From assembly GCA_964505085.1 (NCBI GenBank), contig CAZDGP010000002.1, positions 32,421-96,420 on the forward strand: 64,000 nt of DNA, read 5' to 3'. The notes below the pieces were generated by a model. It was given only the letters and a program-made list of their open reading frames with translations, searched no databases and was not told the origin of the DNA. The translations under genes and the position numbers were made by a program. Source of the DNA: an uncultured Thermoplasmatales archaeon (lineage in GTDB: Archaea; Thermoplasmatota; SW-10-69-26; JACQPN01; CAZDGP01). Shown here one piece after another: positions 1-64,000 of the stretch. Within the stretch, counting starts at the first letter, position 1, and each line of letters starts with the position of its first letter.

Positions 1-924
1 CGTGGTGGCCGGCGGACCCCAGAAGAGCTGGGCCTCCCGCCCGCTCATCTCGTACCCGAAGCTCACGGCGCCGGTGCGCTCGTAGGCGGTGTCCACGCTG
101 GAGCCGCTGGCGGGGTAGATGGTGCTCCAGATGGGGCCGCAGTCCTCCACCACGGTGGGGAAGCCCTCGCGGCACACGCGCTCGTACATGGGGCCGTCGT
201 CCGGGTGGGGGTCCACACCCTCGATCCCGTAGGGGTAGAGCCAGAGGTTCCCGCAGCAGTGGATGCTCGCCATGTAATCGGGTTGGAGGCGGTCCCACTG
301 CTCGATGACGGCCCGGGTCTCGGGCTCGCTTGCGGGGTACGGGCCCGGGTTGTTGAAGACGGGGCTCTCCGCGAGGTCGCCCCACCCCACGGGGTAGTTG
401 CGGTTGATGTTCACGAGGTTCCCGTTGAGGCGCCCGATGCCGTTGAGGCTCCCCTCGGGGTTCAGGAGCGGCATGATGAAGGTGTGGCGCTCCTCCACGA
501 TCCACGTGGCGGTGTCGTTCACGCCGTACCCCTCCGCGAGCCATCGCAGCAGGTGCATGACGAACATGACGCCGCTGTACTCGTTGGCGTGGGTGCCGCC
601 GTCCACCCACAGGACCTCACGCTCCTCCAGGGGCGTGCGGTTGGCGTCCTCGAGGTTCGCCACCTCCACGTACCACAGCTCCAGGCCGCGGTCCGTGGTG
701 CCGGCGCTGTGGAGGCGCAGGATATCGGGGTGGTCGTGGGCGAGACGTTCGAGCTCCGCCGTGAGCACGGGGTACGTGGGGTAGACGGTGGCGGGTCCGG
801 CCTCGCTGCTTACAGGGGGTGGAGGTTGGGCCGCCGCTCCCGGCAGGAGACCGGCCACGGGCAGGATGAGGAGGAGCCCCGCCAGGGCCGCGAGGCCCCG
901 CGAGGGGGTGGAGGAAGCACGCAT
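1..924 (-). CDS. Zinc carboxypeptidase, M14 family (N-terminal part; C-terminus runs off the window start). Secreted, with a signal peptide.
   Basis: Minus-strand translation from ATG (922-924) gives MRASSTPSRGLAALAGLLLILPVAGLLPGAAAQ..HANEYSG..NINRNYP..SIHCCGNLWLYPYG. It is a clear paralog of the 4025-5464 gene, with nucleotide-level similarity around 100-280. The track misses it because the ORF has no in-window stop. Confidence 0.8.
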   Translation of the reverse strand, partial: MRASSTPSRGLAALAGLLLILPVAGLLPGAAAQPPPPVSSEAGPATVYPTYPVLTAELERLAHDHPDILRLHSAGTTDRGLELWYVEVANLEDANRTPLEEREVLWVDGGTHANEYSGVMFVMHLLRWLAEGYGVNDTATWIVEERHTFIMPLLNPEGSLNGIGRLNGNLVNINRNYPVGWGDLAESPVFNNPGPYPASEPETRAVIEQWDRLQPDYMASIHCCGNLWLYPYGIEGVDPHPDDGPMYERVCREGFPTVVEDCGPIWSTIYPASGSSVDTAYERTGAVSFGYEMSGREAQLFWGPPATT

Positions 925-944
925 GGACGGGACTTCCACGGAGG

Positions 945-963
945 GCTCATAAGGTTTCTTGTG
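945..963 (-). promoter_or_regulatory. BRE/TATA promoter motif (minus-strand ACAAGAAACCTTATGAG) about 21-40 nt upstream of the carboxypeptidase start. The transcript is likely leaderless.
   Basis: The same extended motif recurs upstream of 5464 and 33065 and is related to 24374, 48965 and 50571. Consensus is AGAAACC-TTA(T/A)(G/A)(A/T). Confidence 0.45.
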
Positions 964-1000
964 CCCGGCGTGCCCACCGCCGGGCGAGGCCGCACCCGGC

Positions 1001-1020
1001 ACCTATAGTTGCCTATAGGT
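1001..1020. repeat. Palindromic element ACCTATAG-ttgc-CTATAGGT (two CCTATAG half-sites, 10-bp spacing).
   Basis: A perfect inverted repeat seen directly. The same architecture occurs at 45747-45767 and as a triplet at 63073-63103. Confidence 0.5.
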
Positions 1021-1090
1021 CGGGGGTGGAGGGGAGGAAAAGGGGGCCCGGGTGCCGCGTCGCCGCGGCAACCCGGTGGCGCCGGCGCCC

Positions 1091-1660
1091 TCAGGACCCC
1101 AGGCTCACCGTCACGGGCACGGGGTTGCGGAGCACGTCCACCACGGGGGAGGTCTCCTGCACGTACTCGCAGAGCTCCACGAGGTCCTCCCGGGGTGCGT
1201 CGGCCTCCACGCTGTAGTTCACGCGGATACCCTCGTACCCGGGGCGCTTCGTCTCCGAGAGGCCGAGGAACGCGTGGAGGTCGAGGTCACCCTCGATCTC
1301 GAAGTCCAGCGACTCCACCTCGATGCCCTTGGCGGCGGCGTTGTACACGAAGCCCACGGCCAGGCACGAGGCCAGAGCGTGGAGCACGGTCTCCACGGCG
1401 TTGGGGCCGGCGTTCTCCCCCAGGAGCACCGGGGGCTCGTCGCCCACGAGGACGAAGGGCTCCTCCCGGCTGATGTCCTCGCCACCGGCGCCGTAGAACC
1501 CCTGGATCTCCGTCTCGGTCCGGCCTCCACCCTGCCACGTGCTGGTGGCGCGGAACTGGAAGCGGGCCAGGTCCGGGTCGCCCTGGATGGCTTCGATGGT
1601 CTTCGTCAGCTTGCTCACGTCTACTCCGTTCACGTTCGTCGCGGTGTCGGTCTGGGTCAT
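1091..1660 (-). CDS. OsmC/Ohr family peroxiredoxin-like protein.
   Basis: 189-aa ORF with an OsmC-like sequence (..ASCLAVGFVYNAAAKGIEVESLDFEIEGDLDL..). ATG at 1658-1660. Confidence 0.8.
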   Translation of the reverse strand: MTQTDTATNVNGVDVSKLTKTIEAIQGDPDLARFQFRATSTWQGGGRTETEIQGFYGAGGEDISREEPFVLVGDEPPVLLGENAGPNAVETVLHALASCLAVGFVYNAAAKGIEVESLDFEIEGDLDLHAFLGLSETKRPGYEGIRVNYSVEADAPREDLVELCEYVQETSPVVDVLRNPVPVTVSLGS

Positions 1661-1742
1661 GGCGGTTCTCTCCTTGGTGTCGTTGGGTTGAGGCGTATGC
1701 AGGGATGGAGGGGTCTCGACCCCTCCGGGGCGGTTGCGGAGC

Positions 1743-2543
1743 TCACGCGTCCTTCCGGGCGGTCACCACCAGGGCTTCGGCCTCGTAGTGCGCGGCGGTC
1801 TCCCGGGCGTCCTCCCGCGGTGCGGCCGAGAAGTAGTCCAGCCGGTGCTGGACCTCCACGTCCTGGAACCCGGCGGCGCGGATGGCGTCGAGGTAGTCCT
1901 CCTGGAGGATGGCACCGGCGATGCAAGCGGCCCACAGCTCCCCGTCGCACCGGGCGGCGTCGGGGATCGCCTTGTTCACCACGATGTCCGCGAGCTGGAG
2001 GCGCCCGCCGGGAGCGAGGACGCGGTGGACCTCCTGGAAGGCCGCCTCCTTGTCCGGCACGAGGTTCACGACGCCGTTGCTGGTGACGACGTCCACGGAC
2101 GCGTCCGGGAGGGGGATGCGCTCGCCGGCGTCCCCGTGGAGCACCATGGCGTTGTGGGCGTCCACGGCGCGGATGTTCGCCAGGGCCCGGCTCAGCATGG
2201 CGGTGGTCATGTCGAGGCCCAGGGCGAGGCCGCTCTCCCCCACGCGGTCCGCGGCGATGAGGAGGTCGGTGCCGCTTCCGGAGCCTACGTCGAGGACGGT
2301 GTCGCCGGGTTGGATGGCCTCCGCGAGGAAGGGGTAGCCCACGCCGGCGAAGCTCCGGAGCGCCTCGTGGGGCAGGGGGTCCAGGTCGCTGGCGGGGTAG
2401 CCCACGAACTCCGCGGCCTTCCGGCCCACGGGGAAGTGGAGGTCCCCGCTGGGGTCGTCGGCCACGGTCGTGTACATGTCGGTGACGTTCTCGCGGAGGT
2501 CCGCGGGATCCGGCGCTTCGTCCACGGTCTTCGTTGGTGCCAT
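1743..2543 (-). CDS. SAM-dependent methyltransferase, ArsM-like (arsenite/thiol methyltransferase family).
   Basis: VLDVGSGSGTDLL SAM motif, C-terminal LWAACIAGAIL Cys motif typical of ArsM, and a DVVTSNGVVNL motif. Confidence 0.8.
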   Translation of the reverse strand: MAPTKTVDEAPDPADLRENVTDMYTTVADDPSGDLHFPVGRKAAEFVGYPASDLDPLPHEALRSFAGVGYPFLAEAIQPGDTVLDVGSGSGTDLLIAADRVGESGLALGLDMTTAMLSRALANIRAVDAHNAMVLHGDAGERIPLPDASVDVVTSNGVVNLVPDKEAAFQEVHRVLAPGGRLQLADIVVNKAIPDAARCDGELWAACIAGAILQEDYLDAIRAAGFQDVEVQHRLDYFSAAPREDARETAAHYEAEALVVTARKDA

Positions 2544-2715
2544 GGGTCCCCATTAGGTGCGAGGGACCATGAGGGTGTCAAGTTCGGAAAGCCCAAGTGA
2601 GAAATCCTTGAAGCACGCGGAGGTGGAAACCCCCCGGGGTGGAAAACCTCAACCCCGCGGTCCTGGACGGGTCCGTGAAGAACACTTGAAGGCTTCGGTC
2701 GTGGAAACCCCCGCG

Positions 2716-3528
2716 TCAGGGGGCGCGGGCGGTGAGCACCCAGGCGAAGGCGCCAAGGTCCTCGGCGATCTCCCGGGTGGTTTCGGAGGGGCTGGTGGCG
2801 AAGTAGTCCCGGCGCCCGTGCACCGTGATATCCTCGAAGCCCACGTCCTCCAGCGCCTCCCGGTAGGCTTCCTCCGTGAAGGCGCCCGCGAGGCACTCCG
2901 CCCAGAGGCTCGCGTCGGCGCGGCACGCGGCACTGGGCGGCACCTCCAGCACGATGTCGGCGAGCGTCAGGCGCGCGCCGGGCGCCATGAGGTCCACCAG
3001 GCGCTCCAGGGTCGCCTCCTTCTCCGGCACGAGGTTGAGGACGCCGTTGCTCGTCACCACGTCGTAGGGTGGCCCGGGCGGGTCCAGGTCGGGGGCGCGG
3101 GCTTCCACGACCTCCACGTTCCCCAGGTTCGCCTCGTCGGCGGCGCTTCGGGCCACGCGGACCATGGCCTCGGTGGCGTCCATCCCCACCGCCATCCCGT
3201 CGTCCCCCACGGCGCGGGCGGCGATGAGCAGGTCGGTGCCGGCGCCGCACCCGAGGTCGAGCACATGCTCTCCCGGTTCGAGATGTACCTGTTGGAGGGG
3301 GTTGCCCACACCGGCGAAGCGCTCCAGCGCCGCATCCGGGAGCCACGCGATCTCCTCCTCCAGGTACCCTGCGTTCCGGGCGGCCTCCGGGCCTGTGGGG
3401 AAGTGGAACCCCGCGTCGGGGTCCTCTGCCACCTCGTTGTAGAGCTCCTGCACGGCGCGGCCGATCTCCTCACCGATGAGGTTGAGGATGCGGAGCCGGT
3501 CCAACGCCTTGGGCGTGGGACGCGTCAT
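2716..3528 (-). CDS. SAM-dependent methyltransferase, ArsM-like (tandem paralog of 1743-2543).
   Basis: VLDLGCGAGTDLL, DVVTSNGVLNL and LWAECLAGAF motifs. The likely start is ATG 3526-3528 (GTG at 3531 also possible), about 22 nt from the shared TATA, so leaderless. Confidence 0.8.
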   Translation of the reverse strand: MTRPTPKALDRLRILNLIGEEIGRAVQELYNEVAEDPDAGFHFPTGPEAARNAGYLEEEIAWLPDAALERFAGVGNPLQQVHLEPGEHVLDLGCGAGTDLLIAARAVGDDGMAVGMDATEAMVRVARSAADEANLGNVEVVEARAPDLDPPGPPYDVVTSNGVLNLVPEKEATLERLVDLMAPGARLTLADIVLEVPPSAACRADASLWAECLAGAFTEEAYREALEDVGFEDITVHGRRDYFATSPSETTREIAEDLGAFAWVLTARAP

Positions 3529-3547
3529 CACCTCAACATCCCCATCG

Positions 3548-3562
3548 AGAACTTATATAGCT
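3548..3562. promoter_or_regulatory. Bidirectional TATA box (AACTTATATAGC, near-palindromic) shared by the divergent genes at 3528 (-) and 3581 (+).
   Basis: The TATA-like TTATATAG is about 22-25 nt from both start codons. BRE-like AGAAC/CAAGAAG flank it on each strand. Confidence 0.5.
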
Positions 3563-3580
3563 TCTTGTAGATGGGAACGT

Positions 3581-3994
3581 ATGAGCCGTGTAGGTCGTCC
3601 CCGGAGCGTGGAGCGGCCACCCTGCCCCGAGTGCGAGCGGGAGGACCGCGTGGTGGCCCACGGTCTCCGCACCGTGGACGGGGAGCCCCGGCGGAGGTTC
3701 CGGTGCGAGCGCTGCGGCAAGGGGTTCGTGCCCGGTGCCGAGGACAGACGGCCCGACGATGCGGTGCGGGCGGCGGTGCGCAGGGTTCGGGGGGAGACCG
3801 ACGCCAGCTACCGGCTCCTCGCCGACGCTCTCACGAACCACCTGGGCATCGACGTGAGCCACACCACCGTGGGGACGTGGTGCCGCGCGGAGGCGGATGA
3901 CGACGCGGTGGAGGGGGTGCCCTGTGAGTACCTCAGCCTCCTGTGGGCGCTCCGCCAGGAGATCGAGACGGACCTCCCCGGCGACGGATCGTAA
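3581..3994 (+). CDS. IS1 InsA-like zinc-ribbon plus HTH protein (solo orfA-like gene; no transposase orfB adjacent).
   Basis: CPECEREDRVVAHG..RFRCERCGKGF (two CxxC pairs) followed by an HTH-like LLADALTNHLGIDVSHTTVGTWCR, matching the InsA layout. The start is taken at the internal ATG 3581, 25 nt after the TATA; the longer track ORF is an N-terminal over-extension. Confidence 0.5.
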   Translation: MSRVGRPRSVERPPCPECEREDRVVAHGLRTVDGEPRRRFRCERCGKGFVPGAEDRRPDDAVRAAVRRVRGETDASYRLLADALTNHLGIDVSHTTVGTWCRAEADDDAVEGVPCEYLSLLWALRQEIETDLPGDGS

Positions 3995-4024
3995 CCTCCC
4001 CGCGCCGCCATGGGGCCGGGTCCG

Positions 4025-5464
4025 CTACGTGCGACCCCGCCGGTGCCGGAGGACGAGCCCCGCCGCCACGAGCGCCACCAGGGACAGGGCCGGGGGCACG
4101 GGCACCTCGGCACCCGTGGCGCCGGCGGCGCTCGCGCCGCCGGTGGCCTGGAGGTCCACCCCGTCCTCCACGGTGCCGTTCTCGAGGCTCGCTTCACCCT
4201 CGGTGGGCAGGGTGAGGACGTACCGGTGGAGGCCGCGCTTGTCGTCCAGGGGCCGCTTCTTGTAGGAGATCGTGACCTGGTGCTCGCCCTCGCTCAGGGG
4301 CTCGGGCAGGAGCACGCTCGTGGCGTTGCCGGCGGCCACGCCGGGCACGGTGACGGTGCGCTCCTCACCGCGGTCGTCCACCACGGTGACGGTGGCGTCG
4401 GTGAGGTTGCCCCAGCCCACGTTCTCCAGGTCCAGCACCAGACCCTCGTCCTCCCCGTGGACGTCCACAGCCTGGAGGTTCGCACCGTAGAGGTGCACGT
4501 TCAGGAACGCGTGCTGGAGGGCACGCCAGGACTCCCGCTCCATCTCCTCGATCTGCTCCGTGTACGCTGGCGGCCCCCAGGGGAAGCCCTTGCTGTTGCG
4601 GCCGCTCATCTCGAAGCTCCAGCTGTTGGCGCCCGTGAGCTCGTACCCGCTGTCGCTCGTGATGCCGCTGGCGGGGTAGATGGTGCTCCAGGTCTCGCCG
4701 CAGTCCTCCCGCACATCGTGCAGGACCTCGTCGCAGATGCTCTCGTACACCTGCCGGTCGTCGGGGTGGGCGTGGCGGCCCTCGATGCCGTAGGGGTAGA
4801 GCCAGAGGTTGCCGCAGCAGTGGATGCTGAGGACGTAGTCGGGGTCCACCTCCTCCCACACGCCCATGACCGCCCGGGTCTCGGGCTCGCTGGCGGGGTA
4901 GGGTCCGGGGTTGTTCACCACGGGGGTCTCGTCCACGTCGTACCATCCCACGGGGAAGTTCCGGTTGATGTTCACGCCCTTGTCGTTGAGGCGGCCCACC
5001 CCGTTCATGCTCCCCTCGGGGTTCACCAGGGGCAGCACCACGGTGTGGCGGTTCTCCACGATCCATGTGGCGGTGTCGTTCTCCCCGTACCCCTCCACGA
5101 GCTCCCGGAGCGCGTGCATGGTGAAGATGACGCCGATGTACTCGTTGGCGTGGGTGCCCCCGTCGATGTAGAGGACCTCCCGCTCGTCCAGGGGCTTCCG
5201 GTCCTCGTCCTCGAAGTTCGCCACCTCCACCCACCACAGGTCGAAGCCGGCGCTGGACTGCCCCGCGCTGTGGAGCCGTAGGATGTCCTTGTGCTCGGTG
5301 GCCATACCCCGGAGCTCCGCCGTGAGCACGGGGTACGTGGGGTAGGCCTTCGCGGGTCCGGCGGTGCTGCTCACGGGAGGGCTCTGGGCTGCCGCTCCCG
5401 GGATGATGGAGGCGCCCGGGAGCACGAGCGTGAGCGCGAGGATGAGGGGAAGCGCGCGCTTCAT
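4025..5464 (-). CDS. Zinc carboxypeptidase, M14 family. Secreted, with a C-terminal hydrophobic anchor and basic tail.
   Basis: 479 aa with an N-terminal signal peptide. M14 motifs are HANEYIG, NINRNFP and SIHCCGNLWLYPYG. The C-terminus ..PPALSLVALVAAGLVLRHRRGRT resembles an archaeosortase-type sorting signal. Confidence 0.9.
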   Translation of the reverse strand: MKRALPLILALTLVLPGASIIPGAAAQSPPVSSTAGPAKAYPTYPVLTAELRGMATEHKDILRLHSAGQSSAGFDLWWVEVANFEDEDRKPLDEREVLYIDGGTHANEYIGVIFTMHALRELVEGYGENDTATWIVENRHTVVLPLVNPEGSMNGVGRLNDKGVNINRNFPVGWYDVDETPVVNNPGPYPASEPETRAVMGVWEEVDPDYVLSIHCCGNLWLYPYGIEGRHAHPDDRQVYESICDEVLHDVREDCGETWSTIYPASGITSDSGYELTGANSWSFEMSGRNSKGFPWGPPAYTEQIEEMERESWRALQHAFLNVHLYGANLQAVDVHGEDEGLVLDLENVGWGNLTDATVTVVDDRGEERTVTVPGVAAGNATSVLLPEPLSEGEHQVTISYKKRPLDDKRGLHRYVLTLPTEGEASLENGTVEDGVDLQATGGASAAGATGAEVPVPPALSLVALVAAGLVLRHRRGRT

Positions 5465-5488
5465 GGAGCCCCCAGCTTGAGGAGGGCT

Positions 5489-5503
5489 TCATAAGGTTTC
5501 TTG
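5489..5503 (-). promoter_or_regulatory. BRE/TATA promoter motif (minus-strand ACAAGAAACCTTATG) upstream of the carboxypeptidase gene at 5464.
   Basis: Same motif as at 945-963 and 33088-33105. Confidence 0.45.
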
Positions 5504-5550
5504 TAGCACGGCTCCCCGCCCCACGAGCCCCCCGGAGGGTCACGTCGTGG

Positions 5551-7188
5551 TCATGGTGCCGCGGGCAACGTGAACCGGAACGTGGTCCCCTCCCCGCCGG
5601 GAGCGGTCTCGATGCTGACCTCCCCGCCGTAGCTCTCCACGATGCGCTTCACGATGGCGAGGCCGATGCCGGTGCCGTCGGCACCGGACTTGGGGTGGAG
5701 GCGCTGGAAGATGTCGAAGACACGGTCCCTGTGGCGCTCCGGGATGCCCATGCCGTTGTCGGTGATGCGGAAGGCCACCATCCCGTCCTCCTCCCGGGCG
5801 TCCACCTCCACCTCCGGGGGGACGTCGGGGCGGTGGAACTTCAACGCGTTGGAGAGGAGGTTCGTGAGGACCTGCGCCAGGTGCGTGGGGTCCACCTCCA
5901 CCACCGGGAGAGCCTCCTCCACGTGGACGGTGCCGCCGGTGGACTCGATGGTCCCGTCCAGGTCCGCGAGCACCGACGCCAGCACCTGCTCTGGGTCCAC
6001 GAGGCGCGCGTGCCCGTCACCGCTTTGCAACTGCGCGTAGGAGAGCAGGTCCTTCACGATGGCGTCCATGCGCTCGACCCCGTCCCGGGCGAACTCGATG
6101 TACTCCCGCGCCTCCTCCGGGAGGTCCTCGCCGTATCGGCGCTCCAGGAGCTGGACGTAGCTCCCCACGGTGCGCAGGGGGCTGCGGAGGTCGTGGCTCG
6201 CCACGAGGGCGTACCGCTCCAGCTCCTGGTTCGAGACCTCGAGCTCCCGGAGCACCCGGGCGCGTTGCGTAACGTCCGTGGAGACACCCACCACGCGCTC
6301 CACCTCACCGTCGGGACCGAAGACCGGTTGGTACCACGTGTCCAGCACCACGTCCCCCAGGTCGAGCTCCACCCGCAGCTGCTCCCCCTCGAGGGCTGCG
6401 TCCAGAGCGTCGAGAACCTCCGGGAAGTCCGCGTACATCTCGAAGGCGTCGTTCCCCACGGCCTCGTGGGGTTCCAACCCCAACGCCGAGAGGCCGCGTC
6501 CATCGCTGAAGGTGATGGTCCCGCCGGGGTCCAGGGCGAAGAGGATGATGGGCGCGCCCTCCACCACCGTGCGGAGGTGCGCCTGGCTTCGCTCCAGCTC
6601 CTCCTTGGCTTCCCGGGTCTCCTCCATGAGAGCCCGCATGCGCTCCCGACCCCGGGACTGTGCCAGGGTCTCCTCCGCCAGGAGACCCCCCAGCGCCCCC
6701 ACGAAGACGATGTAGAGGCTCTGCAGCGCCCACTCGCCGAGGTTCGCGGTGAGCTCGCCGGCGAAGGCGAGCATGGCGCCGTAGGCCAAACCGTACCCGA
6801 CGCTCACCACGAGGGTCTCCCGGAGGTCGTAGCGGAAGGCGATGGCGGCGATGCTCACGTACCACAGCATGAAGAAGGGGCTCGAGAAGACCCCGGTGGC
6901 GAGGATCCAGAACGTGATGAGGCCCGCGTCCGAGATGGAGGTGAAGTAGCTCGTGAGGACCACGGGGAAGTGCCGGTAGGGCTCGAAGAGGATGGTGCCG
7001 GCGGAGTAGGCCCCCGCGACGCCGATGATGGTGTAGGCGAGCCAGGGGATGGTGCCCGACTTCTCCATGAGGAGGAGGTAGAAGAGGCTGTTCACCGCCA
7101 CCACCGCGAAGCGCACGATGGCTACGTTGCGCTCCGCCGCGTAGACCTTCTCGGCGACGGCCTGGTCATCGAAGGAGGGCGGAGCCAT
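5551..7188 (-). CDS. Sensor histidine kinase (N-terminal multi-TM domain, PAS, HisKA, HATPase_c).
   Basis: HisKA H-box LVASHDLRSPL, N/G boxes LSNALKF..ITDNGMGIP..GTGIGLAIV, and an N-terminal hydrophobic region. Confidence 0.9.
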   Translation of the reverse strand: MAPPSFDDQAVAEKVYAAERNVAIVRFAVVAVNSLFYLLLMEKSGTIPWLAYTIIGVAGAYSAGTILFEPYRHFPVVLTSYFTSISDAGLITFWILATGVFSSPFFMLWYVSIAAIAFRYDLRETLVVSVGYGLAYGAMLAFAGELTANLGEWALQSLYIVFVGALGGLLAEETLAQSRGRERMRALMEETREAKEELERSQAHLRTVVEGAPIILFALDPGGTITFSDGRGLSALGLEPHEAVGNDAFEMYADFPEVLDALDAALEGEQLRVELDLGDVVLDTWYQPVFGPDGEVERVVGVSTDVTQRARVLRELEVSNQELERYALVASHDLRSPLRTVGSYVQLLERRYGEDLPEEAREYIEFARDGVERMDAIVKDLLSYAQLQSGDGHARLVDPEQVLASVLADLDGTIESTGGTVHVEEALPVVEVDPTHLAQVLTNLLSNALKFHRPDVPPEVEVDAREEDGMVAFRITDNGMGIPERHRDRVFDIFQRLHPKSGADGTGIGLAIVKRIVESYGGEVSIETAPGGEGTTFRFTLPAAP

Positions 7189-7257
7189 GGTGATCGACTA
7201 CCGGTCTGGTGGGTGTCCCGGGGAGCAGGAGGAGGGTCCCGGGCCGGCTCCGCGTCG

Positions 7258-8388
7258 TTAGGAGGCGGCGGGGAGCTCCACCGTGAACGTGGTGCCGTCG
7301 GAGCCCGTCTCGAACGTGATGGTACCTTCGTGGGACTCCACGATGCGCCGTGCGATGCTGAGGCCCAAGCCGTCGTTCCCCTCCTGGGTGCTGAAGAAGG
7401 GATCGAAGATCCGGTCCTGGACGTCGGAGGGGATGCCGGGTCCGGAGTCCCGCACGCGGAGCACCGCGCTCCCGTCCTCGGTGTCGGTCTCGAGCACCAC
7501 GCTGCCCTCGCGGCTGCCCACGGCCTCCGTGGCGTTGGTGAGGAGGGCCAGGACCACCTGCTGGACCTGGGGCGTGTTCACGAGCACCGCGGGCGTGGGG
7601 TGGAGGTCCGTCTTCACCTTCACGCCCCGGTCGTCCGCAGGTGCGAAGAGGTCAAGTGCCTCCTCCGCCACCTCCTGCAGATCGCGTTCCTCCCGGTCCT
7701 CGGGGCCGGTGCGGTAGAAGCGCCGGAGGTCCCGGAGGTGCCGGTTGATGCGGTCCACGGCCTCCATGGAGCCCACGGTGGCCTCGTTCACCTGCTCCAT
7801 GAGGTTGGGGAGGTCCGCGTCACCTTCGTCGGCTGCCGCGTTCACGCGGCGTCGGATCTCGAAGAGGTTGTTGCTGATGGTCTCGGTGAAGCTGTTGATC
7901 TCGTTGGCCACGTCGCTCACGAGGGCGCCCATGGTGCTGAGCTTCTCCGTCATGCTGAGCTTCCTGCGGAGCTCCTCCATCTCCCGGGTCGCCTGGTGGC
8001 GCTCCATGGCGTAGCGCATGACGCGGGCCAGGAGGTTCCCCGTGTACTCGCCCTTCACCACGTAGTCCTGGGCGCCCTCCTTCAGGGTGTCCAGCGCCAT
8101 CCGCTCGTCCTCCAGCCCCGTGAGCACCACGATGGGGATGCGGGTCGCGGCGTTCCGCATGCGACGCACGGTGTCGAGGCCGGAGCTGTCGGGGAGGCTC
8201 AGGTCCAGGAGGGCCACGTCGAACTCCCGTTCCGCCACCGCCTGCAGCCCGTCCGCGAGGTTGTCCTCGTGCACCAGGTCGATGCGGAGGTTCTGCACGT
8301 CCTTCAGCTCCTCCTCGATGAGGCGGGCGTCGCCGGGGTTGTCCTCGATCAGGAGCACGTCCATCTCGTCGGTGGTCACGATGTTCAC
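7258..8388 (-). CDS. Hybrid response regulator/histidine-kinase-like protein (REC, then HisKA-like, then HATPase_c).
   Basis: N-terminal receiver (DVLLIEDNPGD..LLDLSLPD..), C-terminal LTNATEA..VRDSGPGIP..GLGLSIARRIV. Confidence 0.85.
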   Translation of the reverse strand: MNIVTTDEMDVLLIEDNPGDARLIEEELKDVQNLRIDLVHEDNLADGLQAVAEREFDVALLDLSLPDSSGLDTVRRMRNAATRIPIVVLTGLEDERMALDTLKEGAQDYVVKGEYTGNLLARVMRYAMERHQATREMEELRRKLSMTEKLSTMGALVSDVANEINSFTETISNNLFEIRRRVNAAADEGDADLPNLMEQVNEATVGSMEAVDRINRHLRDLRRFYRTGPEDREERDLQEVAEEALDLFAPADDRGVKVKTDLHPTPAVLVNTPQVQQVVLALLTNATEAVGSREGSVVLETDTEDGSAVLRVRDSGPGIPSDVQDRIFDPFFSTQEGNDGLGLSIARRIVESHEGTITFETGSDGTTFTVELPAAS

Positions 8389-8393
8389 GTCCT

Positions 8394-8849
8394 TCAGTTG
8401 GGGGGGAGATTCACCTTCTCGAGCCAGAAGCCCTCGATGTACCGGACGAGGTCCATGAACTGGTCGAGGTCGACGGGTTTGGTGATGTAGCAGTTCGCGT
8501 GCAGGTCGTACGCGTTCACGATGTCGGACTCGGCTTCGCTGGTGGTGAGCACCACCACGGGGATGCGGCGGAGGTCGGGGTCGGCCTTCATCTCCGCCAG
8601 GACCTCCCGCCCGTCCTTCTTGGGCAGGTTGAGGTCCAGGAGCACGAGGTCGGGGTGTGGGGCGTCGGTGTACCCGTCGCCCTGCTCGAGGAAGGCCATG
8701 GCCTCCTCGCCGTCGGCGGCCACGTGGAGGTCCAGCGGGAGCTTCCCCTCCGCTAGCGCCTCCTTGGTCAGCCGCACATCACCCGGGTTGTCCTCCACGA
8801 GGAGGATGCATTTCGGTTCCCCTTGTCCCTTCAAGTTGTTCGACCCCAT
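8394..8849 (-). CDS. Single-domain response regulator (CheY-like receiver).
   Basis: [27 protein letters not shown] receiver motifs. 151 aa. Confidence 0.85.
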
Positions 8850-9089
8850 GGTGCCGTTCGTCTGCGCAGGTGCTTCGCCCCGTGCACGAGCAGGTGCCCG
8901 GGTGCACCCGACCCAGCCCGAAGCCGCTTCGGCACTTGTGCTTCCGCCTATTTAGGGCTTCCCTCATGGACCCTTGCCCATGCGGACCTTCAACACCCCT
9001 AGGGGAGAGTCCCTGGGTTTCAAGTAGGGGAAGCGACCGTTTTCCGGTACGTCCGCGGGGGTGTCGGAGCGCTCCCGGGAGGTTGGTCC

Positions 9090-9674
9090 ATGATCGAAGA
9101 AGGAAGGAACCCCCAGTCCGTCGAGGCGGGAGCGGAACCCCGCCCGGGGGCTCAAGGATCCTCCGGTTGGCGGAGGGTCCGAGACAGGTTCCTCACCCTC
9201 TTCACACGGCGCATGGGCGAGGGGGGAAGCCACGGCTTCGGGGACGATCACGACGCCCGCTTCCTCGCCGCCCTCACGGACCTCGAACCGGCCGACGCTT
9301 CCGGCAACCTCTCAGCTGCGTTGTGGGACCTGGGTCACGCAGCCGGCACGCACGTGTACGGTGTGCACGTGGTCGAGGATGACCTGGCCGAGGCCCTGGC
9401 GGGTCTCTCCCACCAGGTGGAGGCCACGGGGCTCGGTGTGCTCGAGGAGGTGGACCGGTTCCACCGAAGCGTGGACGTCGAGCTCGAACCATCCCGCGAG
9501 GTGGCGAACGCGTTCCACGGCTGGGTGGACGCGTACGTCGGCGGGCTCCTCGAGGGGAGCATCGCACGCGGGTTCAACGTGAACGTGCATGTGGAGACGC
9601 GGGACGTCCACGTCTTCCACATGGAACTGCAGGGGGGTCCCGAGGGGCCCCAGGAGCTTTCGCATGGTCGGTGA
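9090..9674 (+). CDS. Hypothetical protein, first gene of the pilus/GTPase locus.
   Basis: ATG preceded by a GGGAGGT SD-like sequence 7 nt upstream. The stop overlaps the next start (ATGGTCGGTGA). The C-terminal two-thirds is acidic and protein-like; no recognisable domain. The N-terminal 40 aa is Arg-rich, so the true start may be internal. Confidence 0.45.
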   Translation: MIEEGRNPQSVEAGAEPRPGAQGSSGWRRVRDRFLTLFTRRMGEGGSHGFGDDHDARFLAALTDLEPADASGNLSAALWDLGHAAGTHVYGVHVVEDDLAEALAGLSHQVEATGLGVLEEVDRFHRSVDVELEPSREVANAFHGWVDAYVGGLLEGSIARGFNVNVHVETRDVHVFHMELQGGPEGPQELSHGR

Positions 9675-10056
9675 AGCCAAGGAAAGGTTGGGTCAGATCC
9701 TCGACGGCCATCTGGGGTCAGACGGGGTGCTGGGAACGAGCCTCGTGAGCCGCGACGGCATCCCCGTGCTCTCCCGCTTGACGGAGCGCATGGAGGATAT
9801 GCCCTTCAGCCTCCTCGTGGAGGGCGCCATGGCCGCCACCCTCATGGGTGCGGCCGAGGTGGCGGTGCAGGAGGTGGGTGGCGGTCCTCCCCGCCGTGTC
9901 GTGGTGGAGACCGAGAAGGTGAACATGGTCCTCGTGGGCGTGAGCAACGACCTCATCCTCGTCACGGTGGCGGAGTCCGCCGCTGAGCTCGGGGAGCTGA
10001 TGAGGGCCGTTGGCGTCGCCGCCGAGGACGTGGCGGAGGCGGTGGCGTCAGCGTGA
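9664..10056 (+). CDS. Roadblock/LC7 domain protein (MglB-like).
   Basis: MVGEAKERLGQILDGHLGSDGVLGTSLVSRDGIPVLSRL..SLLVEGAMAATLMGAAE..VNMVLVGVSNDLILVTV is a typical Roadblock/LC7 profile. Translationally coupled to its neighbours. Confidence 0.75.
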   Translation: MVGEAKERLGQILDGHLGSDGVLGTSLVSRDGIPVLSRLTERMEDMPFSLLVEGAMAATLMGAAEVAVQEVGGGPPRRVVVETEKVNMVLVGVSNDLILVTVAESAAELGELMRAVGVAAEDVAEAVASA

Positions 10057-11279
10057 CCCCCCAGGCTTCCGCGGACGCGGTGTCCGCCATGGGCGTGGAG
10101 CAGCTCGATCGACTCATCGCGCCCCTTCCCCGAGGCTCCCGTGTGCTCATCAGCAACGAGCCGGGGGTGGAGGGTGAGCCCTTCCTCTACCAGGCCGCGA
10201 GCCACCACGTGGAGGGCGGAGGCGACGTGGTGTACGTCGTGACGAACCGTCCGCCGGAGAGCATCCTCCGGAGCATGAGCGAGTTCGACCTGGCTCCCGA
10301 TCACGATCACGTGCATTTCATCGACGCGTACTCCCCCGGGCTCGGGCTCACGGGGGACGCGGAGTTCCCCGTCATGGAGCCCTCGAACCCGGGCGCCTTC
10401 GTGGAGGCCGTGGAGGCCGCCGCGGAGAAGTACCCCGACGCGCTCCTCATCGTCGACAGCCTAAGTCACCTCCTGGACCATGGCACCATGGAGGAGGTCG
10501 AGGGCTACCTGCCGCGGCTCGCGTCGGCCATGGGCGTCTTCCAGCTTGCCATCGCGCTCTTCATCGCGTGGCCCTACGAGGAGGACCTCACGGGGTTCCA
10601 CGAGATCTTCGACTCCGTCGTGACCCTCCACGGCGTCGAGGGACGCATCCTGCTCAGCCAGTACTTCCAGGTGGACCGCGCGGACTGGGTGGAGGACCTT
10701 GACACCCGGCCGCGCCTCTACAAAGCTATCCGACCCGGGGGAATCTACGTGTACATCCCGAAGATCGTCATCACGGGCCCGTACAACGCGGGCAAGTCCA
10801 CGTTCGTCAACAGCGTCAGCGATTCAAGCGTCAGCGTGGACCGTCTCGGGACCACGGTGGCCATGGACCACGGTCACGTGGAGGTGGACGGCATCGTGGT
10901 GGACCTCTTCGGCACCCCCGGCCAATCCCGCTTCGACCCCATCCTCGAGACCATCGGGGAGCGGGGTCTCGGCGTCCTCGTCATCGTGGACGCCACCCGT
11001 CCCGACGCCTTCCCCCGAGCCCAGGAGATGCTGGAGGCGTTGTGGCGCTACGGCACCCCGGCCCTCGTGGTGGCGAACAAGCAGGACCTGCCGGGGGCGT
11101 TGACACCCGAGGAGGTCCGGGAGCAACTGGACCTCCCCCCGAACGTGGGGGTCGTCGGTTGCGTGGGCGAGGAGCCCGAGAGCGCCCGGGAGGTGCTCTC
11201 GTCCCTCATCGAGGAGGTGCTGAGCTCCAGCGCCTTCGCTGGAGGCCTGGAGGAGGGTCACGAGGGGGTGGTCGCGTGA
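10053..11279 (+). CDS. Fusion of a degenerate KaiC/RecA-like pseudo-ATPase domain (N-terminal) to a Ras-like small GTPase domain (C-terminal).
   Basis: The N-terminus has the KaiC-like layout (RLIAPLPRGSRVLISNEPGVEGEPF..) but the Walker A is degenerate, with no GK[ST]. The C-terminus has canonical G1 GPYNAGKST, a switch-I Thr, G3 DLFGTPGQ and G4 NKQD. The GTG start overlaps the upstream stop (GTGA). Confidence 0.8.
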   Translation: MTPQASADAVSAMGVEQLDRLIAPLPRGSRVLISNEPGVEGEPFLYQAASHHVEGGGDVVYVVTNRPPESILRSMSEFDLAPDHDHVHFIDAYSPGLGLTGDAEFPVMEPSNPGAFVEAVEAAAEKYPDALLIVDSLSHLLDHGTMEEVEGYLPRLASAMGVFQLAIALFIAWPYEEDLTGFHEIFDSVVTLHGVEGRILLSQYFQVDRADWVEDLDTRPRLYKAIRPGGIYVYIPKIVITGPYNAGKSTFVNSVSDSSVSVDRLGTTVAMDHGHVEVDGIVVDLFGTPGQSRFDPILETIGERGLGVLVIVDATRPDAFPRAQEMLEALWRYGTPALVVANKQDLPGALTPEEVREQLDLPPNVGVVGCVGEEPESAREVLSSLIEEVLSSSAFAGGLEEGHEGVVA

Positions 11280-12022
11280 GCGGCAACGACGGGTCCCTCG
11301 TTGGCCTCGGTGTACCCCGGCTGGACGAGCTTCTGGGCGGCGGCATCCCCGGCGGCACCACGGCCCTCGCCTACGGTCCCCCGTACTGCGGGAAGACCCT
11401 CCTGGGGCGGTTGTTCCTCCTGGATGGGCTCCACCGCGGTGAGGCCGTCCTCATCGTCCTCACCGACGACACCGCAGAGGATGTGGCCGAGGAGCTCACG
11501 CGCATGGACAGCGAGTTCCCGCGCTTCGAGGACCAGGGCCTCGTGCACTACGTGGACCTCTACAGCTTCCTGCTGGGCCCCGACGTGGCCAAGCGGAAGA
11601 ACGCGGAGTACGTGGAGGGCCCCACCGACCTGAACACGGCGCTCATGGCGGTGAACGCGGCGGAGCGACGCATCCTCAAGGCCACCGAGAAGCACAGGCT
11701 CCTCTTCGACAGCGTGAGCACCCTCATGGTGCACAACAACGCCCAGACGGCCTTCCGGTTCCTCCAGCTATTCCTGGGGCGGGCCCGGCAGGCCGGCGCC
11801 ACGAACCTCCTGCTCCTGGAGCGGGGGGTCCACGAGGAGAACGAGGTGGAGCTTGCCAAGACCCTTAGCCGGGGCCTCATCGAGATGCGTACCGACGAGG
11901 ACAAGCACCAGCTCCGTGTGCAGGGCTTCCGGTCGAACCAGAACACCTCCTGGGTGGACTACACCTTCGACGACACGAGCTTCGATGTCACAGGGAGCTT
12001 CGCGGCGGGTAGAATCAAGTAG
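11276..12022 (+). CDS. KaiC/FlaH-like ATPase (RAD55/KaiC family), intact Walker A.
   Basis: VSGNDGSLVGLGVPRLDELLGGGIPGGTTALAYGPPYCGKTLLG..LIVLTDD. The GTG start overlaps the upstream stop. The track ORF 11042-12022 over-extends into the previous gene. Confidence 0.8.
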   Translation: MSGNDGSLVGLGVPRLDELLGGGIPGGTTALAYGPPYCGKTLLGRLFLLDGLHRGEAVLIVLTDDTAEDVAEELTRMDSEFPRFEDQGLVHYVDLYSFLLGPDVAKRKNAEYVEGPTDLNTALMAVNAAERRILKATEKHRLLFDSVSTLMVHNNAQTAFRFLQLFLGRARQAGATNLLLLERGVHEENEVELAKTLSRGLIEMRTDEDKHQLRVQGFRSNQNTSWVDYTFDDTSFDVTGSFAAGRIK

Positions 12023-12103
12023 TTGATATACCGGGATAGCCGAAAGGAGCCACGCGGGCGAGTTCTATCGTCTCGAGGCGATGGCCCTCGGCCCACGAAC
12101 ACC

Positions 12104-13390
12104 ATGCATCCCCACCAACCCAGGAAGGACCGGCGGCACCGCGACGCCCAACGCTTCAGCGCCACCGACGGGGCCGTCTCGGACATCGTGGGGGAGATCC
12201 TCATGACGGCGATCTTCATCGTCGTCTTCTCGGCAGCTGGCGTCACGCTCCTCACCCGCGCCCCCCCGGAGGACCTCGTCCACGCCGACATCCAGGCGGA
12301 GAACCGGTCCACCCTGCGCCTCGTCCACGTGGGCGGGGAGCGTTTGGACGTGGACGGGTCCGACATCATCCTGGACCTCGACGGCACCGAGGAGCGCCAC
12401 GCGCTCTCGACGTACGCTTACGCGTTCCAGGATGACTCACCGGATCATTGGGACCCCGCGGAGCGCCTGTGCGTCTCCTGCGAGTTCCCCGGCCAGGTCA
12501 TCCTCTCCGTGGAGGTGGTGACGGAGCGCCAGACCGTGATGTCGTGGCTTGGTCGTTACGAGCCGGTGAACGCCACCGGCGGCGTCTTCGACCCCGGCTT
12601 CGCCTACGAGGACGTGGGCAACGATGCCCTCTACGTGGAGGGCACGGACGCGAGCATCGCGAACGCCGACGTGCACGATGGCACGTACACGGTGAGCAAC
12701 GCGAGCCGCGGCCTCGTCATCCCCCCGTCCGTGGGGGACATCCAGCGCTCCGGCGGGCCCGTGGAGTTCATCGCCGGTGGCAACGTTCGGATCGACGTGG
12801 ACCTCACGTCCGGGGACCGGCGCGTGCTCCTCCGGAGCTCCGGGGGCAACGTCTCGGCCTTCGGCGTCACCGTCTCCAGCGCGCGGGAGCTCCTGGTGCA
12901 GGCGCCCTCGGGTCACGTGGACGTCCACAGCTCCACCATCGCCTCCACGGAAGAGCACGTGCGCGTGGACGCCGGCACCGGCATCGACGCCGACGGTTCC
13001 ACCTTCACCCTCACCACCGGGAAGCACATCGAGCTCGTGACAGCCGCGGGGGACCTCCGGGCGAAGGGCGCCACCCTCCAGGCGAGCAACGAGCACGTGG
13101 TCCTCCAGGTGAACGGCACCGGGAACGTCCTCGCGAACGCGTCCACCCTCCAGGCTGAGAAGCGCCTGGAGCTCACCACGGGCGACGGGGACCTCTGGAT
13201 CAGGAACGGCACCGTCACCTCCGAGGATGAGTTCATCCGGTTCGACGTGGGCGCGTCCACGAACACCGCCCACGTGGAGGGCCTGGACATCAGCGAACCG
13301 AACGACGACGGAGCCGTCTCGTTGTGCCCCAGCGGCGCCAACGTGGACGGAACCCCCGACACCGGGAGCGTGGACAACACATGCAGCTGA
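12104..13390 (+). CDS. Pilin-like protein with an archaeal type IV pilin N-terminal domain (class III signal peptide).
   Basis: N-terminus ..RDAQRFSATDG|AVSDIVGEILMTAIFIVVFSAAGVTLL matches the Pilin_N (RAVSPVIGVILMVAITV-like) hallmark. 428 aa, Thr/Ser/Gly/Asp-rich beta-type sequence. Confidence 0.7.
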   Translation: MHPHQPRKDRRHRDAQRFSATDGAVSDIVGEILMTAIFIVVFSAAGVTLLTRAPPEDLVHADIQAENRSTLRLVHVGGERLDVDGSDIILDLDGTEERHALSTYAYAFQDDSPDHWDPAERLCVSCEFPGQVILSVEVVTERQTVMSWLGRYEPVNATGGVFDPGFAYEDVGNDALYVEGTDASIANADVHDGTYTVSNASRGLVIPPSVGDIQRSGGPVEFIAGGNVRIDVDLTSGDRRVLLRSSGGNVSAFGVTVSSARELLVQAPSGHVDVHSSTIASTEEHVRVDAGTGIDADGSTFTLTTGKHIELVTAAGDLRAKGATLQASNEHVVLQVNGTGNVLANASTLQAEKRLELTTGDGDLWIRNGTVTSEDEFIRFDVGASTNTAHVEGLDISEPNDDGAVSLCPSGANVDGTPDTGSVDNTCS

Positions 13391-15348
13391 CCCCCGTCCC
13401 ATCCCGGCTCGGTCCACGTGACGGTGCCGTGTCGGACGTCATCAGCAACATCCTCATGGTGGCCATCACGGTGCTCCTCATCGGGAGCCTCGCCCTCTCC
13501 ATCCCCCTGGTCCTCGGGGATCCCGGGGAGGCCCTCAACGCTGACCTGCGCGCCTCCAACACCGGCACCTCCATGCGCGTCGCCCACGTGGGCGGGGAGC
13601 ACGTGGACGAGGGCCAGATGCGGATCTCCGTCACACGGGACGGGTCCACCACCACCGAGCCTCTGAGCGCCTTCGCCGGGTGCGTGACGGGCGGGGACGG
13701 CCTGAGCGATGGCCTCTGGTCCGTGGGCGAGACCCTGGACGTCACGTGCCGGTACGCGGGCCAGAACACCACCATCAGCGCCGTGATCCTCGTGGGTTAC
13801 GACGCCATCCAGGTGGACTGGTCCGGCGCCGTCATCCTGGGGACCGGGAGCCCCGGGAACACCGCGCCCGTGGCCGACGCCAACGGGCCCTACACCCTGG
13901 ACGAGGGGAGCTCCAAGACCCTCGACGGGACGAACACCACGGACGACGACGGCGACCCCCTCACGGTCTCCTGGACCTTCGTGGGGGACAACCAGGGCGC
14001 CACCCTCACCGACGAGGACACCCTCACCCCCACCTTCACCGCGCCCGGGAACGTGGACGGGGACAAGATCGTGACGGTGAAGCTCACCGTGGACGACGGG
14101 AACATCACCGACACCGACCGGACCACCGTCACCATCCTGGACGCCGACGGAAGCGGGAACGCGCCTCCGGAGGCGGACGCGGGCGGGCCCTACAGCGTGA
14201 ACGAGGAGGAGTCCATCCTCCTGGACGGGACGGGAAGCGACGACCCCGACGGCGACAGCCTCACCTTCGAGTGGACCATCACCGGTGACGCCCACGGGGG
14301 TGTCCTCACCGACGCCACCACCGCCACACCCACCTTCGAGTCCACCACGAACGTGGACGGGGACAAGTCCGTCACGGTGCGGGTGAACGTGAGCGACGGG
14401 AACGGCGGCACCGACAGCGACCAGACCACCGTCACCATCGTGGACGCCGACGGGTCCGGCGGGGGCGTCAGCCACACCTACGTCGATTGCCCCATGAGCG
14501 CCACCACCGGCACGGTCTCGAACTGCAGCAACGCGCGGTCCGACTCCGACGGCGGCGCCTCCGCGGTCCTCACCGAGGAATCCACCAGCACCTCCACCAC
14601 GAGCAAGTACGACGCCGACACCCTCGTGAGCTCCACGTCCGTCACCGACCCCTCCAACGTGCTCGTCTCCGACGACGCCCGGGCGGACTTCACGAGCACC
14701 TCCAGCACGCTCGAGGTCACGGGCTTCGACCTGCCCGACGACGCCACGGGCGTGACCAGCGTCGTCATCGGGTTCGAGGCTCGGAAGGACCAGGGCGGCG
14801 GGCAGAACCCCACGCTGGAGCTCACGTACGATGTGGGCGGCACCGCGGGGTCCACGGGCCTCTCCACCACCGTCTCCACCACGTCCGACGCGGCCCACAC
14901 GGTGAACGTCACCGGGGACCGATCCTGGACCGTCGCCGACGTGGAGGACATCTCCCTCACCCTCGAGATGACGGACCAGCAGAACCGGGTCGCGGAGGTG
15001 GACCACGTCTTCGTCACCGTCCGCACCGAGAGCGGGGACGAGTACAACCTCCTCGTGGAGGGGAGCTTCTCCAGCGTGCCCGACGGCACCACGCACCTCC
15101 TGCAGATCCGGTACCACATCGACAGCGACGCCGACGCCGACACCTTCGACGTGGAGGTGTGGGACGGGTCCACCTGGAACGACCGCGGGGACCTCACGTC
15201 CACGAGCTTCGACACCTTCGAGTACACCTTGACCGCCGGCGAGTGGCAAAGCGGCTTCCCGCAGGTCCGCTTCGTGGACAAGATCCCAGATGACCCCGAC
15301 GGCGCGCATTCCCTCACCATCGATTACCTCCGGGTGGAATCCTCATGA
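13381..15348 (+). CDS. Large pilin-like adhesin: Pilin_N-type N-terminus plus two PKD-like repeats and a Thr/Ser-rich region.
   Basis: MQLTPVPSRLGPRDG|AVSDVISNILMVAITVLLIG. Two repeats of ..A(D/N)AGGPY(T/S)(L/V)(D/N)E..LDGT.S.D.DGD.L...W.. TVTI(L/V)DADGSG look PKD-like. The start overlaps the previous stop (ATGCAGCTGA). Confidence 0.75.
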   Translation: MQLTPVPSRLGPRDGAVSDVISNILMVAITVLLIGSLALSIPLVLGDPGEALNADLRASNTGTSMRVAHVGGEHVDEGQMRISVTRDGSTTTEPLSAFAGCVTGGDGLSDGLWSVGETLDVTCRYAGQNTTISAVILVGYDAIQVDWSGAVILGTGSPGNTAPVADANGPYTLDEGSSKTLDGTNTTDDDGDPLTVSWTFVGDNQGATLTDEDTLTPTFTAPGNVDGDKIVTVKLTVDDGNITDTDRTTVTILDADGSGNAPPEADAGGPYSVNEEESILLDGTGSDDPDGDSLTFEWTITGDAHGGVLTDATTATPTFESTTNVDGDKSVTVRVNVSDGNGGTDSDQTTVTIVDADGSGGGVSHTYVDCPMSATTGTVSNCSNARSDSDGGASAVLTEESTSTSTTSKYDADTLVSSTSVTDPSNVLVSDDARADFTSTSSTLEVTGFDLPDDATGVTSVVIGFEARKDQGGGQNPTLELTYDVGGTAGSTGLSTTVSTTSDAAHTVNVTGDRSWTVADVEDISLTLEMTDQQNRVAEVDHVFVTVRTESGDEYNLLVEGSFSSVPDGTTHLLQIRYHIDSDADADTFDVEVWDGSTWNDRGDLTSTSFDTFEYTLTAGEWQSGFPQVRFVDKIPDDPDGAHSLTIDYLRVESS

Positions 15349-16730
15349 AGTCCAACCGCCATGCACGATCCCGCAGCCTCCGAACCGACGACAGCGGCGT
15401 CGCCATCGTGGTGGGCGCCGTCCTCCTGGTGGGGCTCTTGGTGGCGAGCCTCGCCACCGTGAACCAGCTCTACGTTCCCAAGTGGGAGGAGGACAAGGAG
15501 GCCGCGCACATGCAGGAGGTGATGAGCCAGTTCGCGGCGCTCAAGGCCGTGCTGGACCAGCAGGCGAGCAACCGCACCGCGGGTACGGTGGCGAACCCCA
15601 TCAGCCTGGGGACCCAGTCCTCCGGTTTCTTCAGCCTCCCTGACGTGGCGGATTCCCTCCGGTTCAAGAAGGGCACGACCTCGGTGGAGGTGGAGTCACC
15701 GAACCTCCTCGTGCTCCAGGCGGACGGGACGAGCACCAGTGGCTCCCAGGAGGAGTGGGAGGGCGTGGAGGAGAACACCACGGTGGAGGACGTGGAGGAG
15801 ATCCGTTCCTTCCGCCTCCGCATCGACTGCATCGGGGTCCTCCCCTCGGGTTGTGCGAACGACGATGGCGACTCCATCACGGTGGAGGTTCGGGAGGCCG
15901 GCGGAAGCTTCGCCGGGGACTTCCGCGTGATGGTCAAGGACTACCCCAGCGGGTACACCGTGAACTTCCGCGTGCGGAACGCCGACGGCACGGTGGTGTA
16001 CGACCAGGGGGAGTCCTACTTCAACCAGGACGAGCAGGAGCCCTACTGGGTGAACCTCCTCCAGGATGACTTCCGCTTCGACCGGGTGCTCGACTCGGCG
16101 GAGACGCCCTTCAACGTGTCCCTGGTGGAATCCGGCCTCACGGGGGAGTACAGCCTCACGTACGTGCAAAAGACCGAGGATGGCGACAGCGTTCTCGTGG
16201 GCGGTGGGGGGGACGCCATCGCCAACTACACCCGGACGTTCAACGGTGGACGCCTCATGTACGAGTCGTCCAACCGCCACTTCCCGGACCAGACCCTCAT
16301 CCTGGAGAACGGTGGCCTCATCCTCACGCAGTCGGGGCGCTCCGTGTTCCGCGTGAGCCCCGACTTCAGCGTGAACCTCGTGGGGAACCGCACGGACCTG
16401 CGTCTCACCGTGCCCGTGACCACGGGTCCCGAGTCGGGGCTCAGCGGCTCCCGCACCTACACGGTGGAGACCACGCCCCAGATCACGCGGTCCCTCCAGG
16501 GGCAGACCGCCCGGTACTACGTGAACATCACCACGGAGTACGCCGACGTGTGGGCCGACATGTGGGAGGAGGAGCTCCGGGGTGCCGGCCTGGACCCCGC
16601 GTGGTACGACGTCACCGTCACGCCCACCCAGGCTCAACTCATGTTGGAGGGATCCTCCACCGAACCGGGGTACCGGGACATCACCGTGAGGTTCGGTCAG
16701 GGAAGCGTCAAGGCGGTGGTGACGGGATGA
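15345..16730 (+). CDS. Pilin-like protein (hydrophobic class-III-type N-terminus), large extracellular beta-rich domain.
   Basis: ..RSLRTDDSG|VAIVVGAVLLVGLLVASLATVNQ. ATGA overlap with the upstream gene. 461 aa. Confidence 0.65.
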   Translation: MKSNRHARSRSLRTDDSGVAIVVGAVLLVGLLVASLATVNQLYVPKWEEDKEAAHMQEVMSQFAALKAVLDQQASNRTAGTVANPISLGTQSSGFFSLPDVADSLRFKKGTTSVEVESPNLLVLQADGTSTSGSQEEWEGVEENTTVEDVEEIRSFRLRIDCIGVLPSGCANDDGDSITVEVREAGGSFAGDFRVMVKDYPSGYTVNFRVRNADGTVVYDQGESYFNQDEQEPYWVNLLQDDFRFDRVLDSAETPFNVSLVESGLTGEYSLTYVQKTEDGDSVLVGGGGDAIANYTRTFNGGRLMYESSNRHFPDQTLILENGGLILTQSGRSVFRVSPDFSVNLVGNRTDLRLTVPVTTGPESGLSGSRTYTVETTPQITRSLQGQTARYYVNITTEYADVWADMWEEELRGAGLDPAWYDVTVTPTQAQLMLEGSSTEPGYRDITVRFGQGSVKAVVTG

Positions 16731-16847
16731 TGCCTCCCATCCCGACCCGACCCTCCACGGACTGGGGGAACTATCCGGGGGGATTTATGGAGGGAGCGGC
16801 AGAGGGGGCTCCGGGAGTGACCACGCTGGCACGAGGGGTGACCTACC

Positions 16848-18755
16848 ATGGCTGATGATGACAACGAAGGGAAGGGGAGCAAGCGTGACGGTGATGGAGA
16901 CGAGCCCCAGAAGCCGACGATGCGCCAGGTGGGGGAGACGGACATCTCCCCCATGAAGGCCCCCGAGGAATCCGCACGTTCCCCCGATGCACCTCTCGAC
17001 CTTGCGGACACCGACACGAAGGACTTCCTGAAGGACCTGGAGCGCAAGCAGAAGGAGCGCCTGGAGCAGAAGCTGGCGGAAGCCCGGGAGATGGAGCGCC
17101 GGGCGAAGAATCTCGTGAAGAAGGTGCAGGAGCAGCAGAAGTTCCGCCGGGACTACGAGGCGCACTCGGCGTACGTGGAACAGCTCGCGCCGGAGCTGGG
17201 CCTCGATCCCACGCGCCCCGTCACGGAGATCCCGGACCTCGAGGGCACGGACCTCACCCAGGTGGAGTTCACCACCATGGTGGAGGGCCGCAGCTACGTG
17301 CGACTCGTGTACGACGAGACACGGAACCGCCACCTCTACCAGGTCATCGAACCCGACCTCACGAGCAGCGAGGAGGAGGTGCTGGAGTTCCTCCGGGACA
17401 CCCTCGTGCGCACCCTCGACGGTCGCCACGACCCCGACGAGGACTGGGAGCAGTACCTCGTGGACGCCATCGAGCGCGCCATCGTCGACCACAGCATCCT
17501 CGTGGACGAGGTGAGCAAGGAGCGCCTCGAGTACTACCTCATCCGGGACTTCCTCGGGTACGGCCCCATCGACGTGATGATGAAGGACCCCATGATCGAG
17601 GACATCAGCTGCGACGGTCCCGGGATCCCCATCTACGTCTTCCACCGGCATCACGAGAGCATCAAGAGCAACGTGGTCTTCGAGGACGAGCGGACGCTGG
17701 ACAGCTTCGTCATCCGCCTGGCCCAACGCTCGGGGAAGCACATCAGCCTGGCCGAGCCCGTGCTCGATGCAACCCTCCCCGACACGAGCCGGCTCCAGGC
17801 CACCCTGAGCAAGGAGGTCACGCCCCGGGGCTCGAGCTTCACCATCCGGCGTTTCCGCGCCGACCCTCTCACGCCCCCGGACCTCATGCGTTTGGGCACG
17901 CTGAACGCTCCCATGGCCGCCCTCATGTGGTTCGCCATGGAGCACGGCAGCAGCATGATCTTCGCCGGCGGCACCGCGTCCGGGAAGACCACGACGTTGA
18001 ACAGCGTGAGCCAGTTCATCCCGCCGGCGAAGAAGGTGGTGAGCATCGAGGACACCCGCGAGATCAACCTCCAGCACGAGAACTGGATCGCGGGCGTCAC
18101 GCGGGAGGGCCTGGAGGGAACCCAGGGCCAGGCCACGAAGGTGGACATGTTCCGCCTCCTCACGGCGGCGCTCCGGCAGCGCCCCGAGTACCTCCTCGTG
18201 GGTGAGGTGCGGGGTGCGGAGGCCTTCACGCTCTTCCAGGCCATGGCCACGGGCCACGCCACGTACAGCACGCTCCACGCCGACAGCGTGCAGTCCGCGG
18301 TCTACCGGTTGGAGAACGAACCCATCAACATCCCCCGCCTCATGCTCCAGACCCTCGACGCCGTCGCCGTGCAGGTGCAGGTTCGGGTCCGGGGCCAGAT
18401 GGTGCGCCGCATCAGCGAGTTCGTGGAGATCGTGGACATCGACCCCGACAGCGGCGACCTCCTCACGAACACCGTGTTCAAGTGGGATCAGGGATCGGAC
18501 ACGTACAAGTACATGGGGAAGAGCGTCATCCTCGAGCAGATCATGGACAAGATCAACGTGTCCGCCCACGAGATCGAGGAGGAGTGGAACGACCGCACCC
18601 TCGTCCTCGAGTGGATGATGGAGAAGGGCATCCGCCACATCACGGACGTGGCCAACGTCCTCTCCAGCTACTACAGCAACCCCGACGACCTCATGGCGAA
18701 GGTGCGGTCGAGCATGGGTCACGAGACCAAGGAGGGGACCGCCCGTGGGGCTTAA
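16848..18755 (+). CDS. Type IV pilus/archaellum assembly ATPase (FlaI/TadA/VirB11 family) with an about 100-aa charged N-terminal extension.
   Basis: Walker A GGTASGKTTTLNS plus SIEDTREINLQHENWIA and other FlaI/TadA hallmarks. SD-like GAGGGGTGA 8 nt upstream, and a TATA-like GATTTATGG at about 16777. Confidence 0.9.
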   Translation: MADDDNEGKGSKRDGDGDEPQKPTMRQVGETDISPMKAPEESARSPDAPLDLADTDTKDFLKDLERKQKERLEQKLAEAREMERRAKNLVKKVQEQQKFRRDYEAHSAYVEQLAPELGLDPTRPVTEIPDLEGTDLTQVEFTTMVEGRSYVRLVYDETRNRHLYQVIEPDLTSSEEEVLEFLRDTLVRTLDGRHDPDEDWEQYLVDAIERAIVDHSILVDEVSKERLEYYLIRDFLGYGPIDVMMKDPMIEDISCDGPGIPIYVFHRHHESIKSNVVFEDERTLDSFVIRLAQRSGKHISLAEPVLDATLPDTSRLQATLSKEVTPRGSSFTIRRFRADPLTPPDLMRLGTLNAPMAALMWFAMEHGSSMIFAGGTASGKTTTLNSVSQFIPPAKKVVSIEDTREINLQHENWIAGVTREGLEGTQGQATKVDMFRLLTAALRQRPEYLLVGEVRGAEAFTLFQAMATGHATYSTLHADSVQSAVYRLENEPINIPRLMLQTLDAVAVQVQVRVRGQMVRRISEFVEIVDIDPDSGDLLTNTVFKWDQGSDTYKYMGKSVILEQIMDKINVSAHEIEEEWNDRTLVLEWMMEKGIRHITDVANVLSSYYSNPDDLMAKVRSSMGHETKEGTARGA

Positions 18756-19629
18756 CCGGTACCAGCGCTTCGCCTACCGCCTCTTCGGCTCCAGCCTGGA
18801 GGAGACCGCGCAATCGAACGAACGGCTCCGCAGCAGCCTCCAGAAGGCCCACATCTACATGCGCCCCGAGGTGTACCTCAGTTACGGGTACATGAACATG
18901 CTCGTCACCTTCGTGGCGAGCCTCGTGCTCGTCCTCCTGGCGGGCATCCTCTTCGCCGCCGGCGTCCTCCCCCTCTCGCCGGCCATCGTCGCCTTCATGA
19001 TCCCCGTGCCGCTGCTCCTGGCGGCCATCGTCTACCTCATCACGTACGTGGTGCCGGACCTCCGGGCGAGCGTCCGGGCCACGGACATCGACGCGAAGGT
19101 GCCCTACGCCTTGAACTACATCGCAACCATGGCCAACGCCGGGGTCACCCCCGACGAGATCTTCGACAGCCTCAGCCGCCAACCCATCTACGGGGAGGTG
19201 GCCAACGAGGCCGCGTGGATCAGCCGGGACCTTCGTCTCCTCGGGAAGGACACCGTGACGGCGATGAACGACGCTATCGACCGCAGCCCCAGCATCAAGT
19301 GGCAGGACCTCCTCCAGGGCGCCATCGCCACCCTCACGAGCGGCGGCAGCCTCAAGGACTACTTCCTCGCGAAGAGCGACCAGTTCATCCAGGAGAACCG
19401 CCGGGAGCAGGTGCAGTTCATGGAGAGCCTGGGCGTCATCGCCGAGAGCTTCGTCACCGTCGTGGTGGCCGCCCCGCTCTTCTTCATCGTGCTCCTCACC
19501 GTCATGACCACCTTCGGGACCGGCGACAACAGCGGGTTCACCCTGGGGTACTTCCTCATCCTCGTGCTTCTACCCATGAGCCAGGCCGGGTTCGCAGCCA
19601 CCATCAAGCTCATGACACCGGAGGTGTAA
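18745..19629 (+). CDS. TadC/FlaJ-like membrane protein, part 1 (T2SSF domain).
   Basis: Overlaps the ATPase stop. A cytoplasmic T2SSF-like domain (PYALNYIATMANAGVTPDEIFDSLS..) is flanked by TM helices. Confidence 0.85.
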   Translation: MGLNRYQRFAYRLFGSSLEETAQSNERLRSSLQKAHIYMRPEVYLSYGYMNMLVTFVASLVLVLLAGILFAAGVLPLSPAIVAFMIPVPLLLAAIVYLITYVVPDLRASVRATDIDAKVPYALNYIATMANAGVTPDEIFDSLSRQPIYGEVANEAAWISRDLRLLGKDTVTAMNDAIDRSPSIKWQDLLQGAIATLTSGGSLKDYFLAKSDQFIQENRREQVQFMESLGVIAESFVTVVVAAPLFFIVLLTVMTTFGTGDNSGFTLGYFLILVLLPMSQAGFAATIKLMTPEV

Positions 19630-19633
19630 CGGG

Positions 19634-21520
19634 ATGCGCACCGACTGGCTCAAGTACCTCGACCTGGAGTCGAAGCAGAAGCGCCTCGTGGAGCGGAACA
19701 GGGAGCTCTACGAGAAGTTCGTGTTCTACCCGCTCCTCGCGGGCCTCATCATCGCCACGGCGGGAACCCTCGTGGGGATCGTGAACTACCGCGGCACCGC
19801 GCCCGTGGGGTTCTGGGGGTTCGCCCTGGGCATCGTGCTCGTCACCATGAGCATGGGCCTCAGCATGCCCCTGGAGACCTTCCGGGTGCTGAGCAGCCAG
19901 ATCACCGGCGGCAGCCGCTACGACACGCGGCGGTTCTGGAAGCGGCTCAAGACCACCGGCGTCACGCTCCACATCCTCACGCTTCTGGGCGCGTTCTTCC
20001 TGCTGCTGGCGTTCATGAGCCGCGTGGACCTCGTGAGCTTCGGCGAGGTGAGCTACCTGCTCCTCCTCCGCCTGCTCCTCGTCTACGCGCTGGCCCTCTT
20101 CCTCACCGTGGGGTACGGCCTCTACCTCACGCTCCGCACGCCCCTGGAGCGCCGGAGCTTCTTCGGCTTCGAGAACCTCTTCTTCTACCTGGGGGTTGCC
20201 GGGAGCGTGGTCTTCGGCTTCGCTGCTGCCACCCTCGCCACCGGGGTGATCCCCATCGAGGGGACCCTGGGTCTACGCCCCACGGACGCCCCCGTGGTGC
20301 TCCTCACCGCCTCCACCCTGGCAGGGTTCGCCCTCTACATGGGGCGGTCGCCACCTACGCTCAAGATCCTGCTCACGGACGAGCGCGAGTACTACGCTGG
20401 CCTGGGAGGCACCGGGGGCCGCCGCAGCGTGCTCCTCCCCGCCATCATGGCCTTCACCCTGCTCTTCATCGTCGTCCTCAGCATCTTCGTCTTCGGCGTG
20501 GGTGTCGTGGGGCTCTTCGAGGAGATCCCTGCCAACACCGTGCTCTTCGGCGTCATCGGGTTCATCATCCTGGGGATGGCGGGGATCGTCGTCGTCACGG
20601 TGGTCATGAGCCGGAGCGAGGACACCGGCACCCTCTACAAGACCCGCCGGAGCACGGAGGACCGGAAGGAGATCGCGGTGCAGGCCGGCAGCGCCGCCTT
20701 CGCCAGCATCTTCTTCCTCATCGCGGGGTACCTCTACACGGGCCGCACGCTCCTGGGCTTCCCCAGCCAGCGGTGGCTCGACTTCTTCAGCTTCGGTCTC
20801 CTGGCGGCCCTGGGCCCCTACGGGTTCTACGTGGCTGCCCGGCGCAAGCGCGTGAAGGACCTGGAGGCACGCTTCCCGGACTTCCTCCGGGACCTCGCCG
20901 CCAGCAACCGCGCGGGTCTCACCCTCACGAACTCCGTGACCATCGCAAGCCACGGGGAGTACGGGGCTCTCACGCCCGAGATCGTGAAGATGGCGGACCA
21001 GCTCAGCTGGAACGTTCCCTTCACCGAGGCGCTGGACCGCTTCGCGGAACGCGTGCAGACGCCCCTCGTGGAGCGTGCCGTGAGCCTCATCATGGAGGCG
21101 GACAGCGCCGGAGGCAACGTCACGGACGTGCTCGTGGCCGCCGCCAAGGACGCTCGGGAGATCAAGAACCTCGAGAACGAGCGCCGCACCACCATGGTGA
21201 TGTACACCGCCATCATCTACATCACGTTCGCGGTGTTCCTCGGGGGTGCCGCCGTGCTCTACGGGACCTTCATCCCCCAGCTCGTGGCCACGGGCACCGC
21301 CGTGAAGGCCGCAGGCATCTCGGGCTTCGGACCCATCAGCTTCAACATCCTCACCCTCGCCGAGTACCGGACGTTCTACTACCTCTCGGCCCTCGTGCAG
21401 GCTGTGGGCAACGGGTTCGTCGCAGGCCTCATCGAGAGCGGAAGCGCCCTGGCGGGGATGCGCCACAGCTTCATCATGGTGGCCATCACGTGGATCACGT
21501 TCACCGTGGTGCTCCTCTAG
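19634..21520 (+). CDS. TadC/FlaJ-like membrane protein, part 2 (many TM helices plus a second T2SSF domain).
   Basis: 628 aa, at least 9 predicted TM helices, with the T2SSF-like segment RFPDFLRDLAASNRAGLTLTNSVTIAS..SLIMEADSAGGNVTDVL. Confidence 0.85.
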   Translation: MRTDWLKYLDLESKQKRLVERNRELYEKFVFYPLLAGLIIATAGTLVGIVNYRGTAPVGFWGFALGIVLVTMSMGLSMPLETFRVLSSQITGGSRYDTRRFWKRLKTTGVTLHILTLLGAFFLLLAFMSRVDLVSFGEVSYLLLLRLLLVYALALFLTVGYGLYLTLRTPLERRSFFGFENLFFYLGVAGSVVFGFAAATLATGVIPIEGTLGLRPTDAPVVLLTASTLAGFALYMGRSPPTLKILLTDEREYYAGLGGTGGRRSVLLPAIMAFTLLFIVVLSIFVFGVGVVGLFEEIPANTVLFGVIGFIILGMAGIVVVTVVMSRSEDTGTLYKTRRSTEDRKEIAVQAGSAAFASIFFLIAGYLYTGRTLLGFPSQRWLDFFSFGLLAALGPYGFYVAARRKRVKDLEARFPDFLRDLAASNRAGLTLTNSVTIASHGEYGALTPEIVKMADQLSWNVPFTEALDRFAERVQTPLVERAVSLIMEADSAGGNVTDVLVAAAKDAREIKNLENERRTTMVMYTAIIYITFAVFLGGAAVLYGTFIPQLVATGTAVKAAGISGFGPISFNILTLAEYRTFYYLSALVQAVGNGFVAGLIESGSALAGMRHSFIMVAITWITFTVVLL

Positions 21521-21526
21521 GCGGGG

Positions 21527-22780
21527 TCACCTTCCCCTGGCCAGGTGTGTCAGGGGGACGCTCGCCAACGTGACGATGGCGGCGGTGAGGAACAACGCGG
21601 GGAACCCCCACCGCCCCGCCACCCCGGCGGCCAGGAGACCGCCCACGGCGGTGGCCACACCCGCCGTGATGCTGAAGAGCGCCAGCACCTCCCCCTCGTT
21701 CCGCGTGGGGAGCGCCCCCAGGAGCGCTACAGGTCCCGCCACGCTCACCACCGACCACCCCGCGCCCACCACCGAAGCCAGCGCCATCACGGGGGCGAAA
21801 CCCCGAGCGATGGGAAGGGCCAAGAGAAGCATAGCCCCCGCGCGAACCCCCGCGGCCAGGTCCTTCGCCCGGGCGGGTCCCACCCGGTCCACCAACCGCC
21901 CCGCGGAGCCGCTCGCCAGGGCGCCCACCGCGGCGTTCCCCAGGAACACCACGGGCACCCACGCGAGGGGCACCCCCAGCTCCACGAGGTACACGGGCAA
22001 CAGCACGAAGACCAGGTTCCCCCCCAACGCGATGAGGAAGATGTTGGCCATGGCACCCCGTCCCCCGGTGCGCAGCGTGTCGAGGCTTGGAAGGCGCAGC
22101 ATCCCCTGGAGGGGAGGGGACGCCCGCCGTTGGAAGGGTGCGGCGAGGGGCGTGGCGGCGGTGCGCAGGATGGCGGTGATCTCGTCCCGGCCCAGGAAGT
22201 GCACGGGCTCCTCCAGCATCGTGAGGGCGAGCACCACGCTCACCACCGTGAAGGCCGCGCCCAGGATGAAGAGGGTGCGGAGGTCCGTCTGCGTCACCAG
22301 GAGGGCGCTGGCGAGCAACCCCACCGCGTGGGCGCCCAACGTCCACCCGTTCCACCGGCCCAACCGCATCCCCACCTCGTGGGGGGGTCCGGACTCCGCC
22401 GCGAGAGCCCCCCCGCAAGCCACCGTGGCCGCCACGCCGAACCCCATGAGGCTCCGCCCCACGAGGAGCCACAGCGTGTCGCGAGCTAGTGCGAGCACCC
22501 CCAGGCTCGTCGCCACCATGGCGATGCCCGCGACGATGAATGGTTTCCTCCGGCGCACGAGGTCGCTGGCACGCCCCCAGAGGTAGGCTCCCGCGATGGT
22601 GAGGCTGGCGAAGAGGAACTCCATGACGCCCACGAGCTCGAGGCTCGCACCCAGCGCCAGCGCGTACAGGGGGACGAGGGGAGCCACGAGACCCTCCCCC
22701 GCCCGCTGGGGGAGCAACGCACCCACCCACGCTAGACCCCCTGCGTGCGCGGTCCGCGGCGCCGCCTCACCCTCGCTCAT
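21527..22780 (-). CDS. MFS transporter.
   Basis: 12-TM profile, with GRASDLVRRRKPFIVAG (an MFS motif-A-like sequence). The ATG at 22778-22780 is preferred over the track's upstream TTG. Confidence 0.8.
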   Translation of the reverse strand: MSEGEAAPRTAHAGGLAWVGALLPQRAGEGLVAPLVPLYALALGASLELVGVMEFLFASLTIAGAYLWGRASDLVRRRKPFIVAGIAMVATSLGVLALARDTLWLLVGRSLMGFGVAATVACGGALAAESGPPHEVGMRLGRWNGWTLGAHAVGLLASALLVTQTDLRTLFILGAAFTVVSVVLALTMLEEPVHFLGRDEITAILRTAATPLAAPFQRRASPPLQGMLRLPSLDTLRTGGRGAMANIFLIALGGNLVFVLLPVYLVELGVPLAWVPVVFLGNAAVGALASGSAGRLVDRVGPARAKDLAAGVRAGAMLLLALPIARGFAPVMALASVVGAGWSVVSVAGPVALLGALPTRNEGEVLALFSITAGVATAVGGLLAAGVAGRWGFPALFLTAAIVTLASVPLTHLARGR

Positions 22781-22896
22781 GGTGAGCCCCGGCAACGGCG
22801 CCTCCCCGTAAGGGGGTTGTGGTCCGGTCCGCGCCCGCGGCCCCCGCCGACCACAAACCTTAACCCCGCCACGACGATGCCGGGGGCAGTGATCCC

Positions 22897-23787
22897 ATGA
22901 CGAAGATCGGATTCGTGGGCGCCGGGAAGATCGGGGCCAACGCGGTGTACGCCACCCTCCACAAGGTGAACGTGGACGAGATCGCGATCGTGGACCTCCA
23001 GGAGGACCTCGCCCAGGGCGAGGCCCTGGACCTCAACACCGCCGCGGCGGGCCTCGGGCTCCCCACGCGGGTGCGAGGCGGCAAGGACTACGAGCTCCTC
23101 GAGGGGAGCGACGTCGTCGTCGTGAGCGCGGGCATCCCGCGGAAACCCGGGATGACGCGGGAGGACCTCATCCAGAAGAACGCGGGGGTCATGCAGACCA
23201 TCACCGAGGGCGTGAAGGAGCACGCTCCCGACAGCAAGATCCTCCTCGTGACGAACCCCGTGGACCCCCTCACGTACATCACGTGGAAGGAGAGCGGGTG
23301 GGACCGGAGCCGCGTCTTCGGCATGGGCGCCCTCCACGACAGCATGCGCCTCTGGGACCTCCTCCGGGACGACGGCGCCTCCACGTACGACGCGTGGATC
23401 CTCGGCCCCCACGGCGAGGATATGTTCCCCGCCAAGAGCCTCGCCACCGTGGAGGGCCTCTCCCCCGAGTGGGGTGACGTGAAGGAGGCGATCCGCGGCC
23501 GCGCCATGAACATCATCGAGAAGAAGGGCGCCACGTACTACGCCCCCGGCATCGCCATCGCGCACATGCTGGAGACGATCCTGGGCCGCGAGAAGCGTCT
23601 CCTCCCCGTGGTGAGCATCCTCCAGGGTGAGTACGGCCTGGAGGACGTGGCCCTCGGCGTCCCCGCCATCCTCAGCCACAAGGGCGTGGAGCGCATCGTG
23701 GAGCTGCCACTGAGCAGCGAGGACCGGAAGCTCCTGGAGAAGGGTGCCAACACCGTGCGGGAGCAGATCGGGGACGCCGGGTACTGA
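22897..23787 (+). CDS. mdh: Malate dehydrogenase (LDH/MDH family).
   Basis: KIGFVGAGKIGAN..VVVSAGIPRKPGMTREDL..LVTNPVD..GMGALHDSMR, 296 aa. Confidence 0.9.
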   Translation: MTKIGFVGAGKIGANAVYATLHKVNVDEIAIVDLQEDLAQGEALDLNTAAAGLGLPTRVRGGKDYELLEGSDVVVVSAGIPRKPGMTREDLIQKNAGVMQTITEGVKEHAPDSKILLVTNPVDPLTYITWKESGWDRSRVFGMGALHDSMRLWDLLRDDGASTYDAWILGPHGEDMFPAKSLATVEGLSPEWGDVKEAIRGRAMNIIEKKGATYYAPGIAIAHMLETILGREKRLLPVVSILQGEYGLEDVALGVPAILSHKGVERIVELPLSSEDRKLLEKGANTVREQIGDAGY

Positions 23788-23938
23788 CGCCCGGGCACCC
23801 TCCCCGTCCTCCTCCGATCGGGCCAGCGGCACCGAGGACCTGCTCGAGCCCCCTCCGTCCACATCCCCCGCGGCCCCGGAGCACAGGCTCCATGCGTACC
23901 CTTATCTCGGGGATGGTGCAGAAGGGAGGTGGAACACC

Positions 23939-24346
23939 ATGACACCAGGAAGCGTACGTACCGTGGGAACCGCCACCGGGTTCCGCATCGACCTCGCAAG
24001 CCGCCCCGGGAGCCTCCAGGAGGTGACGCGGGGCCTCGCCAAGGAGGACGTGAACATCCGCTCGGTGTCGGGCGTGGATCTGGGTCGCGACGCGGTGGCC
24101 ATCCTCCTCACCGACAACGATGCCGCCACCCACAGGGTGCTGGAGGCTCTCCAGGTCCCCCACGACGCCGTGGAGCTCGTCACCGTGGACCTGGAGGACC
24201 GCCCCGGCGCCCTGGACGAGGTGCTCATGACGCTGGCGCACGCGGGCGTGAACATCCAGGCCATCGCGGCGGCTCCAGAACCCATGGTGGGGCCGGCCTT
24301 CGTGGTGGCGGATGCCACCCGGGTCGCCGACCTCATCCGGAGTTGA
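23939..24346 (+). CDS. ACT-domain protein (two ACT repeats).
   Basis: GFRIDLASRPGSLQEVTRGLAKEDVNIRSV and ELVTVDLEDRPGALDEVLMTLAHAGVNIQAI. GGAGGTG SD 8 nt upstream of the ATG; the track ORF over-extends at the 5' end. Confidence 0.75.
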   Translation: MTPGSVRTVGTATGFRIDLASRPGSLQEVTRGLAKEDVNIRSVSGVDLGRDAVAILLTDNDAATHRVLEALQVPHDAVELVTVDLEDRPGALDEVLMTLAHAGVNIQAIAAAPEPMVGPAFVVADATRVADLIRS

Positions 24347-24373
24347 CCCCCGCCTGCCTTCGGAAACCTTAAG

Positions 24374-24387
24374 TAGAACGTCCGTTC
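24374..24387 (+). promoter_or_regulatory. BRE/TATA (GAAACCTTAAGTAG) about 35 nt upstream of the secreted-protein gene.
   Basis: Matches the window-wide promoter consensus. Confidence 0.4.
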
Positions 24388-24417
24388 GACGGGGGTTCGG
24401 CGGCTGTGGGTGACGAC

Positions 24418-25428
24418 ATGCAGGGACGACGAACGGTCCTCCTGCTGGCCATCCTGGGTGTGCTGGGGAGCCTACCCGGGGGCGTGCTGGCGGTGGACGA
24501 TGGCACGAGCTTGGATGGCACCACGGACACGTTGAACGACAGCGTCGACGGTGCCGTGGACGACGTCACCGGGCAGACCGAGTCCCGCACGGGCGCCGGG
24601 ATCCCCAGCGTGGACACCACCGTGGGCGTGGCCCTGAGCCCCGTGACGGACGCCACCGCCACCTGCTACGATCGGTACGACGGGTTCTTCCTCGAGGTCT
24701 TCCCCCCGGAGCTCGACGGGTACAGCTCCGCCCTCGCTTACAGCGTATGCTACGCTCCCGGCACCGCCCGTGACGAGGTGGCGAACCAGTGCAACATCCT
24801 CATCTGGAGCACCTACGGCGACGGCGCTCAGGAGGAGCGGGAGATGGCTCGCGACCTCATGGAGGCCGTCTGCTGGGAGGCCATCCACGAGGGGAACCTC
24901 GACGAGGGCGTGGGCGGGGTGGACGCCTGCGCCGCCACCGACACGCTCACGGTGAGCACCACGTTCAACAGCCCCGTGAGCACCGACTACCTCCTGGGGC
25001 TCCTGGTGACCGCCCAGGGCACCCCCTGCGAGAGCGTCCTCGCCGCAGGCCACGACGCCAACGCGCGCGCCTCGGCCACGGTGGAGCAAGTGGACAGCGA
25101 CACGAAGCGCGTGACACCGCAAGTGAGCGCCCAGGGTGACACCGCCGGCACGTGGATCGTCGAGGCTCGCAGCCGCGTGCTCTCCACCAGCAGCTTCGAG
25201 TCGGGGTGGAGCGTCGTGAGCGGCTCCGGCGAGACCCTCACATGCAACTTCGACGTTGCCCTCACCGACACGAACGGCGGCTCCTGCACGAGCGTGGGCT
25301 CCAGCGTCGACGTGACGGAGTCCAACTACGTCGTGTACCGGTGGCAGGTGGACTACACCCTCGTGTGGGTGGACGGCACCGGCACGGCCCACCACGTGCT
25401 CTCCGGGACCGACGGCGGGTACCTGTGA
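24418..25428 (+). CDS. Secreted hypothetical protein (signal peptide, Cys-containing, Thr/Ser/Asp-rich).
   Basis: MQGRRTVLLLAILGVLGSLPGGVLA signal peptide. No recognisable domain. Confidence 0.7.
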   Translation: MQGRRTVLLLAILGVLGSLPGGVLAVDDGTSLDGTTDTLNDSVDGAVDDVTGQTESRTGAGIPSVDTTVGVALSPVTDATATCYDRYDGFFLEVFPPELDGYSSALAYSVCYAPGTARDEVANQCNILIWSTYGDGAQEEREMARDLMEAVCWEAIHEGNLDEGVGGVDACAATDTLTVSTTFNSPVSTDYLLGLLVTAQGTPCESVLAAGHDANARASATVEQVDSDTKRVTPQVSAQGDTAGTWIVEARSRVLSTSSFESGWSVVSGSGETLTCNFDVALTDTNGGSCTSVGSSVDVTESNYVVYRWQVDYTLVWVDGTGTAHHVLSGTDGGYL

Positions 25429-25522
25429 CGCGGTTCCCGTGCGATGCCGCAAGCTTCAAGACCTACCGAGGGCGCCCCGTGCCCAACCCACCAGGTGCTG
25501 AGGGGCTGAGGGGCTCGGGTCC

Positions 25523-26068
25523 ATGGCCGCAAACTTCAAGGTTGGGACGATGCAGAGCACCAGGGGGCGCAAGCCGGTGGACCACGTGGTGAACCTTCGG
25601 AAGGAGATCGAGATCCTCGCACCTCCGCAACGGGTATTCGAGCTCCTGGCTCACCCCGAGGAGGCGCCCCGGTGGGAACCGGGGCTCCTCGAGGCACGCC
25701 TCGACCCCGACGGACCCCTGCAGGAGGGCCGGGGCTTCACCGCCGTGACGGAGGCCTTCGGCGGCTCCTACCGGTGGCGGGCGGTGGCCACGGAGGTGGA
25801 CCCCAGCCGGGTCCTCGCGTGGCACATGGTGGAGGGCGAGTTCAAGCGCCATGACGCCCGGTTCCGCTTGGAACCCACCTCCCGCGGCACACGCCTGCAC
25901 CTTGCCATGGACGTGGAACCCCCCTACGTTCTTCCCGAGTTCCGCACCCAGGATGAGGTGGAGGAGGAGCTGAGTCGGCGCTACGACCGGGCGCTCCTCA
26001 ACCTCAAGGACCTCCTGGAGGACGCCGCCGGCCACGCCACCACGCTGGACCTTGCCGGCACCGCCTGA
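25523..26068 (+). CDS. SRPBCC (START/Bet v1/polyketide-cyclase-like) domain protein.
   Basis: EIEILAPPQRVFELLAHPEEAPRWEPGL.. fits the Polyketide_cyc2 profile. Confidence 0.7.
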   Translation: MAANFKVGTMQSTRGRKPVDHVVNLRKEIEILAPPQRVFELLAHPEEAPRWEPGLLEARLDPDGPLQEGRGFTAVTEAFGGSYRWRAVATEVDPSRVLAWHMVEGEFKRHDARFRLEPTSRGTRLHLAMDVEPPYVLPEFRTQDEVEEELSRRYDRALLNLKDLLEDAAGHATTLDLAGTA

Positions 26069-26281
26069 TGCTCCGCATCGCGGCGGCACCGCCAACCTCC
26101 GGCTCGCCGGTACAGCGTGACGACTTCGTCGTCCCGCTGCCCCGCCGGCCTTCGGCGGGCGGGCACGGCGTGACGCCTCCCTTACCCTGCTGCAACGCCG
26201 ATCCTCGGTCCCGCATCCACCCCACCGCGAGCCGTGGGGTTCAAGCCCCCTTGCGTCCATGGGGCGCTGAGGTGCGGACCC

Positions 26282-27814
26282 ATGTCCTCCAACGCCCAAG
26301 GCATCCTCGACGCGCTGAACCTGAGCCCCGACGAGCCCGGAGCCTACGACGGCGACGCGTGGTTCGGGAGCGGTGACACCCTCCCCGTCCACACCCCCAT
26401 CGACGGGTCCGAGATCGCCACCGTCCAGATGGCCAACGGGTCCGACTACGACCGCGTGGTGGAGGCCGCTCGAGCGAGCTTCGAGGCCTGGCGCACGGTG
26501 CCCGCACCCGAGCGCGGCAAGGTGGTGCGGGACATCGGCGTGGCCCTCCGGGAGCACCAGGACGCCCTCGGGGACCTCGTGACCCTCGAGATGGGGAAGA
26601 TCCGCGAGGAGGGCTGGGGCGAGGTGCAGGAGGCGGTGGACATCGCGGAGTTCGCCACGGGCCTCAGCCGCCAACTCTACGGGAAGCAGATGGTGAGCGA
26701 GCGCCCCGACCACCGCCTCTACGAGCAGTGGCACCCCCTGGGCGTCGTGGGCATCATCACCGCCTTCAACTTCCCCGTGGCCGTGTGGGCGTGGAACAGC
26801 TTCATCGCCGCCGTCTGCGGGGACACGTGCGTCTGGAAACCCAGCGAGCTTACGCCCCTCACGAGCATCGCCACCACGCGCATCTGCAACGACGTGGTGC
26901 GGGACCACGGCCACGACCCCATCTTCTTCCTCACGGTGGGACGCGGCCAGGACGTGGGGGACCGCCTCGCTCGGGACGAGCGCATGGACCTCGTGAGCGC
27001 CACCGGCAGCATCCCCATGGGGTACAAGGTGTACGAGAACGTGGCGAAGCGCATGGGGAAGGTCATCCTGGAGCTTGGGGGGAACAACGGCATCATCGTC
27101 ACCGAGCACGCCGACCTGGACCTCGCCCAGCGCGCCATCACCTTCGCCGGCGCCGGCACCACGGGGCAACGCTGCACCACGAGCCGCCGCATCATCGCCC
27201 ACAGCGCCATCGTGGACGAGCTGCAGGAACGCCTCGTAAGCGCCTACGAGCAGGTGCCCGTGGGGAACCCCCTGGAGGAGGGCACCCTCATGGGGCCCCT
27301 CGTCCACGAGCAGGCCGCCGACGCCTTCGAGGAGGCCGTGCGCACCGTGAAGAAGCAGGGTGGCACCATCGTCACGGGCGGCGAGCGCCGTCACGACCTG
27401 GGCCCGAACTACGTGGAGCCCACCATCGCCCGCGTCCCCGAGAGCCTGGAGCTCCTCAAGGAGGAGACCTTCGCCCCGCTCCTCTACCTCATCGAGTACG
27501 ACGGCAGCGTCGACGAGGCCATCACCATCAACAACAGCGTCCCCCAGGGCCTAAGCAGCGCCATCTTCACGGAGAACCTCAAGCAGGCGGAGCGGTTCCT
27601 GAGCGCCCAGGGAAGCGACTGCGGCATCGCCAACGTCAACATCGGCACCAGCGGCGCCGAGATCGGCGGCGCCTTCGGCGGCGAGAAGGACACCGGCGGC
27701 GGCCGCGAGGCCGGCAGCGACAGCTGGAAGCAGTACATGCGCCGCCAGACCGTCACCATCAACTACGGGGAGGAGCTGCCGCTTAGCCAGGGGATCGACT
27801 TCGGGGTGGAGTGA
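26282..27814 (+). CDS. Aldehyde dehydrogenase, ALDH7 (alpha-aminoadipic/piperideine-6-carboxylate semialdehyde dehydrogenase)-like.
   Basis: ELGGNNGIIV, catalytic GQRCTTSRR and ETFAPLLYLIEYDG..AITINNSVPQGLSSAIFT, which is typical of the ALDH7 family. ATG at 26282. Confidence 0.9.
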   Translation: MSSNAQGILDALNLSPDEPGAYDGDAWFGSGDTLPVHTPIDGSEIATVQMANGSDYDRVVEAARASFEAWRTVPAPERGKVVRDIGVALREHQDALGDLVTLEMGKIREEGWGEVQEAVDIAEFATGLSRQLYGKQMVSERPDHRLYEQWHPLGVVGIITAFNFPVAVWAWNSFIAAVCGDTCVWKPSELTPLTSIATTRICNDVVRDHGHDPIFFLTVGRGQDVGDRLARDERMDLVSATGSIPMGYKVYENVAKRMGKVILELGGNNGIIVTEHADLDLAQRAITFAGAGTTGQRCTTSRRIIAHSAIVDELQERLVSAYEQVPVGNPLEEGTLMGPLVHEQAADAFEEAVRTVKKQGGTIVTGGERRHDLGPNYVEPTIARVPESLELLKEETFAPLLYLIEYDGSVDEAITINNSVPQGLSSAIFTENLKQAERFLSAQGSDCGIANVNIGTSGAEIGGAFGGEKDTGGGREAGSDSWKQYMRRQTVTINYGEELPLSQGIDFGVE

Positions 27815-28109
27815 AGGGTTCCGGGGCGCGCGGCGCCTTGGGAACCTGTTCGCCGGTGCTCCTCGACGCATGGGGCCACTAGCGGAGATGACCGTAAGAC
27901 GCACCTTGAGCGGCTTCGCGCTGGAGGGTTGAAGCTCCCACCAAGGCTGGCTACCACGTCGCTCCAGCGGGCGCCGCTGCGCGGCGCCGGTGAGCTCCAC
28001 CGTTACCCTCCTCCCGCCGTCCGCGCGCGAGACCACTTCGTGACCCAACGCCGACGGCCTCATCACCTCCGACCGAAGCATCGATCGGCGGATGACTGGT
28101 GGCGACGCG

Positions 28110-28589
28110 TCACCCCCCCTTCGCCTTCCGCCGGAGGATCATCGTGTCCTCATCGAGAACCTGCACTTCGAGGGCGTCTTGGTTCGTGAGGTTCATGACG
28201 CGGACGATGTCCTTGGGCCAGTAGGTTCCCAGGTTCCGTCCGGAGACGTTCGTGACCTTCGCCTGGTAGTCTGCGACGTGGTCGTCCGGCCGGGTCTCCT
28301 CCAAGGCCAGCTCCTCGTAGGCTTCCAGGAACTCTGCTCCGCAGTGCTTGCATCGGGCGCCGTGGAGGTGGTGGTGGACGAGGGCCATGGCGCCGACGAT
28401 CGTCTCGCGGATGATGTCGTCTCGGCTTTCGAGCTGTCGTTCCTCGCAGACGGGGCACTTTCGGGTCGTCCCGGGGGGGAAGGCACGGGGTTGGTCCTGC
28501 ATGAGGTGGGTGCGCAGCTCGTGCACCGCCGTCATCCACGCCTGGGGCGTGGGGAAGACGGTTTCGGGGTCGTTGCCGTTGTCGGTCAT
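28110..28589 (-). CDS. Zinc-ribbon protein with a C-terminal AbrB/MazE/SpoVT-like swapped-hairpin DNA-binding domain (putative transcription regulator or antitoxin).
   Basis: CPVCEE..CKHCG ribbon. The C-terminus VTNVSGRNLGTYWPKDIVRVMNLTNQDALEVQVLDEDTMILRRK is AbrB/MazE-like. Internal ATG start (MTDNGND..). Confidence 0.55.
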   Translation of the reverse strand: MTDNGNDPETVFPTPQAWMTAVHELRTHLMQDQPRAFPPGTTRKCPVCEERQLESRDDIIRETIVGAMALVHHHLHGARCKHCGAEFLEAYEELALEETRPDDHVADYQAKVTNVSGRNLGTYWPKDIVRVMNLTNQDALEVQVLDEDTMILRRKAKGG

Positions 28590-28594
28590 GGGGA

Positions 28595-28885
28595 TCACAC
28601 GTGGTACGCGGTCACGACGAGCAGGAGCCGGCCCTCCTCGTCCTCGTGGAGGTCGAGGTCCACCCGGAGGCGGCGCCGGTGCGGCAGGTTCGCCAGGGCG
28701 TACCATCCCCGCGGGTGCAGGAGCGATCCGTCCTCACGGGCCCGTTCGTCCTTGGCGACGTGGTAGCACCGCTCGAGAGCGGTGAGGATCTCGGCGAAGC
28801 CGATGCCCCGCTTGCCCGGGTGGTAGTTCGGCGCCTTGATGACGCGGCCCCGGCGAACCAGTTGGTGGACGTCACGAACCTTCAT
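28595..28885 (-). CDS. Small hypothetical protein (96 aa), first gene of a two-gene operon with 28110-28589.
   Basis: MKVRDVHQLVRRGRVIKAPNYHPGKRGIGF..GRLLLVVTAYHV, possibly toxin-like; no confident family. Promoter with operators lies directly upstream. Confidence 0.45.
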   Translation of the reverse strand: MKVRDVHQLVRRGRVIKAPNYHPGKRGIGFAEILTALERCYHVAKDERAREDGSLLHPRGWYALANLPHRRRLRVDLDLHEDEEGRLLLVVTAYHV

Positions 28886-28910
28886 GGGAAGCGGCACCGC
28901 ATCAGGCTGT

Positions 28911-28959
28911 TTACGTGTAATGCACGTGTAGTATAAAGGATTTTACGTGTCTTGCACGT
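28911..28959. promoter_or_regulatory. Bidirectional AT-rich TATA (GTATAAAGGA, 28931-28940) flanked symmetrically by two operator-like inverted repeats.
   Basis: Left repeat TTACGTGTAATGCACGT (28911-28927) and right repeat TTACGTGTCTTGCACGT (28943-28959). Each sits between the TATA and the predicted TSS of the minus operon and the plus ncRNA candidate respectively. Confidence 0.5.
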
Positions 28960-28963
28960 AACT

Positions 28964-29335
28964 GGGGGCTATGGGGGGTGGGGAACGGGCATCCGCCAAG
29001 CCCTTGTCATGGGGCCCGACATCATGTGGCAGCGGAACAACGTGTCGGAGGGGGGTGGCGGAACGTACCCGCGAGCTTGGGGAACGCAGCTCATCGCGAC
29101 AGGGCCCGTACGGCGGCCCTACGTGGGTCGTGGGCACGCATCACGGCGCAGAGGGCGTGGCAGGGTCGCGGGAGGACCGGTGGGTGAGAGGTTGTGCCGC
29201 GGGGTAGCGCTCTCAGCGGTCGGTCCAAGCTACCTCCCCCTGGCGTCCGGACGGCCGGTGGAACGCGGAACCGGTATCAGGGAGCAACCTCTTCCTAGGT
29301 TACGATCCGTTCCACCCGATGCGCTGGGGGCCTGC
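28964..29335 (+). ncRNA. Candidate structured ncRNA of about 350 nt (identity uncertain; possibly SRP/7S RNA or another stable RNA).
   Basis: 430 nt with no plausible ORF. It starts with G-runs (GGGGGCUAUGGGGGG) about 25 nt after the TATAAA. Long-range complementarity between 28985-28994 GGGGAACGG and 29302-29312 CCGUUCCACCC. Contains GGGAGCAAC, which resembles the SRP helix-8 G(G/A)AGCA motif. Confidence 0.3.
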
Positions 29336-29380
29336 AGCATGCGTCGCGCTTGGCCGTGAGCCTTCGTCGGGTGTGGAAGG

Positions 29381-29704
29381 GTGCGGGAGGAGCACGGCAT
29401 GACCGAGCAGGTGTACACGTTGGGCGAGTGGCATGTCAAGGAGGGCCGGCAGGAGGGGTTCATCGCGGCGTGGAAGGCGCTGGGGGAGGTCTTCGGCGAC
29501 CTGGAGGAGCCGCCGGGGAGGGGCACGCTCGTGCAGAGCGCGTCGGACCCGCTCCTCTTCTACTCCTGGGGTCCGTGGCCGAGCATGGAGGCCGTGGAGG
29601 CCATGCGGGAGGACCCGCGGGCTCAGGAGGGCATCGGGGAGATCGTGGCACATTGCACGGAGGCGACGCCGGGGGCGTTCCGTGTGGTGGCGGAGTCACC
29701 TTAG
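29381..29704 (+). CDS. Antibiotic-biosynthesis-monooxygenase (ABM)/Dabb-like small protein.
   Basis: 107 aa. ..VYTLGEWHVKEGRQEGFIAAWKALGE..LLFYSWGPWPSMEAVEAMRE fits the ABM fold pattern. Confidence 0.65.
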   Translation: MREEHGMTEQVYTLGEWHVKEGRQEGFIAAWKALGEVFGDLEEPPGRGTLVQSASDPLLFYSWGPWPSMEAVEAMREDPRAQEGIGEIVAHCTEATPGAFRVVAESP

Positions 29705-29843
29705 CGGGGGCATGGAGGGGGTCGGTCGGTGGGGGTGGGCCGCCGTCGGCGCGTGCGACCCCTCTTCTTTTGCTGTACGTGGGCCCCATGGGGGCATCGT
29801 CCCCGCGCCCCGCGCAGGGTGAAAACGCCCCTCCCGCCGAACC

Positions 29844-29858
29844 CGAAACGCTTTATAC
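29844..29858 (+). promoter_or_regulatory. BRE (CGAAACG) plus TATA (CTTTATAC) 29 nt upstream of ATG 29887 (leaderless).
   Basis: Classic archaeal TTTATA box. Confidence 0.45.
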
Positions 29859-29886
29859 GACGCAGGGATGACACCCTTTACGAACC

Positions 29887-30561
29887 ATGAGCTCCGCCGT
29901 CGAGGGGTTCACCGTCACCGGCACCTGGGAGGACGTGGTGGAGCACGGGGAACGCGTGAGCTACGCGCTCCAGCAGGTGGGCGCCACCAACGGCAACGCG
30001 CCCTCCGGGTTGAACGAGGACGAGGCGTGGCAGCTCTTCACCCAGTGGGAGGAGTGGCGCCCCAAGCGGGAGGAGGAGCTCGACGACGAGATGGACCAGA
30101 AGACCGCCGAGCAGGCGAGCATCGGCGAGGGGGAAGGCGAGCGGAAGGGTCGGGAGCCCCAGGAGGACATGCAGCGCGCGGGGGAGCGCTTCACCAGCGG
30201 CCTCCGGGAGTCCAACGGGGACCTGAACACCCTGGTGGGGAAGTTCACGGAGTCCACGAGCTACGTGGCCCGCGCCCTGGACAGCGTGGGTCGACGCATG
30301 CTCCGCTCCCTCGAGGAGGTCATCTACCGCCGCGTCATGACCCGCATCGCACCCTACTACTTCGACAACCCCCTCGTGAGCGCGAGCATCCACCGGGAGA
30401 ACGGCGGCAGGCCCCAGCCTGCGCCGGGGACCAACGAACCCAACGCCGACGAGATGGACGAGGACCCCGACGAGATGTTCGTCCTCGAGGTGCACGTCCA
30501 CGACGACGACCTCAAGGACGCGGTGGACAGGCACCTCCACGGCGAGGACGCCACCGCGTGA
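29887..30561 (+). CDS. Acidic hypothetical protein; possibly the Pit accessory protein (DUF47/PhoU-like) given its position before the PiT permease.
   Basis: 224 aa, helical/acidic composition, immediately upstream of the PiT gene. No motif-level proof. Confidence 0.55.
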   Translation: MSSAVEGFTVTGTWEDVVEHGERVSYALQQVGATNGNAPSGLNEDEAWQLFTQWEEWRPKREEELDDEMDQKTAEQASIGEGEGERKGREPQEDMQRAGERFTSGLRESNGDLNTLVGKFTESTSYVARALDSVGRRMLRSLEEVIYRRVMTRIAPYYFDNPLVSASIHRENGGRPQPAPGTNEPNADEMDEDPDEMFVLEVHVHDDDLKDAVDRHLHGEDATA

Positions 30562-30602
30562 CACCGATGGCTTGAAACCTCCTCAGGACCAGGCGGCTAC
30601 CC

Positions 30603-31784
30603 ATGGTGGACCCCGGAAGCTTCGCGGTGCTCGCCCTGGCGGGCCTGGCAGGCCTCTTCATGGCCTGGGCCATCGGCGCCGGCTCCAGCGGCTCCACACC
30701 CTTCGCGCCGGCCGTGGGCGCCAACGCCGTGGGCATCCTCCGCGCCGCCCTCGTGGTGGGGATCCTTGGGTTCGCGGGGGCGGTGATGCAGGGCGCCAAC
30801 GTCACCGAGGCCGTGGGCCGCGAGCTCGTGGCCGGCGCAGGCCTCACCCCCGGCGCCGCCGCCGTGGTGCTCCTCACCAGCAGCGTCCTCGTGGCCCTGG
30901 GCGTCTTCGCTGGGGTGCCCGTGGCCACCGCCTTCGCCGTCACGGGGGCCGTCGTCGGCGCCGGCGTGGCCCTGGGCGGCACCCCGAACTGGGCGAAGCT
31001 CGGGCAGATAGGCGCCATGTGGGTCCTCGTCCCCCCCGTGGGAGGCATCGCCGGGTACCTCACCGCCAGGCTACTGCGGGCCGAGCACGTGCCGGAGCGC
31101 GCGGTGCTCCCCATCCTGGGAGCCCTGGTGGGCGGGGTGCTCGCCCACGTGCGCCTGGCGCCTCTTGGTCCCGACACCGACTCCGCGAGCATCGCCGAGG
31201 TGGCCTCCGCCCAAGCCTCCACGTCGCTCCTCGCGACCTCCGCGGCCGCCACGGTCCTCATGGCGGCGGCAGGCGCGGTCCTCGTGTGGTGGGGGGCACG
31301 CCGCGACGCCGAGCGGGGTCAGCGAAGGTTCCTCCTGGCGCTTGGGGGTCTCGTGGCCTTCAGCGCCGGCGCGAGCCAGGTGGGCCTCGCCATCGGGCCG
31401 TTGCTTCCCCTCGTGGAGCCCCTGGGCGTCCCCCTCGAGTGGGTCCTCACCCTGGGGGGTCTCGGGCTCCTGGCGGGGTCATGGACGGGGGCGCCGCGCC
31501 TCATCAAGAGCCTCGCCCGGGACTTCGCGAGCCTGGGGCCCCGCCGGGGCATCGGGGCGCTCATCCCCGCGTTCCTCCTCGCTCAGACCGCGGTGCTCTT
31601 CGGCGTGCCGGTGAGCTTCAACGAGATCATGGTGAGCGCCATCGTGGGAAGCGGCCTCGCCGCCGGCACGGCGGGTGTGAGCGGTCGGAAGATGGGGGTG
31701 ACGGTGGCAGCCTGGGTGGGAAGCTTCGTCCTGGCCCTCGTCGTGTGCTACGTCCTCGTGTGGCTCATGACGCTGTGGGTGTGA
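30603..31784 (+). CDS. Inorganic phosphate/sulfate permease, PiT (PHO4) family.
   Basis: Two internal repeats. The C-terminal SFNEIMVSAIVGSGLAAG..VAAWVGSFVLALVV is typical of PiT. About 10 TM helices. Confidence 0.8.
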   Translation: MVDPGSFAVLALAGLAGLFMAWAIGAGSSGSTPFAPAVGANAVGILRAALVVGILGFAGAVMQGANVTEAVGRELVAGAGLTPGAAAVVLLTSSVLVALGVFAGVPVATAFAVTGAVVGAGVALGGTPNWAKLGQIGAMWVLVPPVGGIAGYLTARLLRAEHVPERAVLPILGALVGGVLAHVRLAPLGPDTDSASIAEVASAQASTSLLATSAAATVLMAAAGAVLVWWGARRDAERGQRRFLLALGGLVAFSAGASQVGLAIGPLLPLVEPLGVPLEWVLTLGGLGLLAGSWTGAPRLIKSLARDFASLGPRRGIGALIPAFLLAQTAVLFGVPVSFNEIMVSAIVGSGLAAGTAGVSGRKMGVTVAAWVGSFVLALVVCYVLVWLMTLWV

Positions 31785-31847
31785 CGCGGTCAAGATGAGA
31801 GAAGAGGAACGGGGGAGAAGGGGCGTTGTGGCCCGTGGCGTGGAGCC

Positions 31848-33065
31848 TCACTCACCCACGAGCTTCAGCACCTGCACGTCGCTGGCGCCGGTGTACACGT
31901 AGCCCTCGTGGTACCGGGCGTCCCACACGCTCGTGGCGGGCTCGGCGATGTCCAGGATCCGGGGCTCGCTGGGGTCGTCGAAGTTCACCATCATGGTGCC
32001 ACCCTCGTACCATCCCATGACGAGGACGTTGCGGTCGTCGATGACGTCGCCGAAGTGGCTGCCGCAGTTCGCCCGGGGACCGTCCTCGGGCGTGGGGCGC
32101 TGGATGTGGCTCATCTGCTTGGGGTTCTCGGGGTCGCTGATGTCGTAGAACCACGCCGCCGCCGTGGGCGTCTGCAGGGTCGTGACGCCCGCGTCCTCGC
32201 GGAAGCAGTTCGGGGCGATGAACTCGTCGTTGAGGATGAGCACGTCACCCTCGGTGTTGGTCACGGCCTGGTGGTGGTACCAGATGCGGGGGTCGTCGAT
32301 GAGGCTCAACCACTCGGGGTCCTTGGGGTCCTCGCTGATGTCCCAGATGAAGCTCTCGCCGCCGCCCTCGCCGTAGCGGCTGCCGCCGCCGGCGCAGAAG
32401 GCGAGGCCCATGTCCTCCCGCACGGTGATGTCGTGGCACCCGTTGCTCGTGACGGCCACGCCGTCCACGGTGGCGGGGATGGGGAACTCGAAGAGCTCAG
32501 GGTCCTCGGGGTTCGCGGCGTCGAGGCCGTAGATGGCGTCGCCGGCGCCGCTGTTGTAGATGATGCTCGTGCCCTCCACCACGGCCACGTTGTGGGCGGT
32601 GGTGCCGCCGGGGAGCTTGGTGGTGCTCAGGAGCTTCGGGGCCGTGGGGTCGGTGGCGTCCACGAGGTGGATGCCGTCGCTGGAGCCGCCGAGCACGGCG
32701 ATGCGCTGCCCGCCCTCGAGGTGCAGGACGTCGACGTCCCGGGCGTACACGTCGCCCAGGGTACTGAGCGTCTGGGGGTTGGCGGGGTCGGTGATGTTGG
32801 CGATGGTGAGGCCGCCACCGAGGCTCGTGGCGAAGAGGAGATCCGCCTCCTCGTCGAACCAGATCCCGGAGCCGCCGCTTGCCTCGGTCTCGAGCACCGC
32901 GGCCTCCTCGAACCCGGTGATGATGTCCGGGAGCATCGCGGCGGTGGCATCCGCGAGGTCGTCGACGTTCTGCTGGTCGAGGGAACCGTCCTCCACGGGC
33001 TGGACGCATCCCGCCAGGAGGCTCCCCAGGATGAGGACCGATGCTACGAGGGCCGTGCTACGCAT
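31848..33065 (-). CDS. Secreted lipoprotein with a beta-propeller (LVIVD-repeat-like) domain.
   Basis: Signal peptide plus lipobox LLAGC. Repeated ..G.A.DV.V.G.. blades. 405 aa. Confidence 0.75.
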   Translation of the reverse strand: MRSTALVASVLILGSLLAGCVQPVEDGSLDQQNVDDLADATAAMLPDIITGFEEAAVLETEASGGSGIWFDEEADLLFATSLGGGLTIANITDPANPQTLSTLGDVYARDVDVLHLEGGQRIAVLGGSSDGIHLVDATDPTAPKLLSTTKLPGGTTAHNVAVVEGTSIIYNSGAGDAIYGLDAANPEDPELFEFPIPATVDGVAVTSNGCHDITVREDMGLAFCAGGGSRYGEGGGESFIWDISEDPKDPEWLSLIDDPRIWYHHQAVTNTEGDVLILNDEFIAPNCFREDAGVTTLQTPTAAAWFYDISDPENPKQMSHIQRPTPEDGPRANCGSHFGDVIDDRNVLVMGWYEGGTMMVNFDDPSEPRILDIAEPATSVWDARYHEGYVYTGASDVQVLKLVGE

Positions 33066-33087
33066 AGGGGCGCGAGTCGATCCAGCA

Positions 33088-33105
33088 ACTTAAAGGGTTT
33101 CTTGT
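33088..33105 (-). promoter_or_regulatory. BRE/TATA (minus-strand ACAAGAAACCCTTTAAGT) for the lipoprotein gene.
   Basis: Same extended motif as at the two carboxypeptidase genes. Confidence 0.45.
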
Positions 33106-33204
33106 ACACGCGTCGTCGGGGCGGTGCGAGGGGGACACGAAGAGAGCGTCACGATAGCTTTGAAGTGCCGGGGGAAGGATGGGGCGACCTGGAGGCAGTG
33201 CAAC

Positions 33205-33615
33205 ATGAAGGCAACCAAGATCATCATCGCGTGCATGCTCGTGCTGGCGTTCGGAGCGGTCCCCGCCCTGGGCGCCGACGCGAGCGCCAGCGTGAGCGGA
33301 CAGTGCTACGCCGACGACGACCACGAGACCGGCGGCGAGGGCAGCGTCGGAGCCGACAGCGACGGGAACACCGACCTCGTGGACGTCGAGGAGACCCAGA
33401 GCATCGCCGAGGCCCTCGCCACCTTCGGTCAGGGCGCCGCCGAGGAGATCGCCGCGGGCAACCCCGGTGGCGACGCCTGCGACAACACCGACGATGACGA
33501 CAACGACGGCACGGAGGAGGACGAGGACGGACTCGGTGGCAGTGCGCATGTTGCCGGGTACTCCGTCGAGGCGTGCTACGACAACGAGGGCCTGCACGCT
33601 CCCGGCTCCTGCTGA
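33205..33615 (+). CDS. Small secreted acidic protein (signal peptide, 4 Cys, Asp/Glu-rich).
   Basis: MKATKIIIACMLVLAFGAVPALGADA signal peptide. GGAGG 10 nt upstream of ATG 33205. Confidence 0.65.
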   Translation: MKATKIIIACMLVLAFGAVPALGADASASVSGQCYADDDHETGGEGSVGADSDGNTDLVDVEETQSIAEALATFGQGAAEEIAAGNPGGDACDNTDDDDNDGTEEDEDGLGGSAHVAGYSVEACYDNEGLHAPGSC

Positions 33616-33620
33616 ACCGA

Positions 33621-33670
33621 CCCCCTCCCTTCCCCCCGTCCCCCTTCTTCCCCCCGTCCCCATCCTCCGT
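33621..33670 (+). terminator. 50-nt polypyrimidine (C/T) tract immediately downstream of the stop codon; putative archaeal terminator.
   Basis: ccccctcccttccccccgtcccccttcttccccccgtccccatcctcc. A similar sense-strand CT tract follows EF-2 at 46606-46656. Confidence 0.3.
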
Positions 33671-33730
33671 CGTTTGCGAACCCCTTATGAAGCGTGGACC
33701 CCTAAGAGGGTTCGGAGCCGTGGCGCCACC

Positions 33731-35086
33731 ATGAACCCCAACGTCCGCGAGGAGTTCCCCGTGCTCGAGACGAAGCTCACGAGCGCCGTGACGGGGGAGA
33801 CGATGCCCCTCACGTACCTCGATCACGCGGCGAGCACCCACGCGCCCCGGAGCGTCCTCGAGGAGCACCAGCGCTTCCTGAGCGAGGCCTACGCCAACGT
33901 GCACCGTGGCGCCCACCACCTGAGCATCGTGAGCACCGAGACCTTCGAGGACGTGCGCTGGAAGGTGGCGGCCTTCGTGGGCGCCCCGGACCACCACGAG
34001 GTCGTCTTCACCGCCAACACCACGGAGGCCCTCAACGTCGCCGCCCACCTCCTCGCCCACGAGGAGGGCGAGACCCTCGTCACGCTCCTCGAGCACCACA
34101 GCAACGACCTCCCCCACCGGGCACGGGGCCCCGTGACCCACGTGGACTGCCTCGACACGGGGGAGCTTGACCTCGAGGACCTCGAGACGAAGCTCCGCAC
34201 CCGGGACGTGAAGCTCCTGGCCGTGAGCGCCGCCAGCAACGTCACCGGCATCCGCCCGCCCCTGGACGCGGTGGTGGAGATGGCCCACGACGCCGGCGCC
34301 CGCGTCCTCGTGGACGGCGCCCAGGCCCTCGCCCACACGCCGCTGGACATCCAGAACCTGGGCGATGGCGGCCCGGACCTCTTCGCCGCCCCTGGTCACA
34401 AGGCCTACGCCCCCATGGGCTCGAGCTTCCTCACCGCCGACCCGGAGCTCCTGGACGCCGCACCGCCCTTCCGGCCCGGCGGGGGTACGGTGAAGCTCGT
34501 GAGCCGCGACGACGTCACCTGGGTCACGGGGGCTGAACGCCACGAGGGCGGCACCCCCAACGTGGCCGGTGTGGCGGCTCTGGGCGCTGCCCTGGACTTC
34601 CTCCGGAACCAGCACATGGACGAGGTGCGGGCCCACGAGCGCGAGCTCCTCACGCACCTCCACGCGGGTCTCCGGGGCATCGAGGGTGTGGAGGTCTACG
34701 GGGAGGTGGAGCCCGAGGACCGCGTGGGTGTTGCCACCTTCAACGTGGAGGGCGTGCCCCACGCCCTCGCCAGCACGATCCTGGACAACGAGTTCGGCAT
34801 CGCCACCCGCAACGGGTGCTTCTGCGCCCATCCCTACCTCGTGCGCCTCATGGACATGGGGGACGAGGTGGAGCCTCTGAGGGAGCGCCTCCGGCAGGGT
34901 GCGTCCACCCGGGACCCGGACTTCCCGGGCGCCGTGCGGGCGAGCCTCGGCATCTACAACGGGGAGGAGGAGGTCGAACGCCTCCTGGGAGCCGTGGAGG
35001 TCCTCGCGGACCGTGCGTGGCGGGGGTCCTACACCTTCGATGAGGAGCGGAAGGCGTGGCGCGCGTCCAAGACGCCCCCCGCGTAA
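33731..35086 (+). CDS. Cysteine desulfurase/aminotransferase class V (SufS/CsdA-like).
   Basis: TYLDHAASTHAP..ANVHRGAHHLS..SAASNVTGIRPP..APGHKAYAPMGSSFL..ATRNGCFCAHP (PLP-Lys and active-site Cys motifs). Confidence 0.9.
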   Translation: MNPNVREEFPVLETKLTSAVTGETMPLTYLDHAASTHAPRSVLEEHQRFLSEAYANVHRGAHHLSIVSTETFEDVRWKVAAFVGAPDHHEVVFTANTTEALNVAAHLLAHEEGETLVTLLEHHSNDLPHRARGPVTHVDCLDTGELDLEDLETKLRTRDVKLLAVSAASNVTGIRPPLDAVVEMAHDAGARVLVDGAQALAHTPLDIQNLGDGGPDLFAAPGHKAYAPMGSSFLTADPELLDAAPPFRPGGGTVKLVSRDDVTWVTGAERHEGGTPNVAGVAALGAALDFLRNQHMDEVRAHERELLTHLHAGLRGIEGVEVYGEVEPEDRVGVATFNVEGVPHALASTILDNEFGIATRNGCFCAHPYLVRLMDMGDEVEPLRERLRQGASTRDPDFPGAVRASLGIYNGEEEVERLLGAVEVLADRAWRGSYTFDEERKAWRASKTPPA

Positions 35087-35167
35087 GGGGGGTGTCAACG
35101 GCCTAGGTGTTCCGCCCTGGGGGTTAAGTACCCCTGGTACCTATTGTCATGGGATGAGGCGGGCCAC

Positions 35168-36214
35168 ATGGTACAACTATTGGAAGGACCCATCACATGG
35201 TCTCCGCAGGAAGCCGTCGGCATCCTGCAGGAGAGCGGCATCGTGGGTTGCGGAGGCGCGGGCTTCCCAACCTACGTGAAGTACGCGAAACCGCAACCGA
35301 CGCTCCTCGTGAACGCCGCGGAGAGCGAACCGGGCTACTACTGCGACAAGCTCCAGCTCCGGGACGAAGCCCGCGAGATGGCGAACGTCTTCGAGGTGCT
35401 CCGGGGCCTCTTCGACATGGAGCGCTTCGTCGTCGGCGCCGAGGACGTAGCCGAACCGTACCTCGGGGACCTCGAGGCCATCGCCGAGGAGGAAGGGGGC
35501 TTCGAGGTGCGCTACTTCGAGAGCAAGTACAAGTACGGGCAGGAGAAGGCGCTCTGCAAGGTGGTGCTGGACCTGGAGATCCCCAGGGACCAGCTCCCCC
35601 AGCACCAGGGCGTCATCGTGAACAACAACGAGACCCTCCGCAACATCTACCGAGCGCTCGTCAGAGGCGAACCCGTGACCACGAAGCTCCTCCACGTCTA
35701 CGGGGAGGGTTGCGAGGGCGTGAAGGCCTTCGAGGCGCCCGTGGGCACGCTGGCCACGGACCTCCTGGAGCTCGCCGACGTGAACATCGCCGAGGTGAGC
35801 GACTGCTTCCTCTACGATGGCGGCCCCATCCTCTCGGACCGCGTCATGGACCCCATCGGGGAATCCGCCGACGCTCCCGTGCGACGGAACACGAACGGCT
35901 TCCTCGTGGTGCACCCCGACAAGGACCGACCACGGAACGCGTACTACCCCACGGAGGACTTCGAGCACAACAGCATCGACATGCCCTGGGCGCCCACGGA
36001 GATCGTGGACGTCACGGAGAGCATCGACCGCGTCCGCGTCCCGCGCACCGTGCCCTTCGGCGAACCCGCGCAGGTCCGCGTGCGCCCCGGGGACACCGTG
36101 GAACGCGGCGACGACATCGGCCTTGCACCCAGCGGCCTGGGCGTGGGGCTCCACGCGAGCATCCCGGGTGAGGTGACGAGCCTCACGCCGGAGTACGTGG
36201 AGATCACGCGGTGA
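35168..36214 (+). CDS. RnfC/NuoF-like NAD(H)-binding protein (Complex1_51K GGAGFP motif plus SLBB plus C-terminal barrel-sandwich domain), no Fe-S cluster domain.
   Basis: GIVGCGGAGFPTYVKYAKP..LLVNAAESEPGYYCDKLQ. The ATG at 35168 is 15 nt after the predicted TSS of the TATA GTTAAGTA (35122-35131); the TTG at 35144 would lie upstream of the TSS. Confidence 0.65.
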   Translation: MVQLLEGPITWSPQEAVGILQESGIVGCGGAGFPTYVKYAKPQPTLLVNAAESEPGYYCDKLQLRDEAREMANVFEVLRGLFDMERFVVGAEDVAEPYLGDLEAIAEEEGGFEVRYFESKYKYGQEKALCKVVLDLEIPRDQLPQHQGVIVNNNETLRNIYRALVRGEPVTTKLLHVYGEGCEGVKAFEAPVGTLATDLLELADVNIAEVSDCFLYDGGPILSDRVMDPIGESADAPVRRNTNGFLVVHPDKDRPRNAYYPTEDFEHNSIDMPWAPTEIVDVTESIDRVRVPRTVPFGEPAQVRVRPGDTVERGDDIGLAPSGLGVGLHASIPGEVTSLTPEYVEITR

Positions 36215-36317
36215 AGGACGAGGGGACCGGGCATCGAGGGCCCCCAGGGTCACCTGTGGACTACGCTTGAAGCACAAGCTTTAAGTTCCCGCAAGGGTGA
36301 CCGGGGCCTCGTTCCCT

Positions 36318-36566
36318 ATGGCCCGCGACCCAGATCCATCGTCCCACGAGCCCGCACCCGAGCACGTCGAGGCAACCGTCTTCCTCCCCGACCACCTCGT
36401 GGAGGAGTTCCTCGACTGGTGCGAGGAGCACCTCGGCCAGCTTCCGAACCTCGAGCGCGTGCAGGACGAGGAGACCCTGGGTCGTTACGCACCCTTCTAC
36501 AAGCTCATGGCCGCCCAGGACGAGGACCGCCTGCTCGCTGCCATCGAAGCCCGCTCGCAGAACTGA
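36318..36566 (+). CDS. Small acidic hypothetical protein (83 aa).
   Basis: MARDPDPSSHEPAPEHVEATVFLPDHLVEEFLDWCEEHLGQ.. with protein-like composition. Confidence 0.45.
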   Translation: MARDPDPSSHEPAPEHVEATVFLPDHLVEEFLDWCEEHLGQLPNLERVQDEETLGRYAPFYKLMAAQDEDRLLAAIEARSQN

Positions 36567-36648
36567 GGTGCCTCCCGGGATCGCTCGCGGTCCCCGGCAT
36601 CTCGCCTGCGGTTGACCTCCCCCGCTTCCTCTCCCATTTACCTCCCAG

Positions 36649-37092
36649 CTACAGCGCCGGCAGGGTCATGCCCAGAAGCGCCAGGGCTCCCGCCACGAGC
36701 AACGCCACGGCCACGTTCGCCATGGCGCTAACACCGTGGAGCTTGGCGAAACGCTCACGGTCCCCGTGCTCCCGCGCGCGCCGCATGCGGGGTGTGGCCA
36801 CCCACCCGTTCCCCACCGTGACCAACACCGCCACCAGGAGCAGCACAGCCCCCACGAAGCCCAGGCCGCCCCCGTGGGTGGCCAGCGCCGCCGCGGCACC
36901 CAGGAGCCCCACCAGGGCCCCCACGCCGAAGTAGAGGGGGAAGACCGCCGAGACCACGCGGCCCGCATCCTCCCGCTCCAGCACCTGGAACACCCGGGGC
37001 GTCACCCCGGCCGTCCAGAAGAGGATCATACCCAGCCACAGGCTCGGAAGCACCACCGTACCAACGGTCGTCGTCGCCTCCAGGGTCGCCAT
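36649..37092 (-). CDS. Small membrane protein (DUF4149-like, 4 TM).
   Basis: Hydrophobic helices separated by short loops. 147 aa. Confidence 0.65.
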   Translation of the reverse strand: MATLEATTTVGTVVLPSLWLGMILFWTAGVTPRVFQVLEREDAGRVVSAVFPLYFGVGALVGLLGAAAALATHGGGLGFVGAVLLLVAVLVTVGNGWVATPRMRRAREHGDRERFAKLHGVSAMANVAVALLVAGALALLGMTLPAL

Positions 37093-37144
37093 GGACGCCC
37101 AAGGACCCTCGGGGGTTAGGAAGCTTCCGGAACCCCGCGTCCCG

Positions 37145-39538
37145 TCACCGCATGCGGAGCCAGTGCCTGAGGGTCCCCGTGACGCCGAGGTTGCGCTTCG
37201 CCATGATGACCGCGCCGGGCACCTGGCTTGCCACCGTCTCGGGGATGGCGCCGAAGAGGAGCTGCTGGAGCTTCCCCTCCCGGGTAGCGCCCAGGATCGT
37301 GAGGTCGGCGTCGGCTCCCAGGCGCACGAGGGTCGCCTCCACGTCCTCCCCCTCCACCACGCGCTCCTCCACGTCCGGCAAGCCCTCCAGGACCTCCGCG
37401 GTGCGCCGCACGTGCTGCAGCACCGCCTTCCTCTGCTTCTCCGGCGCGTCGGGGTGGACGACGCTCACCACGTCCACGGCGGCACCGGTGGCTCGGGCGA
37501 TGCTCCGGGCGACGCGCGCTGCGAGGTCGACGTGGGGTCCTCCGGCGGTGGGGACGAGGATGCGGTCCACGTCCGCCCCATCGACCTTCTCCACGAGCAC
37601 GTCGCAGGGGGCCTTGCGCACCACCTCGTCGATGGTGGTCCCCATGATGACGTCGCGGCGTCGGGGCTTGCGGCCCCGCCACCCCAGGAGCACCACGTCG
37701 CTGTCGTGGTCGTGCACCGTGTTGATGATAGCTTGCGAGACGCTGTGACCGATGCGGATGGTACCGCTCACGGGGACCTCGCTCTCGTTCCCGATGGCGA
37801 GGGCCTGGTCCAGCACCTCCCGCTCCTCCTGGATGAACTGGCGGCCTTCGCTTAGGGGCGTCTGCTGGGGGACGGTGACGACGCTCATGACGAGCACCTC
37901 GCCGTCCCGGTCCCGGGCGAGGTCGAGGGCCGTGCGCATGAGGGTCTCCACGTTGTCGGGGTTGGCCACGGGCACGAGGATGCGGTAATCGCGTCCCTCC
38001 GCCGCGCGCTCGTGCACGACCGTGGGCGCTTGCTCCTCCCGCTTCTCCGCCTCCCGGGGTTTGCTGTAGGCGAGGTAGATGATGATGCCGCCCACCATCC
38101 ACACGGTGCTTACGAGGAGCGCGTTGAAGCCCTCGTGGAAGGGCTGGAGCCCCAGCTCCAGGAGGAGGAAGGGCGTGAGGATGAGCTGGAGCACGATGCC
38201 GATGACGGGGATGAGGGGCACCCAGGGCACGGTGTAGGGGCGCTCCATCTCCGGGTGCGTGGTGCGCATGCGGATGAGGGTGAGGTTCACCTGGGCGAAG
38301 AGCAGGATGAACATGATGTCCGCGGCGGCGGCCACGCTCTCGATGGGGAGGAGGAGCGCCATGGCGGCGATGAGCACCGCGGACCAGAGGATGGCCACGT
38401 GGGGTGTGCGCGTGCCCTCGTGGACGTTCCGGAAGGAGCTGGGTAGGGCGCGGTCCCGGCCCATGGCGAAGCTCACGCGGCTGCTGGAGTAGATGGTGGC
38501 GTTGAGGGCGCTCATGGTGGCTGTGAGCCCCGCGAAGAGGAGCAGGGGCGTGCCGTAGGGCATGAACTGGTCCGCCGCCCGGATGATACCCAGCTCCCCC
38601 AGCTCGCCCAGGATCTGCCATGTGGTCCAGTCCATGACGGTGCCTTCCACGCCCGCGATGACGAGGATCTCCGGCGTCACGTCGATGCCGCCGATGGCGG
38701 CGAAGGCCACGAGGATGTAGATGGGGACCACGATGGCCATGCTGTAGAAGACGGCCTTCGGGATGTTCTTGCCCGGGTCCACGACCTCCTCGCCGCTTTG
38801 CACGATGATCTCGTACCCCTCGAAGGCGATGTACGTGAGGCCCATGGCACCCATGATGCCCACGATGCCTGCGGGGGCGAAGCTGGGGCTTGCGAGGAAC
38901 TTGTCCACCCACTGGGGCCCCGTGACGGTGGCGTGGATGCCGAAGGCGATGAAGGCGCCCAGGATCACGACCTTGATGAAGGTGACGACGACGCCGGCCT
39001 TCCCCGTCTCCTCGGCACCCTTGAAGTTGATCCACGCGAAGAGGGCGATGATGCCCACGGCCACCGCGAGCTCCACCATGTGCCGCGTGATCCATCCCAT
39101 GAGGACGAAGTGGTGCTCGAGGCCCGTGTACGCCACCACGAACTCCGTGAGGAAGACGCCGAAGGTCACGGCGTAGAGGCTGCACGCCACCGCGTGGGCG
39201 AACCAGCTCATCCACCCCGCGTAGAACCCGTTGGGGTCCGGAAGCGCCTCCTTCACCCAGAGGTACCCGCCGCCGGCCTCGGGGAAGGCGGCGCCGAGCT
39301 CCGCATAGCTCGCGGCCGTGGTGAGGGCCACGAGGCCGTTGAGGAGGAAGGCCAGGGTGAGGGCGGGGCCCGCGATGCCCGCGGCGAAGCCCGTGAGGGC
39401 GAAGACCCCCGCGCCGATCATGGCGCCCACGCCGATGAAGGTGATGTCGAAGAGGCTCATGTCCCGGGAGAGCTCGGTGGGTACCTCACCCGCGCCGGCT
39501 CCGCCCGTCTCCTCGCCGGTGACCTCGGGGTCCGTCAT
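37145..39538 (-). CDS. Amino acid permease (APC superfamily) fused to two C-terminal universal stress protein (UspA) domains.
   Basis: N-terminal 12-TM APC motifs (FDITFIGVGAMIGAGVF). The C-terminus has two Usp repeats (..ILVPVANPDN..VLLGWRGRK.. and ILVPTAGGPH..). Confidence 0.9.
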   Translation of the reverse strand: MTDPEVTGEETGGAGAGEVPTELSRDMSLFDITFIGVGAMIGAGVFALTGFAAGIAGPALTLAFLLNGLVALTTAASYAELGAAFPEAGGGYLWVKEALPDPNGFYAGWMSWFAHAVACSLYAVTFGVFLTEFVVAYTGLEHHFVLMGWITRHMVELAVAVGIIALFAWINFKGAEETGKAGVVVTFIKVVILGAFIAFGIHATVTGPQWVDKFLASPSFAPAGIVGIMGAMGLTYIAFEGYEIIVQSGEEVVDPGKNIPKAVFYSMAIVVPIYILVAFAAIGGIDVTPEILVIAGVEGTVMDWTTWQILGELGELGIIRAADQFMPYGTPLLLFAGLTATMSALNATIYSSSRVSFAMGRDRALPSSFRNVHEGTRTPHVAILWSAVLIAAMALLLPIESVAAAADIMFILLFAQVNLTLIRMRTTHPEMERPYTVPWVPLIPVIGIVLQLILTPFLLLELGLQPFHEGFNALLVSTVWMVGGIIIYLAYSKPREAEKREEQAPTVVHERAAEGRDYRILVPVANPDNVETLMRTALDLARDRDGEVLVMSVVTVPQQTPLSEGRQFIQEEREVLDQALAIGNESEVPVSGTIRIGHSVSQAIINTVHDHDSDVVLLGWRGRKPRRRDVIMGTTIDEVVRKAPCDVLVEKVDGADVDRILVPTAGGPHVDLAARVARSIARATGAAVDVVSVVHPDAPEKQRKAVLQHVRRTAEVLEGLPDVEERVVEGEDVEATLVRLGADADLTILGATREGKLQQLLFGAIPETVASQVPGAVIMAKRNLGVTGTLRHWLRMR

Positions 39539-39579
39539 GGTGTGCCTCCAGCCGCCAACGGTCACCCGTTACTTCACGT

Positions 39580-40392
39580 TTAGGTTCCGGCACGCTCCCC
39601 CGGCTCGCCCTCGAGCACGCGGAACCGCTCCGCCGCCAGCTCCGCCCGAGCACGCGCGTCACCGAGCCCCCGCGCGGCCACGGGCTCGAACTCCACGTCG
39701 TCGTACTCCACGCCGAGGAGCACCAGGTGCTCGGCGGGCGCCGGGGGGAACCCCCGGTCAGTGGATCCCGCGATGGTGGCCTCCAGGTCCTTCAGGCTCG
39801 CCTCCCCGTGAGCCACCGTGACGGCGGCACCCACCATGCGCCGCACCTGGTTCCAGAGGAAGCTCGGTCCCTCCACGTCCACGTGGACCACGTCCTCCCG
39901 GGGCGTGACATCCACCCTTGAGACCTCCACCACGGTGTCCCGCGTGCCGCCGCGGCGGCGGGCGAAGCGCTCCAGGTCGTGCTCACCCTGGAAGCACGCG
40001 AGAGCCTCCCGGAAAGCCTCCACGTCGGTGAAGTCCCGGGGGAGGATGTAGCGGTACCGTCGGAGGGTCGCGTGCCGGGGTCGGAAGACGTCCGGCACCT
40101 CCGCGATGCCCGTGACCCAAACGTCCTCCACCAGCCCGTTGAGGGCGCGGGGGAGGGCGTCGAGGGGGAAGCTCGTGGTGAGGGCGAGGACGTTCCCGGC
40201 GGCGCTCACGCCGGCGTCGGTGCGGCTTGCCATCTGGAGCGCGAGCTCCCGCGGGTTGCTCCCGGCCCCAAGCTCCCCCAGGGCTCGCAGCACCTCGCCC
40301 TCCACCGTGCGCACGTCGCCACCCTGGCGTTGGCTTCCGCGGAACGCGGTGCCATCGTAGGCGAGGCGGAGGGCCACGCGGTGCTCGCGCAT
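39580..40392 (-). CDS. truA: tRNA pseudouridine(38-40) synthase TruA.
   Basis: LAYDGTAFRGSQRQ..RTDAGVSAAGNV..RRYRYIL TruA motifs, including the catalytic Asp in RTDAGV. Confidence 0.85.
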   Translation of the reverse strand: MREHRVALRLAYDGTAFRGSQRQGGDVRTVEGEVLRALGELGAGSNPRELALQMASRTDAGVSAAGNVLALTTSFPLDALPRALNGLVEDVWVTGIAEVPDVFRPRHATLRRYRYILPRDFTDVEAFREALACFQGEHDLERFARRRGGTRDTVVEVSRVDVTPREDVVHVDVEGPSFLWNQVRRMVGAAVTVAHGEASLKDLEATIAGSTDRGFPPAPAEHLVLLGVEYDDVEFEPVAARGLGDARARAELAAERFRVLEGEPGERAGT

Positions 40393-40393
40393 G

Positions 40394-41188
40394 TCAGAAG
40401 AGGCTCCCGGCGAGCCACTGGCCTCCGTCGAGGGTGAGGCAGTGCCCGTTCATGTAGGCGGCGGCCGGGCTCGCAACGTAGAGCGCCGCCTGCGCCACCT
40501 CCTCGGGGGTGCCGAAGCGTCCCTGGGGCACCCCGTCGAGGATGCGCTCCCGCGTGTCCTCGTCGGGCCAGAGCTGCTCCCGCGTCTTGGCGGTGTCGAT
40601 GGGGCCGGGAGCGATGGCGTTGGTGCGGATGTCGTAGGCGGCCCACTCCACGGCGAGGCTCCGCGTGAGGTTCAGGACACCGGCCTTGCCGGCGCCGCTG
40701 TGGCTCGTGAGGGGTGCGGCAAGCCACGCGTACGTGGCCACCATGTTGATGATGGAGCCGCCGTGGGCGCCCCGCATGCGCTCCCCCACCTCCCGGGTGA
40801 CGTTGGCGGTGCCCGTGAGGACGATGTCCACCACGGTGTCGAAGGCGTTCTTGCTCATGCCGTCGAAGGGTGCAACGAAGTTCCCGGCGGCGTTGTTCAC
40901 GAGGAGGTCCACGGTACCCAGCTCGTCCTCCACGGCGTCCACCGCCTCCTCGATGGAGTCCGGCTCACGCACATCCAGGGGATAGGCGAAGCCTCGTTGC
41001 CCCATGTCCTTGATGCGCTTGGCCACGGGCCGCAGGTGCTCCATGTCGCGGCTCACCACGGCCACGTCGGCTCCGTGCTCGGCGAAGGCGAGGCTCATGG
41101 CCTTCCCCAACCCCGTGCCTCCCCCTGTGACGAGGGCCACGCGGCCCTCCAGGATGTCGTCCCGGAACACGCTCTCGAGGTTCTCCAT
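40394..41188 (-). CDS. Short-chain dehydrogenase/reductase (SDR) family oxidoreductase.
   Basis: VTGGGTGLGKA Rossmann motif, NNAAG, catalytic YAWLAAPLTSHSGAGKAG. Start at MENLES. Confidence 0.85.
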   Translation of the reverse strand: MENLESVFRDDILEGRVALVTGGGTGLGKAMSLAFAEHGADVAVVSRDMEHLRPVAKRIKDMGQRGFAYPLDVREPDSIEEAVDAVEDELGTVDLLVNNAAGNFVAPFDGMSKNAFDTVVDIVLTGTANVTREVGERMRGAHGGSIINMVATYAWLAAPLTSHSGAGKAGVLNLTRSLAVEWAAYDIRTNAIAPGPIDTAKTREQLWPDEDTRERILDGVPQGRFGTPEEVAQAALYVASPAAAYMNGHCLTLDGGQWLAGSLF

Positions 41189-41472
41189 GGTAACGCCGCG
41201 GAAGCACACCGTGGTCGCTTAATGGTTCCGAAGGGCCTGGGGGAGAGGCCGCAACCTTCACATGGGGGGAGCGCGAAGTGAGGTGGGTAGGACGCTTGGG
41301 GGTCGTTCGCGCCGGCTGTAGGCCGCAGGTAGGATGCGCAACCCCCAGGATTGATAAGTCCGGGGGCTTTCAACCCAGGTGGGATGCACCACGCATCGCT
41401 CCCCCGCGTTGGACGGAGAACCTGCGGGCCCCGCTTCGACGGATGGACGGAACGCGACGGTGATCACAGGGG

Positions 41473-42606
41473 GTGTGGAAGATGACGAACTTCGGGAGCT
41501 CCGACCCGTTCTGCATAGGTGTCGAGGAGGAGTTCCAGATCCTGGACCCCGACACCGGCGACCTTGTGTCACGGGTGGACGAGGTCATAGGGAAGTCCGG
41601 TCCGGAGCTGGAGGAGAACCTCACCACGGAGATCTTCCAGGCGGTGGTGGAGACGAAGACCGACGTCTGCCAGGACGTGGGCGAGCTCCGGACGGAGATC
41701 CAACGTCTCCGCGGTGCCCTGGGCGACTTCACGCAGGACCGAGGGTACGCCATCGCCGCCGCCGGCACCCACCCCTTCGCGCGGTGGGAGGACCAGGACG
41801 TCACGGAGAAGGACCGGTACAAGGAGCTCGTGGAGGAGATGCGGTGGGCGGCGAAGCGCGAGCTCATCTTCGGGCAGCACGTTCACGTGAGCGTGGAACG
41901 CCCCGACCAGGCTATCGCCGTCACCAACGGGCTCCGGCCCTTCCTGCCCGTGCTCCTCGCTCTCAGCGTGAACAGCCCCTTCTGGAAGGGACGCGAGACG
42001 GGGCTCATGAGCACCCGCGTCCGCATCTTCGACGCGCTCCCGCGCACGGGCGTGCCCCGCGAGTTCCAGGACTGGCCGGACTTCCAGGGGACGCTCCAGG
42101 AGCTCATCGAGGCGGGAAGCGTCGAGGACGTCACCAAGATCTGGTGGGACGTCCGACCCCGCCACGACCTGGGCACGGTGGAGGTGCGCATCGCGGACCT
42201 GCCCACGGAGACGGAGGACAGCGTGGCCCTCGCGGCCCTCACGAAGGCCCTCGTGGTGACCCTCGCCCACCGCCACGACGAGGGGTTGGCCCAGCCCGTG
42301 AACCACAGCCAGGAGGTCATCGAGGAGAACCGGTGGCGTGCCCTCCGCGGCGGCCTCGAGGGGAACCTCATCCAGCGCAACGGCGACGACGAGGTGGAGG
42401 AGGTCCCCGCGGTGGACGCCGTGAGCTCCACCCTCGACCTCGTGGCCGACACCGCCGCCGACCTCGGGTTGCAGAGCGAGATGCGCCGCATCCGCAACCT
42501 CGTGAAGACCCAGGGCACGGGGGCGCGACGCCAGCTCGATGTGTACGAGCGCACCGGGGACCTCACGGAGGTCGTCCACGACATCGTGGACCGCACCCTG
42601 CCGTGA
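41473..42606 (+). CDS. Glutamate-cysteine ligase family 2 (GCS2/YbdK-type carboxylate-amine ligase).
   Basis: IGVEEEFQILD..AAGTHPF..LIFGQHVHVSV..LALSVNSPFW GCS2 signature. Confidence 0.85.
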   Translation: MWKMTNFGSSDPFCIGVEEEFQILDPDTGDLVSRVDEVIGKSGPELEENLTTEIFQAVVETKTDVCQDVGELRTEIQRLRGALGDFTQDRGYAIAAAGTHPFARWEDQDVTEKDRYKELVEEMRWAAKRELIFGQHVHVSVERPDQAIAVTNGLRPFLPVLLALSVNSPFWKGRETGLMSTRVRIFDALPRTGVPREFQDWPDFQGTLQELIEAGSVEDVTKIWWDVRPRHDLGTVEVRIADLPTETEDSVALAALTKALVVTLAHRHDEGLAQPVNHSQEVIEENRWRALRGGLEGNLIQRNGDDEVEEVPAVDAVSSTLDLVADTAADLGLQSEMRRIRNLVKTQGTGARRQLDVYERTGDLTEVVHDIVDRTLP

Positions 42607-42678
42607 CGAGCCCCTGGCCTGGACCCGAGTCGCAACACAAGAGTTAATACCGAACAGCATCCCTTGCCACCTTGTCCC

Positions 42679-43539
42679 ATGTGTCGATTGTTCGGCTACG
42701 CTGGCCCTGTCCCCGCCACGGTGGATTGGGCGCTCATGCAGGCCGAGAACAGCCTGGAGCGACAGAGCACACGCCATCGCGACGGATGGGGCATCGGGTA
42801 CTTCCGCGACGGACGACCCCACCTGCGGAAGAGCACCACGCCGGCCTTCGCTGACCGCGCCTACGGGCACGCCCTCCGCACGGTGGAGAGCACCCACGTC
42901 ATCGGTCACGTGCGCCGGGCCACCGTGGGCGGTCGCACCCTCTTCAACAACCACCCCTTCCACCACGAAGGCTGGATCTTCGCCCACAACGGCACCCTGG
43001 CGACCTTCCCCGAGGCTCGCGAGGCGTTCCTGGAGCACGTGGCGCCGGACCTCCAGGAGCGGATCCAGGGAGCCACCGACAGCGAGATCCTCTTCCATCT
43101 CCTCCTCACCCTCGCCCGGGACCAACACGGCACCCTGGACCTCACCGTGGACCACATGGTGGGTCCGGTGCGCCGCGTCGCCGCCATCGTGGCCGAGCAG
43201 GATGCCGCCCACGAGGTGGACGACCCCAGCGGGCTCAACATCCTCCTAAGCAACGGCCGGGGCCTCCTTGCGACGCGTCGCGGCCGCGACCTGCACCTTC
43301 ACCGCCCCGTGGGCGGTCGATGCATCGCCACCGCCGCCGGCACCGCCGTGGCCCTGCCGGGAGCCGGCGCCGCCGTGGCAAGCGAGCCCCTGGGTCGCGT
43401 CGAGCCCCGGGCGAACGCCGGGAGCACCTCCTCGACCAACCCCCAGGCCTCTGGCGGGGACGCGTGGGAGCCCGTGCCCGAGGGCTCCGTCGTCCTGGTG
43501 ACGTCCGACGCCCGGGTCCGCGTGAGGAACCTCTCGTAG
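42679..43539 (+). CDS. Class II (Ntn) glutamine amidotransferase-like protein.
   Basis: The N-terminal MCRLFGYAG nucleophile Cys2 motif and ..NNHPFHHEGWIFAHNGTL are both typical of GATase_4/6 and EgtC-like enzymes. Confidence 0.8.
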   Translation: MCRLFGYAGPVPATVDWALMQAENSLERQSTRHRDGWGIGYFRDGRPHLRKSTTPAFADRAYGHALRTVESTHVIGHVRRATVGGRTLFNNHPFHHEGWIFAHNGTLATFPEAREAFLEHVAPDLQERIQGATDSEILFHLLLTLARDQHGTLDLTVDHMVGPVRRVAAIVAEQDAAHEVDDPSGLNILLSNGRGLLATRRGRDLHLHRPVGGRCIATAAGTAVALPGAGAAVASEPLGRVEPRANAGSTSSTNPQASGGDAWEPVPEGSVVLVTSDARVRVRNLS

Positions 43540-43584
43540 GGCCAGGGCGGAACCTTTTTCCCAGGCCCCGCGCCTCCCCCGCCC

Positions 43585-44262
43585 ATGCCCGTGCTGACCC
43601 CCCCCATCGTGGCCGTGAACCTCAAGGCCTACCCCCCCGCCGTGGGTGCGCAAGCTGTCCCCCTCGCCAGGGCGCTGGAGGAGGCGGCCGCGTCGGCGGA
43701 AGCCACCGTGGCCGTGGCGCCCCAGCTCGCGGACCTCGCCCCGGTGGCGGAGGCCGTGGACCTCCCGGTGCTCGCCCAGCACGTGGACCCCATGGAGCCC
43801 GGTCGGGGCACCGGCGGCGCCTTGGCGGAGGCCGTGGCCGACGCCGGCGCCGTGGGCACGCTCCTCAACCACAGCGAGCGCGCCGTGGGCTTCAACGACC
43901 TCGCCGCCACCGTGACCCGGTGCAGCGATGTAGGCCTCGAGACCGTCGTCTGCGTGGACACCCCCGCGAGCGCCCGCGCCGCCGCGGGCCTGGAGCCCAC
44001 GTACGTGGCTGTGGAACCTCCGGAGCTCATCGGAGGGGACGTGAGCGTCACGAGCGCCGACCCCGGCATCGTGACGCGGACCGTGGCCACCGTGCAGGAC
44101 GTGGCTCCGGGGGTGGGGGTGCTCACGGGCGCCGGCGTGAAGACGGGTGAGGACGTGGCTAAAGCCCTGGAGCTTGGTACCGAGGGCGTGCTCCTCGCCA
44201 GCGGCGTGGCCAAGGCCGCGGACCCGGGGAAGGCGCTCCGGGAGCTCCTCACGGGCGTCTGA
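43585..44262 (+). CDS. tpiA: Triosephosphate isomerase (archaeal type).
   Basis: 225 aa. VAVNLKAY..LLNHSERAV..VAVEPPELIGG archaeal TIM motifs. Confidence 0.9.
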   Translation: MPVLTPPIVAVNLKAYPPAVGAQAVPLARALEEAAASAEATVAVAPQLADLAPVAEAVDLPVLAQHVDPMEPGRGTGGALAEAVADAGAVGTLLNHSERAVGFNDLAATVTRCSDVGLETVVCVDTPASARAAAGLEPTYVAVEPPELIGGDVSVTSADPGIVTRTVATVQDVAPGVGVLTGAGVKTGEDVAKALELGTEGVLLASGVAKAADPGKALRELLTGV

Positions 44263-44335
44263 ACCGCGTCGGAGCGCCGGTCCACCCCCGGGGCCAACCT
44301 ACTTATCCCTTCCTTCCCTACCCTCCTCCGAGACC

Positions 44336-45637
44336 ATGCCCTCCGAGAAGCCCATCCTGCAGGTGGCCCTCGACGTGTACAACATCCACCGCGCCCTGGA
44401 GATCGCGGAGGAGGCCGTGGAGGGCGGCGCCGACTGGGTGGAGGCCGGCACGCCCCTCATCAAGAGCGAGGGGTTGAACGCCGTCCGCGACCTGAAGAAG
44501 GCCTTCCCCGACCGCACCGTGGTGGCCGATATGAAGACCATGGACACGGGGAGCCTCGAGACCGAGATGGCCATCAAAGCTGGCGCGGGCGTCGTGACGA
44601 TCCTGGGCGCAAGCCACGATGGCACCATCCGGGAGGCGGTGGAGGCCGCCCGCAAGTACGGCGGGGAGGTCATGGTGGACCTCATCGGCGTGGAGGACAA
44701 GCCCGCCCGCGCCCGGGAGGTGGAGGAGCTCGGGGCCCACTACGTGGGGCTCCACGTGGGCGTGGACGAGCAGATGGAGGGCCTGAGCCCCGTGGACCTC
44801 GTGCGGGACGTGGTGGAGGCCACGAGCCTCCCCGTGGCCATCGCTGGGGGTCTCACGAGCGAGACCGTGGCGCCCCTCGTGGAGGCTGGCGCCCGCGTCA
44901 TCATCGTGGGCGGGGCCATCCACAAGGCCCAGGACGCCACCGAAGCCGCGAGGCGCCTGCGCCGGGCGCTGGACGATCTGGAGGTGGTGGAGTCCCAGGG
45001 GTTCCGCAAGTTCGACGAGACCGAGCTCCGGGAGGCCTTCACCCTGGCGAGCACCGCCAACGTGAGCGACGCCATGCACCGGGAGGGCGCCATGGACGGC
45101 CTCCACCCGGTGACGGAGGGGGCCAAGGCCGTGGGGCGGGCGGTTACGGTCCGCTGCATGGACGGGGACTGGGCCAAGCCCGTGGAGGCCATCGACGAGG
45201 CGGAGGAGGGCGACGTCCTCGTCATCCGTGTGGACGGCACCGATGCCGCCGTGTGGGGGGAGCTCGCGAGCCACTCCTGCATGATGAACGGCATCGCGGG
45301 CGTGGTCATCGACGGCGCCATCCGGGACGTGGAGGACATCCGCGAGATGGGGTTCCCCGCGTGGGCGCGGGTGGAGCGCCCCAACGCCGGCGATCCCAAG
45401 GGCTTCGGCGAGGTGGGGGTGGAGGTCACGTGCGGGAACCAGCGGGTGCGCGCCGGCGACTGGATCGTGGCCGACGAGAGCGGCGTCGTCGTGGTGCCCC
45501 GGGACCAGGCGGTGGAGCTCGCGAACCGCGCGGTGGACGTGAAGGAGCAGGAGGACCGCCTCCGGGAGGAGATCAAGCGGGGCTCCTCGCTTTCGAAGGT
45601 GCTGAAGCTCAAGAAGTGGGAGAAGGTCGTCGGGTAG
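44336..45637 (+). CDS. Bifunctional 3-hexulose-6-phosphate synthase (N-terminal) and RraA/MenG-family domain (C-terminal).
   Basis: N-terminus ILQVALDV..GADWVEAGTPLIK..VADMKTMD is an HPS/OMPDC fold. C-terminus ..VVIDGAIRDVEDIREMGFPAWAR.. is an RraA-family signature. Confidence 0.85.
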   Translation: MPSEKPILQVALDVYNIHRALEIAEEAVEGGADWVEAGTPLIKSEGLNAVRDLKKAFPDRTVVADMKTMDTGSLETEMAIKAGAGVVTILGASHDGTIREAVEAARKYGGEVMVDLIGVEDKPARAREVEELGAHYVGLHVGVDEQMEGLSPVDLVRDVVEATSLPVAIAGGLTSETVAPLVEAGARVIIVGGAIHKAQDATEAARRLRRALDDLEVVESQGFRKFDETELREAFTLASTANVSDAMHREGAMDGLHPVTEGAKAVGRAVTVRCMDGDWAKPVEAIDEAEEGDVLVIRVDGTDAAVWGELASHSCMMNGIAGVVIDGAIRDVEDIREMGFPAWARVERPNAGDPKGFGEVGVEVTCGNQRVRAGDWIVADESGVVVVPRDQAVELANRAVDVKEQEDRLREEIKRGSSLSKVLKLKKWEKVVG

Positions 45638-45655
45638 AGTCTACCCGACGACCTT
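45623..45655 (+). terminator. Perfect 15-bp stem/3-nt loop hairpin whose 5' arm is the last four codons plus the TAG stop of the HPS-RraA gene.
   Basis: aaggtcgtcgggtag-agt-ctacccgacgacctt. It is followed by two more hairpins (cggatgc-gga-gcatccg at about 45667; ggtggttggata-acgggc-tatccaaccacc at about 45700). Confidence 0.4.
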
Positions 45656-45746
45656 CCGGCCGTGCCGAGGCGGATGCGGAGCATCCGATGAGGTGCGGGC
45701 GTGAAGGTGGTTGGATAACGGGCTATCCAACCACCCATCCACCCCC

Positions 45747-45767
45747 ACCTATAGCGCCCTATAGGGG
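45747..45767. repeat. Palindromic element ACCTATAG-cgcc-CTATAGGGG (same architecture as 1001-1020).
   Basis: Seen directly. Half-sites are 10 bp apart. Confidence 0.5.
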
Positions 45768-45873
45768 CCTCTGGGCCCATGGGTCCAGGGTCCCCGGGTG
45801 CATCCTGCACCTTCCCCCCTACCGCAACCCTCCTACCCATCGAAACATACATCTGCCCTACAGGTGACGCTTC

Positions 45874-46212
45874 GTGCAGTACCTCGCAACGCTCGTGGTG
45901 GTCCTTGACATCCTCGTGGCCGCCTTCGTGGCCACCCTCCTCACGAGGTTCTGGACGGGGGACCACGTGGAGGAGAGCGTCCGGGAGCTCCGGGAGCACC
46001 ACCGCACATGGGCCTGGGGGGCCACGCTCCTCATACCAGGGATCCTCCTGAACGTCCCCGCCACCCTCTCGGCGGGCATGGACAACGCCCTCTGGACGGA
46101 CCTCCTCATGCTCGCGGGGTACCCCTTCTTCATGGCGGGCATCTACCTCATGTACGACTCGACGCACCCGGGGGACCCCGACGACGGCCCCGCGACGGAG
46201 GTGGGAGCATAG
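45874..46212 (+). CDS. Small membrane protein (3 TM), GTG start.
   Basis: MQYLATLVVVLDILVAAFVATLL.. is hydrophobic and protein-like. Confidence 0.5.
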   Translation: MQYLATLVVVLDILVAAFVATLLTRFWTGDHVEESVRELREHHRTWAWGATLLIPGILLNVPATLSAGMDNALWTDLLMLAGYPFFMAGIYLMYDSTHPGDPDDGPATEVGA

Positions 46213-46232
46213 CCCTCGGAGCCATCACGTGG

Positions 46233-46553
46233 ATGGAATGGGTGGTGCTGGGGATCCAGGTCACCATGGCGGGGCTCTTCGGTCTCATCGCCTGGCGGTT
46301 CTACGACCGCGAGCGGGCCGAGGTGGCGGTGGCCCGGTTGCGGGCGCGCCAGGGCGCCTTCGCGGGGTCCATCGCCGGCGTCATCATGGGCATAGTCCTC
46401 ATCACGGAGGGGGACGCGGTGCGCCTAGTGGGGGAGCTGGGGTTCTCCAACGGGATGTTCCTGAGCTTCATCCTCACGGGGTACGTGGTGACGGTCCTGG
46501 GTCTCGCGAGCTTCAACCTCGTGCTGGCCATGGACCTTCCCGCGGAGCCGTGA
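46233..46553 (+). CDS. Small membrane protein (3 TM).
   Basis: MEWVVLGIQVTMAGLFGLIAWRF... The track ORF 46008-46553 over-extends into the previous gene's frame-shifted overlap. Confidence 0.5.
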   Translation: MEWVVLGIQVTMAGLFGLIAWRFYDRERAEVAVARLRARQGAFAGSIAGVIMGIVLITEGDAVRLVGELGFSNGMFLSFILTGYVVTVLGLASFNLVLAMDLPAEP

Positions 46554-46605
46554 GCGGGGTAGATGGTCCACACGTCCAACGCCTCCGCTGGTCCGTCTCG
46601 ATAGG

Positions 46606-46656
46606 CTGAGAAGGGAGGACGGGGGAAGAAGAGGGGGGAGGAAGGGAGGGGAGCGG
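46606..46656. repeat. 51-nt polypurine/polypyrimidine tract (GA-rich on plus; CT-rich on the EF-2 sense strand just after its stop).
   Basis: gagaagggaggacgggggaagaagaggggggaggaagggaggggagcggg. Confidence 0.4.
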
Positions 46657-46659
46657 GTT

Positions 46660-48867
46660 CTACCCAGCGTAGTACGCGGCCCCGTAGGGCTCGGGCTTGA
46701 GGCCCTTCCGCTGCCGGATCTCGCTCGTGACCTCACTGAGGAGGCTCTGGGGCACGCTGTCGAAGCCCGCGTGCTCCGTGCTCCAGAGGGCACGGCCGCC
46801 GGTGGCGGAGCGGATGGCGTTGCTGAACCCGAACATCTCGCCCACGGGTGCCTTGGCGTGGATCGTGGTCATGTCGCCCTCCTGCTCCATGTCCTCGATG
46901 ACGCCGCGGCGCTGCTGCAGCTCCCGCGTGGCGTCGCCCATGACATCCTGGGGTACGCTGATGTACACCTTCTGCATGGGCTCCAGGAGCTCCGTGCCGG
47001 CCTCGGTCATGGCGCCGTAGACGGCGTTCCGCACGGCGGGGATGACCTGGGCGGGACCCCGGTGGATGGCGTCCTCGTGGAGCTTCGCGTCGTGGAGTCG
47101 CACCATGACGCCGCGGCAGGGCTCGTTGGCCCGGGGACCGCTCTCCATCACCTGCTCGTAGGCCTCGATGACGAGCTCGATGGTCTCGTGGAGGTACTGG
47201 ATACCCTTCGTGTCGTCCACGAGGAGGTTGTACCCGCTGGTGGCCCGCCAGTTCCGGATGAAGTCCCGGTCGATGTCCCACTCGTCCGCGAACTCCTTCG
47301 CCAGGTCCTTCGCATCCTGCTTCTTGATCTTCCCCTCGGGGACGTCACCCTCGTGGATGAGGTCCACGATCTGGTCGGGGAGGGGTTCCACGGTGACGTA
47401 GAACCGGTTGTGCTTGTTCGGGGACTTCCCCTCGAACTCCCGGGGGCTCGGCTTCTTGATGTGCTCCCGGTACACCACGATGGGCGGGCTCGTTTCCACC
47501 TCCACCTCGTGCTCATGCACGATGCGGTGCTCGGTGATCTCCAGGTGGAGCTCCCCCATGCCGCTCATGAGGTGCTCCCCGGTCTCCTGGTCGATCTGCA
47601 CCTGGATGCTGGGGTCGGCCTTGCTCACGGAGTGGAGCACCTGCACGAGCTTCGGAAGGTCCCGCATGTGCTTCGCCTCCACGGCCACCGTGACCACGGG
47701 CTCGCTCACGTGCACGATCTTCTCGAAGGGCTCCATGTCGCCCAGGCTCGAGACGGTGGACCCCGCGATGGCGTCCCGGAGGCCCGTGACGGCGACGATG
47801 TTGCCGGCAACGACCTCCTCCACCTGCACGCGGTCGTTCCCCACCATGACGCTCACCTGCTGGGTGCGGTTCGTGCCGGCGAAGCCCAGGATGTGGAGGT
47901 TCTGACCCTTCTGTACGCTGCCGCTGAAGACACGGCCGAAGACCACCTCGCCCGCGTGGGGGTCCATGATGATCTTCGTCACCATGATGGTGATGGGGCC
48001 GCTGGGGTCGGTCTCCACCATGGCCTTGCCCACCTCGGACTCGAGGTCGCCGTCCCAGATGTTGGGGATCCGGTACTTCTGCGCCACGTCGGCGCTGGGA
48101 AGGTGCCGGATGACCATGTTGAGCAGGACCTCGTGGACGGGAGCCTCCTTCCGGAGCTTGAGGAACTCCTCGTCCCGGTTCCAGTTGTAGATGTCCTCGA
48201 AGGTGATGCCGGTCTTCTCCATGTACGGCATGTTGATGGCCCAGTTGTAGAGGGCGGACCCGAAGGCTACGGAACCGTCCTCCACCTTGACCTTCCACTC
48301 GCCCTTGAACTCGTGGGGCACCATCTTCGTGATGAGGTCGTTCACCTGGCGGATGACCTTGATGAACTGCTGCTGCATCTCCTGGGGGTCGACCTTGAGC
48401 TCGTTGATGAGCCGGTCCACCTTGTTGATGAAGAGCACGGGCTTCACCTTCTCCCGGAGCGCCTGCCGCACCACGGTCTCGGTCTGGGGCATGACGCCCT
48501 CCACGGCGTCCACCACGATGACGGCGCCGTCCACGGCGCGCATGGCGCGGGTGACGTCGCCGCCGAAGTCCACGTGGCCGGGGGTGTCGATGAGGTTGAT
48601 GAGGAAGTCATCGCCCTCGAAGTCGTGCACCATGCTGGCGCTGGCAGCGTTGATGGTGATGCCGCGCTCCTGCTCCTGCTCGTCGAAGTCCAGTGCCAGC
48701 TGTTGGCCCGCCAGCTCCTCCGACATCATGCCGGCGCCGGCGAGGAGGTTGTCCGAGAGCGTCGTCTTGCCGTGATCGATGTGAGCCGCGATCCCGATGT
48801 TCCGGATCTGCTCCGGCTCGTACATGATCTCCTTGGCTTTCGCGATGTTGTCCTCTTTCCGTCCCAC
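46660..48867 (-). CDS. fusA: Translation elongation factor 2 (aEF-2), GTG start.
   Basis: [48 protein letters not shown].. matches the EF-2 N-terminus. The track ORF carries a spurious 77-aa N-terminal extension. The diphthamide-region H and the G'' domain are present. Confidence 0.95.
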
Positions 48868-48961
48868 GTGGATCAGCTCCGTGATGAGGGACCTTCGGGA
48901 GAAGGTTCCTTGGATCTTCAAGGGGGGCCCGGGGGCCCGCCTCGGGGGGTATATCGGGCAC

Positions 48962-48977
48962 CTCATTATAAGGCTTT
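48962..48977 (-). promoter_or_regulatory. EF-2 promoter (minus-strand AAAGCCTTATAATGAG), about 70-nt structured 5' UTR.
   Basis: TATA consensus match. A hairpin GGAACCUUCUCCCGAAGGUCC abuts the GTG start. Confidence 0.45.
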
Positions 48978-49187
48978 GGACGCGCGGGAGCGCGCCTCCG
49001 ATGCTCCCCGGTGGGGTCGGTGGGGTATAACGGTTGCGTGAGGAAGGTTGGCAAGGGGGGAGGGAGGATGAGCTCGCGGCCGCGGGATCGCGCTGCAACC
49101 CCGCGACGCGACCTTTGTCGGCTCCGCAGAAGCCCGGAGGGCTTCGAGGATGCCCACCGCGGGAGCGCAGCGAGCGCGGTGGCAGTC

Positions 49188-49490
49188 GCCAAATCAGCGA
49201 GCTGATTTGGCCAGTTCGGAACCGCGCTGCGGTTCCGAAGTTCGACCGTGCCGGGAGAGCCCGAAGGGCCGGCAGGTCAGCCAGACCGAGGAACGAGGGA
49301 GGGCTGGCCTGGCGATGGGCTGGGACCCGGCACGGTCTCTCGCGAAGTCGTCGCTAACGCGGCGGAGATGAAGGAAGGGGTAGAGAACACGCGGAACTGC
49401 GCTGCAGTTCCGCGATGCCACCGAACAGGGGAGAGAAGGGCAGCGACGCCTGTTCGGTGGGCATGGCGAAGTCAGCGAGCTGACTTCGCC
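49188..49490. repeat. Cluster of five palindromic hairpin elements in the S7-EF2 spacer: two type-A (49188-49211, 49465-49490), two type-B (49217-49237, 49392-49412) and one long (49419-49459).
   Basis: Type A is gCCAAATCAGCGAGCTGATTTGGc versus gGCGAAGTCAGCGAGCTGACTTCGCc. Type B is CGGAACCGCGCTGCGGTTCCG versus CGGAACTGCGCTGCAGTTCCG. The substitutions are compensatory and preserve the palindrome. The arrangement A-B...B-X-A is symmetric. Confidence 0.6.
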
Positions 49491-50044
49491 ACCCGCTCGA
49501 CCTCGTCCTTCCGGGAGACCCCGTAGGAACGTTGGTCGTTCTTGCTCCCCTGGATGATCTCCTGGGCGAGGCACTCCGCGATGCCCTTGGGGTTCTTGTG
49601 GCTGGAGTTCACCGCGCCGGTGCAGACGTTGCGGATGGCGGTGTCGAGGCGGCGACCGGGCGCCGTGTCCACGGCCTTGGGGACGCTGATGCCACCGTAG
49701 CGCAGCCGCGTGACCTCCTCGCGGGGTGCGCTGTTCTCCAGGGCCTCCACGAGGACCTGGACGGGGTTCGCGTCGAGCTTGTCGTGGACGATGTCGAAGG
49801 CGTCGCGCACGGCCTTGTAGGCGCTGTGCTTCTTGCCGGTGAACTTCTCACCGCGCATGAGCTCGTTGATGACGCGCTCCACGATGCTCACCTTCTGGTT
49901 GCCGAAGGGGCGGTTCGCGTGGCGGGCGCCGCTGTGGGCGACGATGACGGGCTCGAGGTTGATGTAGTTCTCCAGGCCCTTGTCGTTCACCACGACCTCG
50001 TTCAGGTCCCACTTGTCGAAGAGGAGGGGGGCTTCGTATGCCAT
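49472..50044 (-). CDS. rps7: 30S ribosomal protein S7 (uS7).
   Basis: MAYEAPLLFDKWDLNEVVVNDKGLENYINLEPVIVAHSGARHANRPFGNQK..; the rest of the track ORF is an artefact. Confidence 0.9.
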   Translation of the reverse strand: MAYEAPLLFDKWDLNEVVVNDKGLENYINLEPVIVAHSGARHANRPFGNQKVSIVERVINELMRGEKFTGKKHSAYKAVRDAFDIVHDKLDANPVQVLVEALENSAPREEVTRLRYGGISVPKAVDTAPGRRLDTAIRNVCTGAVNSSHKNPKGIAECLAQEIIQGSKNDQRSYGVSRKDEVERVAKSAR

Positions 50045-50049
50045 GTGGT

Positions 50050-50478
50050 TCACCGCATGGGCTTCTCGATGCGTCCCTCGACGAGCTCCACGAGAGCCAC
50101 GCCGTTCACCTTGATGACCTTGTAGCGCACGCCGGGGATGTCCCCGTAGGAACGGCCCATGGCGCCGCCGATCCCCTCGAGCATGACCTCGTCGTGCTCG
50201 TCGATGTAGTTGATGGCGCCGTCGCCGGGGGCGAAGGCCGTGACCATGCGACCGTTCTTGATGAGCTGCACCTTCACGCACTTGCGGATGGCGCTGTTCG
50301 GTTGCTTGGCCTCGATACCCACCTTCTCCAGGACGATGCCCCGACCTTGGGGTGTGCCCTCGAGGGGGTCGGCCTTCTCCTTGAGCTTGAGAACCCGCTT
50401 CTTGTAGTACCGGTCGCTCCACCGGAACTTCTGCCGGTCCTTCTTGAGCTTCCGGGCAGCGTACTTGCCTTTCGCCAT
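50050..50478 (-). CDS. rps12: 30S ribosomal protein S12 (uS12).
   Basis: [57 protein letters not shown]..; embedded in a 726-aa artefactual track ORF. Confidence 0.9.
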
Positions 50479-50570
50479 GGGGAGGTCACCTGCGATGAGG
50501 GGAAGTGCCCGCCGGATCCGGTTCCCACAGGGGGTCGGGGCCAGGGGACGCAGCCCCCGATACGGCATCA

Positions 50571-50585
50571 TCCTATATAAGGTTG
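50571..50585 (-). promoter_or_regulatory. S12-S7 operon promoter (minus-strand AACCTTATATAGGATG), about 65-nt leader.
   Basis: TATA consensus match. Confidence 0.45.
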
Positions 50586-50657
50586 GTGGGGCGTTTCGGG
50601 GGTGGATCCACGGCGGATGCGAGAGGGGGGGAGGGGGTGGTGGGAGCGGCGCCAGTG

Positions 50658-52256
50658 TCAGGCCTCGGCCTCGGCGGCCACGCCGGCGGGACTGGGTTCC
50701 CTTGGCGGTTCGAAGGTGTCCCACTCGATGGGGGAGACGTCGAGCCAGGGGTCGTCCTCCACGGTGGGCTCCTCGCGGAAGCTCCGCCAGATGGCCCACA
50801 CGAAGAAGAGCTGACCCAGCGCCAGCACCCAGGCGCCGATGGTGGCGAGCTGGTTCATGAACTGGAACGCCTCGAGGTAATCGTACACGCGCCGGGGCAT
50901 GCCCGCGAGGCCCACCAGGTGCATCGTCATGAACACGAGGTTCATCCCGATGAGGGTGGTCCAGAAGTGGGCGAGGCCGAGCTTGCGGTCGAGCACGCGC
51001 CCGAACATGCGGGGCCACCAGTAGTAGAGGCCGGCGAAGACGCCCAGCACGCTGCCTCCGAAGAGCACGTAGTGGATGTGGCTCACCACCCAGTAGGTGT
51101 CGTGGAGCTGGTAGTCCACGGGGATGCTCGCCATGAAGATGCCGTCGACGCCGCCGATGACGAACATGGCGAGGAACCCGAGGCACCAGAGGAAGGGGAG
51201 CTTCGTGTTCGTGCGACCGCCCCAGATGGTGGCGATCCAGTTGAACATCTTGACGCCCGTCGGGACGCCGATGATCATGGTGGTGAACATGAACCCGGCG
51301 CGGATGCGGGGGTCGATGCCCGTGGTGAACATGTGGTGGGCCCACACGGTGAAGCCCAGGAACCCGATGGCGCTGATGCTGTAGGCCATGGCGTGGTACC
51401 CGAAGATGGGGCGGTCCACCATGCGGGGGATGATCTCGCTGATGATGCCCATGGCGGGGAGGATCATGACGTAGACAGCGGGATGGCTGTAGAACCAGAA
51501 GAGGTGCTGGTACAGGACGGGGTCGCCGCTGGCCACGAAGAAGAGCGTCCCCAGGTTCCGGTCGAGGAAGTTCATGAGGATCGCGTTCCCGATCATGGGC
51601 GTGGCGAAGGTGATGAGCACCGCCGTGATGAACTGAGCCCACACGAAGAGGCTCATGTTGTGGAAGTGGATGCCGGGCTTCCGCATCTTGAGGGTGGTGA
51701 CGATGAAGTTCACGGCACCCATCATGCTGCTGATGCCCACGAGGTGGATGGCGGTGATCCACAGGTCCACGCCGGGGGCGCCGGCGGACCCGATCTGGGA
51801 GCCTGCGACGCCGGCAAGCGGCGGGTACGCGGTCCAGCCCACGGCGGCCACCGTCTCCCCGAACTCGATGCCCGGGAGGAACCCGATGATGACGCCGGTG
51901 TAGAGGAGCATGCCGGCGCTGAGGTACGTCCAGTAGCTCAGGGCGTTGAGCCGGGGGTAGGCCATGTCGGGGGCGCCGATGAGGAGCGGCAGGAAGTAGT
52001 TCCCGAAGGCCGCCATGATGGGGATGATGAAGAAGAAGATCATCGTCGTGCCATGGAGGCTGAACATGTTGTAGAAGAACCCGGGGTCCACGATGGTCCG
52101 CCCCGTGCTCCAGAGCTCCGTGCGCACGATGAGGGCGGCGATGCCACCCAGGAGGAAGAAGACGGCGCTCGTCCAGAGGTAGAGGATACCGATCTTCTTG
52201 TGGTCCGTGGTGAGGACCCACCGCTTCCACGCGGGGACGTTGCCGTGGGCACCCAC
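50658..52256 (-). CDS. Heme-copper oxidase subunit I (cytochrome c oxidase CoxI).
   Basis: 532 aa, 12 TM. Canonical His ligands (..[19 protein letters not shown]..) and the GTG start codon 52254-52256. Confidence 0.9.
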
Positions 52257-52257
52257 G

Positions 52258-53130
52258 CTAGATCACCCCCACGTAGATGACGAGGTAGAGGACGATCCAC
52301 ACCACGTCCACGAAGTGCCAGTAGATGGCGAAGGCGGCGAGGCTCGTGTGGCGCTCGGTGCTGTAGGCCCCCTTGAGGGTGCGGTAGAGGGCCACGCCCA
52401 GGAGGCAGATGCCCAGGAGCACGTGGACCCCGTGGGTGCCCGTGAGGAGGTAGAAGATGCTGCCGAACTGGCTGCTTCCGAGGGTGAGGCCGTGGCTGAT
52501 GAGCCCCATGTACTCCTTCACCTGGACCGCGAGGAAGATGATGCCCAGGAGGATGGCTCCCACGAGGCCGTTGCGGAGCCCATCGAGGTCGTTCCCGTCC
52601 TTGAGCTTCTTCTCACCCCAGTGGAGCACGAAGCCGCTGGAGACCAGGATGGCGGTGTTCACGGTGACGAGGGCAAGCTCCTCGGTGACGAGGTGGTGGG
52701 CCTCGGCCCACGCTTGAGGGTCGGCCGCCCGGAAGACGAAGTAGGTCGCGAAGAGCCCGCCGAAGAGCATGACCTCCGTGGCCAGGAACCCGACGATGCC
52801 CCACCATCCCACGGGCTTCCCCGGGCGGACGCCGGGGAGGCGGTACCCGGTCTCCCAGTCGTGCATGGCCTCGCCAGCCCAGCGGAGGAGACCCCAGGCC
52901 ACCACGGCGAGGCCGAGAGGCGCGATGACGGGCACCGGAAGGATCCACGCGCCCACGGGCAGCTCGAAGGCGAGGCCCAGGTACGCGAAGAAGGCGCCGA
53001 CACCCACGATGAGCGGTGCGGTGCTGAGGTGGTGCTCCACCTCGTGCTCGTCCTCGGTGACGGACCCGTCGGACCCGGTAGCCGCCTGCGTGGCCAAGGG
53101 TGGTTTCCTCCGCGCGGCGGATGCCCCCAT
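52258..53130 (-). CDS. Cytochrome c oxidase subunit III.
   Basis: CoxIII-like helices (..GVHVLLGICLLGVALYR..HFVDVVWIVLYLVIY). ATG 53128-53130 chosen over the track's upstream TTG. Confidence 0.85.
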   Translation of the reverse strand: MGASAARRKPPLATQAATGSDGSVTEDEHEVEHHLSTAPLIVGVGAFFAYLGLAFELPVGAWILPVPVIAPLGLAVVAWGLLRWAGEAMHDWETGYRLPGVRPGKPVGWWGIVGFLATEVMLFGGLFATYFVFRAADPQAWAEAHHLVTEELALVTVNTAILVSSGFVLHWGEKKLKDGNDLDGLRNGLVGAILLGIIFLAVQVKEYMGLISHGLTLGSSQFGSIFYLLTGTHGVHVLLGICLLGVALYRTLKGAYSTERHTSLAAFAIYWHFVDVVWIVLYLVIYVGVI

Positions 53131-53218
53131 CTGGTAGAAGTAGTTTTCCCCGACCTCCGGTGGACCACCGTGGAGCAAACATTTTTAGCAACCTTCTCCG
53201 TTGCGCCCCCCAGTCCCC

Positions 53219-54247
53219 ATGCCTCCCAGGAACCTACTCCCCGGGTTGTCCGCGGTGCTCCTCCTGTCCATGGTGGCCCTGGCCCCCATGGCTGCGGCCC
53301 AGGTGGGTGAGGAGTACTACGTGCCGCCGGCCACGGACCTCGCCGACCAGGTGCAGGGCCTCTTCAACCTCATCTTCTGGATCGGTCTCGCGGTCCTCGT
53401 CTTCGTGGAGGTCCTCATCGTGGTGGCCTTCGTGAAGTTCCGGGACAACGAGGACGTGCCGGAGAACGAGACGCGCCGGGGCAACCACCGCCTGGAGATC
53501 GCGTGGACGGCGGTGCCCGCCGTCATCCTGCTCCTCGTGGGGGGCCTGAGCGCGGGCACGCTCTTCGAGCTCGACCACGTGCCCGAGGATGCGGACTTCG
53601 CCGTGGGCGTGGACGCCCAGCAGTTCGCGTGGGTGAGCACGTACCCCATCTCCGAGGACGGGGCGGAGCTCCGCCCGAGCTTCAACACGCTCCGGGTGGA
53701 GGAGGGCTCCACCGTGCAGATGGACATCACCGCCAGCGACGTCATCCACAGCCTGTGGGTGCCGGAGTTCGCCATCAAGATCGACGCCGTGCCAGGCCGC
53801 ACGAACCACCAGTGGTTCCACACGCCCGCGTACGAGGAGGGCGGGGACAACGAGTACTTCCTCCAGTGCGCCGAGTACTGCGGCGTGGGCCACCACGACA
53901 TGCAGGGGAGCATCGTGGTCTTCCCCGAGGGTGAGCAGAACGTTCCCTACGGCACCGTGCCCCGGGACGAGGCCGTCACCTTCACCCTGGGGGAGGCGGG
54001 TGCCCCCGCGGACGTGGACCCCGCGAACCTGGAGATGGCCCTGGGCGAGGGCCTCCACCTCACGGTGGTGAACCCCGCGAACAACACGGAGGCCGCGAGC
54101 TTCGTGGTCCCCGGGTACGACGTGGGGTCCCCCACGCTCCAACCCGGTGCGCGCTGGAGCTACAAGCTCTTCCTCACGGACGAGGGGACCTTCGAGTACG
54201 GGACGCCGGAGGGCGGGCTCGACGGCACCCTCACGGTGTCCCCGTAA
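53219..54247 (+). CDS. Cytochrome c oxidase subunit II (CuA) with an about 100-aa C-terminal beta-sandwich extension.
   Basis: Signal/TM N-terminus. CuA motif HSLWVPEF..CAEYCGVGHHDM. The extra C-terminal domain has no Cu ligands. ATG 53219 (track TTG at 53201). Confidence 0.85.
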   Translation: MPPRNLLPGLSAVLLLSMVALAPMAAAQVGEEYYVPPATDLADQVQGLFNLIFWIGLAVLVFVEVLIVVAFVKFRDNEDVPENETRRGNHRLEIAWTAVPAVILLLVGGLSAGTLFELDHVPEDADFAVGVDAQQFAWVSTYPISEDGAELRPSFNTLRVEEGSTVQMDITASDVIHSLWVPEFAIKIDAVPGRTNHQWFHTPAYEEGGDNEYFLQCAEYCGVGHHDMQGSIVVFPEGEQNVPYGTVPRDEAVTFTLGEAGAPADVDPANLEMALGEGLHLTVVNPANNTEAASFVVPGYDVGSPTLQPGARWSYKLFLTDEGTFEYGTPEGGLDGTLTVSP

Positions 54248-54290
54248 CCCGGGCACCCACCCGTCTCCCCCTGGTCCTTCGCCTTCCTCG

Positions 54291-57035
54291 TTACCCTGCA
54301 GCAGGGTAGGGTGGCACGTCCACCACCTGACCCTCCAGCACGGCCTCGTCCGGAACCTCCACCTGGAGGGCTCGGGCGGGCGCGTCGGGCGGGTCCACGT
54401 GCACCGTGTAGCTGCCGCGGCTCACCACGTCCCGTCCCGCCTCCCCCGTGGGGGGCCCGGTGGCGTAGCTTACGCGGAGCCGGTACGTGCCGTCGGCCCC
54501 TGCGAGGGTGGTGCGCTCGTACCCGAAGGTGCGGTCGCTACCCGTGGTGAGGGTGACGTTGGCGGTGACGTTGCTCCCGGCGGGAGCTTCCCCCGCGAGC
54601 ACCGCGCCCTCCACGCGCTCGAAGGTGTCGAGGGTGCTCGTCACGTGGGCGTTGTACGCCAGGCCCACCACCTGGTTCCCGTTGAGGGTCCGCACCTGGA
54701 AGGGTTCGCCCCGGGCGGCCGCCTGGAAGGCCGCCTGCTCGTCCACCGGCACCACGCCGCAGCGGGCGCTGGGGAACATCGTGTGGAAGCAGAGGGGGTT
54801 CCCGTCACCCTGGATGGGGGCGACGCTTCCCACGAACCGCAGGTCCGGGGACTCCCGCACGAGGCGCACGTTGGGGAGGCCGTCGGCATCCAGCTCGAAG
54901 AGGTGGTACATGGTGCTCTCCCGGTACGCGTCGGTCATCTGGAGCACCCGGTGTTGCTCCCCGTCGGGGAACCCGATCTCCTTGACGCTGCTGGGATCGT
55001 CCCGGCTGGGGAAGTGGTGCCCGGCCTTGGCCCAGACGGTGATGGCGCCGAACTTCCCCGTGGCCATGGCGTCGTCGATCATGATGTAGCGCACGAACCC
55101 GTCACCTTCCCAGTCCCGGAGGAGGTCCTCGCTCTCCTCGGGGGGGTTGGTGAAGTACTCGCTGGCGAAGGGCGCCGCTTGCTGGAAGGGGTTCGCCACG
55201 GGCGGCCGCTCGCCGGTGAGCTGGATCCAGTGCCCGTAGTCCCACCAGGAGAGCACACCGTACCGCTCCGGGCTCATCTCCAGGGGGCCGTCGTGGTGCC
55301 CTGTGATGCTGAACCCGGGGATGCTGGGGGTGTTGTCCCGGAGCCACAGGAGCTCGGGCTCCCACTCCGCCTCCTCCCCTGGTCGCATGCTCTCGCTCAC
55401 CTTCCACGCTTGGAAGGGGCGGGCGTCGGTCTCCACCACGAGACCCGGAAGGAGGAAGAGCCCCACGAGGGCCACCGTCCCCAACTGCATGGGAAGGCTC
55501 GTGCCCGCCCCCCGGGCCTTGGCCTTCGTCCTGCGGCCCCGTTTCCGGCTGGAGCCCCCGCTCTTGGCTTGCTCCCCCGTGACGAGGCGCTGGAGGCGGT
55601 CCGCGAGACCCGTCCAGGTGGCGACGCGGGCCATGAGGACGCCGGCGAGCACCGCCACCACGACGCTCATGTAGTAGTTGAACCGCACCTGGTTCAGCGT
55701 GGCCACGGTGACGACGAGCCCCCAGATGAGGAGCACCGAGGGCGTGGTCTCGCCGCTGCGGAACGCCTCCCAACCCACCACCGCGAGGCCCGCGAGGGCG
55801 GGGATGACGAGGTACCCGTGCTGGTCCATGAGGCCTCCCCACCCGGTGGCCCGCACCTCGGCGATGGTGCTGACGCCGGTGCCGGCGTTGATGCCCGTGA
55901 CCCACACGAGGGCGCTCCGGAGGGACCCCACGACCTCCGGGAGGGCGAGGGCGAGGACCAGCACCGCCGCCAGGGCCGAGGCGGCGGCGAGGCCCGGGTA
56001 GGCTGCCTGGGGGAGGTCACGGCGCGTGGTCTCCCGGCGGAGCCCCTGGAGCACGAGGACGCCCACGGCGGAGATCACGAGGAGCAGGGGTTGCATGACG
56101 CTCACGCGGTGGAGGTGGAGGCCCTCCGTCCACCCGAAGGGCACGAGGACGAGGGCGGCCGCGAGGAAGGTGACGGTGGCCATCAGGGTGGTGCCGCCGG
56201 TGGGCTGGTCCCGGTGGTGGGCCACGAGGTAGCGGGTGAGGAGCGCGATGCCCAGGATGCCCACGAAGAGGATGCCGTAGTTCCATACGAGGAGGTAGAT
56301 GGCGAGCGCCAACCCGGCGAGGATGCTGGCGCCCACCACGTGGAGGAGGGGTCGCCGGGGAGCTTCCGTCAGGCGGGTGCGGAGGGTGTCCAGGTCCTCT
56401 GGCAGAGGGTTCCACAGGGGTTCGAGGTGGTCCTGGTGGGTCTTGGTGACGCGGTGCGCCCAGAGGAACGCGGCGATGGCGAGGGTGCTGAGGAGCGCCT
56501 CGGCCACGTGGTGGTCGAAGTACCCGGCGACGCTGCGCACGAGGAACTCGCCGCTGATGAAGGCGATGCTGACGGCGGCCCACGCGCCGGCGATGCGTCC
56601 TCCCGCCTGCCGGGCCACGAGCCACACGGGCACCACGGTGAGGGCGCCGAGGACCGCGGGGTAGATGGCGACGCCGGTGCGGATCGTCTCCATGCTCGGG
56701 GGTGAACCGCCGCCGACGAGGAGGAGGACGCCGGCGATGACGATGTCGAAGAGGGTGCCGAACTGCCCGCTGGCGGTGCCGAGGGGGTAGTACGTCCAGG
56801 GGTCGAAGGTGAGGACCTGGGGGAAGTGGTGGAGGGTGACGAGGACGTTCCGGAGGTGGTAGTAGGGGTCGGTGCCCACGAAGAAGACGGTGCCGTCCCG
56901 GGTGAGGGGTTCGAGGCTCTGGAGCCGCACCCACAGCATGAAGCCGAAGGCCGCCACCACGAGGGCGGCTTCGCCCAGGTGCACGAGCCATCGACGTTGC
57001 GTGGGCGTGAGAGAGCCCTCTTCCGGGGAGGTCAT
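54291..57035 (-). CDS. aglB: Archaeal oligosaccharyltransferase AglB (STT3 family).
   Basis: 13-TM N-terminal domain and the WWDYGHW catalytic motif. ATG at 57033-57035 (MTSPEEGSL..). A hairpin taccctgcagcagggta overlaps the stop codon. Confidence 0.9.
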   Translation of the reverse strand: MTSPEEGSLTPTQRRWLVHLGEAALVVAAFGFMLWVRLQSLEPLTRDGTVFFVGTDPYYHLRNVLVTLHHFPQVLTFDPWTYYPLGTASGQFGTLFDIVIAGVLLLVGGGSPPSMETIRTGVAIYPAVLGALTVVPVWLVARQAGGRIAGAWAAVSIAFISGEFLVRSVAGYFDHHVAEALLSTLAIAAFLWAHRVTKTHQDHLEPLWNPLPEDLDTLRTRLTEAPRRPLLHVVGASILAGLALAIYLLVWNYGILFVGILGIALLTRYLVAHHRDQPTGGTTLMATVTFLAAALVLVPFGWTEGLHLHRVSVMQPLLLVISAVGVLVLQGLRRETTRRDLPQAAYPGLAAASALAAVLVLALALPEVVGSLRSALVWVTGINAGTGVSTIAEVRATGWGGLMDQHGYLVIPALAGLAVVGWEAFRSGETTPSVLLIWGLVVTVATLNQVRFNYYMSVVVAVLAGVLMARVATWTGLADRLQRLVTGEQAKSGGSSRKRGRRTKAKARGAGTSLPMQLGTVALVGLFLLPGLVVETDARPFQAWKVSESMRPGEEAEWEPELLWLRDNTPSIPGFSITGHHDGPLEMSPERYGVLSWWDYGHWIQLTGERPPVANPFQQAAPFASEYFTNPPEESEDLLRDWEGDGFVRYIMIDDAMATGKFGAITVWAKAGHHFPSRDDPSSVKEIGFPDGEQHRVLQMTDAYRESTMYHLFELDADGLPNVRLVRESPDLRFVGSVAPIQGDGNPLCFHTMFPSARCGVVPVDEQAAFQAAARGEPFQVRTLNGNQVVGLAYNAHVTSTLDTFERVEGAVLAGEAPAGSNVTANVTLTTGSDRTFGYERTTLAGADGTYRLRVSYATGPPTGEAGRDVVSRGSYTVHVDPPDAPARALQVEVPDEAVLEGQVVDVPPYPAAG

Positions 57036-57136
57036 GGTGACGAGGCCCAGAAGGCACCGCCTGGGCCTTGAACCCATCCCTTCGCGGTGGCGTGCTTCAG
57101 GGAGGTTCAAGTGACCGTGGCCGCTTGGGGGACGGG

Positions 57137-57919
57137 ATGACGGACGATACGTTGGAGGCGGCAGCACGGGATATCGCCCACGCGGGTCCTCGGGGGGTGG
57201 TGGCGTTCACGGGCGCCGGCGTGAGCACCGAGAGCGGCATCCCGGACTTCCGCAGCCCCGGGGGGTTGTGGGACACGTACGATCCCTCGGAGTTCACGAT
57301 CCGGCGGTTCCGGGAGGACCCGGCGCGATACTGGGAGCTTCGGGGACGCCTCATGGAGGCCATGGACCTCGACAGCATCGAACCCAACCCCGCCCACGAG
57401 GCCCTCGCCACGCTGGAGGAGACGGGGCTCCTGCGGAGCGTGGTGACGCAGAACATCGACGGGCTCCACCAGGCAGCCGGCAACGCTCACCACCGCGTGC
57501 TGGAGGTCCACGGGAGCGCCCGGGAGGTCGTGTGCGTGGCCTGCGGCGAGCGGTACCCCTACGAGGTGGCGCGGGAGGCGCTGGACCGGGACGTGCGTCC
57601 ACCGCCCTGCCCCACCTGCGGGGGGGCGTTGAAGCCCGGCACGGTGCTCTTCGGCGAGGCGCTTCCGCAGGACGTGTTCAAGCAGGCGCGGGAGCACGCG
57701 CGCGACGCGGAGGTGTTCATCGTGGTGGGGTCGAGCCTGGGGGTCTACCCGGCGGCGGACCTCCCCCGCATCGCGAAGGCGCAGGGGGCGGTGCTCGTCA
57801 TCGTGAACCGGGACCCCACGCCCCAGGACGAGCTTGCGGACCACGTGCTCCATGGGGAGGCGGGCACCATCGTCCCGAAGCTGGTGGAACGTGGCTTGGA
57901 GCTGAGGGATGATGGTTGA
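57137..57919 (+). CDS. cobB: NAD-dependent protein deacylase (sirtuin, Sir2 family).
   Basis: AFTGAGVSTESGIPDFRSPGGLWD..VTQNIDGLH..CVACG..CPTCGG (Zn ribbon)..VVGSSL. Confidence 0.85.
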   Translation: MTDDTLEAAARDIAHAGPRGVVAFTGAGVSTESGIPDFRSPGGLWDTYDPSEFTIRRFREDPARYWELRGRLMEAMDLDSIEPNPAHEALATLEETGLLRSVVTQNIDGLHQAAGNAHHRVLEVHGSAREVVCVACGERYPYEVAREALDRDVRPPPCPTCGGALKPGTVLFGEALPQDVFKQAREHARDAEVFIVVGSSLGVYPAADLPRIAKAQGAVLVIVNRDPTPQDELADHVLHGEAGTIVPKLVERGLELRDDG

Positions 57920-58061
57920 CCGCCGGGCCGGTTCGACGCTGGGCGAAGCCCAAGGAGGACCGGTGCAGGCGGGAGAGCTCGTTCCCCGGTTGGTTCAGCG
58001 TGGTCTCGAACTGCGGGACGAGCTCTAACCGCCACGGGGGGGCGCCGCGTGCGTCGGTGGA

Positions 58062-58502
58062 TCAGGCGCTGGTCGCGGGGTCCAACCGCGCTTTGAGCGC
58101 CTTGTTCATGGCCACGATGCCATCGAGCACCGCGAGGATCGTGTCCTTGATGAAGGGTACGAGGGGGCCCTTGAGATCCTGGCGCTGCATCACGTGCGTT
58201 CCGCCGTCCTCGGTGGGTTCGAGGAAGAGACGGTGCTCGGCGACGAGCACGGGGATCCACCCCACGCGGGTGCGCAGCACGAGCTCCTCTCCGGGCACGG
58301 CCTTCGCCACCTTCACCTCCAGGTCACGCTGGGGTTGGCCCGTCGGGGAGAGCTGGAGCGTCACCTCCTCACCCCGCTGGAGCGTGCCCTCCATGTGGGG
58401 CACGAGGGGGTTCCACTCGGGGTAGGAGGTGACGTCGGTGAGGAGCTCCCACACGCGGTGGGGGCTGGCCTCCACCACGATGTCGGAGCGAAGGATACGC
58501 AT
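58062..58502 (-). CDS. SRPBCC (polyketide cyclase/Bet v1-like) domain protein.
   Basis: MRILRSDIVVEASPHRVWELLTDVTSYPEWNPLV... 146 aa. The upstream 211 aa of the track ORF is an artefact. Start coordinate is within about 1 nt (my index check of the start codon was ambiguous). Confidence 0.7.
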   Translation of the reverse strand: MRILRSDIVVEASPHRVWELLTDVTSYPEWNPLVPHMEGTLQRGEEVTLQLSPTGQPQRDLEVKVAKAVPGEELVLRTRVGWIPVLVAEHRLFLEPTEDGGTHVMQRQDLKGPLVPFIKDTILAVLDGIVAMNKALKARLDPATSA

Positions 58503-59184
58503 GGAGGCCAGTGGGATGGCTTGGGTGATGAAGGTTGCGGTGGGGGGAGGTTCGGGCGACCCCCCCTGGGAGCCTATCCCTCGTCGGCGGCGAAGGGGTT
58601 CGGGCCCCACGCGTCGTCGAGGCGGTGGCACGTGACGGTGCCGTGGGTGCAGAGGGTGCCGTCGGGGGCGCGAAGCTCCACCTGCACCTGGCAACGTCGT
58701 CCATCCCACGGTCCCGCCTCGCCGTGGAGGGTCACGGGTGCGTCGTTGGGGGCCGGTCGCTCGTAGTCGAGGTCCACGCCGGCGGTGACCACCGCGGGGA
58801 AGGCTTCGTCGGGATGGTGGCGGGCCCAGTGGGCGGCGGCGGTCCAGATGGCGTGGCAGTCCAGGAGCGTCGCCTGGATGCCGCCGGCGAGGACGCCGGG
58901 GTAGCCCGCGTGGGCGTCCCCACCCTGCCAGGTGGCCTCGAGGCCTCCACCATCCTCCCGGGGGTAGGACTTGAGCTGGAGGCCCTGGGGGTTGTCGGGG
59001 CCGCACCCGAAGCAGGGGTTGTCGTGGGCCACCTGGTCCTGGAGCGCCGCGTCCGCGTCCCGCGTCATGGCCGGGGGAGGCTGATGGGGGGTGTTGAACC
59101 CTTCGCTCCGGAGGTTCAACACCGCAGGAAATCAAGTTTAGACACGGCGAAACTTATATCCGTGGGGTCTTCGTTGGCGGGGCG

Positions 59185-59907
59185 ATGATCTCCCAGTCCA
59201 TGGAGGACTACCTCAAGGCGCTCTACCAGCTCGGCGGCGCATCCACCCCTGGGGACCAGGATGACCCCGGGGACGACGCGGTGGCCGCCGACCCCACGCC
59301 CGTGCCCACCACGCACCTCGCCAACCACCTCGACGTGGCCCCCGCCAGCGCCACGAGCATGGTGAAGAAGCTCGCGGAGCGGAACCTCGTGGAGCACACG
59401 CCCTACCGGGGCGCTGTGCTCACGGAGGGCGGCCGCAAGATGGCTCTCGAGGTGCTCCGCCACCACCGGCTCCTGGAGCTCTACCTCATGGAGGCCCTCG
59501 GGTACACTTGGGACGAGGTCCACGAGGAAGCCTGCCGCCTCGAGCACGCGGTGAGCCCCCGCTTCGTCGAACGCATCGAGGAGGCGCTGGGCCACCCCAA
59601 CGTGGACCCCCACGGCGACCCCATCCCGCGAGCCGACGGGTCCCTGCCCGACGTGAGCCGCGAGAGCCTCCTGGCCCTCGACGAGGGCGACGAGGGGGAG
59701 GTGGCCCGCGTCGCCGACCAGGACCCCGGCAAGCTCCGGTACCTCGGGGAGCAGGAGCTCTACCCCGGCACCCGCATCCGCCTGGTGGAGAAGCCCCCGG
59801 AGGCCGCGGGCTTCCTCCGCATCGAGGTGGGCGACCGGGAGGTCGTCCTGGGACGGGACATCGCCGCCGCCATCCTCGTCCAACCCACACTGGAGGTGCG
59901 TGCCTGA
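59185..59907 (+). CDS. DtxR/MntR-family metal-dependent transcriptional repressor with a C-terminal FeoA/SH3-like domain.
   Basis: MEDYLKALYQL..THLANHLDVAPASATSMVKKL..HHRLLELYL..GHPNVDPHGDPIP; contains an acidic insertion. Confidence 0.85.
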   Translation: MISQSMEDYLKALYQLGGASTPGDQDDPGDDAVAADPTPVPTTHLANHLDVAPASATSMVKKLAERNLVEHTPYRGAVLTEGGRKMALEVLRHHRLLELYLMEALGYTWDEVHEEACRLEHAVSPRFVERIEEALGHPNVDPHGDPIPRADGSLPDVSRESLLALDEGDEGEVARVADQDPGKLRYLGEQELYPGTRIRLVEKPPEAAGFLRIEVGDREVVLGRDIAAAILVQPTLEVRA

Positions 59908-61040
59908 TGTCCGGCAACGACGACGAGGGCTCCGGGTGGTCCCGCCGCGCCTTCCTCACCGCCGGCGCCGCCACCGCCGGCGCCGCCCTCGGAAGCAAGC
60001 TCCTGGAGCCCGTGAGGGCCGCCTCCAACCCCAACGGGAAGCACCCCCACGCGGGGATGCGGCCCGTGGGATCCACCCGCACCGACGACTTCGACCCCTA
60101 CGCCTTCCTCACGGACTTCAACTGGGGTGACGAGGTCATCGACAACGGCGACGGCACCAAGACCCGCATCTACCGCATCACCGCCTCCGACATCGAGATC
60201 GAGGTGGCGCCCGGCGTCACGTTCAACGCGTGGGCGTACAACGGGCAGGTCCCCGGACCCACCCTGCGGGCGAGGGAGGGGGACACCATCCAGATCGAGT
60301 TCCAGAACGCCGGCAGCCACCCCCACACCATCCACTTCCACGGGATCCACGGCGCCAGCCAGGACGGTGTCCCCGGCGCAGGCGACGGCATGATCGACCA
60401 GGGTGAGTCCACCACGTACACCTTCCCGGCGGAGCCCTGGGGCGTGCACCTCTACCACTGCCACAGCGTCCCCCTCAAGCGCCACATCCACAAGGGCCTC
60501 TACGGCGCGTACATCGTGGACCCGCGGGAGCCCCTGGACCCCACCGTGAGCGATCCCTGGGGGACCGAGGTGGAGAACGAGCTCGTCATGGTGATGAACG
60601 GGTTCGACACGAACTTCGACGGGGACAACGAGATCTACGCCGTGAACACGAAGGCGTTCTGTTACGCCGAGCGCCCCATCCGCATCACGCGGGGGAAGCG
60701 CCAGCGCGTCTTCCTCGTGAACGCCACGGAGTTCGACGCCGTGAACAGCTTCCACCTCCACGGGAACTTCTTCGACTTCTGGCAGATGGGTCGCAAGGAC
60801 AACCCCAAGATCTTCCACGACACCATCAGCATGGTGCAGGCGCAACGGGGCCTCCTGGAGTTCACCTTCGACACGGAACCGGGCAAGTACATGTTCCACG
60901 CGCACCAAAGCGAGTTCGCGGAGCTCGGATGGATGAGCTTCTTCGACGTGGTGGAGGACGACGGCACCCCCACCGACCCCGTGACGCCCCCGGTGCCCCA
61001 CACACCTGCCCCTGTTGACGACGGGGGGCTCCTCGGATGA
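59907..61040 (+). CDS. Tat-secreted small (two-domain) multicopper oxidase.
   Basis: Twin-arginine signal SRRAFLTAGAATAGAALG. Cu-binding motifs HTIHFHG, HLYHCHSVPLKRHIH, FHLHGNFF, FHAHQSEF. Start overlaps the DtxR stop (ATGA). Confidence 0.85.
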   Translation: MSGNDDEGSGWSRRAFLTAGAATAGAALGSKLLEPVRAASNPNGKHPHAGMRPVGSTRTDDFDPYAFLTDFNWGDEVIDNGDGTKTRIYRITASDIEIEVAPGVTFNAWAYNGQVPGPTLRAREGDTIQIEFQNAGSHPHTIHFHGIHGASQDGVPGAGDGMIDQGESTTYTFPAEPWGVHLYHCHSVPLKRHIHKGLYGAYIVDPREPLDPTVSDPWGTEVENELVMVMNGFDTNFDGDNEIYAVNTKAFCYAERPIRITRGKRQRVFLVNATEFDAVNSFHLHGNFFDFWQMGRKDNPKIFHDTISMVQAQRGLLEFTFDTEPGKYMFHAHQSEFAELGWMSFFDVVEDDGTPTDPVTPPVPHTPAPVDDGGLLG

Positions 61041-62242
61041 GCTCCCGCCCATCCCCCGAGGGGGAGAGCCGCGGGCTCTTCACCCGCAGCCTCCTCTTCA
61101 TCCTCCCCATCGCCCTCGTCCTCGCGGCCGTGGGCCTCATGGTGGTGTGGAACCCCGCCAACCTCTTCACCGCCCCCGGCGGCCCCGTGGAGGAGATCGT
61201 CTTCCAGAAGGTCGTGCTGGAACCCGACCTCATCCGCTTCACCGTGGCCAACAGCGCCCCCGTCCCCGCCACCATATCCCAGGTCCTCGTGGACGAAGCC
61301 TACTGGGAGCATCGTATCGTGGACGGACCCCGCACCCTGGAACGCCTGGACACCGCCACCATCGAGCTGGATTACCCGTGGGTGCCCGGCGAGGACCACA
61401 ACCTCGTGGTGCTCCTGGACAACGGCGCCACCTTCGAGCACACCATCGTCGCCGCCAGCGCCACCCCAAGCCCCGGCATCGGCACCCTGGCCGCCCTGGC
61501 CCTCGTGGGGCTCCTCGTGGGCGTCTTCCCGGTGGCCCTGGGCATGCTGTGGTTCCCCCAGATCCAACGCATGAGCTCCCGGTGGCTCACGGGGTTCCTG
61601 GGCTTCACCCTGGGCCTCCTGGCGTTCCTCCTGGTGGACACCCTGGCGGAGGCCCTGGAGGTGGCGGAGCACGTCCTCGCCGTGGACGGACCGAACCTCG
61701 TGGCCATGGGCGCCATCGCCGCCTTCCTCGCGGTGCTCGTCACCGACCGCCTACGCCAACCCGCCGACGGGTCCTCCTCCCGCGCCCGGGACCCCGCGTG
61801 GCTCGCCCTCGCCATCGCCGTGGGCATCGGGCTCCACAACCTCGGCGAGGGCCTCGCCATCGGCAGCGCCTACGCCCTCGGGGAGGTGAGCCTCGGCATG
61901 TTCCTCTTCCTGGGCTTCGCCCTGCACAACATCACGGAGGGCCCCGCCATCCTGGCCCCGTTGAAGGAACGGAGCGTCACCCTACGGCAGGGCACAATCC
62001 TCGCCCTCGTCGGCGGCCTCCCCGCCGTCCTGGGCACGTGGATCGGAGGCGTCGCCTACACGCCCCTCTGGGCTGCGTTGTTCCTGTCGGTGGCCGCCGG
62101 CGCCATCGCCGTGGTGCTCGTGCAGGTGGGTGAGGTGCTCCGGGACGACCAGGACGGCATCCTCGTCACCACCCCCGCCGCCGTGGGCTTCCTCGTGGGC
62201 TTCCTCGTGATGCTCGTCACGGGAGCTCTGGTGGCGCTCTAG
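61037..62242 (+). CDS. ZIP-family metal transporter with an about 130-aa N-terminal extracytoplasmic domain.
   Basis: ZIP signatures HNLGEGLAIGSA and HNITEGPAI. Overlaps the MCO stop. Confidence 0.8.
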   Translation: MSSRPSPEGESRGLFTRSLLFILPIALVLAAVGLMVVWNPANLFTAPGGPVEEIVFQKVVLEPDLIRFTVANSAPVPATISQVLVDEAYWEHRIVDGPRTLERLDTATIELDYPWVPGEDHNLVVLLDNGATFEHTIVAASATPSPGIGTLAALALVGLLVGVFPVALGMLWFPQIQRMSSRWLTGFLGFTLGLLAFLLVDTLAEALEVAEHVLAVDGPNLVAMGAIAAFLAVLVTDRLRQPADGSSSRARDPAWLALAIAVGIGLHNLGEGLAIGSAYALGEVSLGMFLFLGFALHNITEGPAILAPLKERSVTLRQGTILALVGGLPAVLGTWIGGVAYTPLWAALFLSVAAGAIAVVLVQVGEVLRDDQDGILVTTPAAVGFLVGFLVMLVTGALVAL

Positions 62243-62251
62243 CGAGGCACG

Positions 62252-63067
62252 ATGACGAACGAGCTCCAGGACCTCTTCCTGAGCGTGACGGGGCACGACC
62301 CCGTGGTCCAGGCCCTCGTGGCCGGCCTCGTCATCGCGGGGTTCAACATGCTGGGGGCGATCCTCGTCCTCGTGTGGCGGAACCCCAGCGAACGCTCCCT
62401 GGACGGGGCCCTGGGATTCGCCGCCGGCGTCATGCTCGCCGCGAGCTTCACGAGCCTCATCCTCCCCGGCGTGGAGGCAGCTGGCGGGAGCGTGCTTCCG
62501 GTGCTCGTGGGCATCGCGTTGGGCGCTCTCGTGCTGGACCGGGCCGACGCGTGGGTGCCCCACGTGCACGTGCTCATCACCGGGAAGGCGCGCCCCGACG
62601 CCGCCCGGGACGGACGGCTCCCCGCGGCGAGCGTCATCCTCTTCATCGTGGCCGTGACGTTGCACAACATCCCCGAGGGCCTCGCCGTGGGCGTGGGCTT
62701 CGGCAGCGGCAACCTCGAGAACGCCCTGAGCCTCATGCTCGCCATCGGGTTCCAGAACGTGCCCGAGGGCCTCGCCGTGAGCGTCGCCGCCATCAACGCC
62801 GGGTTCGACCGCCGAAGCTACGCAGCCCTCGTGGGCATCCGCAGCGGGCTCGTGGAGGTGCCCCTCACGGTGCTGGGTGCGTGGGCGGTGATCGTCATGG
62901 CGCCGCTCCTCCCCTACGCCATGGGCTTCGCCGCCGGCGGCATGCTCTACGTCATCATGGACGAGATCGTGCCCGAGACCCACCTCCGAGGCCACGAACG
63001 CATCGCCACCCTCGGCCTCATGATCGGGGTCATCGTGATGCTTTGGCTGGACGTGGCTCTCACGTGA
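62252..63067 (+). CDS. zupT: ZIP-family zinc/metal transporter ZupT.
   Basis: HNIPEGLAVGVGF, QNVPEGLAVSVA and 8 TM helices. Confidence 0.85.
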   Translation: MTNELQDLFLSVTGHDPVVQALVAGLVIAGFNMLGAILVLVWRNPSERSLDGALGFAAGVMLAASFTSLILPGVEAAGGSVLPVLVGIALGALVLDRADAWVPHVHVLITGKARPDAARDGRLPAASVILFIVAVTLHNIPEGLAVGVGFGSGNLENALSLMLAIGFQNVPEGLAVSVAAINAGFDRRSYAALVGIRSGLVEVPLTVLGAWAVIVMAPLLPYAMGFAAGGMLYVIMDEIVPETHLRGHERIATLGLMIGVIVMLWLDVALT

Positions 63068-63072
63068 CCCCG

Positions 63073-63103
63073 AACCTATAGGGACCTATAGGGCCCTATA
63101 GGT
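63073..63103. repeat. Three tandem 10-bp-phased palindromic CCTATAGG units (ACCTATAGGG ACCTATAGGG CCCTATAGGT) between the convergent zupT and nfo genes.
   Basis: Seen directly. Each 8-mer is self-complementary. Confidence 0.55.
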
Positions 63104-63130
63104 GCGATGCTGGTTGGGGCCTCAGACGCA

Positions 63131-63967
63131 CTACGCGCGAAGGCTCCGCAAGGTCTCCAGGTCCTGCACGTACGTGTCCGCCGAGGTCTCCAGGTACCCG
63201 GGGGTCCCCTCGAACCGTGGATCGTTGAGGAGGCGCTCGAAGCATCCGGTGCCGATCTCGCCCTCGCCGATGGCGGCGTGGCCGTCCTTCTCGCTCTCGA
63301 AGGGGTTGCGGGCGTCGTTGAGGTGGAAGGCCTTGAGCTTCTCGAGCCCCACGAGGTCGTCGAACGTCTGGAAGGTCTCCTCGTACCCCTTCGCCTCGTG
63401 GATGGGGTACCCGGCGACGAAGGTGTGGCACGTGTCGAAGCAGACGCCCACGCGCTCCGGGTCCGAGACCATGTCGATGATGTCCGCGAGCTCCTGGAAG
63501 CTCCGCCCCACCTGCGTGCCCGCCCCCGGCATCGTCTCGATGAGGGGGATGGCGTCCACGTCCCCCGCGTCCTCCAGCGCCTGGTCGATGCCCGCCGCCA
63601 CGCGCTCGAGACCGCCCTCGCGGGACCCGGACTTGTGGCTGCCGGGGTGGAAGCAGACCCAGGGGATGCCCAGGGCGTCGGCGCGGGTGAGCTCGATCTT
63701 GAGCTGCTCCACGCCCTTCGCCCACTGGTCGTCGTCGGGGCTGGCGATGTTGATGAGGTACATGGCGTGGACGAGGCTCGGGCCCAGATCCCGCGCCTCC
63801 ATCTCCCGCTGCCACGCCTCCACGTCCTCGGGGCTCAGGGGGTCCACCTTGTACCCGCGGGGGTTCCGCGTGAAGACCTGGATGACCTCGCAATCGTAGT
63901 CCTCGGTTCCGCTGACGGGGGCGTTCTGTACGCCGCCGGAGATGCTCACGTGGGCGCCGACGAGCAT
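63131..63967 (-). CDS. nfo: Endonuclease IV (AP endonuclease, Nfo).
   Basis: GAHVSISGG..VFTRNPRG..FHPGSH..CFDTCHTFVAGY..AFHLNDA. All Endo IV metal-binding motifs are present. Confidence 0.9.
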   Translation of the reverse strand: MLVGAHVSISGGVQNAPVSGTEDYDCEVIQVFTRNPRGYKVDPLSPEDVEAWQREMEARDLGPSLVHAMYLINIASPDDDQWAKGVEQLKIELTRADALGIPWVCFHPGSHKSGSREGGLERVAAGIDQALEDAGDVDAIPLIETMPGAGTQVGRSFQELADIIDMVSDPERVGVCFDTCHTFVAGYPIHEAKGYEETFQTFDDLVGLEKLKAFHLNDARNPFESEKDGHAAIGEGEIGTGCFERLLNDPRFEGTPGYLETSADTYVQDLETLRSLRA

Positions 63968-64000
63968 GGTGACCGCTCCCGGGAACGGGGTTCCCCCCTT

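Follow-up and report, generated by a model that had tools for sequence, protein, structure and literature searches.

The window, by which we mean the whole 64-kb stretch of DNA analysed here (GC 0.65–0.72; the host is an uncultured Thermoplasmatota archaeon of ~69% GC), contains three short arrays of palindromic boxes. Array 1 (1001–1020) lies between two minus-strand genes, namely an OsmC gene (1091–1660; Pfam OsmC), the stop codon of which is 71 nt from the array, and a gene for a secreted M14 carboxypeptidase, the ATG of which (924) is 77 nt away on the other side, in agreement with the placement given by an earlier sequence-only reading. Within this spacer, the array is situated between a terminator-like hairpin with a TTTT tract behind OsmC (~1039–1076) and the BRE/TATA element of the carboxypeptidase gene (945–958, minus strand; 17.4 bits), ~45–60 bp upstream of the latter. 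Array 2 (45747–45766) is in a 236-bp spacer between the stop codon (45637, plus strand) of its upstream neighbour, a hexulose-phosphate-synthase/RraA-like (HPS/RraA-like) fusion gene, and the start (45874, plus strand) of a 112-aa ORF without a Pfam match that is membrane-like as judged by eye only; the array is ~80–95 bp upstream of the weak TATA-like box of this ORF (45842–45854). Array 3 (63074–63103) occupies half of a 63-bp spacer between the convergent genes for a ZIP transporter (stop 63067, plus strand) and endonuclease IV (stop 63131, minus strand), both assigned by Pfam. Three ORFs adjacent to the arrays were considered as toxin-antitoxin (TA)-like genes starting at GTG 1002 (minus strand), ATG 45779 and GTG 63102, and were rejected on composition; GTG 1002 as a start is also contradicted by the position of the signal peptide at the real carboxypeptidase start.

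The surroundings of the arrays hold several other features. On the minus strand, ~15–55 nt past the OsmC stop codon (1039–1076), a GC-rich hairpin, CCGGGTTGCCGCG/CGCGGCACCCGGG, is followed by CCCCCTTTTCC; from its sequence it resembles a bacterial-style terminator, here in an archaeon. The stop codon of the HPS/RraA-like gene is spanned by a perfect inverted repeat of 17 bp, GAAGGTCGTCGGGTAGA-c-TCTACCCGACGACCTTC (45622–45656), and a perfect hairpin with a 12-bp stem, GGTGGTTGGATA-acgggc-TATCCAACCACC (45706–45735), lies just upstream of array 2; neither has a second copy in the window or matches an Rfam family. A single variant box, CCTACAGG (45857–45864), lies between the weak TATA-like box and the GTG start of the 112-aa ORF; boxes with one mismatch occur at chance frequency in the window, and this one may mean nothing. 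The secreted carboxypeptidase next to array 1 has a secreted M14 paralogue 4.5 kb away (1–924 and 4025–5488; 75–78% nucleotide identity in blocks, including a repeat at 38–337 and 4599–4898 with a spacing of 4561). The promoters of the two genes are near-identical, and an array is present upstream of the first only. A stand-alone ORF of ~137 aa (~3582–3994, plus strand), divergent from a methyltransferase gene, encodes a CxxC...CxxC zinc ribbon and has a weak match to HTH_32, a transposase-type helix-turn-helix (HTH), with no transposase catalytic domain after it; its product may be a DNA-binding domain of transposase origin that was domesticated as a regulator.

The three arrays, which we read as they had been described previously, are built from 10-bp units placed head to tail. 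Array 1 (ACCTATAGttgCCTATAGGT) consists of the two units ACCTATAGTT and GCCTATAGGT, which form a 20-bp palindrome, ACCTATAG-N4-CTATAGGT, with an imperfect extension to 993–1028. Array 2 (ACCTATAGcgcCCTATAGGG) has two perfect units, ACCTATAGCG and CCCTATAGGG, and after them a third that is degenerate, GCCTCTGGGC (45767–45776), and spans 45747–45776 with this unit included. Array 3 consists of three units (ACCTATAGGG, ACCTATAGGG and CCCTATAGGT), and all of its 30 bp are palindromic around the middle unit. Each array is self-palindromic over its entire length. The 10-bp step is exact in 4/4 pairs of adjacent units and the 7-nt core CCTATAG is unchanged in all seven units, five of which have the full 8-bp palindrome CCTATAGG, while the 3-nt spacers vary between units (TTG, CGC, GGA, GGC and others), and arrays 1 and 2 have differing spacers. 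The outer edges of the units lean to A...T, such that an idealized unit reads ACCTATAGGT, a palindrome of 10 bp. As judged from this sequence, the arrays look like a site of the classical kind for a symmetric dimer with cooperative binding along one DNA face.

To quantify the enrichment, the counts in the 64-kb window were compared with chance expectation. CCTATAGG was found five times compared to 0.07 expected, and none of 100 dinucleotide-preserving shuffles reached this number; CTATAG was found seven times compared to 0.87 expected, and all seven copies are within the arrays. Similarly, the phased pattern CTRTAG-N4-CTRTAG with at most one mismatch gave eight matches, i.e. four sites on both strands, compared to 0.05 expected, and a scan for phased patterns with mismatches allowed identified no more degenerate arrays in the window. 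Among the 256 8-bp palindromes, CCTATAGG has the highest ratio of observed to expected copies (5 vs 0.10; Poisson P 8e-8, ~2e-5 after Bonferroni correction), and the remaining 8-bp palindromes in excess are GC-rich and of a type common in coding DNA. None of the three arrays lies within a gene (P ~5e-4 given ~8% intergenic and ~92% coding DNA, based on a rough gene map of the window). The sequence-only reading had called AT-containing palindromes conspicuous in DNA of ~70% GC and had suggested a genome-wide comparison of their frequency and intergenic location with chance; made on the 64 kb, this comparison confirms the observation, and the arrays are far beyond chance.

We also considered how the same core could have come to lie at three unrelated loci. 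Outside the boxes, the flanks of the arrays show no alignable sequence. Target-site duplications are absent, and the window has no second copy of the flanking hairpins. Therefore, the arrays are not copies of a miniature inverted-repeat transposable element (MITE) or other small mobile element, nor the result of a segmental duplication. Rather, the combination of an invariant core, differing spacers and unrelated flanks argues for sequence-specific selection instead of recent duplication or mobility.

Because all three arrays come shortly after a stop codon (8–110 nt; array 3 after two), they might act at the level of nucleic acid as hairpins, that is, as elements of RNA 3' ends or RNA stability, or as cruciforms or recombination sites in DNA. 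Each array can fold with a stem of 7–10 bp, and array 3 lies within a longer possible stem, CCCCGAACC...GGTTGGGG. Most intergenic DNA likewise comes after a stop codon, and the potential to form a hairpin is uninformative, being inherent in any phased array of a self-complementary core. Moreover, the folding z-scores are modest (−1.4 to −3.5), array 2 is not the preferred pairing in its larger context, and the stems are short, A/U-rich and next to much stronger GC hairpins. No T-run follows array 2 in a scan of 45400–46000 or, by reading, arrays 1 and 3; the TTTT behind OsmC belongs to the separate GC hairpin (1047–1076) rather than to array 1. Taken together, we regard a function as hairpins as improbable.

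The sequence-only reading had also offered tandem TATA-like decoys as an explanation. From A/T-rich intergenic islands and subsequent EM refinement over the 5' regions of genes in the window, we derived the promoter consensus of the host, GAAACCTTATATAG, composed of a BRE (GAAA) and a TATA box (CCTTATATA) and usually located 20–35 nt before the start codon, implying leaderless or short-leader mRNAs. A window-wide matrix scan yielded ~20 promoters at 10–20 bits; promoters with this signature are at 945–958 (−), 3547–3560 (+), 5487–5500 (−), 24363–24376 (+), 28931–28944 (−), 29845–29858 (+), 33088–33101 (−) and 50573–50586 (−). The arrays and the BRE/TATA promoter are both among the few A/T-containing motifs in intergenic DNA and have the string ACCT.ATA in common, and the unit AACCTATAGG is similar to part of real promoters (AACCTTATATAGG at 50573–50586 and CCTATTTAGG at 8947–8956) as well as to TATA boxes of related MAGs (ACCTATAAGTA and CCTATAAATG). 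Hence, the boxes could be recognized by TBP/TFB as cryptic or bidirectional promoters, e.g. of unannotated small RNAs, a palindromic TATA being able to drive both directions, or they could serve as decoys for these basal factors. However, the best score within the arrays is 6.2 bits (rank 117) and their other positions score at most 2.2 bits, and the units have neither the GAAA BRE nor the T-rich half of the promoter and only four A/T positions. None of the arrays has a gene start 20–35 nt downstream (the closest are at 77 and 108 nt, and array 3 has none), Rfam searches at gathering and permissive thresholds identified no meaningful RNA genes near the arrays, and we know of no promoter design with tandem TATA boxes at exactly 10 bp. 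Array 1 is an element separate from a normal promoter, and at array 3 there is no promoter that it could serve. These low scores leave the decoy idea unsupported, and we consider recognition as TATA boxes an unlikely basis for the arrays; given that TATA boxes like ACCTATAAGTA are in use in related MAGs, a weak interaction of TBP with the arrays is conceivable.

Four promoters, all listed on the minus strand (945–962, 5487–5505, 33086–33106 and 3548–3572), additionally have in common a longer extension, (T)ACAAGAA(A/G)C, immediately upstream of the TATA box. Two of them are those of the M14 carboxypeptidase paralogues; the other two belong to a gene for a SAM-methyltransferase and to the gene at 31848–33089. 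Judged by its sequence and position, the extension could be an extended BRE or the site of a shared regulator.

A different possibility is that the DNA of the arrays is structural. (A/T)4 and (G/C)5–6 alternate in the arrays with a period of 10 bp, which is the classical DNA-wrapping rule known from nucleosome-positioning sequences, and 30 bp is about the footprint of one archaeal histone dimer. Accordingly, the alternation of TATA with GGGNCC every 10 bp could, by anisotropic bendability, position an architectural protein, such as a histone, that need not recognize specific bases. Such a constraint would tolerate TTAA, AAAT and similar words, whereas CCTATAG is exact in every unit; furthermore, arrays of 20–30 bp are very short for positioning, and no histone, Alba or HTa gene was found in the window. 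We therefore give a purely structural role very little weight.

To look beyond the window, we examined related archaeal DNA. The EF-2 protein encoded in the window is archaeal; its next relative is 78% identical and the remaining matches are to Thermoplasmatota/Thermoplasmata MAGs. CTATAG is absent from the 17.7-kb contig with the nearest EF-2 relative (L086), no array is present upstream of the three closest carboxypeptidase homologues (L162–L164) or downstream of a ZIP homologue (L165), and no orphan array was found in ~120 kb of related archaeal DNA (L055, L086, L096–L106, L162–L165), in which CTATAG is essentially confined to TA operators. In the closest relatives available, at 64–67% protein identity, the spacers that correspond to those of arrays 1 and 3 are devoid of arrays. 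As far as can be seen from these sequences, the orphan arrays appear to be lineage-specific. Because they are absent from the relatives examined, evolutionary conservation provides no argument for them.

The TA operators came to light when GTDB representative genomes were scanned for CTATAG-N4-CTATAG-N4-CTATAG. The matches listed include many unrelated bacteria, a Thermoplasmatales MAG of 67% GC (L055) and an Aenigmatarchaeota MAG (L066), and in the two archaea the arrays are directly before homologous genes for proteins of 75–76 aa with 41% identity. L055 and L066 were found by the pattern itself and are subject to selection bias, and four more loci (L096, L101, L103 and L105), all on archaeal contigs of 60–66% GC, were retrieved by protein homology. 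In 6/6 loci, the gene for the 76-aa protein, which contains DUF7557, is followed by a gene for a ParE/RelE toxin and preceded by a TATA box and then three hexamers at an exact 10-bp phase (L055, 287–312; L066, 2941–2966; L096, ~3535–3559; L101, ~9951–9975; L103, ~6120–6145; L105, ~2441–2466). The central hexamer is CTATAG, the flanking hexamers are CTATAG, CTGTAG, TTGTAG or CTGTAA-like, and the arrays usually end at the ATG. The hosts are high-GC Thermoplasmatota/Euryarchaeota MAGs and the one Aenigmatarchaeota MAG; one assembly, GCA_019347805.1, contains both a DUF7557 locus and one of the closest homologues of the carboxypeptidase in the window. When the proteins were scanned directly, Pfam reported DUF7557 (E 9e-8 and 3e-4) and, weakly, the ribbon-helix-helix (RHH) family RHH_1 (E 0.006), and DUF7557 has sub-threshold matches to RelB-like, ParD and BfmA RHH families. 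A low-confidence AlphaFold2 monomer (pLDDT 65) has an extended N-terminus followed by two helices, as expected of an RHH protein. There was no significant match in a PDB sequence search with the DUF7557 profile or, using hhalign, to a CopG sequence, and we found no literature on DUF7557, while a text search with the motif gave only primers. From their position, we infer that the phased CTATAG hexamers would be the autoregulatory operator of an RHH-like DUF7557 antitoxin.

Further scans covered metagenomes and viral contigs. A metagenome scan for three copies of CCTATAGG-N2 identified nine loci, eight of low GC (0.33–0.49) and one of 0.60, with tandem or palindromic arrays of A/T-spaced units that are unrelated to the lineage of the window. 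In viral contigs, phased triples of CTATAG are present at 50 loci, and the control hexamers GTATAC, CATATG and GATATC gave 58, 23 and 24 loci, respectively. Because these counts are similar, we rejected phased CTATAG as a special cross-domain signal; its broad taxonomic spread is explained by how common 10-bp tandem repeats and phased operators are in general. Likewise, CCTATAG-N3-CCTATAGG is found at 55 loci in viral contigs, which is about chance level, and the sole matches of high GC (L143 and L147) look, as judged by eye from GC and ORF content, like phage that infect a bacterium of high GC. Because other phased palindromic hexamer triples are about as common in viral contigs, the motif by itself has no diagnostic value. 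Two groups of loci merit separate mention. Ten viral contigs of ~40% GC (L109, L118, L122, L123, L132, L137, L138, L139, L150 and L158) share the same array of 4–5 units, CCTATAGATACCTATAGATATCCTATAGTATCCTATAGG, followed by GGTATACAGGGGGG; in a single phage lineage, this array could serve as an origin, as iterons or as an operator. In bacteria, non-tandem arrays of three CTATAG boxes are located just upstream of restriction-modification or defence-type genes. In one type (L022, 3266–3291; L079, 6178–6203; L031, 1288–1313; L051, 2481–2506), a conserved 90-aa protein without a Pfam match, which may be an undescribed controller protein, precedes a C5 or N4/N6 DNA methyltransferase; in a second (L019, 2081–2106), the gene encodes a MerR-HTH-methyltransferase fusion; and in a third (L003, 149–174; L029, 624–649; L069, 5650–5675), with an array nearly identical to that of L019, it encodes an AAA ATPase. 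The methyltransferase and MerR-HTH assignments are based on motifs recognized by eye and the AAA ATPase assignment on Pfam.

The DUF7557-ParE operators and the arrays in the window share the CTATAG hexamer, the exact 10-bp phase and up to three units, and occur in related organisms. The DUF7557-ParE operators lie between a TATA box and the antitoxin ATG and their flanking hexamers are often degenerate (CTGTAG and TTGTAG), and, in contrast to the boxes in the window, they do not keep the outer C/G of CCTATAGG. No antitoxin and ParE/RelE genes flank arrays 1–3. A further possibility is that the arrays have no present function, being either solo-operator relics of lost mobile TA cassettes or 10-bp minisatellites that arose by slippage and chance. 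TA cassettes with such operators are mobile and found in varied intergenic spots, the arrays are missing in all relatives examined, and triples of palindromic hexamers in phase are in general not rare; array 3 is, in addition, a near-perfect tandem repeat and the only array reported by TRF (period 10, 2.9 copies, 94% matches). Slippage, however, cannot make one core at three places, whereas the three independent loci have exactly the same 7–8-nt core with different spacers and unrelated flanks, and the chance probability of the counts was given as below 1e-5 even after correction. Decaying relics, in turn, would not remain perfect in 7/7 units, and no remnants of TA genes flank the arrays. We conclude that an absence of function is possible but rather unlikely.

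Our working hypothesis, which we hold tentatively and at somewhat less than an even chance, is that the arrays are orphan operator-like sites in which each box would be occupied by one symmetric dimer and the dimers would bind cooperatively on one DNA face. Specifically, the binder would be a sequence-specific protein with two-fold symmetry, most plausibly an RHH dimer, encoded elsewhere in the genome; one dimer would insert into the major groove at each CCTATAGG box within a full unit of about ACCTATAGGT, and two or three dimers would cooperate. The proposal in the sequence-only reading of a dimeric or oligomeric binder on one DNA face therefore holds in part: the palindromic box, the 10-bp phasing, the invariant core and the analogy to RHH operators are consistent with it, whereas a gene for the binder is absent from the window. 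Specifically, no DUF7557 or other RHH gene was detected in the 64 kb by tblastn, a six-frame profile search and a survey of small ORFs, and the search for homologues brought up no relative of DUF7557 that could be assigned to this MAG. Because the boxes in the window have the extra conserved C/G flanks, the binder need not be of the DUF7557 family, and a two-box palindrome would be just as fitting a site for an HTH dimer. Against RHH autoregulation is that arrays 1 and 2 are 45–95 bp upstream of the TATA box and that array 3 is in a convergent spacer; because there is no overlap with a core promoter and array 3 is between convergent genes, classical autorepression is most likely not their function. 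The arrays are situated between a terminator-like hairpin and the next promoter (array 1), in a long structured spacer (array 2) and between convergent genes (array 3). We speculate that the outcome of binding would be regulation from upstream or a barrier or insulator of bound protein between neighbouring transcription units, and these positions would fit such roles better than promoter occlusion.

If the arrays are bound by protein, they would be a clean and easily recognized cis-element in an uncultured archaeal lineage of very high GC that, to our knowledge, has no known regulatory sites. The palindromic boxes one turn apart tie the arrays to RHH regulators of TA systems and plasmids, and their positions outside of promoters hint at insulation, roadblock or architecture rather than autorepression. 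The density in the window is about one array per 20 kb. A bolder scenario, to which we assign only a small probability, is that the lineage has spread dozens of orphan ACCTATAGGT arrays across its intergenic DNA that would be bound by a domesticated antitoxin-type RHH protein as roadblocks, insulators or chromosome-organising sites; if true, this would represent a regulon-scale reuse of the TA operator design in an archaeon. We see the value of the arrays as a lead and not as a discovery, in that the sequence observation is solid and the function inferred.

Finally, we compared the arrays with known systems. The operators of RHH type II antitoxins, including ParD2:ParE2 and E. coli RelB/relO, consist of palindromic boxes of 4–8 bp in 2–4 repeats separated by about one helical turn, which puts the dimers on one DNA face with cooperative binding, and CopG, Arc and MetJ are further RHH-type operator systems. 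RelB RHH dimers bind the hexad repeats of relO on one DNA face (PMC2812701). In V. cholerae ParD2:ParE2, three RHH dimers bind three imperfect 6-bp palindromes in consecutive major grooves, and the complex binds DNAs of 21 bp with two boxes and 31 bp with three boxes (bioRxiv 10.1101/2021.03.22.436508). The 20-bp two-box and 30-bp three-box arrays in the window match these DNAs in size. The arrays have the short self-complementary box of RHH operators and at least two boxes one helical turn apart. Unlike known RHH operators, which overlap the promoter of the regulator's own operon, the arrays are outside of core promoters or between convergent genes, and, unlike RHH antitoxin operators, they have no regulator gene, and hence no cognate RHH gene, alongside. 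Phased palindromic operator arrays are already well known; what is new is this uncharacterised one in an uncultured archaeal lineage, and the arrays are unusual only in their detachment from a regulator gene or core promoter.

Follow-up and report, generated by a model that had tools for sequence, protein, structure and literature searches.

Can a single archaeal protein join an inactivated KaiC-like domain to a small GTPase, and what would such a protein do at the head of a type IV pilus operon? Both questions are raised by one gene in a 64,000-nucleotide stretch of DNA from an uncultured Thermoplasmatales archaeon; we refer to this whole stretch as the window. The positions of the gene, its motifs and its neighbours are collected in Table 1.

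Table 1. Genes, domains and motifs around the fusion gene, numbered from the first nucleotide of the window.
Feature	Position	Strand	Basis
PAS histidine kinase	5551-7188	-	
REC-kinase hybrid	7258-8388	-	
Receiver protein	8394-8849	-	
Uncharacterised 194-aa ORF at operon head, clade-specific accessory gene	9090-9674	+	phmmer homologues upstream of Roadblock at 7 related loci
Roadblock/LC7 (MglB-like) protein, 130 aa	9664-10056	+	Pfam Robl_LC7, 29.8 bits (cut-off 23)
Fusion gene, inactivated KaiC-like domain and MglA-type small GTPase, 408 aa	10053-11279	+	ORF, Pfam, homologues, AlphaFold
Pseudo-ATPase (iKaiC) domain, residues 1-233	10053-10751	+	
Degenerate Walker A EPGVEGE replacing GxxGxGK[ST]; Lys position is Glu40	10158-10178	+	HMMER alignment, column counts
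VTNRPP at the catalytic Glu-Glu position of KaiC-family ATPases	10239-10256	+	Alignment to PH0284, column counts
GIYVYIPKIVIT, residues 230-241, single predicted beta-strand from KaiC-like domain to GTPase beta-1	10740-10775	+	AlphaFold secondary structure E230-241
MglA-type small GTPase domain, residues 234-408	10752-11276	+	
G1 GPYNAGKS	10776-10799	+	Motif at checked coordinates
G2 TT (T267/T268)	10851-10856	+	Motif at checked coordinates
G3 GTPGQ, catalytic Gln Q291	10911-10925	+	Motif at checked coordinates
G4 NKQD	11076-11087	+	Motif at checked coordinates
KaiC-like paralogue (KaiC2), 248 aa	11276-12022	+	Pfam KaiC, 87.5 bits; DUF7504 and DUF7090 also matched
KaiC2 Walker A GPPYCGKT	11375-11398	+	Checked coordinates
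Pilin-like gene, Pilin_N	12023-13390	+	Pfam
Pilin-like gene, Pilin_N and PKD/Big domains	13324-15348	+	Pfam
Pilin-like gene, DUF7289	15345-16730	+	Pfam
ArlI/PilB-family type IV pilus assembly ATPase, 635 aa	16848-18755	+	Pfam T2SSE, 125 bits
ArlJ/TadC-like membrane platform, two genes (18745-19629 and 19634-21520)	18745-21520	+	Pfam T2SSF in both

A KaiC-like domain fused to a small GTPase

The reading frame of the fusion gene runs without interruption, and an identical 408-aa gene product is recorded in an NCBI assembly. The original prediction, made from this DNA alone, had described a fusion of KaiC and GTPase domains, and both pass the Pfam gathering scores within the 408-aa frame: KaiC (PF06745) matches residues 14-173 with 30.8 bits against a cut-off of 26.6, and Arf, Ras and MMR_HSR1 match residues 237-362 above theirs. 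The C-terminal domain also matches TIGR00231 (small_GTP) with 57.7 bits (cut-off 42.5). Over 100 homologues from databases, 385-400 aa in length, align collinearly with the fusion across both domains, the nearest relatives being MAGs of Thermoplasmatota with at most 57% identity, and a scan of species-representative genomes confirmed the same two-domain architecture at 477 loci. Modelled by AlphaFold as a single chain, the protein is compact (pLDDT 92.2, pTM 0.89). Family alignments show P236 and K237 of the interdomain strand to be invariant and G229/G230 nearly invariant, and the junction motif PGG-x-x-V-Y-I-P-K is kept among the homologues.

Two genes merged by a frameshift, a missed stop codon or mis-assembly could give a similar picture, and the related locus L022 does carry a chimeric ORF resembling an internal deletion or assembly error. 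For the gene in the window this origin is virtually impossible: it is refuted by the open frame, by hundreds of full-length collinear homologues from independent assemblies, by the conserved junction and by the confident single-chain model. The possibility of separate genes, against which the prediction was to be checked, therefore falls, and the dead KaiC/RecA-like domain is truly fused to the GTPase.

The N-terminal domain has the PF06745 fold of the KaiC/RecA superfamily, and its profile matches PH0284 (3.5e-28) and KaiC (up to 1e-24). It had been predicted to have lost its P-loop, and the Walker A Lys/Thr and the catalytic Glu pair of active KaiC-family ATPases are indeed gone throughout the family, EPGVEGE and TNR standing in their places. 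HMMER lays PgVeaepF on PGTGKTIF of PH0284, whose counterpart of VTNRPP is ALEEHP. The alignment of homologues proposed for mapping the degenerate P-loop places Glu or Asp at the Lys position (40) in 38 of 39 sequences, in both clades, with P37 and F44 invariant. From these residues, the domain is predicted to be without the capacity for normal ATP binding or hydrolysis. A pattern match to an intact Walker A in the Methanoperedens clade (GGIPKGKS) was rejected, as it lies on the pre-beta-1 segment LGGGIPxGS, and the real Walker A position reads QPGVEGE. The finger region holds a Lys or Arg (K/R209) in 38 of 39 N-domains, at a position not conserved in the KaiC-like partner; this basic residue corresponds to the KaiC Lys/Arg finger only through an uncertain local alignment. 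An exhaustive search with the N-domain for a standalone dead KaiC domain returned almost exclusively fusions, and the short matches mostly stop mid-domain, like fragments.

The C-terminal domain has the G1, G2 Thr, xxxGQ, [NT]KxD and fold of about 170 aa that characterize Ras-superfamily small GTPases. Its description as a canonical Ras-like GTPase held for the superfamily, on the strength of G1, G2, G4 and the TIGR00231 match, but not for the subfamily. The position of the G3 Asp of canonical Ras, Arf and Rab proteins (DxxGQ) is an invariant Gly287, HMMER aligning fGtPGq to the WDIGGQ of Arl3, and the G3 is therefore an MglA-type GTPGQ and not a canonical Ras G3. T288 and G290 are likewise invariant, P289 is so in one alignment and Q291 nearly so; in the LGTTVA of G2, T268 is always invariant and T267 invariant or nearly, depending on the alignment. 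MglA groups 2-5 are recognised by a GTPGQ in G3 together with Thr-Thr in G2, a Thr beside the G2 Thr taking the place of the intrinsic Arg finger (PMC4316618). The domain shares both with these groups, along with coupling to a Roadblock protein bearing Asp-Gly, and it would probably belong to euryarchaeal group 4. The published MglA survey covered single-domain proteins of 150-240 aa and left out those above 240 aa (Wuichet and Sogaard-Andersen 2015), so that a 408-aa protein with an extra N-domain falls outside its limits. The GTPase motifs have decayed in a few family members, and GTP cycling is thus not required universally.

Partner proteins and distribution of the module

The GTG start of KaiC2 overlaps the stop codon of the fusion gene by 4 nt, and the NCBI gene call is identical to the 248-aa protein. 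It matches KaiC in a PDB profile search at 3e-32 and the N-domain of the fusion by hhalign at 99.8% (E 7e-28, 214 columns). The original prediction of an intact KaiC/FlaH-like ATPase in this place was borne out in so far as the protein is a KaiC-like paralogue. A typical intact Walker A is another matter: the GKT of the window is an exception, since 67 of 76 orthologues have no Ser/Thr after GK (mostly GKE), and the Glu-Glu pair, which is DD here, is kept in none of the 76. Nor did the kinship to ArlH/FlaH hold: KaiC2 and the N-domain were both rejected as ArlH, falling below the equivalog cut-offs (NF052589, 22.5 bits against 215; PRK06067, 28.4 against 194) at a locus that is not an archaellum. 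The KaiC2 family keeps the Gly and Lys of Walker A, a Walker B-like DSxST and invariant Arg161 and His186, which argues for a maintained nucleotide site and not a passive scaffold. With GKE usually in place of GK[ST] and the Glu-Glu pair missing, KaiC2 might sense nucleotides instead of acting as an ATPase. The pairing of one dead with one live subunit may be specific to this window and may not generalise.

The gene directly upstream of the fusion, absent from the original prediction, encodes a Roadblock/MglB-like protein that is translationally coupled to it and lies in the conserved unit. This gene likely starts at the ATG at 9664 (the mechanical ORF start is 9589), and its stop codon overlaps the GTG start of the fusion by 4 nt, so that GTGA overlaps occur at both junctions of the trio. 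An R-D-G motif is invariant in an alignment of 36 orthologues, which agrees with the Asp-Gly pair described in the MglB partners of MglA groups 2-5 (PMC4316618). The Roadblock/MglB-like protein is the expected partner of the GTPase, and one protein (P0184) is a natural triple fusion of KaiC, GTPase and Roadblock domains. The 534-aa ORF at L022 was rejected as Rosetta-stone proof of contact between the fusion and its partner: it combines a truncated GTPase with the back half of the partner, again as expected of a deletion or assembly error.

Roadblock, fusion and KaiC genes are strictly adjacent in 71 of the 83 loci examined, in two gene orders; taken singly, the Roadblock gene adjoins the fusion in 72 and KaiC2 lies beside it in 76. 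The 477 fusion loci belong to Thermoplasmatota, Methanoperedens/ANME-2, Archaeoglobaceae, Methanocellales and other lineages. Among the carriers of the trio are MAGs assigned to Archaeoglobus veneficus. Linkage to pilus genes is lineage-specific (23/83). Pilin, PilB or PilC genes accompany the Roadblock-fusion-KaiC order at 20 of 27 loci, and L031 has a separate arrangement, PilB-PilC-PilC-fusion-Roadblock. At 44 of the 83 loci there is no pilin, PilB or PilC gene within 10 kb; these have the KaiC-fusion-Roadblock order and come from Methanoperedens, ANME-2, Archaeoglobaceae, Methanocellales and others. In this second clade, rpS19e (27/48) and a PDCD5-like dsDNA-binding gene (31/48) follow closely downstream of the trio, a linkage that recurs at three distant Thermoplasmatota loci, so that a pilus may not have been the output of the ancestral trio.

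The fusion is ancient, and the trio is a widespread, apparently undescribed archaeal three-gene module. The architecture had not been recognised among described archaellum or pilus regulators when first noticed, and no description of a KaiC-small GTPase fusion was found in the literature searched in full text; Makarova, Galperin and Koonin 2017 lay outside that search, and a prior mention there is possible. The supplementary tables of a pilus census hold only unrelated GTPases among the entries listed.

The pilus operon and a possible switch

Downstream of the trio, the window carries an archaeal type IV pilus locus, with class III signal-peptide pilins, a T2SSE ATPase and a T2SSF/TadC platform. 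The same gene set is present at two related loci, L001 and L003, where the three pilin-like genes also keep their order. The assembly ATPase scores 401.6 bits against NCBIfam FlaI, under the cut-off of 550, and the two platform genes match the N-terminal and C-terminal halves of ArlJ, respectively. Pfam found no archaellin or ArlF/G match, and the locus does not belong to the arl operons. The ORF at the operon head has no match in Pfam, NCBIfam or PADLOC. An anti-phage defence system was considered and rejected, four proteins being without a PADLOC match, as was a conservon, for want of a DUF742 match and with the kinases outside the operon.

We infer from this arrangement, at a probability of roughly 0.55, that the fusion is the subunit at the centre of a conserved switch made of three proteins and gating the type IV pilus; both the complex and its output are part of that inference. 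The trio heading the operon would probably switch the pilus machine on and off. The Roadblock protein, probably dimeric, would bind to the G domain and set the GTP/GDP state of that domain, as MglB does on MglA. The pseudo-ATPase domain and KaiC2 would form a mixed RecA-type oligomer, in which the conserved Lys/Arg of the former may enter the nucleotide site of its partner, and a heteromeric KaiC-like ring of these two proteins is plausible. A rigid link between the domains would let the nucleotide state of the G domain act on this oligomer. The oligomer in turn would dock on the ArlI-like ATPase of the pilus, in the way that ArlH docks on ArlI, and would gate pilus assembly upon upstream signals.

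The trio might instead be a general cellular switch, acting on polarity, division, the envelope or translation-linked control, with the pilus genes recruited secondarily or merely adjacent and pili at most one output. The loci distant from any pilus gene favour this reading, as does the position beside rpS19e and the PDCD5-like gene, whose recurrence in Thermoplasmatota suggests an ancestral non-pilus location; KaiC-like proteins such as CirA also regulate broadly (PMC10983859). In the clade of the window, however, trio and pilus genes form one tight same-strand operon at 20 of 27 loci, L031 provides a second pilus linkage in another gene order, and a conserved alternative effector was not found beside the trio. 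Ribosomal clusters are frequent positional neighbours without functional meaning. We consider a general switch of this kind rather unlikely.

The divergently transcribed two-component genes are a possible input to the operon: of 28 loci that share the gene order of the window, 20 have kinase-like genes at a distance of up to about 2 kb, and REC genes flank the trio at L001 and L003. They also invite a different reading, that the GTPase is mainly a branch of two-component signalling and the KaiC-like domains are passive scaffolds that form no nucleotide-dependent ring. GTPGQ and TT are of the same type as in the conservon protein CvnD (MglA group 2), the ORF at the operon head sits upstream of Roadblock in the place that CvnC would occupy, and the Walker A and catalytic positions of KaiC2 are deviant. 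The kinases, however, are encoded on the opposite strand, the KaiC-fusion-Roadblock clade does not conserve them, there is no DUF742/CvnC match, and KaiC2 keeps the nucleotide-site residues described above. This makes such a signalling branch improbable in our estimation.

Only tentatively do we suggest that the trio represents a new class of archaeal switch, in which a GTPase timed by a Roadblock GAP/GEF is mechanically wired through a pseudo-ATPase into a heteromeric KaiC/RecA-type ring. Whether the ring assembles or is occupied by nucleotide would then follow the GTP state, and the ring would in turn control an ArlI-family secretion ATPase. In such a switch the two oldest P-loop switch families, the TRAFAC GTPases and the RecA-like ATPases, would for the first time be coupled directly in structure, and MglA control of bacterial pili would have an archaeal counterpart. 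The switch would also be older than the split of Thermoplasmatota from Archaeoglobi and Methanosarcinales-related lineages.

To our knowledge, almost nothing is known of the regulation of archaeal type IV pili apart from the archaellum. The trio offers a concrete three-protein candidate, which predicts GTP binding, hydrolysis stimulated by Roadblock, hetero-oligomerisation and docking on the pilus ATPase. KaiC-like proteins were reportedly proposed as major archaeal signalling hubs by Makarova, Galperin and Koonin in 2017, a role for which we know of only thin experimental evidence, and a dead KaiC hard-wired to a GTPase would be one possible input route for such hubs. Members of the family are found in groups of environmental importance, most of them uncultured (Thermoplasmatota, Methanoperedens/ANME-2 and Alkanophaga), in which surface structures matter for syntrophy and attachment.

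Comparison with known systems

In discussions of how eukaryotic Arf/Rag-type systems arose, MglA-type GTPases with Roadblock partners figure as relatives of their ancestors. In MglA/MglB of Myxococcus xanthus and Thermus thermophilus, in MglA groups 2-5 and in CvnD/CvnB, as in the fusion, a GTPase stands beside a Roadblock/LC7 protein with Asp-Gly. Groups 2-5, actinobacterial CvnD among them, also share with it the absence of the canonical G3 Asp, the GTPGQ and the Thr-Thr in G2, and unlike group 1 MglA the fusion has no intrinsic Arg finger. In contrast to MglA, its G domain is permanently joined to a KaiC-fold pseudo-ATPase of about 230 aa and always accompanied by a KaiC-like paralogue. Fusions of about 390 aa were excluded from the MglA survey by its 240-aa limit; an abundant fused form was thus removed, and the census of archaeal small GTPases, and the evolutionary picture with it, is incomplete. 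The bacterial MglA-Roadblock pair controls the activity and polarity of type IV pili (PMC4316618; PMC7668184), and in Myxococcus MglA activates them (PMC7668184). The actinobacterial conservon, an operon of four genes (CvnA-D) for a kinase, a Roadblock protein, DUF742 and a GTPase, has just the Roadblock-GTPase pair in common with the trio.

Mixed assemblies of RecA-like proteins with inactive subunits occur in eukaryotes, where Elongator Elp4/5/6 and the RAD51 paralogue complexes act on tRNA or nucleic acid and contain no GTPase. Their likeness to the putative hetero-oligomer is a structural analogy only. ArlH (FlaH) is a KaiC-like ATP-binding hexamer that binds ArlI (bioRxiv 10.1101/2021.03.19.436134; PMC8978795). 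Like the KaiC-like units of the trio, it consists of one KaiC/RecA fold, some 230-250 aa long, and its gene is accompanied by those of an ArlI-family ATPase and an ArlJ-like platform. Its ATP binding with little or no hydrolysis and its oligomer-dependent docking serve as our working model. The trio differs from it in that KaiC2 and the N-domain score below the ArlH equivalog models (22.5 bits against 215), in that the locus has no archaellins or ArlF/G/C/D/E and its ATPase stays under the FlaI cut-off, and in that its KaiC-like units are two paralogues, of which one is dead and bears a GTPase. KaiC-family ATPases and Roadblock proteins have been noted in archaeal pilus loci (PMC4858521). Archaeal iKaiC domains, described in REC-iKaiC and iKaiC-HalOD1 fusions (Galperin et al. 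2018; PMC5847659), resemble the N-domain in being KaiC-superfamily domains without catalytic motifs, joined to a signalling domain among signal-transduction genes; what sets the protein of the window apart from these fusions is that the partner domain is a small GTPase.

An inactivated KaiC-like domain fused to a small GTPase

The gene joining a KaiC-like N-domain to a small GTPase is an uninterrupted 408-aa open reading frame in DNA of about 69% G+C, and the identical product is recorded in an NCBI assembly. Pfam places a KaiC domain (PF06745; 30.8 bits, gathering score 26.6) at residues 14-173 and the small-GTPase families Arf, Ras and MMR_HSR1 at residues 237-362; NCBIfam adds TIGR00231 (small_GTP; 57.7 bits, cut-off 42.5). 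These calls bear out the KaiC-GTPase fusion of the original prediction, whose quoted motifs were located at exact coordinates. A frameshift or merged gene call, an error that would have refuted that prediction, is ruled out by over 100 homologues in the databases, 385-400 aa long, that can be aligned across both domains, by the same architecture at 477 loci when one genome per prokaryotic species was scanned, and by a single compact, two-domain AlphaFold2 model (mean pLDDT 92.2, pTM 0.89). Artefact is excluded, and the identity of the fusion and its two partners, a Roadblock protein and a KaiC-like protein, is near certain.

Features of the locus, with verified coordinates for the motifs
Feature	Positions	Strand
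PAS histidine kinase, N-terminal membrane region	5551-7188	-
REC-kinase hybrid	7258-8388	-
Stand-alone receiver	8394-8849	-
Uncharacterised ORF, 194 aa	9090-9674	+
Roadblock/LC7 protein	9664-10056	+
Fusion	10053-11279	+
EPGVEGE, at Walker A position of fusion	10158-10178	+
G1 GPYNAGKS of fusion	10776-10799	+
G2 Thr-Thr of fusion	10851-10856	+
GTPGQ of fusion	10911-10925	+
NKQD of fusion	11076-11087	+
KaiC-like protein	11276-12022	+
GPPYCGKT of KaiC-like protein	11375-11398	+
Three pilin-like proteins	12023-16730	+
ArlI/PilB-family ATPase	16848-18755	+
ArlJ/TadC-like platform, two genes	18745-21520 (18745-19629, 19634-21520)	+

A profile of the N-domain (residues 1-233) built from 39 family members matches the hexameric RecA-superfamily ATPase PH0284 (E = 3.5e-28), KaiC (E of about 1e-11 to 1e-25) and ArlH/FlaH (E = 3e-6); the profile search against solved structures found no chain matching both fusion domains at once. 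In the HMMER alignments, the family motif PGVE(A/G)E-x-F falls exactly on PGTGKTIF of PH0284 and VTNRxP falls on ALEEHP, and the N-domain has therefore lost both the catalytic Glu pair and the Lys and Thr of Walker A. Glu or Asp replaces that Lys in 38 of 39 N-domains drawn from both major clades, a set in which P37 and F44 never vary, so that the predicted KaiC-like domain with a lost P-loop holds across the family. The degeneration is ancestral. An apparent GK[ST] Walker A in the Methanoperedens clade (GGIPKGKS) was a false alarm, as it sits on the pre-beta-1 LGGGIPxGS motif of the KaiC family; the true position reads QPGVEGE. The N-domain retains a Walker-B-like hhhhDSLS and an invariant Trp, three positions before which a basic residue (Lys/Arg in 38/39) may correspond to the region of the trans-acting Lys/Arg finger of KaiC, a mapping that relies on an uncertain local alignment. 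When the N-domain alone was searched exhaustively with phmmer against 1.84 billion cluster representatives, 122 hits were returned; almost all the strong ones measure 360-415 aa and include the GTPase, and the short ones mostly stop mid-domain, like fragments.

The C-domain (residues 234-408) is the better conserved, with a mean column identity of 58% versus 47% for the N-domain. G1, both G2 threonines, the catalytic Gln and G4 are all intact; the G3 motif is not the canonical Ras form, since HMMER sets fGtPGq of the fusion over WDIGGQ of Arl3, placing an invariant Gly at the canonical Asp position, and the motifs are of MglA type. GTPase motifs have decayed in a few family members; P0175 and P0156 keep the two-domain scaffold without G1 and G3, and both of their domains look dead. 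At the conserved junction (PGG-x-x-V-Y-I-P-K-I-V-V-T-G), residues 230-241 are predicted by AlphaFold2 to form a single unbroken beta-strand that leads out of the KaiC-like sheet and into GTPase beta-1. Taken with the high pTM, this strand suggests that the two domains form one rigid body and are not loosely tethered.

Partners of the fusion and their operon

The fusion lies within a tightly packed same-strand operon, and both of its junctions are 4-nt GTGA start/stop overlaps, which imply translational coupling of the trio. The Roadblock gene, absent from the original prediction, encodes an MglB-type partner in which an Arg-Asp-Gly is invariant across 36 orthologues, in agreement with the signature published for MglB. 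The KaiC-like neighbour, a member of the KaiC superfamily (E = 3e-32 to KaiC), is a full-length paralogue of the fusion N-domain (hhalign 99.8%, E = 7e-28, 214 columns). It retains the Walker A Gly and Lys, a DSxST Walker-B-like motif, an invariant Arg (SNxQTxFRFL) and an invariant His (GMH). Among 76 orthologues, 67 have no Ser/Thr after GK, mostly reading GKE, and only 9 are canonical, as is the GKT of the window; the catalytic Glu-Glu is kept in none and is Asp-Asp in the window. The description of an intact ATPase beside a dead one thus suits the window better than the family. The commonest form is GPP(F/M)xGKE, with Glu at the usual Mg-coordinating Ser/Thr position.

The 9090-9674 product has no Pfam, NCBIfam or PADLOC match. 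Its gene overlaps the Roadblock start by 11 nt, and 7 related loci of Thermoplasmatota type have a phmmer-detected homologue at this place (L001, L008, L009, L010, L012, L014, L022); it may be a fourth component. The two-component genes lie upstream and divergent from the operon, and REC genes flank the related loci L001 and L003. Downstream, the trio shares its operon with type IV pilus genes. An archaellum identity was rejected: no archaellins or ArlF/G were found in the locus, the pilus ATPase, at 401.6 bits, falls short of the FlaI cut-off (550), and the KaiC-like neighbour, at 22.5 bits, falls short of that for ArlH (215). In the 674-aa pilin-like product of 13324-15348 (+), two PKD/Big-type Ig domains come after an archaeal class III signal/Pilin_N region, which suggests a pilus-displayed adhesin. 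The split platform genes match the N- and C-halves of ArlJ, as in L001 and L003, and the second has about 290 additional N-terminal residues. The very long frames at 5695-8490 (+; 931 aa) and 12913-15309 (-; 798 aa), antisense to true genes, are shadow ORFs of the sort usual at 70% G+C and do not count as genes.

Distribution of the three-gene module

Close homologues of the fusion (40-57% identity) come from Thermoplasmatota MAGs, and the genome scan also found carriers in Methanoperedens, ANME-2 and other Methanosarcinales, Archaeoglobaceae, Methanocellales, Alkanophaga and Hydrothermarchaeota; most carriers are uncultured. Several MAG records (L008, L011, L022, L024, L031, L065) have this archaeal locus under the title Proteobacteria bacterium, Halobacteriales archaeon or Nanoarchaeota archaeon; they are probably mis-binned or mislabelled assemblies.

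We searched the ORFs of 83 non-redundant loci with the proteins of the window. The order KaiC-like, fusion, Roadblock occurs in 44, and no pilus genes were found within 10 kb of these. The order of the window (Roadblock, fusion, KaiC-like) occurs in 27, with pilin, PilB or PilC genes in 20; the remaining loci are mostly partial contigs. A divergent subfamily marked by a ~13-residue insertion ahead of the last GTPase helix has PilB-PilC-PilC directly 5' of the fusion and Roadblock downstream (L031, 6082-11931), a second, independent and differently ordered pilus linkage. Unbiased clustering of neighbour families placed rpS19e (27/48), a PDCD5-like dsDNA-binding gene (31/48) and CysRS (25/48) downstream of the trio in the clade with the order KaiC-like, fusion, Roadblock. 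The trio stands immediately upstream of S19e and the PDCD5-like gene in Methanoperedens, ANME, Archaeoglobaceae and relatives (L052, 11875-12666; L004, 7190-7949). This neighbourhood may be the ancestral position, because the rpS19e linkage is seen again in three distant Thermoplasmatota loci. Kinase-like genes lie within about 2 kb in 20/28 loci of the window's clade. V4R proteins occur in 11 loci and may provide ligand input; the gene for this small-molecule-binding protein can lie between Roadblock and fusion or adjoin the trio (L004, 9488-10000; L005, 1014-1526).

KaiC-like, GTPase and Roadblock parts are naturally fused into one protein in the cluster representative P0184 (527 aa). Together with the locus survey, the neighbour clustering and the N-domain search, this triple fusion identifies the three-gene module as the conserved unit; the pilus link is lineage-specific. 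A 534-aa ORF (L022, 2598-4199) combining the N-domain, a truncated GTPase and the back half of the partner was rejected as a true triple fusion, as it resembles the product of an internal deletion or of faulty assembly.

Proposed mechanism and comparison with known systems

We infer a composite mechanism, with a probability of roughly 0.55, whose steps are given in order of falling confidence. The Roadblock protein would bind the G domain and govern its GTP/GDP cycle, like MglB on MglA, as motifs, synteny and P0184 agree in suggesting. The dead N-domain and its KaiC-like paralogue could form a mixed RecA-type oligomer, because the former retains the finger-region basic residue and the latter the cis-acting nucleotide-binding residues. 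KaiC, PH0284 and ArlH are hexamers, and inactive subunits have precedents in the rings or complexes of Elp4/5/6 and the RAD51 paralogues. The rigid junction would transmit the G-domain state to this oligomer, which might work on the ArlI-like ATPase in the manner of ArlH on ArlI; ArlH, an ATP-binding hexamer, interacts with ArlI in a way that depends on its own state (bioRxiv 10.1101/2021.03.19.436134; PMC8978795). Input may come from the neighbouring two-component proteins.

The main rival holds that the trio is a general switch and its pilus link secondary. In its favour are the linkage to a ribosomal cluster and the absence of pilus genes at 44 loci; pilus genes accompany most loci with the order of the window and recur in the divergent subfamily, and we consider this rival unlikely, if a serious contender. 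A conservon-like arrangement, with the KaiC domains as passive scaffolds beside the Roadblock-GTPase pair, ranks lower and is improbable.

The literature searched offered no description of a dead KaiC-MglA-type GTPase fusion or of the conserved trio; the 2017 KaiC-hub paper may contain the architecture. Database names for the family are all generic (GTP-binding protein, ADP-ribosylation factor-like protein, ATPase domain-containing protein, KaiC, hypothetical). A survey of small GTPases excluded all sequences above 240 aa, a limit that by its design would have removed this family, and for euryarchaeal MglA group 4 it reported no conserved neighbours (PMC4316618). Each component is of a kind already known: the MglA/MglB pair (PMC4316618); inactivated KaiC domains fused to REC or HalOD1 (PMC5847659); and, from PMC4858521, both KaiC-like regulators at archaellum and pilus loci and Roadblock proteins, described there as "often encoded in a variety of T4P loci". 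From these parts the module, whose function and complex we infer, joins two ancient P-loop switch systems in a widespread, cleanly defined and testable unit.

Follow-up and report, generated by a model that had tools for sequence, protein, structure and literature searches.

Background

For type IV pilus (T4P) loci, Makarova et al. (PMC4858521) describe a ground plan of an assembly ATPase, TadC, an arCOG02911 pilin and PilA, often accompanied by KaiC and Roadblock genes; in archaeal T4P loci, Roadblock proteins of arCOG02603 are reported to be frequent. The same authors describe an arrangement with two tadC genes from euryarchaeal clade 2. They give a minor-pilin role to arCOG02911, a conserved euryarchaeal family of 250-550 aa that is all-beta and FlaFind-type and is encoded beside a clade 2 ATPase and TadC, and they note that the genes for major PilA pilins frequently stand alone. 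Archaeal prepilins carry class III signals: close to the N-terminus, a segment of some 20 hydrophobic residues comes after G, A or S at position -1 and a charged amino acid at -2 (PMC4371748). The subunits of solved archaeal pili are roughly 130-165 aa long. PilA2 of Haloferax volcanii (PDB 8FJ5; PMC10334743), a 145-aa N-glycosylated adhesion pilin, forms the shaft. According to the review PMC4371748, little is known of what minor pilins do in archaea.

In bacteria, some pilins are modular: a pilin module serves to carry an effector module, which is grafted on and performs the function (PMC8179133). Bulky examples (Streptococcus sanguinis PilB, CofB of ETEC, TcpB of V. cholerae) have been modelled or proposed at pilus tips. 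Further members are ComZ of T. thermophilus, GspK of the type II secretion system (T2SS) and S. sanguinis PilC, and the prediction for this group is a minor subunit with a place at the tip. The survey that describes them used only the bacterial-type signature IPR012902, and archaea are absent from its main text.

Layout of the locus

The locus described here lies in a 64-kb stretch of DNA, called the window below. The core of the locus is three consecutive genes, P1, P2 and P3, each recorded as an NCBI gene product. Roadblock, KaiC-GTPase and KaiC genes lie 5' of them, and a PilB/FlaI-type ATPase gene and two TadC/PilC genes follow directly 3'. The sequence-only reading had listed three ORFs of 428, 655 and 461 aa and quoted their N-termini; all three are present on the plus strand, and the quoted residues are correct letter for letter. 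Consecutive ORFs overlap by 10 nt (P1/P2) and 4 nt (P2/P3); the triad is read as translationally coupled.

9589..10056, plus strand: Roadblock/LC7 (MglB-like) protein, the first recognisable gene in the plus-strand string; Pfam Robl_LC7, 29.8 bits
10053..11279, plus strand: KaiC-like domain (aa 14-173; Pfam KaiC, 30.8 bits; its Walker A seems degenerate) joined in one protein to a small GTPase of Ras/Arf type (aa 235-362; Pfam Arf/Ras/MMR_HSR1; 57.7 bits with NCBIfam small_GTP; G1, G3 and G4 motifs found by reading the sequence)
11258..12022, plus strand: KaiC/FlaH-like single-domain ATPase; Pfam KaiC, 87.4 bits; Walker A intact (GPPYCGKT)
12104-13390, plus strand: P1, predicted prepilin of 428 aa with a PilA-type pilin module and a beta-helix module
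12581..13387, plus strand: C-terminal beta-helix module of P1, about 270 aa, with the entry motif DPGFAYED...D...LV.P.SVG
13381-15348, plus strand: P2, predicted prepilin of 655 aa with a PilA-type pilin module, two PKD domains, a Ser/Thr-rich stretch and a C-terminal domain
13858..14439, plus strand: pair of PKD/Ig-like domains within P2 (aa 160-251; aa 268-353)
14458..15345, plus strand: C-terminal region of P2, aa 360-655, comprising the Ser/Thr-rich stretch and a domain of about 230 aa common to orthologues
15345-16730, plus strand: P3, DUF7289-type conserved pilin of 461 aa
16848..18755, plus strand: PilB/FlaI-type assembly ATPase; T2SSE, 125 bits; FlaI model, 401.6 bits (cut-off 550)
18745..19629, plus strand: TadC/PilC-like platform protein 1; T2SSF, 55.5 bits
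19634..21520, plus strand: TadC/PilC-like platform protein 2; T2SSF, 58.2 bits
54291..57167, minus strand, outside the operon: AglB oligosaccharyltransferase; STT3 85.8, AglB_core-like 58.7 and AglB_L1 66.9 bits

No small major pilin is encoded in the window, and no ORF scanned against Pfam across it matched a prepilin peptidase family; the shaft subunit is therefore assumed rather than seen. PADLOC found no defence-system match among the operon proteins, and Rfam and tRNA scans of the window returned nothing. All window proteins tested were singletons at 90% identity.

The closest described counterparts are the T4P loci of euryarchaeal clade 2, for example the PilB3 and PilB4 loci of H. volcanii (PMC4858521), the likeness being one of gene content and arrangement. 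In both, a FlaI/PilB-type ATPase gene is followed by two tadC-like genes, PilA-family pilins occur together with one conserved pilin of the arCOG02911 description beside the ATPase, and KaiC-family ATPase and Roadblock genes are nearby. The locus differs in three respects: both of its PilA-family genes have large C-terminal additions, with products of 428 and 655 aa where the counterparts have roughly 130-190 aa; a small PilA is lacking; and one gene joins a KaiC-like domain with a small GTPase.

The archaellum also combines a FlaI-like ATPase, a FlaJ-like platform and a KaiC/FlaH-like ATPase in one string with class III-signal proteins, whereas the platform here is split over two genes. A divergent archaellum was considered and rejected, since the FlaI (401.6 bits, cut-off 550), ArlJ (FlaJ-type; 69.9/550), ArlH (22.4/215) and FlaH (28.3/194) models all scored below cut-off and the Pfam archaellin family had no match in P1-P3.

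Class III signals

All three proteins are predicted to carry a class III (prepilin-type) signal, as the sequence-only reading had claimed. P1 and P2 read DG/AVS (a slash marks the bond), in line with the class III rule. P3 reads DS/GVA by the G/A/S rule and DSG/VAI in the register of its family; it is found by a relaxed pattern only, and not by a strict FlaFind-like pattern that demands G or A at -1. The motif of P3 is nevertheless conserved: among 49 aligned family members, a G or A precedes the V position in every one and the V itself is present in 43, the residues before that G or A are mostly acidic or basic, and about 20 hydrophobic residues follow. When the six frames of the window were scanned with the relaxed pattern, N-terminal matches were found in P1, P2 and P3 only, and the other matches were internal transmembrane segments or Sec/lipoprotein-type signals. 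The exact scissile bond can be placed in each protein to within one residue.

P1 and P2 are enlarged PilA-type pilins

Judged by their sequences, P1 and P2 are paralogues within the PilA pilin family, and each has a grafted C-terminal part that enlarges it. P1 matches Pilin_N (PF07790) at 35.6 bits over aa 24-93 and P2 at 41.3 bits over aa 16-87 (cut-off 25.2), the two matches spanning profile positions 2-76 of 78. The pilin modules are 33% identical to each other (E 2e-18). The N-module of P2 also matches H. volcanii PilA2 over about 100 residues (E 1.6e-4): PilA2 reads ...DDSAVSPVIGVILMVAITVIL... where P2 reads ...RDGAVSDVISNILMVAITVLL..., and a conserved 'H.GG' strand follows. P1 on its own matches PilA2 weakly (E 0.41). 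PilA2 has 145 aa, whereas P1 and P2 run on for 270-500 more residues.

P1 consists of a leader of about aa 1-23 (...TDG/A/VSD...), a pilin module of about aa 24-150 and a beta-helix at aa 160-428. In the AF2 model the beta-helix is an all-beta solenoid with pLDDT above 90, while the pilin module is modelled poorly, with pLDDT below 50 for aa 42-157. The columns of the beta-helix entry motif are invariant in the alignment of its relatives. No Pfam family scored above cut-off for this module, a PDB sequence search gave no match, and Foldseek of P1 against the PDB returned nothing significant, the hits being generic beta-helices with a best E of 0.15. The DPGFAYED beta-helix is an undescribed family.

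P2 has a leader of about aa 1-15 ahead of its pilin module. The sequence-only reading had given this protein, the middle one of the three, two PKD-like repeats, and two copies indeed score above the Pfam cut-off (PKD_4 57 bits; K319L-like_PKD 55.2 bits, cut-off 27). The same reading had noted a long Thr/Ser-rich stretch; the stretch exists, with 45% S+T, but is of moderate length, about 60 aa (371-430). Beyond it lies the beta-rich C-terminal domain of about 230 aa. P2 aa 365-655 are 35.7% identical to a 581-aa protein of locus L001 and 37% identical to a fragment from locus L003, and phmmer with the C-region gave E of about 2e-22 for both. The domain had no PDB sequence match and no Pfam match, and its profile did not match the pilin C-termini of locus L009 significantly, though both have similar '...IDY.x.V' endings. 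A homologue search with full-length P2 was dominated by PKD-only matches and gave no full-length relative.

Compared with bacterial modular pilins, P1 and P2 show the same division into carrier and effector. The beta-solenoid of ComZ resembles that of P1, and the beta-repeat and beta-sandwich domains of CofB resemble the additions of P2. P1 and P2 belong to another branch of the superfamily, that of archaeal Pilin_N, and lack the N-methylation motif and E5.

P3 is a DUF7289-type pilin

The claim that all three proteins match Pilin_N held for P1 and P2 and not for P3, which had no match even at E up to 5 and is therefore not placed in Pilin_N. Against the same profile its closest relative, P0132, scores no more than 14.5 bits (E 0.065). 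P3 instead has a DUF7289 match (PF23960, cut-off 27) of 31.3 bits, which takes in positions 107-201 of the profile and a second stretch. Its leader is put at aa 1-17/18. Two short relatives, P0276 and P0277, cover DUF7289 positions 2-220 of 238 beginning at the signal motif, and compared with them P3 contains about 175 inserted aa (about aa 118-294). The P3 family comprises 738 representative clusters, and most of the best 150 of these relatives are 440-490 aa long. The sequence-only reading had called all three proteins far larger than typical pilins; this is right for P1 and P2, which their modules enlarge, while 461 aa is normal in the family of P3.

The AF2 model of P3 has a mean pLDDT of 91.8, with an alpha-1 helix at aa 13-74 (62 residues) and a beta-rich body. 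Foldseek against the PDB gave a weak, non-significant galectin-like beta-sandwich resemblance (best E 0.009, low TM scores). In its 461 aa, its helix and beta-rich model and its position directly upstream of PilB, P3 fits the arCOG02911 description, and the arCOG02911 genes of Aciduliprofundum likewise lie directly upstream of a FlaI-like ATPase and TadC. P3 is thus probably the arCOG02911 pilin, an assignment based on position, size and fold rather than on a profile match.

Related loci

A metagenome scan with a 4-sequence P3 alignment found five distant loci; tblastn of P3 against plasmids gave no match, and a contig search with the ATPase returned two loci only, 45% identical, from Bathyarchaeota and Nitrososphaeria. 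Locus L003 keeps the order P2-like, P3-like, PilB (59% identity), and L001 keeps the P2-like/P3-like pair. The triad recurs beside TadC in distant, methanogen-like loci; L009 and L010 have [Pilin_N][Pilin_N][DUF7289] triads adjoining TadC. Loci with this gene order also encode PilA proteins of the canonical small size, 153-189 aa.

The modules of P1 and P2 also recur elsewhere in other combinations. P0128 combines Pilin_N, PKD and a beta-helix, and the L001 protein combines Pilin_N with the C-domain of P2. Since this L001 orthologue lacks PKD domains, the PKD pair of P2 is read as an insertion.

Proposed function and alternatives

The locus is an ordinary euryarchaeal T4P locus whose pilins are modular. 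It follows the published ground plan and so overturns nothing: the system is of a known kind, and its add-on modules are unstudied. On balance we favour the reading that P1-P3 supply the pilins of a euryarchaeal T4P whose motor is encoded directly downstream, and that they serve as low-abundance priming or tip subunits. The large extra domains on two of the three pilins suggest that P1 and P2 are probably adhesin-type minor or tip pilins, and the bulk of the proteins together with their tight translational coupling argues for low abundance and a priming or tip role.

In the proposed mechanism, the Sec pathway would put P1-P3 into the membrane. A PibD-type prepilin peptidase, encoded beyond the window, would then cut before the hydrophobic helix, at DG/AVSD or DGA/VSD in P1 and P2 and at DS/GVAI or DSG/VAI in P3, and AglB would N-glycosylate the exposed domains. 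The ATPase and platform would load the subunits into the filament via their N-terminal helices. A small PilA-type major pilin encoded elsewhere would build the shaft, while P1-P3, at low abundance in priming or at the predicted tip location, would present the adhesive modules.

Two alternatives take the lack of a small pilin gene in the window at face value. The shaft could be built from one large protein, such as P3 or P2, rather than from a small PilA supplied in trans. The locus does appear self-contained, with pilins and motor together, the long alpha-1 helix of P3 would suit core packing, and Raynaud et al. (PMC8179133) allow that modular pilins with flexible linkers could lie in the pilus body. 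Each subunit would however bring a module of 270-500 aa, which would be difficult to pack, and the solved archaeal pili use far smaller subunits. The loci with the same triad order encode a small PilA as well, and Makarova et al. (PMC4858521) make arCOG02911 the minor pilin and the major PilA often stand-alone. A shaft of large subunits is therefore improbable. Somewhat less so, though still unlikely, is a short pseudopilus or surface raft, comparable to the Sulfolobus bindosome or to type II secretion, that displays the PKD and beta-helix modules for substrate binding or cell-cell contact. All of P1-P3 are bulky, and there is a precedent in the bindosome (Bas) sugar-binding proteins, which are large, extracellular PibD substrates with class III signals and have a PilB/PilC-like assembly pair (PMC4371748). 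None of P1-P3 has a solute-binding-protein domain, though, and P1 and P2 have complete PilA-type modules homologous to a filament-forming pilin. A bindosome proper was rejected because the BasE and BasF models scored far under cut-off (BasE 182.5 bits, cut-off 1000; BasF 38.2 bits, cut-off 1300).

It is very improbable that P1-P3 are ordinary Sec-secreted surface or S-layer-type proteins, with the hydrophobic segment as a signal anchor and no relation to the pilus genes. PKD and beta-helix domains are widespread in generic surface proteins and P3 lacks a Pilin_N match, but the Pilin_N match of P1 and P2 continues for about 50 residues past the helix, P2 is homologous to PilA2, and the synteny with PilB/TadC is repeated in independent loci. 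Ordinary Sec signal peptides were rejected because the motif, a small residue and a charge kept in all 49 P3 relatives, precedes the hydrophobic helix.

The preferred reading, that P1-P3 are priming or tip pilins, can be extended, tentatively, to a wider and rather doubtful proposal. The ordered triad [PilA-type][PilA-type][DUF7289-type] could correspond in archaea to the priming or tip complex that minor pilins form in bacteria (GspI-J-K, PilV-W-X), a conserved heterotrimer onto which lineages graft interchangeable adhesin modules such as the beta-helix, PKD, the P2 C-domain and the P3 insertions. Here an MglA/MglB-like pair of GTPase and Roadblock protein, fused to KaiC-like ATPases, might switch its deployment. 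The priming, tip make-up and surface binding of archaeal T4P are largely unknown, and the locus offers a compact candidate set: a DUF7289-type pilin with a confident model and two PilA-type carriers with separable effector modules. The idea of modular pilins came from bacteria; if it holds here, it would reach archaea and reveal adhesin modules in uncultivated archaea.

Glycosylation

The sequence-only reading had placed AglB nearby and proposed a count of glycosylation sequons. The gene is there, with its STT3, AglB_core and AglB_L1 domains, and the count showed a five-fold enrichment: P1-P3 have 1.23 N-glycosylation sequons per 100 aa, while a set of 22 cytoplasmic proteins has 0.24 (p = 1e-8). 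AglB is a candidate for the enzyme that N-glycosylates P1-P3.

A pilus gene string with three large pilins

From about 9.6 to 21.5 kb of the window, plus-strand genes run head to tail, overlapping or with short gaps. The three pilin-like genes P1, P2 and P3 lie within this string, directly upstream of an assembly ATPase and two platform proteins:

9589-10056, +, Roadblock/LC7 protein
10053-11279, +, KaiC-like domain fused to a small GTPase
11258-12022, +, KaiC/FlaH-like ATPase
12104-13390, +, P1, 428 aa
13381-15348, +, P2, 655 aa
15345-16730, +, P3, 461 aa
16848-18755, +, PilB/FlaI-type ATPase
18745-19629, +, T2SSF (TadC/PilC) protein 1
19634-21520, +, T2SSF (TadC/PilC) protein 2

P1 and P2 overlap by 10 nt, and P2 and P3 by 4 nt (ATGA). 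Re-reading the ORFs and N-termini gave the same coordinates, lengths and N-terminal strings as the sequence-only reading, and the three are also NCBI gene calls on the 110,295-bp contig, none of them clustering with another protein at 90% identity.

The gene string fits the euryarchaeal clade 2 plan of Makarova et al. (PMC4858521), in which an ATPase and frequently two tadC genes accompany PilA-family pilins and the minor pilin arCOG02911, a "signature" protein of 250-550 aa that is FlaFind-positive and all-beta. In the same paper, KaiC-family ATPases and Roadblock proteins are frequent companions of clade 2 systems, large signal-peptide proteins are listed as possible adhesins or minor pilins, and the supplement places arCOG02911 genes of Aciduliprofundum (~300 aa) directly upstream of a FlaI-like ATPase and TadC. 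An archaellum was ruled out because the FlaI, ArlJ and ArlH/FlaH models scored far below their cut-offs and there is no archaellin domain, and a bindosome because the BasE and BasF models also scored far below theirs.

P1 and P2 as PilA-type carriers of added modules

P1 and P2 both pass the Pfam Pilin_N cut-off of 25.2 bits (35.6 and 41.3 bits). The matches cover profile positions 2-76 of 78 and span the signal motif, the hydrophobic helix and a conserved "..H.GG.." strand. The first ~130 residues of the two proteins are paralogous (33% identity, E 2e-18). The P2 N-terminal module matches chain A of PDB 8FJ5 over ~100 residues (E 1.6e-4), while P1 alone matches this structure weakly (E 0.41); 8FJ5 is a pilus of Haloferax volcanii solved by cryo-EM, with the 145-aa, N-glycosylated PilA2 as its shaft subunit. 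On these sequence comparisons, P1 and P2 are assigned as PilA-family pilins with grafted modules.

In P1 the pilin module is followed by a 270-aa domain (12581-13387, +), which AlphaFold models as a beta-helix with pLDDT above 90. Its entry motif, DPGFAYED...D...LV.P.SVG, is invariant and common to eight metagenomic proteins (P0124-P0131) with varied pilin-like N-terminal parts. The C-terminal tail of the module is also conserved (..P.G..VVGTP..G). The domain has no Pfam family above cut-off and no PDB relative by sequence search, and Foldseek against the PDB returned generic beta-helix neighbours only (best E 0.15).

In P2 the pilin module is followed by two PKD domains, a Ser/Thr stretch and a C-terminal domain of ~230 aa. 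The two PKD repeats noticed by eye were found by Pfam at aa 160-251 and 268-353; the Thr/Ser-rich stretch, which had been called long, is present and measures ~60 aa with 45% Ser+Thr. Sequence searches of Pfam and the PDB gave no match to the C-terminal domain. Another locus, L001, encodes a 581-aa orthologue of P2 that shares its pilin module and, at 35.7% identity across P2 aa 365-655, its C-terminal region, but is without PKD domains, and the 723-aa metagenomic protein P0128 joins Pilin_N and two PKD domains to a P1-type beta-helix. These architectures indicate that modules are shuffled among pilin carriers.

The P2 C-terminal region (14671-15345, +) looks like two sub-repeats, each closing with (I/V)-D-(Y/H)-(L/V)-x-V. 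In L009, a locus of 42% GC, three pilin-like proteins (1386-2447, 6512-7501 and 8477-9937 of that locus) have similar ends (IDYIGLLLE, IDFVGVHVEY, IDYLAVRLN); the P2 C-terminal profile matched these C-termini at a non-significant E of 2.8, which leaves the relationship unproven.

P3 as a DUF7289-type pilin

The Pilin_N hallmark had been claimed for all three proteins. It applies to P1 and P2; P3 has no Pilin_N match by HMMER/Pfam and instead matches DUF7289 (31.3 bits, cut-off 27). A word-indexed search found one relative of P3; exhaustive HMMER found 738 representative clusters at E <=1e-3, 132 of them at <=1e-30, mostly of 440-490 aa with end-to-end matches. In an alignment of 49 family members, the residue preceding the hydrophobic helix is G in 28 and A in 21, followed by V (43/49) and then S/A/T; both residues ahead of the G/A are mostly D/E/R. 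After the helix comes a conserved Y-V-P-x-W-E-E-D-x-E-A-x-H-M segment. Short relatives (~300 aa) cover the DUF7289 profile from position 2, at the signal motif, to ~220 and are without P3 residues ~118-294, which marks that stretch as an insertion in P3-type proteins; two 870-aa relatives carry one further insertion.

The AlphaFold model built on the 49-sequence alignment (mean pLDDT 91.8, pTM 0.82) predicts a single continuous helix at aa 13-74, then a beta-rich body. Pilins of H. volcanii and of the Sulfolobus type are reported to have helices of roughly 30 residues, about half the length of the modelled one. By Foldseek no PDB structure was a significant match; galectin-like beta-sandwiches came nearest, with a weak resemblance (best E 0.009) and low TM scores. 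From its family alignment, P3 is taken to represent a conserved pilin family distinct from Pilin_N. Many leader peptides of this family start with the same motif, MKANR (MKSNR in P3, whose leader is at 15345-15398, +); such conservation would be unusual for a cleaved leader.

Class III signals

The archaeal prepilin rule calls for G/A/S at -1 and a charged residue at -2, and FlaFind sites in H. volcanii are DSAV in PilA2 and DAVS or RAVS in PilA3-6 (PMC4371748). This rule was compared with a homology register taken from the Pilin_N profile (the A of GAVSD is profile position 2) and from the P3 family alignment.

Candidate cleavage sites (arrow marks the cut)
P1 and P2: DG↓AVSD by rule, as in the sequence-only reading; DGA↓VSD by homology register
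P3: DS↓GVAI by rule; DSG↓VAI by homology register, as in the sequence-only reading

Since the two approaches differ, each protein has two candidate bonds, one residue apart. P3 failed the strict class III pattern and passed the relaxed one. A prepilin-type site is present before the helix in all three proteins and conserved in their homologues, so the result that would have refuted the sequence-only reading did not occur. The position and conservation of this motif speak against P1-P3 being ordinary Sec proteins, a reading that is effectively excluded. A relaxed six-frame scan of the 64-kb window found N-terminal class III-like signals only in the P1, P2 and P3 ORFs, and no small PilA-like gene. 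Pfam scans of window ORFs judged likely coding found no prepilin peptidase.

Glycosylation

P1, P2 and P3 contain 7, 6 and 6 N-x-S/T sequons, a pooled density of 1.23 per 100 aa against 0.24 in 22 cytoplasmic window proteins (binomial p = 1e-8). This enrichment, AglB in the window and the N-glycans seen on H. volcanii PilA2 make N-glycosylation of P1-P3 likely. In contrast, a 340-aa secreted or lipoprotein-like protein of the window (24406-25428, +) has a normal, low density of 0.29 per 100 aa. Neither it nor a second such protein, of 405 aa (31848-33065, -), has a Pfam match.

Related loci

The arrangement recurs elsewhere. Locus L003 has a P2-type C-terminus, a P3 homologue (38%) and PilB (59% identity) in order, L001 has a P2-like/P3-like gene pair, and L006 has the end of a TadC gene followed by pilin-like genes, one of them a P1-type beta-helix protein. 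In the low-GC loci L008-L012, one or two Pilin_N genes lie directly upstream of each DUF7289-like gene, with TadC adjoining; L009 contains two triads ordered as P1-P2-P3, as well as small canonical PilA genes, and L010 is laid out near-identically.

In a Bathyarchaeota locus (L004), a 45%-identical ATPase is followed by two TadC genes, and a few kb downstream come a KaiC-like gene and the gene for a small Pilin_N pilin of 160 aa (6724-8105, -). KaiC genes thus accompany this type of ATPase outside the window's lineage as well.

A candidate tip or priming complex

Established parts of the proposal are the class III-type N-termini, the PilA-type modules of P1 and P2 and the conserved pilin-like architecture of P3, along with the modular composition, the sequon enrichment and the recurrent co-location with an assembly ATPase and platform. 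In the proposed mechanism, a PibD-type peptidase encoded elsewhere would process P1-P3, AglB would glycosylate them, and they would enter the filament via their N-terminal helices. Because of their bulk they may be of low abundance and sit in a priming or tip position, for which bacterial modular pilins are a precedent (S. sanguinis PilB, CofB/TcpB, ComZ and GspK; PMC8179133), and the shaft would be a small PilA encoded in trans.

There are two other rivals. The shaft might be built from one of the large proteins, or P1-P3 might form a bindosome-like or pseudopilus display structure. The sequence-only reading of adhesin-type minor or tip pilins is reasonable given the class III signals, pilin modules and pilus locus, with the amendment that P3 is not Pilin_N.

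The kind of system is already known, and the locus features would not surprise a specialist. Three points somewhat exceed published descriptions. The two PilA-family genes here are both modular, with no small pilin next to them. Neither the beta-helix module of P1 nor the C-terminal domain of P2 belongs to a described family. Finally, the order of two PilA-type genes followed by one of DUF7289 type recurs in distant loci, which suggests a conserved minor-pilin complex. P1-P3 offer a concrete candidate, open to testing, for the tip or priming complex of an archaeal pilus.

Neighbouring genes

The KaiC-like domain of the fusion protein has an apparently degenerate Walker A (ISNEPGVEGEP), and its small Ras/Arf-like GTPase appears intact (GPYNAGKST, DLFGTPGQ, NKQD). 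With the MglB-like Roadblock/LC7 gene before it and the intact KaiC/FlaH-like ATPase after it (9589-12022, +), the predicted set resembles an MglA/MglB-type switch tied to KaiC modules within a pilus operon. Neither PMC4858521 nor PMC4316618 mentions the fusion.

Three divergent two-component genes (5551-8849, -) lie upstream of the string and are possible regulators of it:

8394-8849, -, stand-alone receiver
7258-8388, -, receiver-HATPase hybrid
5551-7188, -, PAS histidine kinase

AT-rich TATA-like boxes were seen by eye in GC-rich gaps before P1 (TTGATATAC, 12020-12035) and PilB (GGATTTATGG, 16780-16795), and in the divergent region (CCTATTTAGG, 8945-8960); they suggest up to three promoters, for regulators, pilins and motor. 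Between the divergent region and the Roadblock gene, a 194-aa ORF (9090-9674, +), a putative gene, has coding-like GC3 (0.83) and no match in Pfam or PADLOC.

The window has 65-72% G+C throughout and an acidic protein set (median pI 4.7, n=26). Archaeal markers encoded in it are an EF-2-type elongation factor and AglB, the latter with STT3, AglB_core and AglB_L1 domains. A haem-copper oxidase cluster (COX1, COX3, COX2; 50658-54247) adjoins AglB and indicates an aerobic archaeon, and a strong DUF5828 match (29887-30561), with the acidic proteome, suggests a halophile-like lineage.
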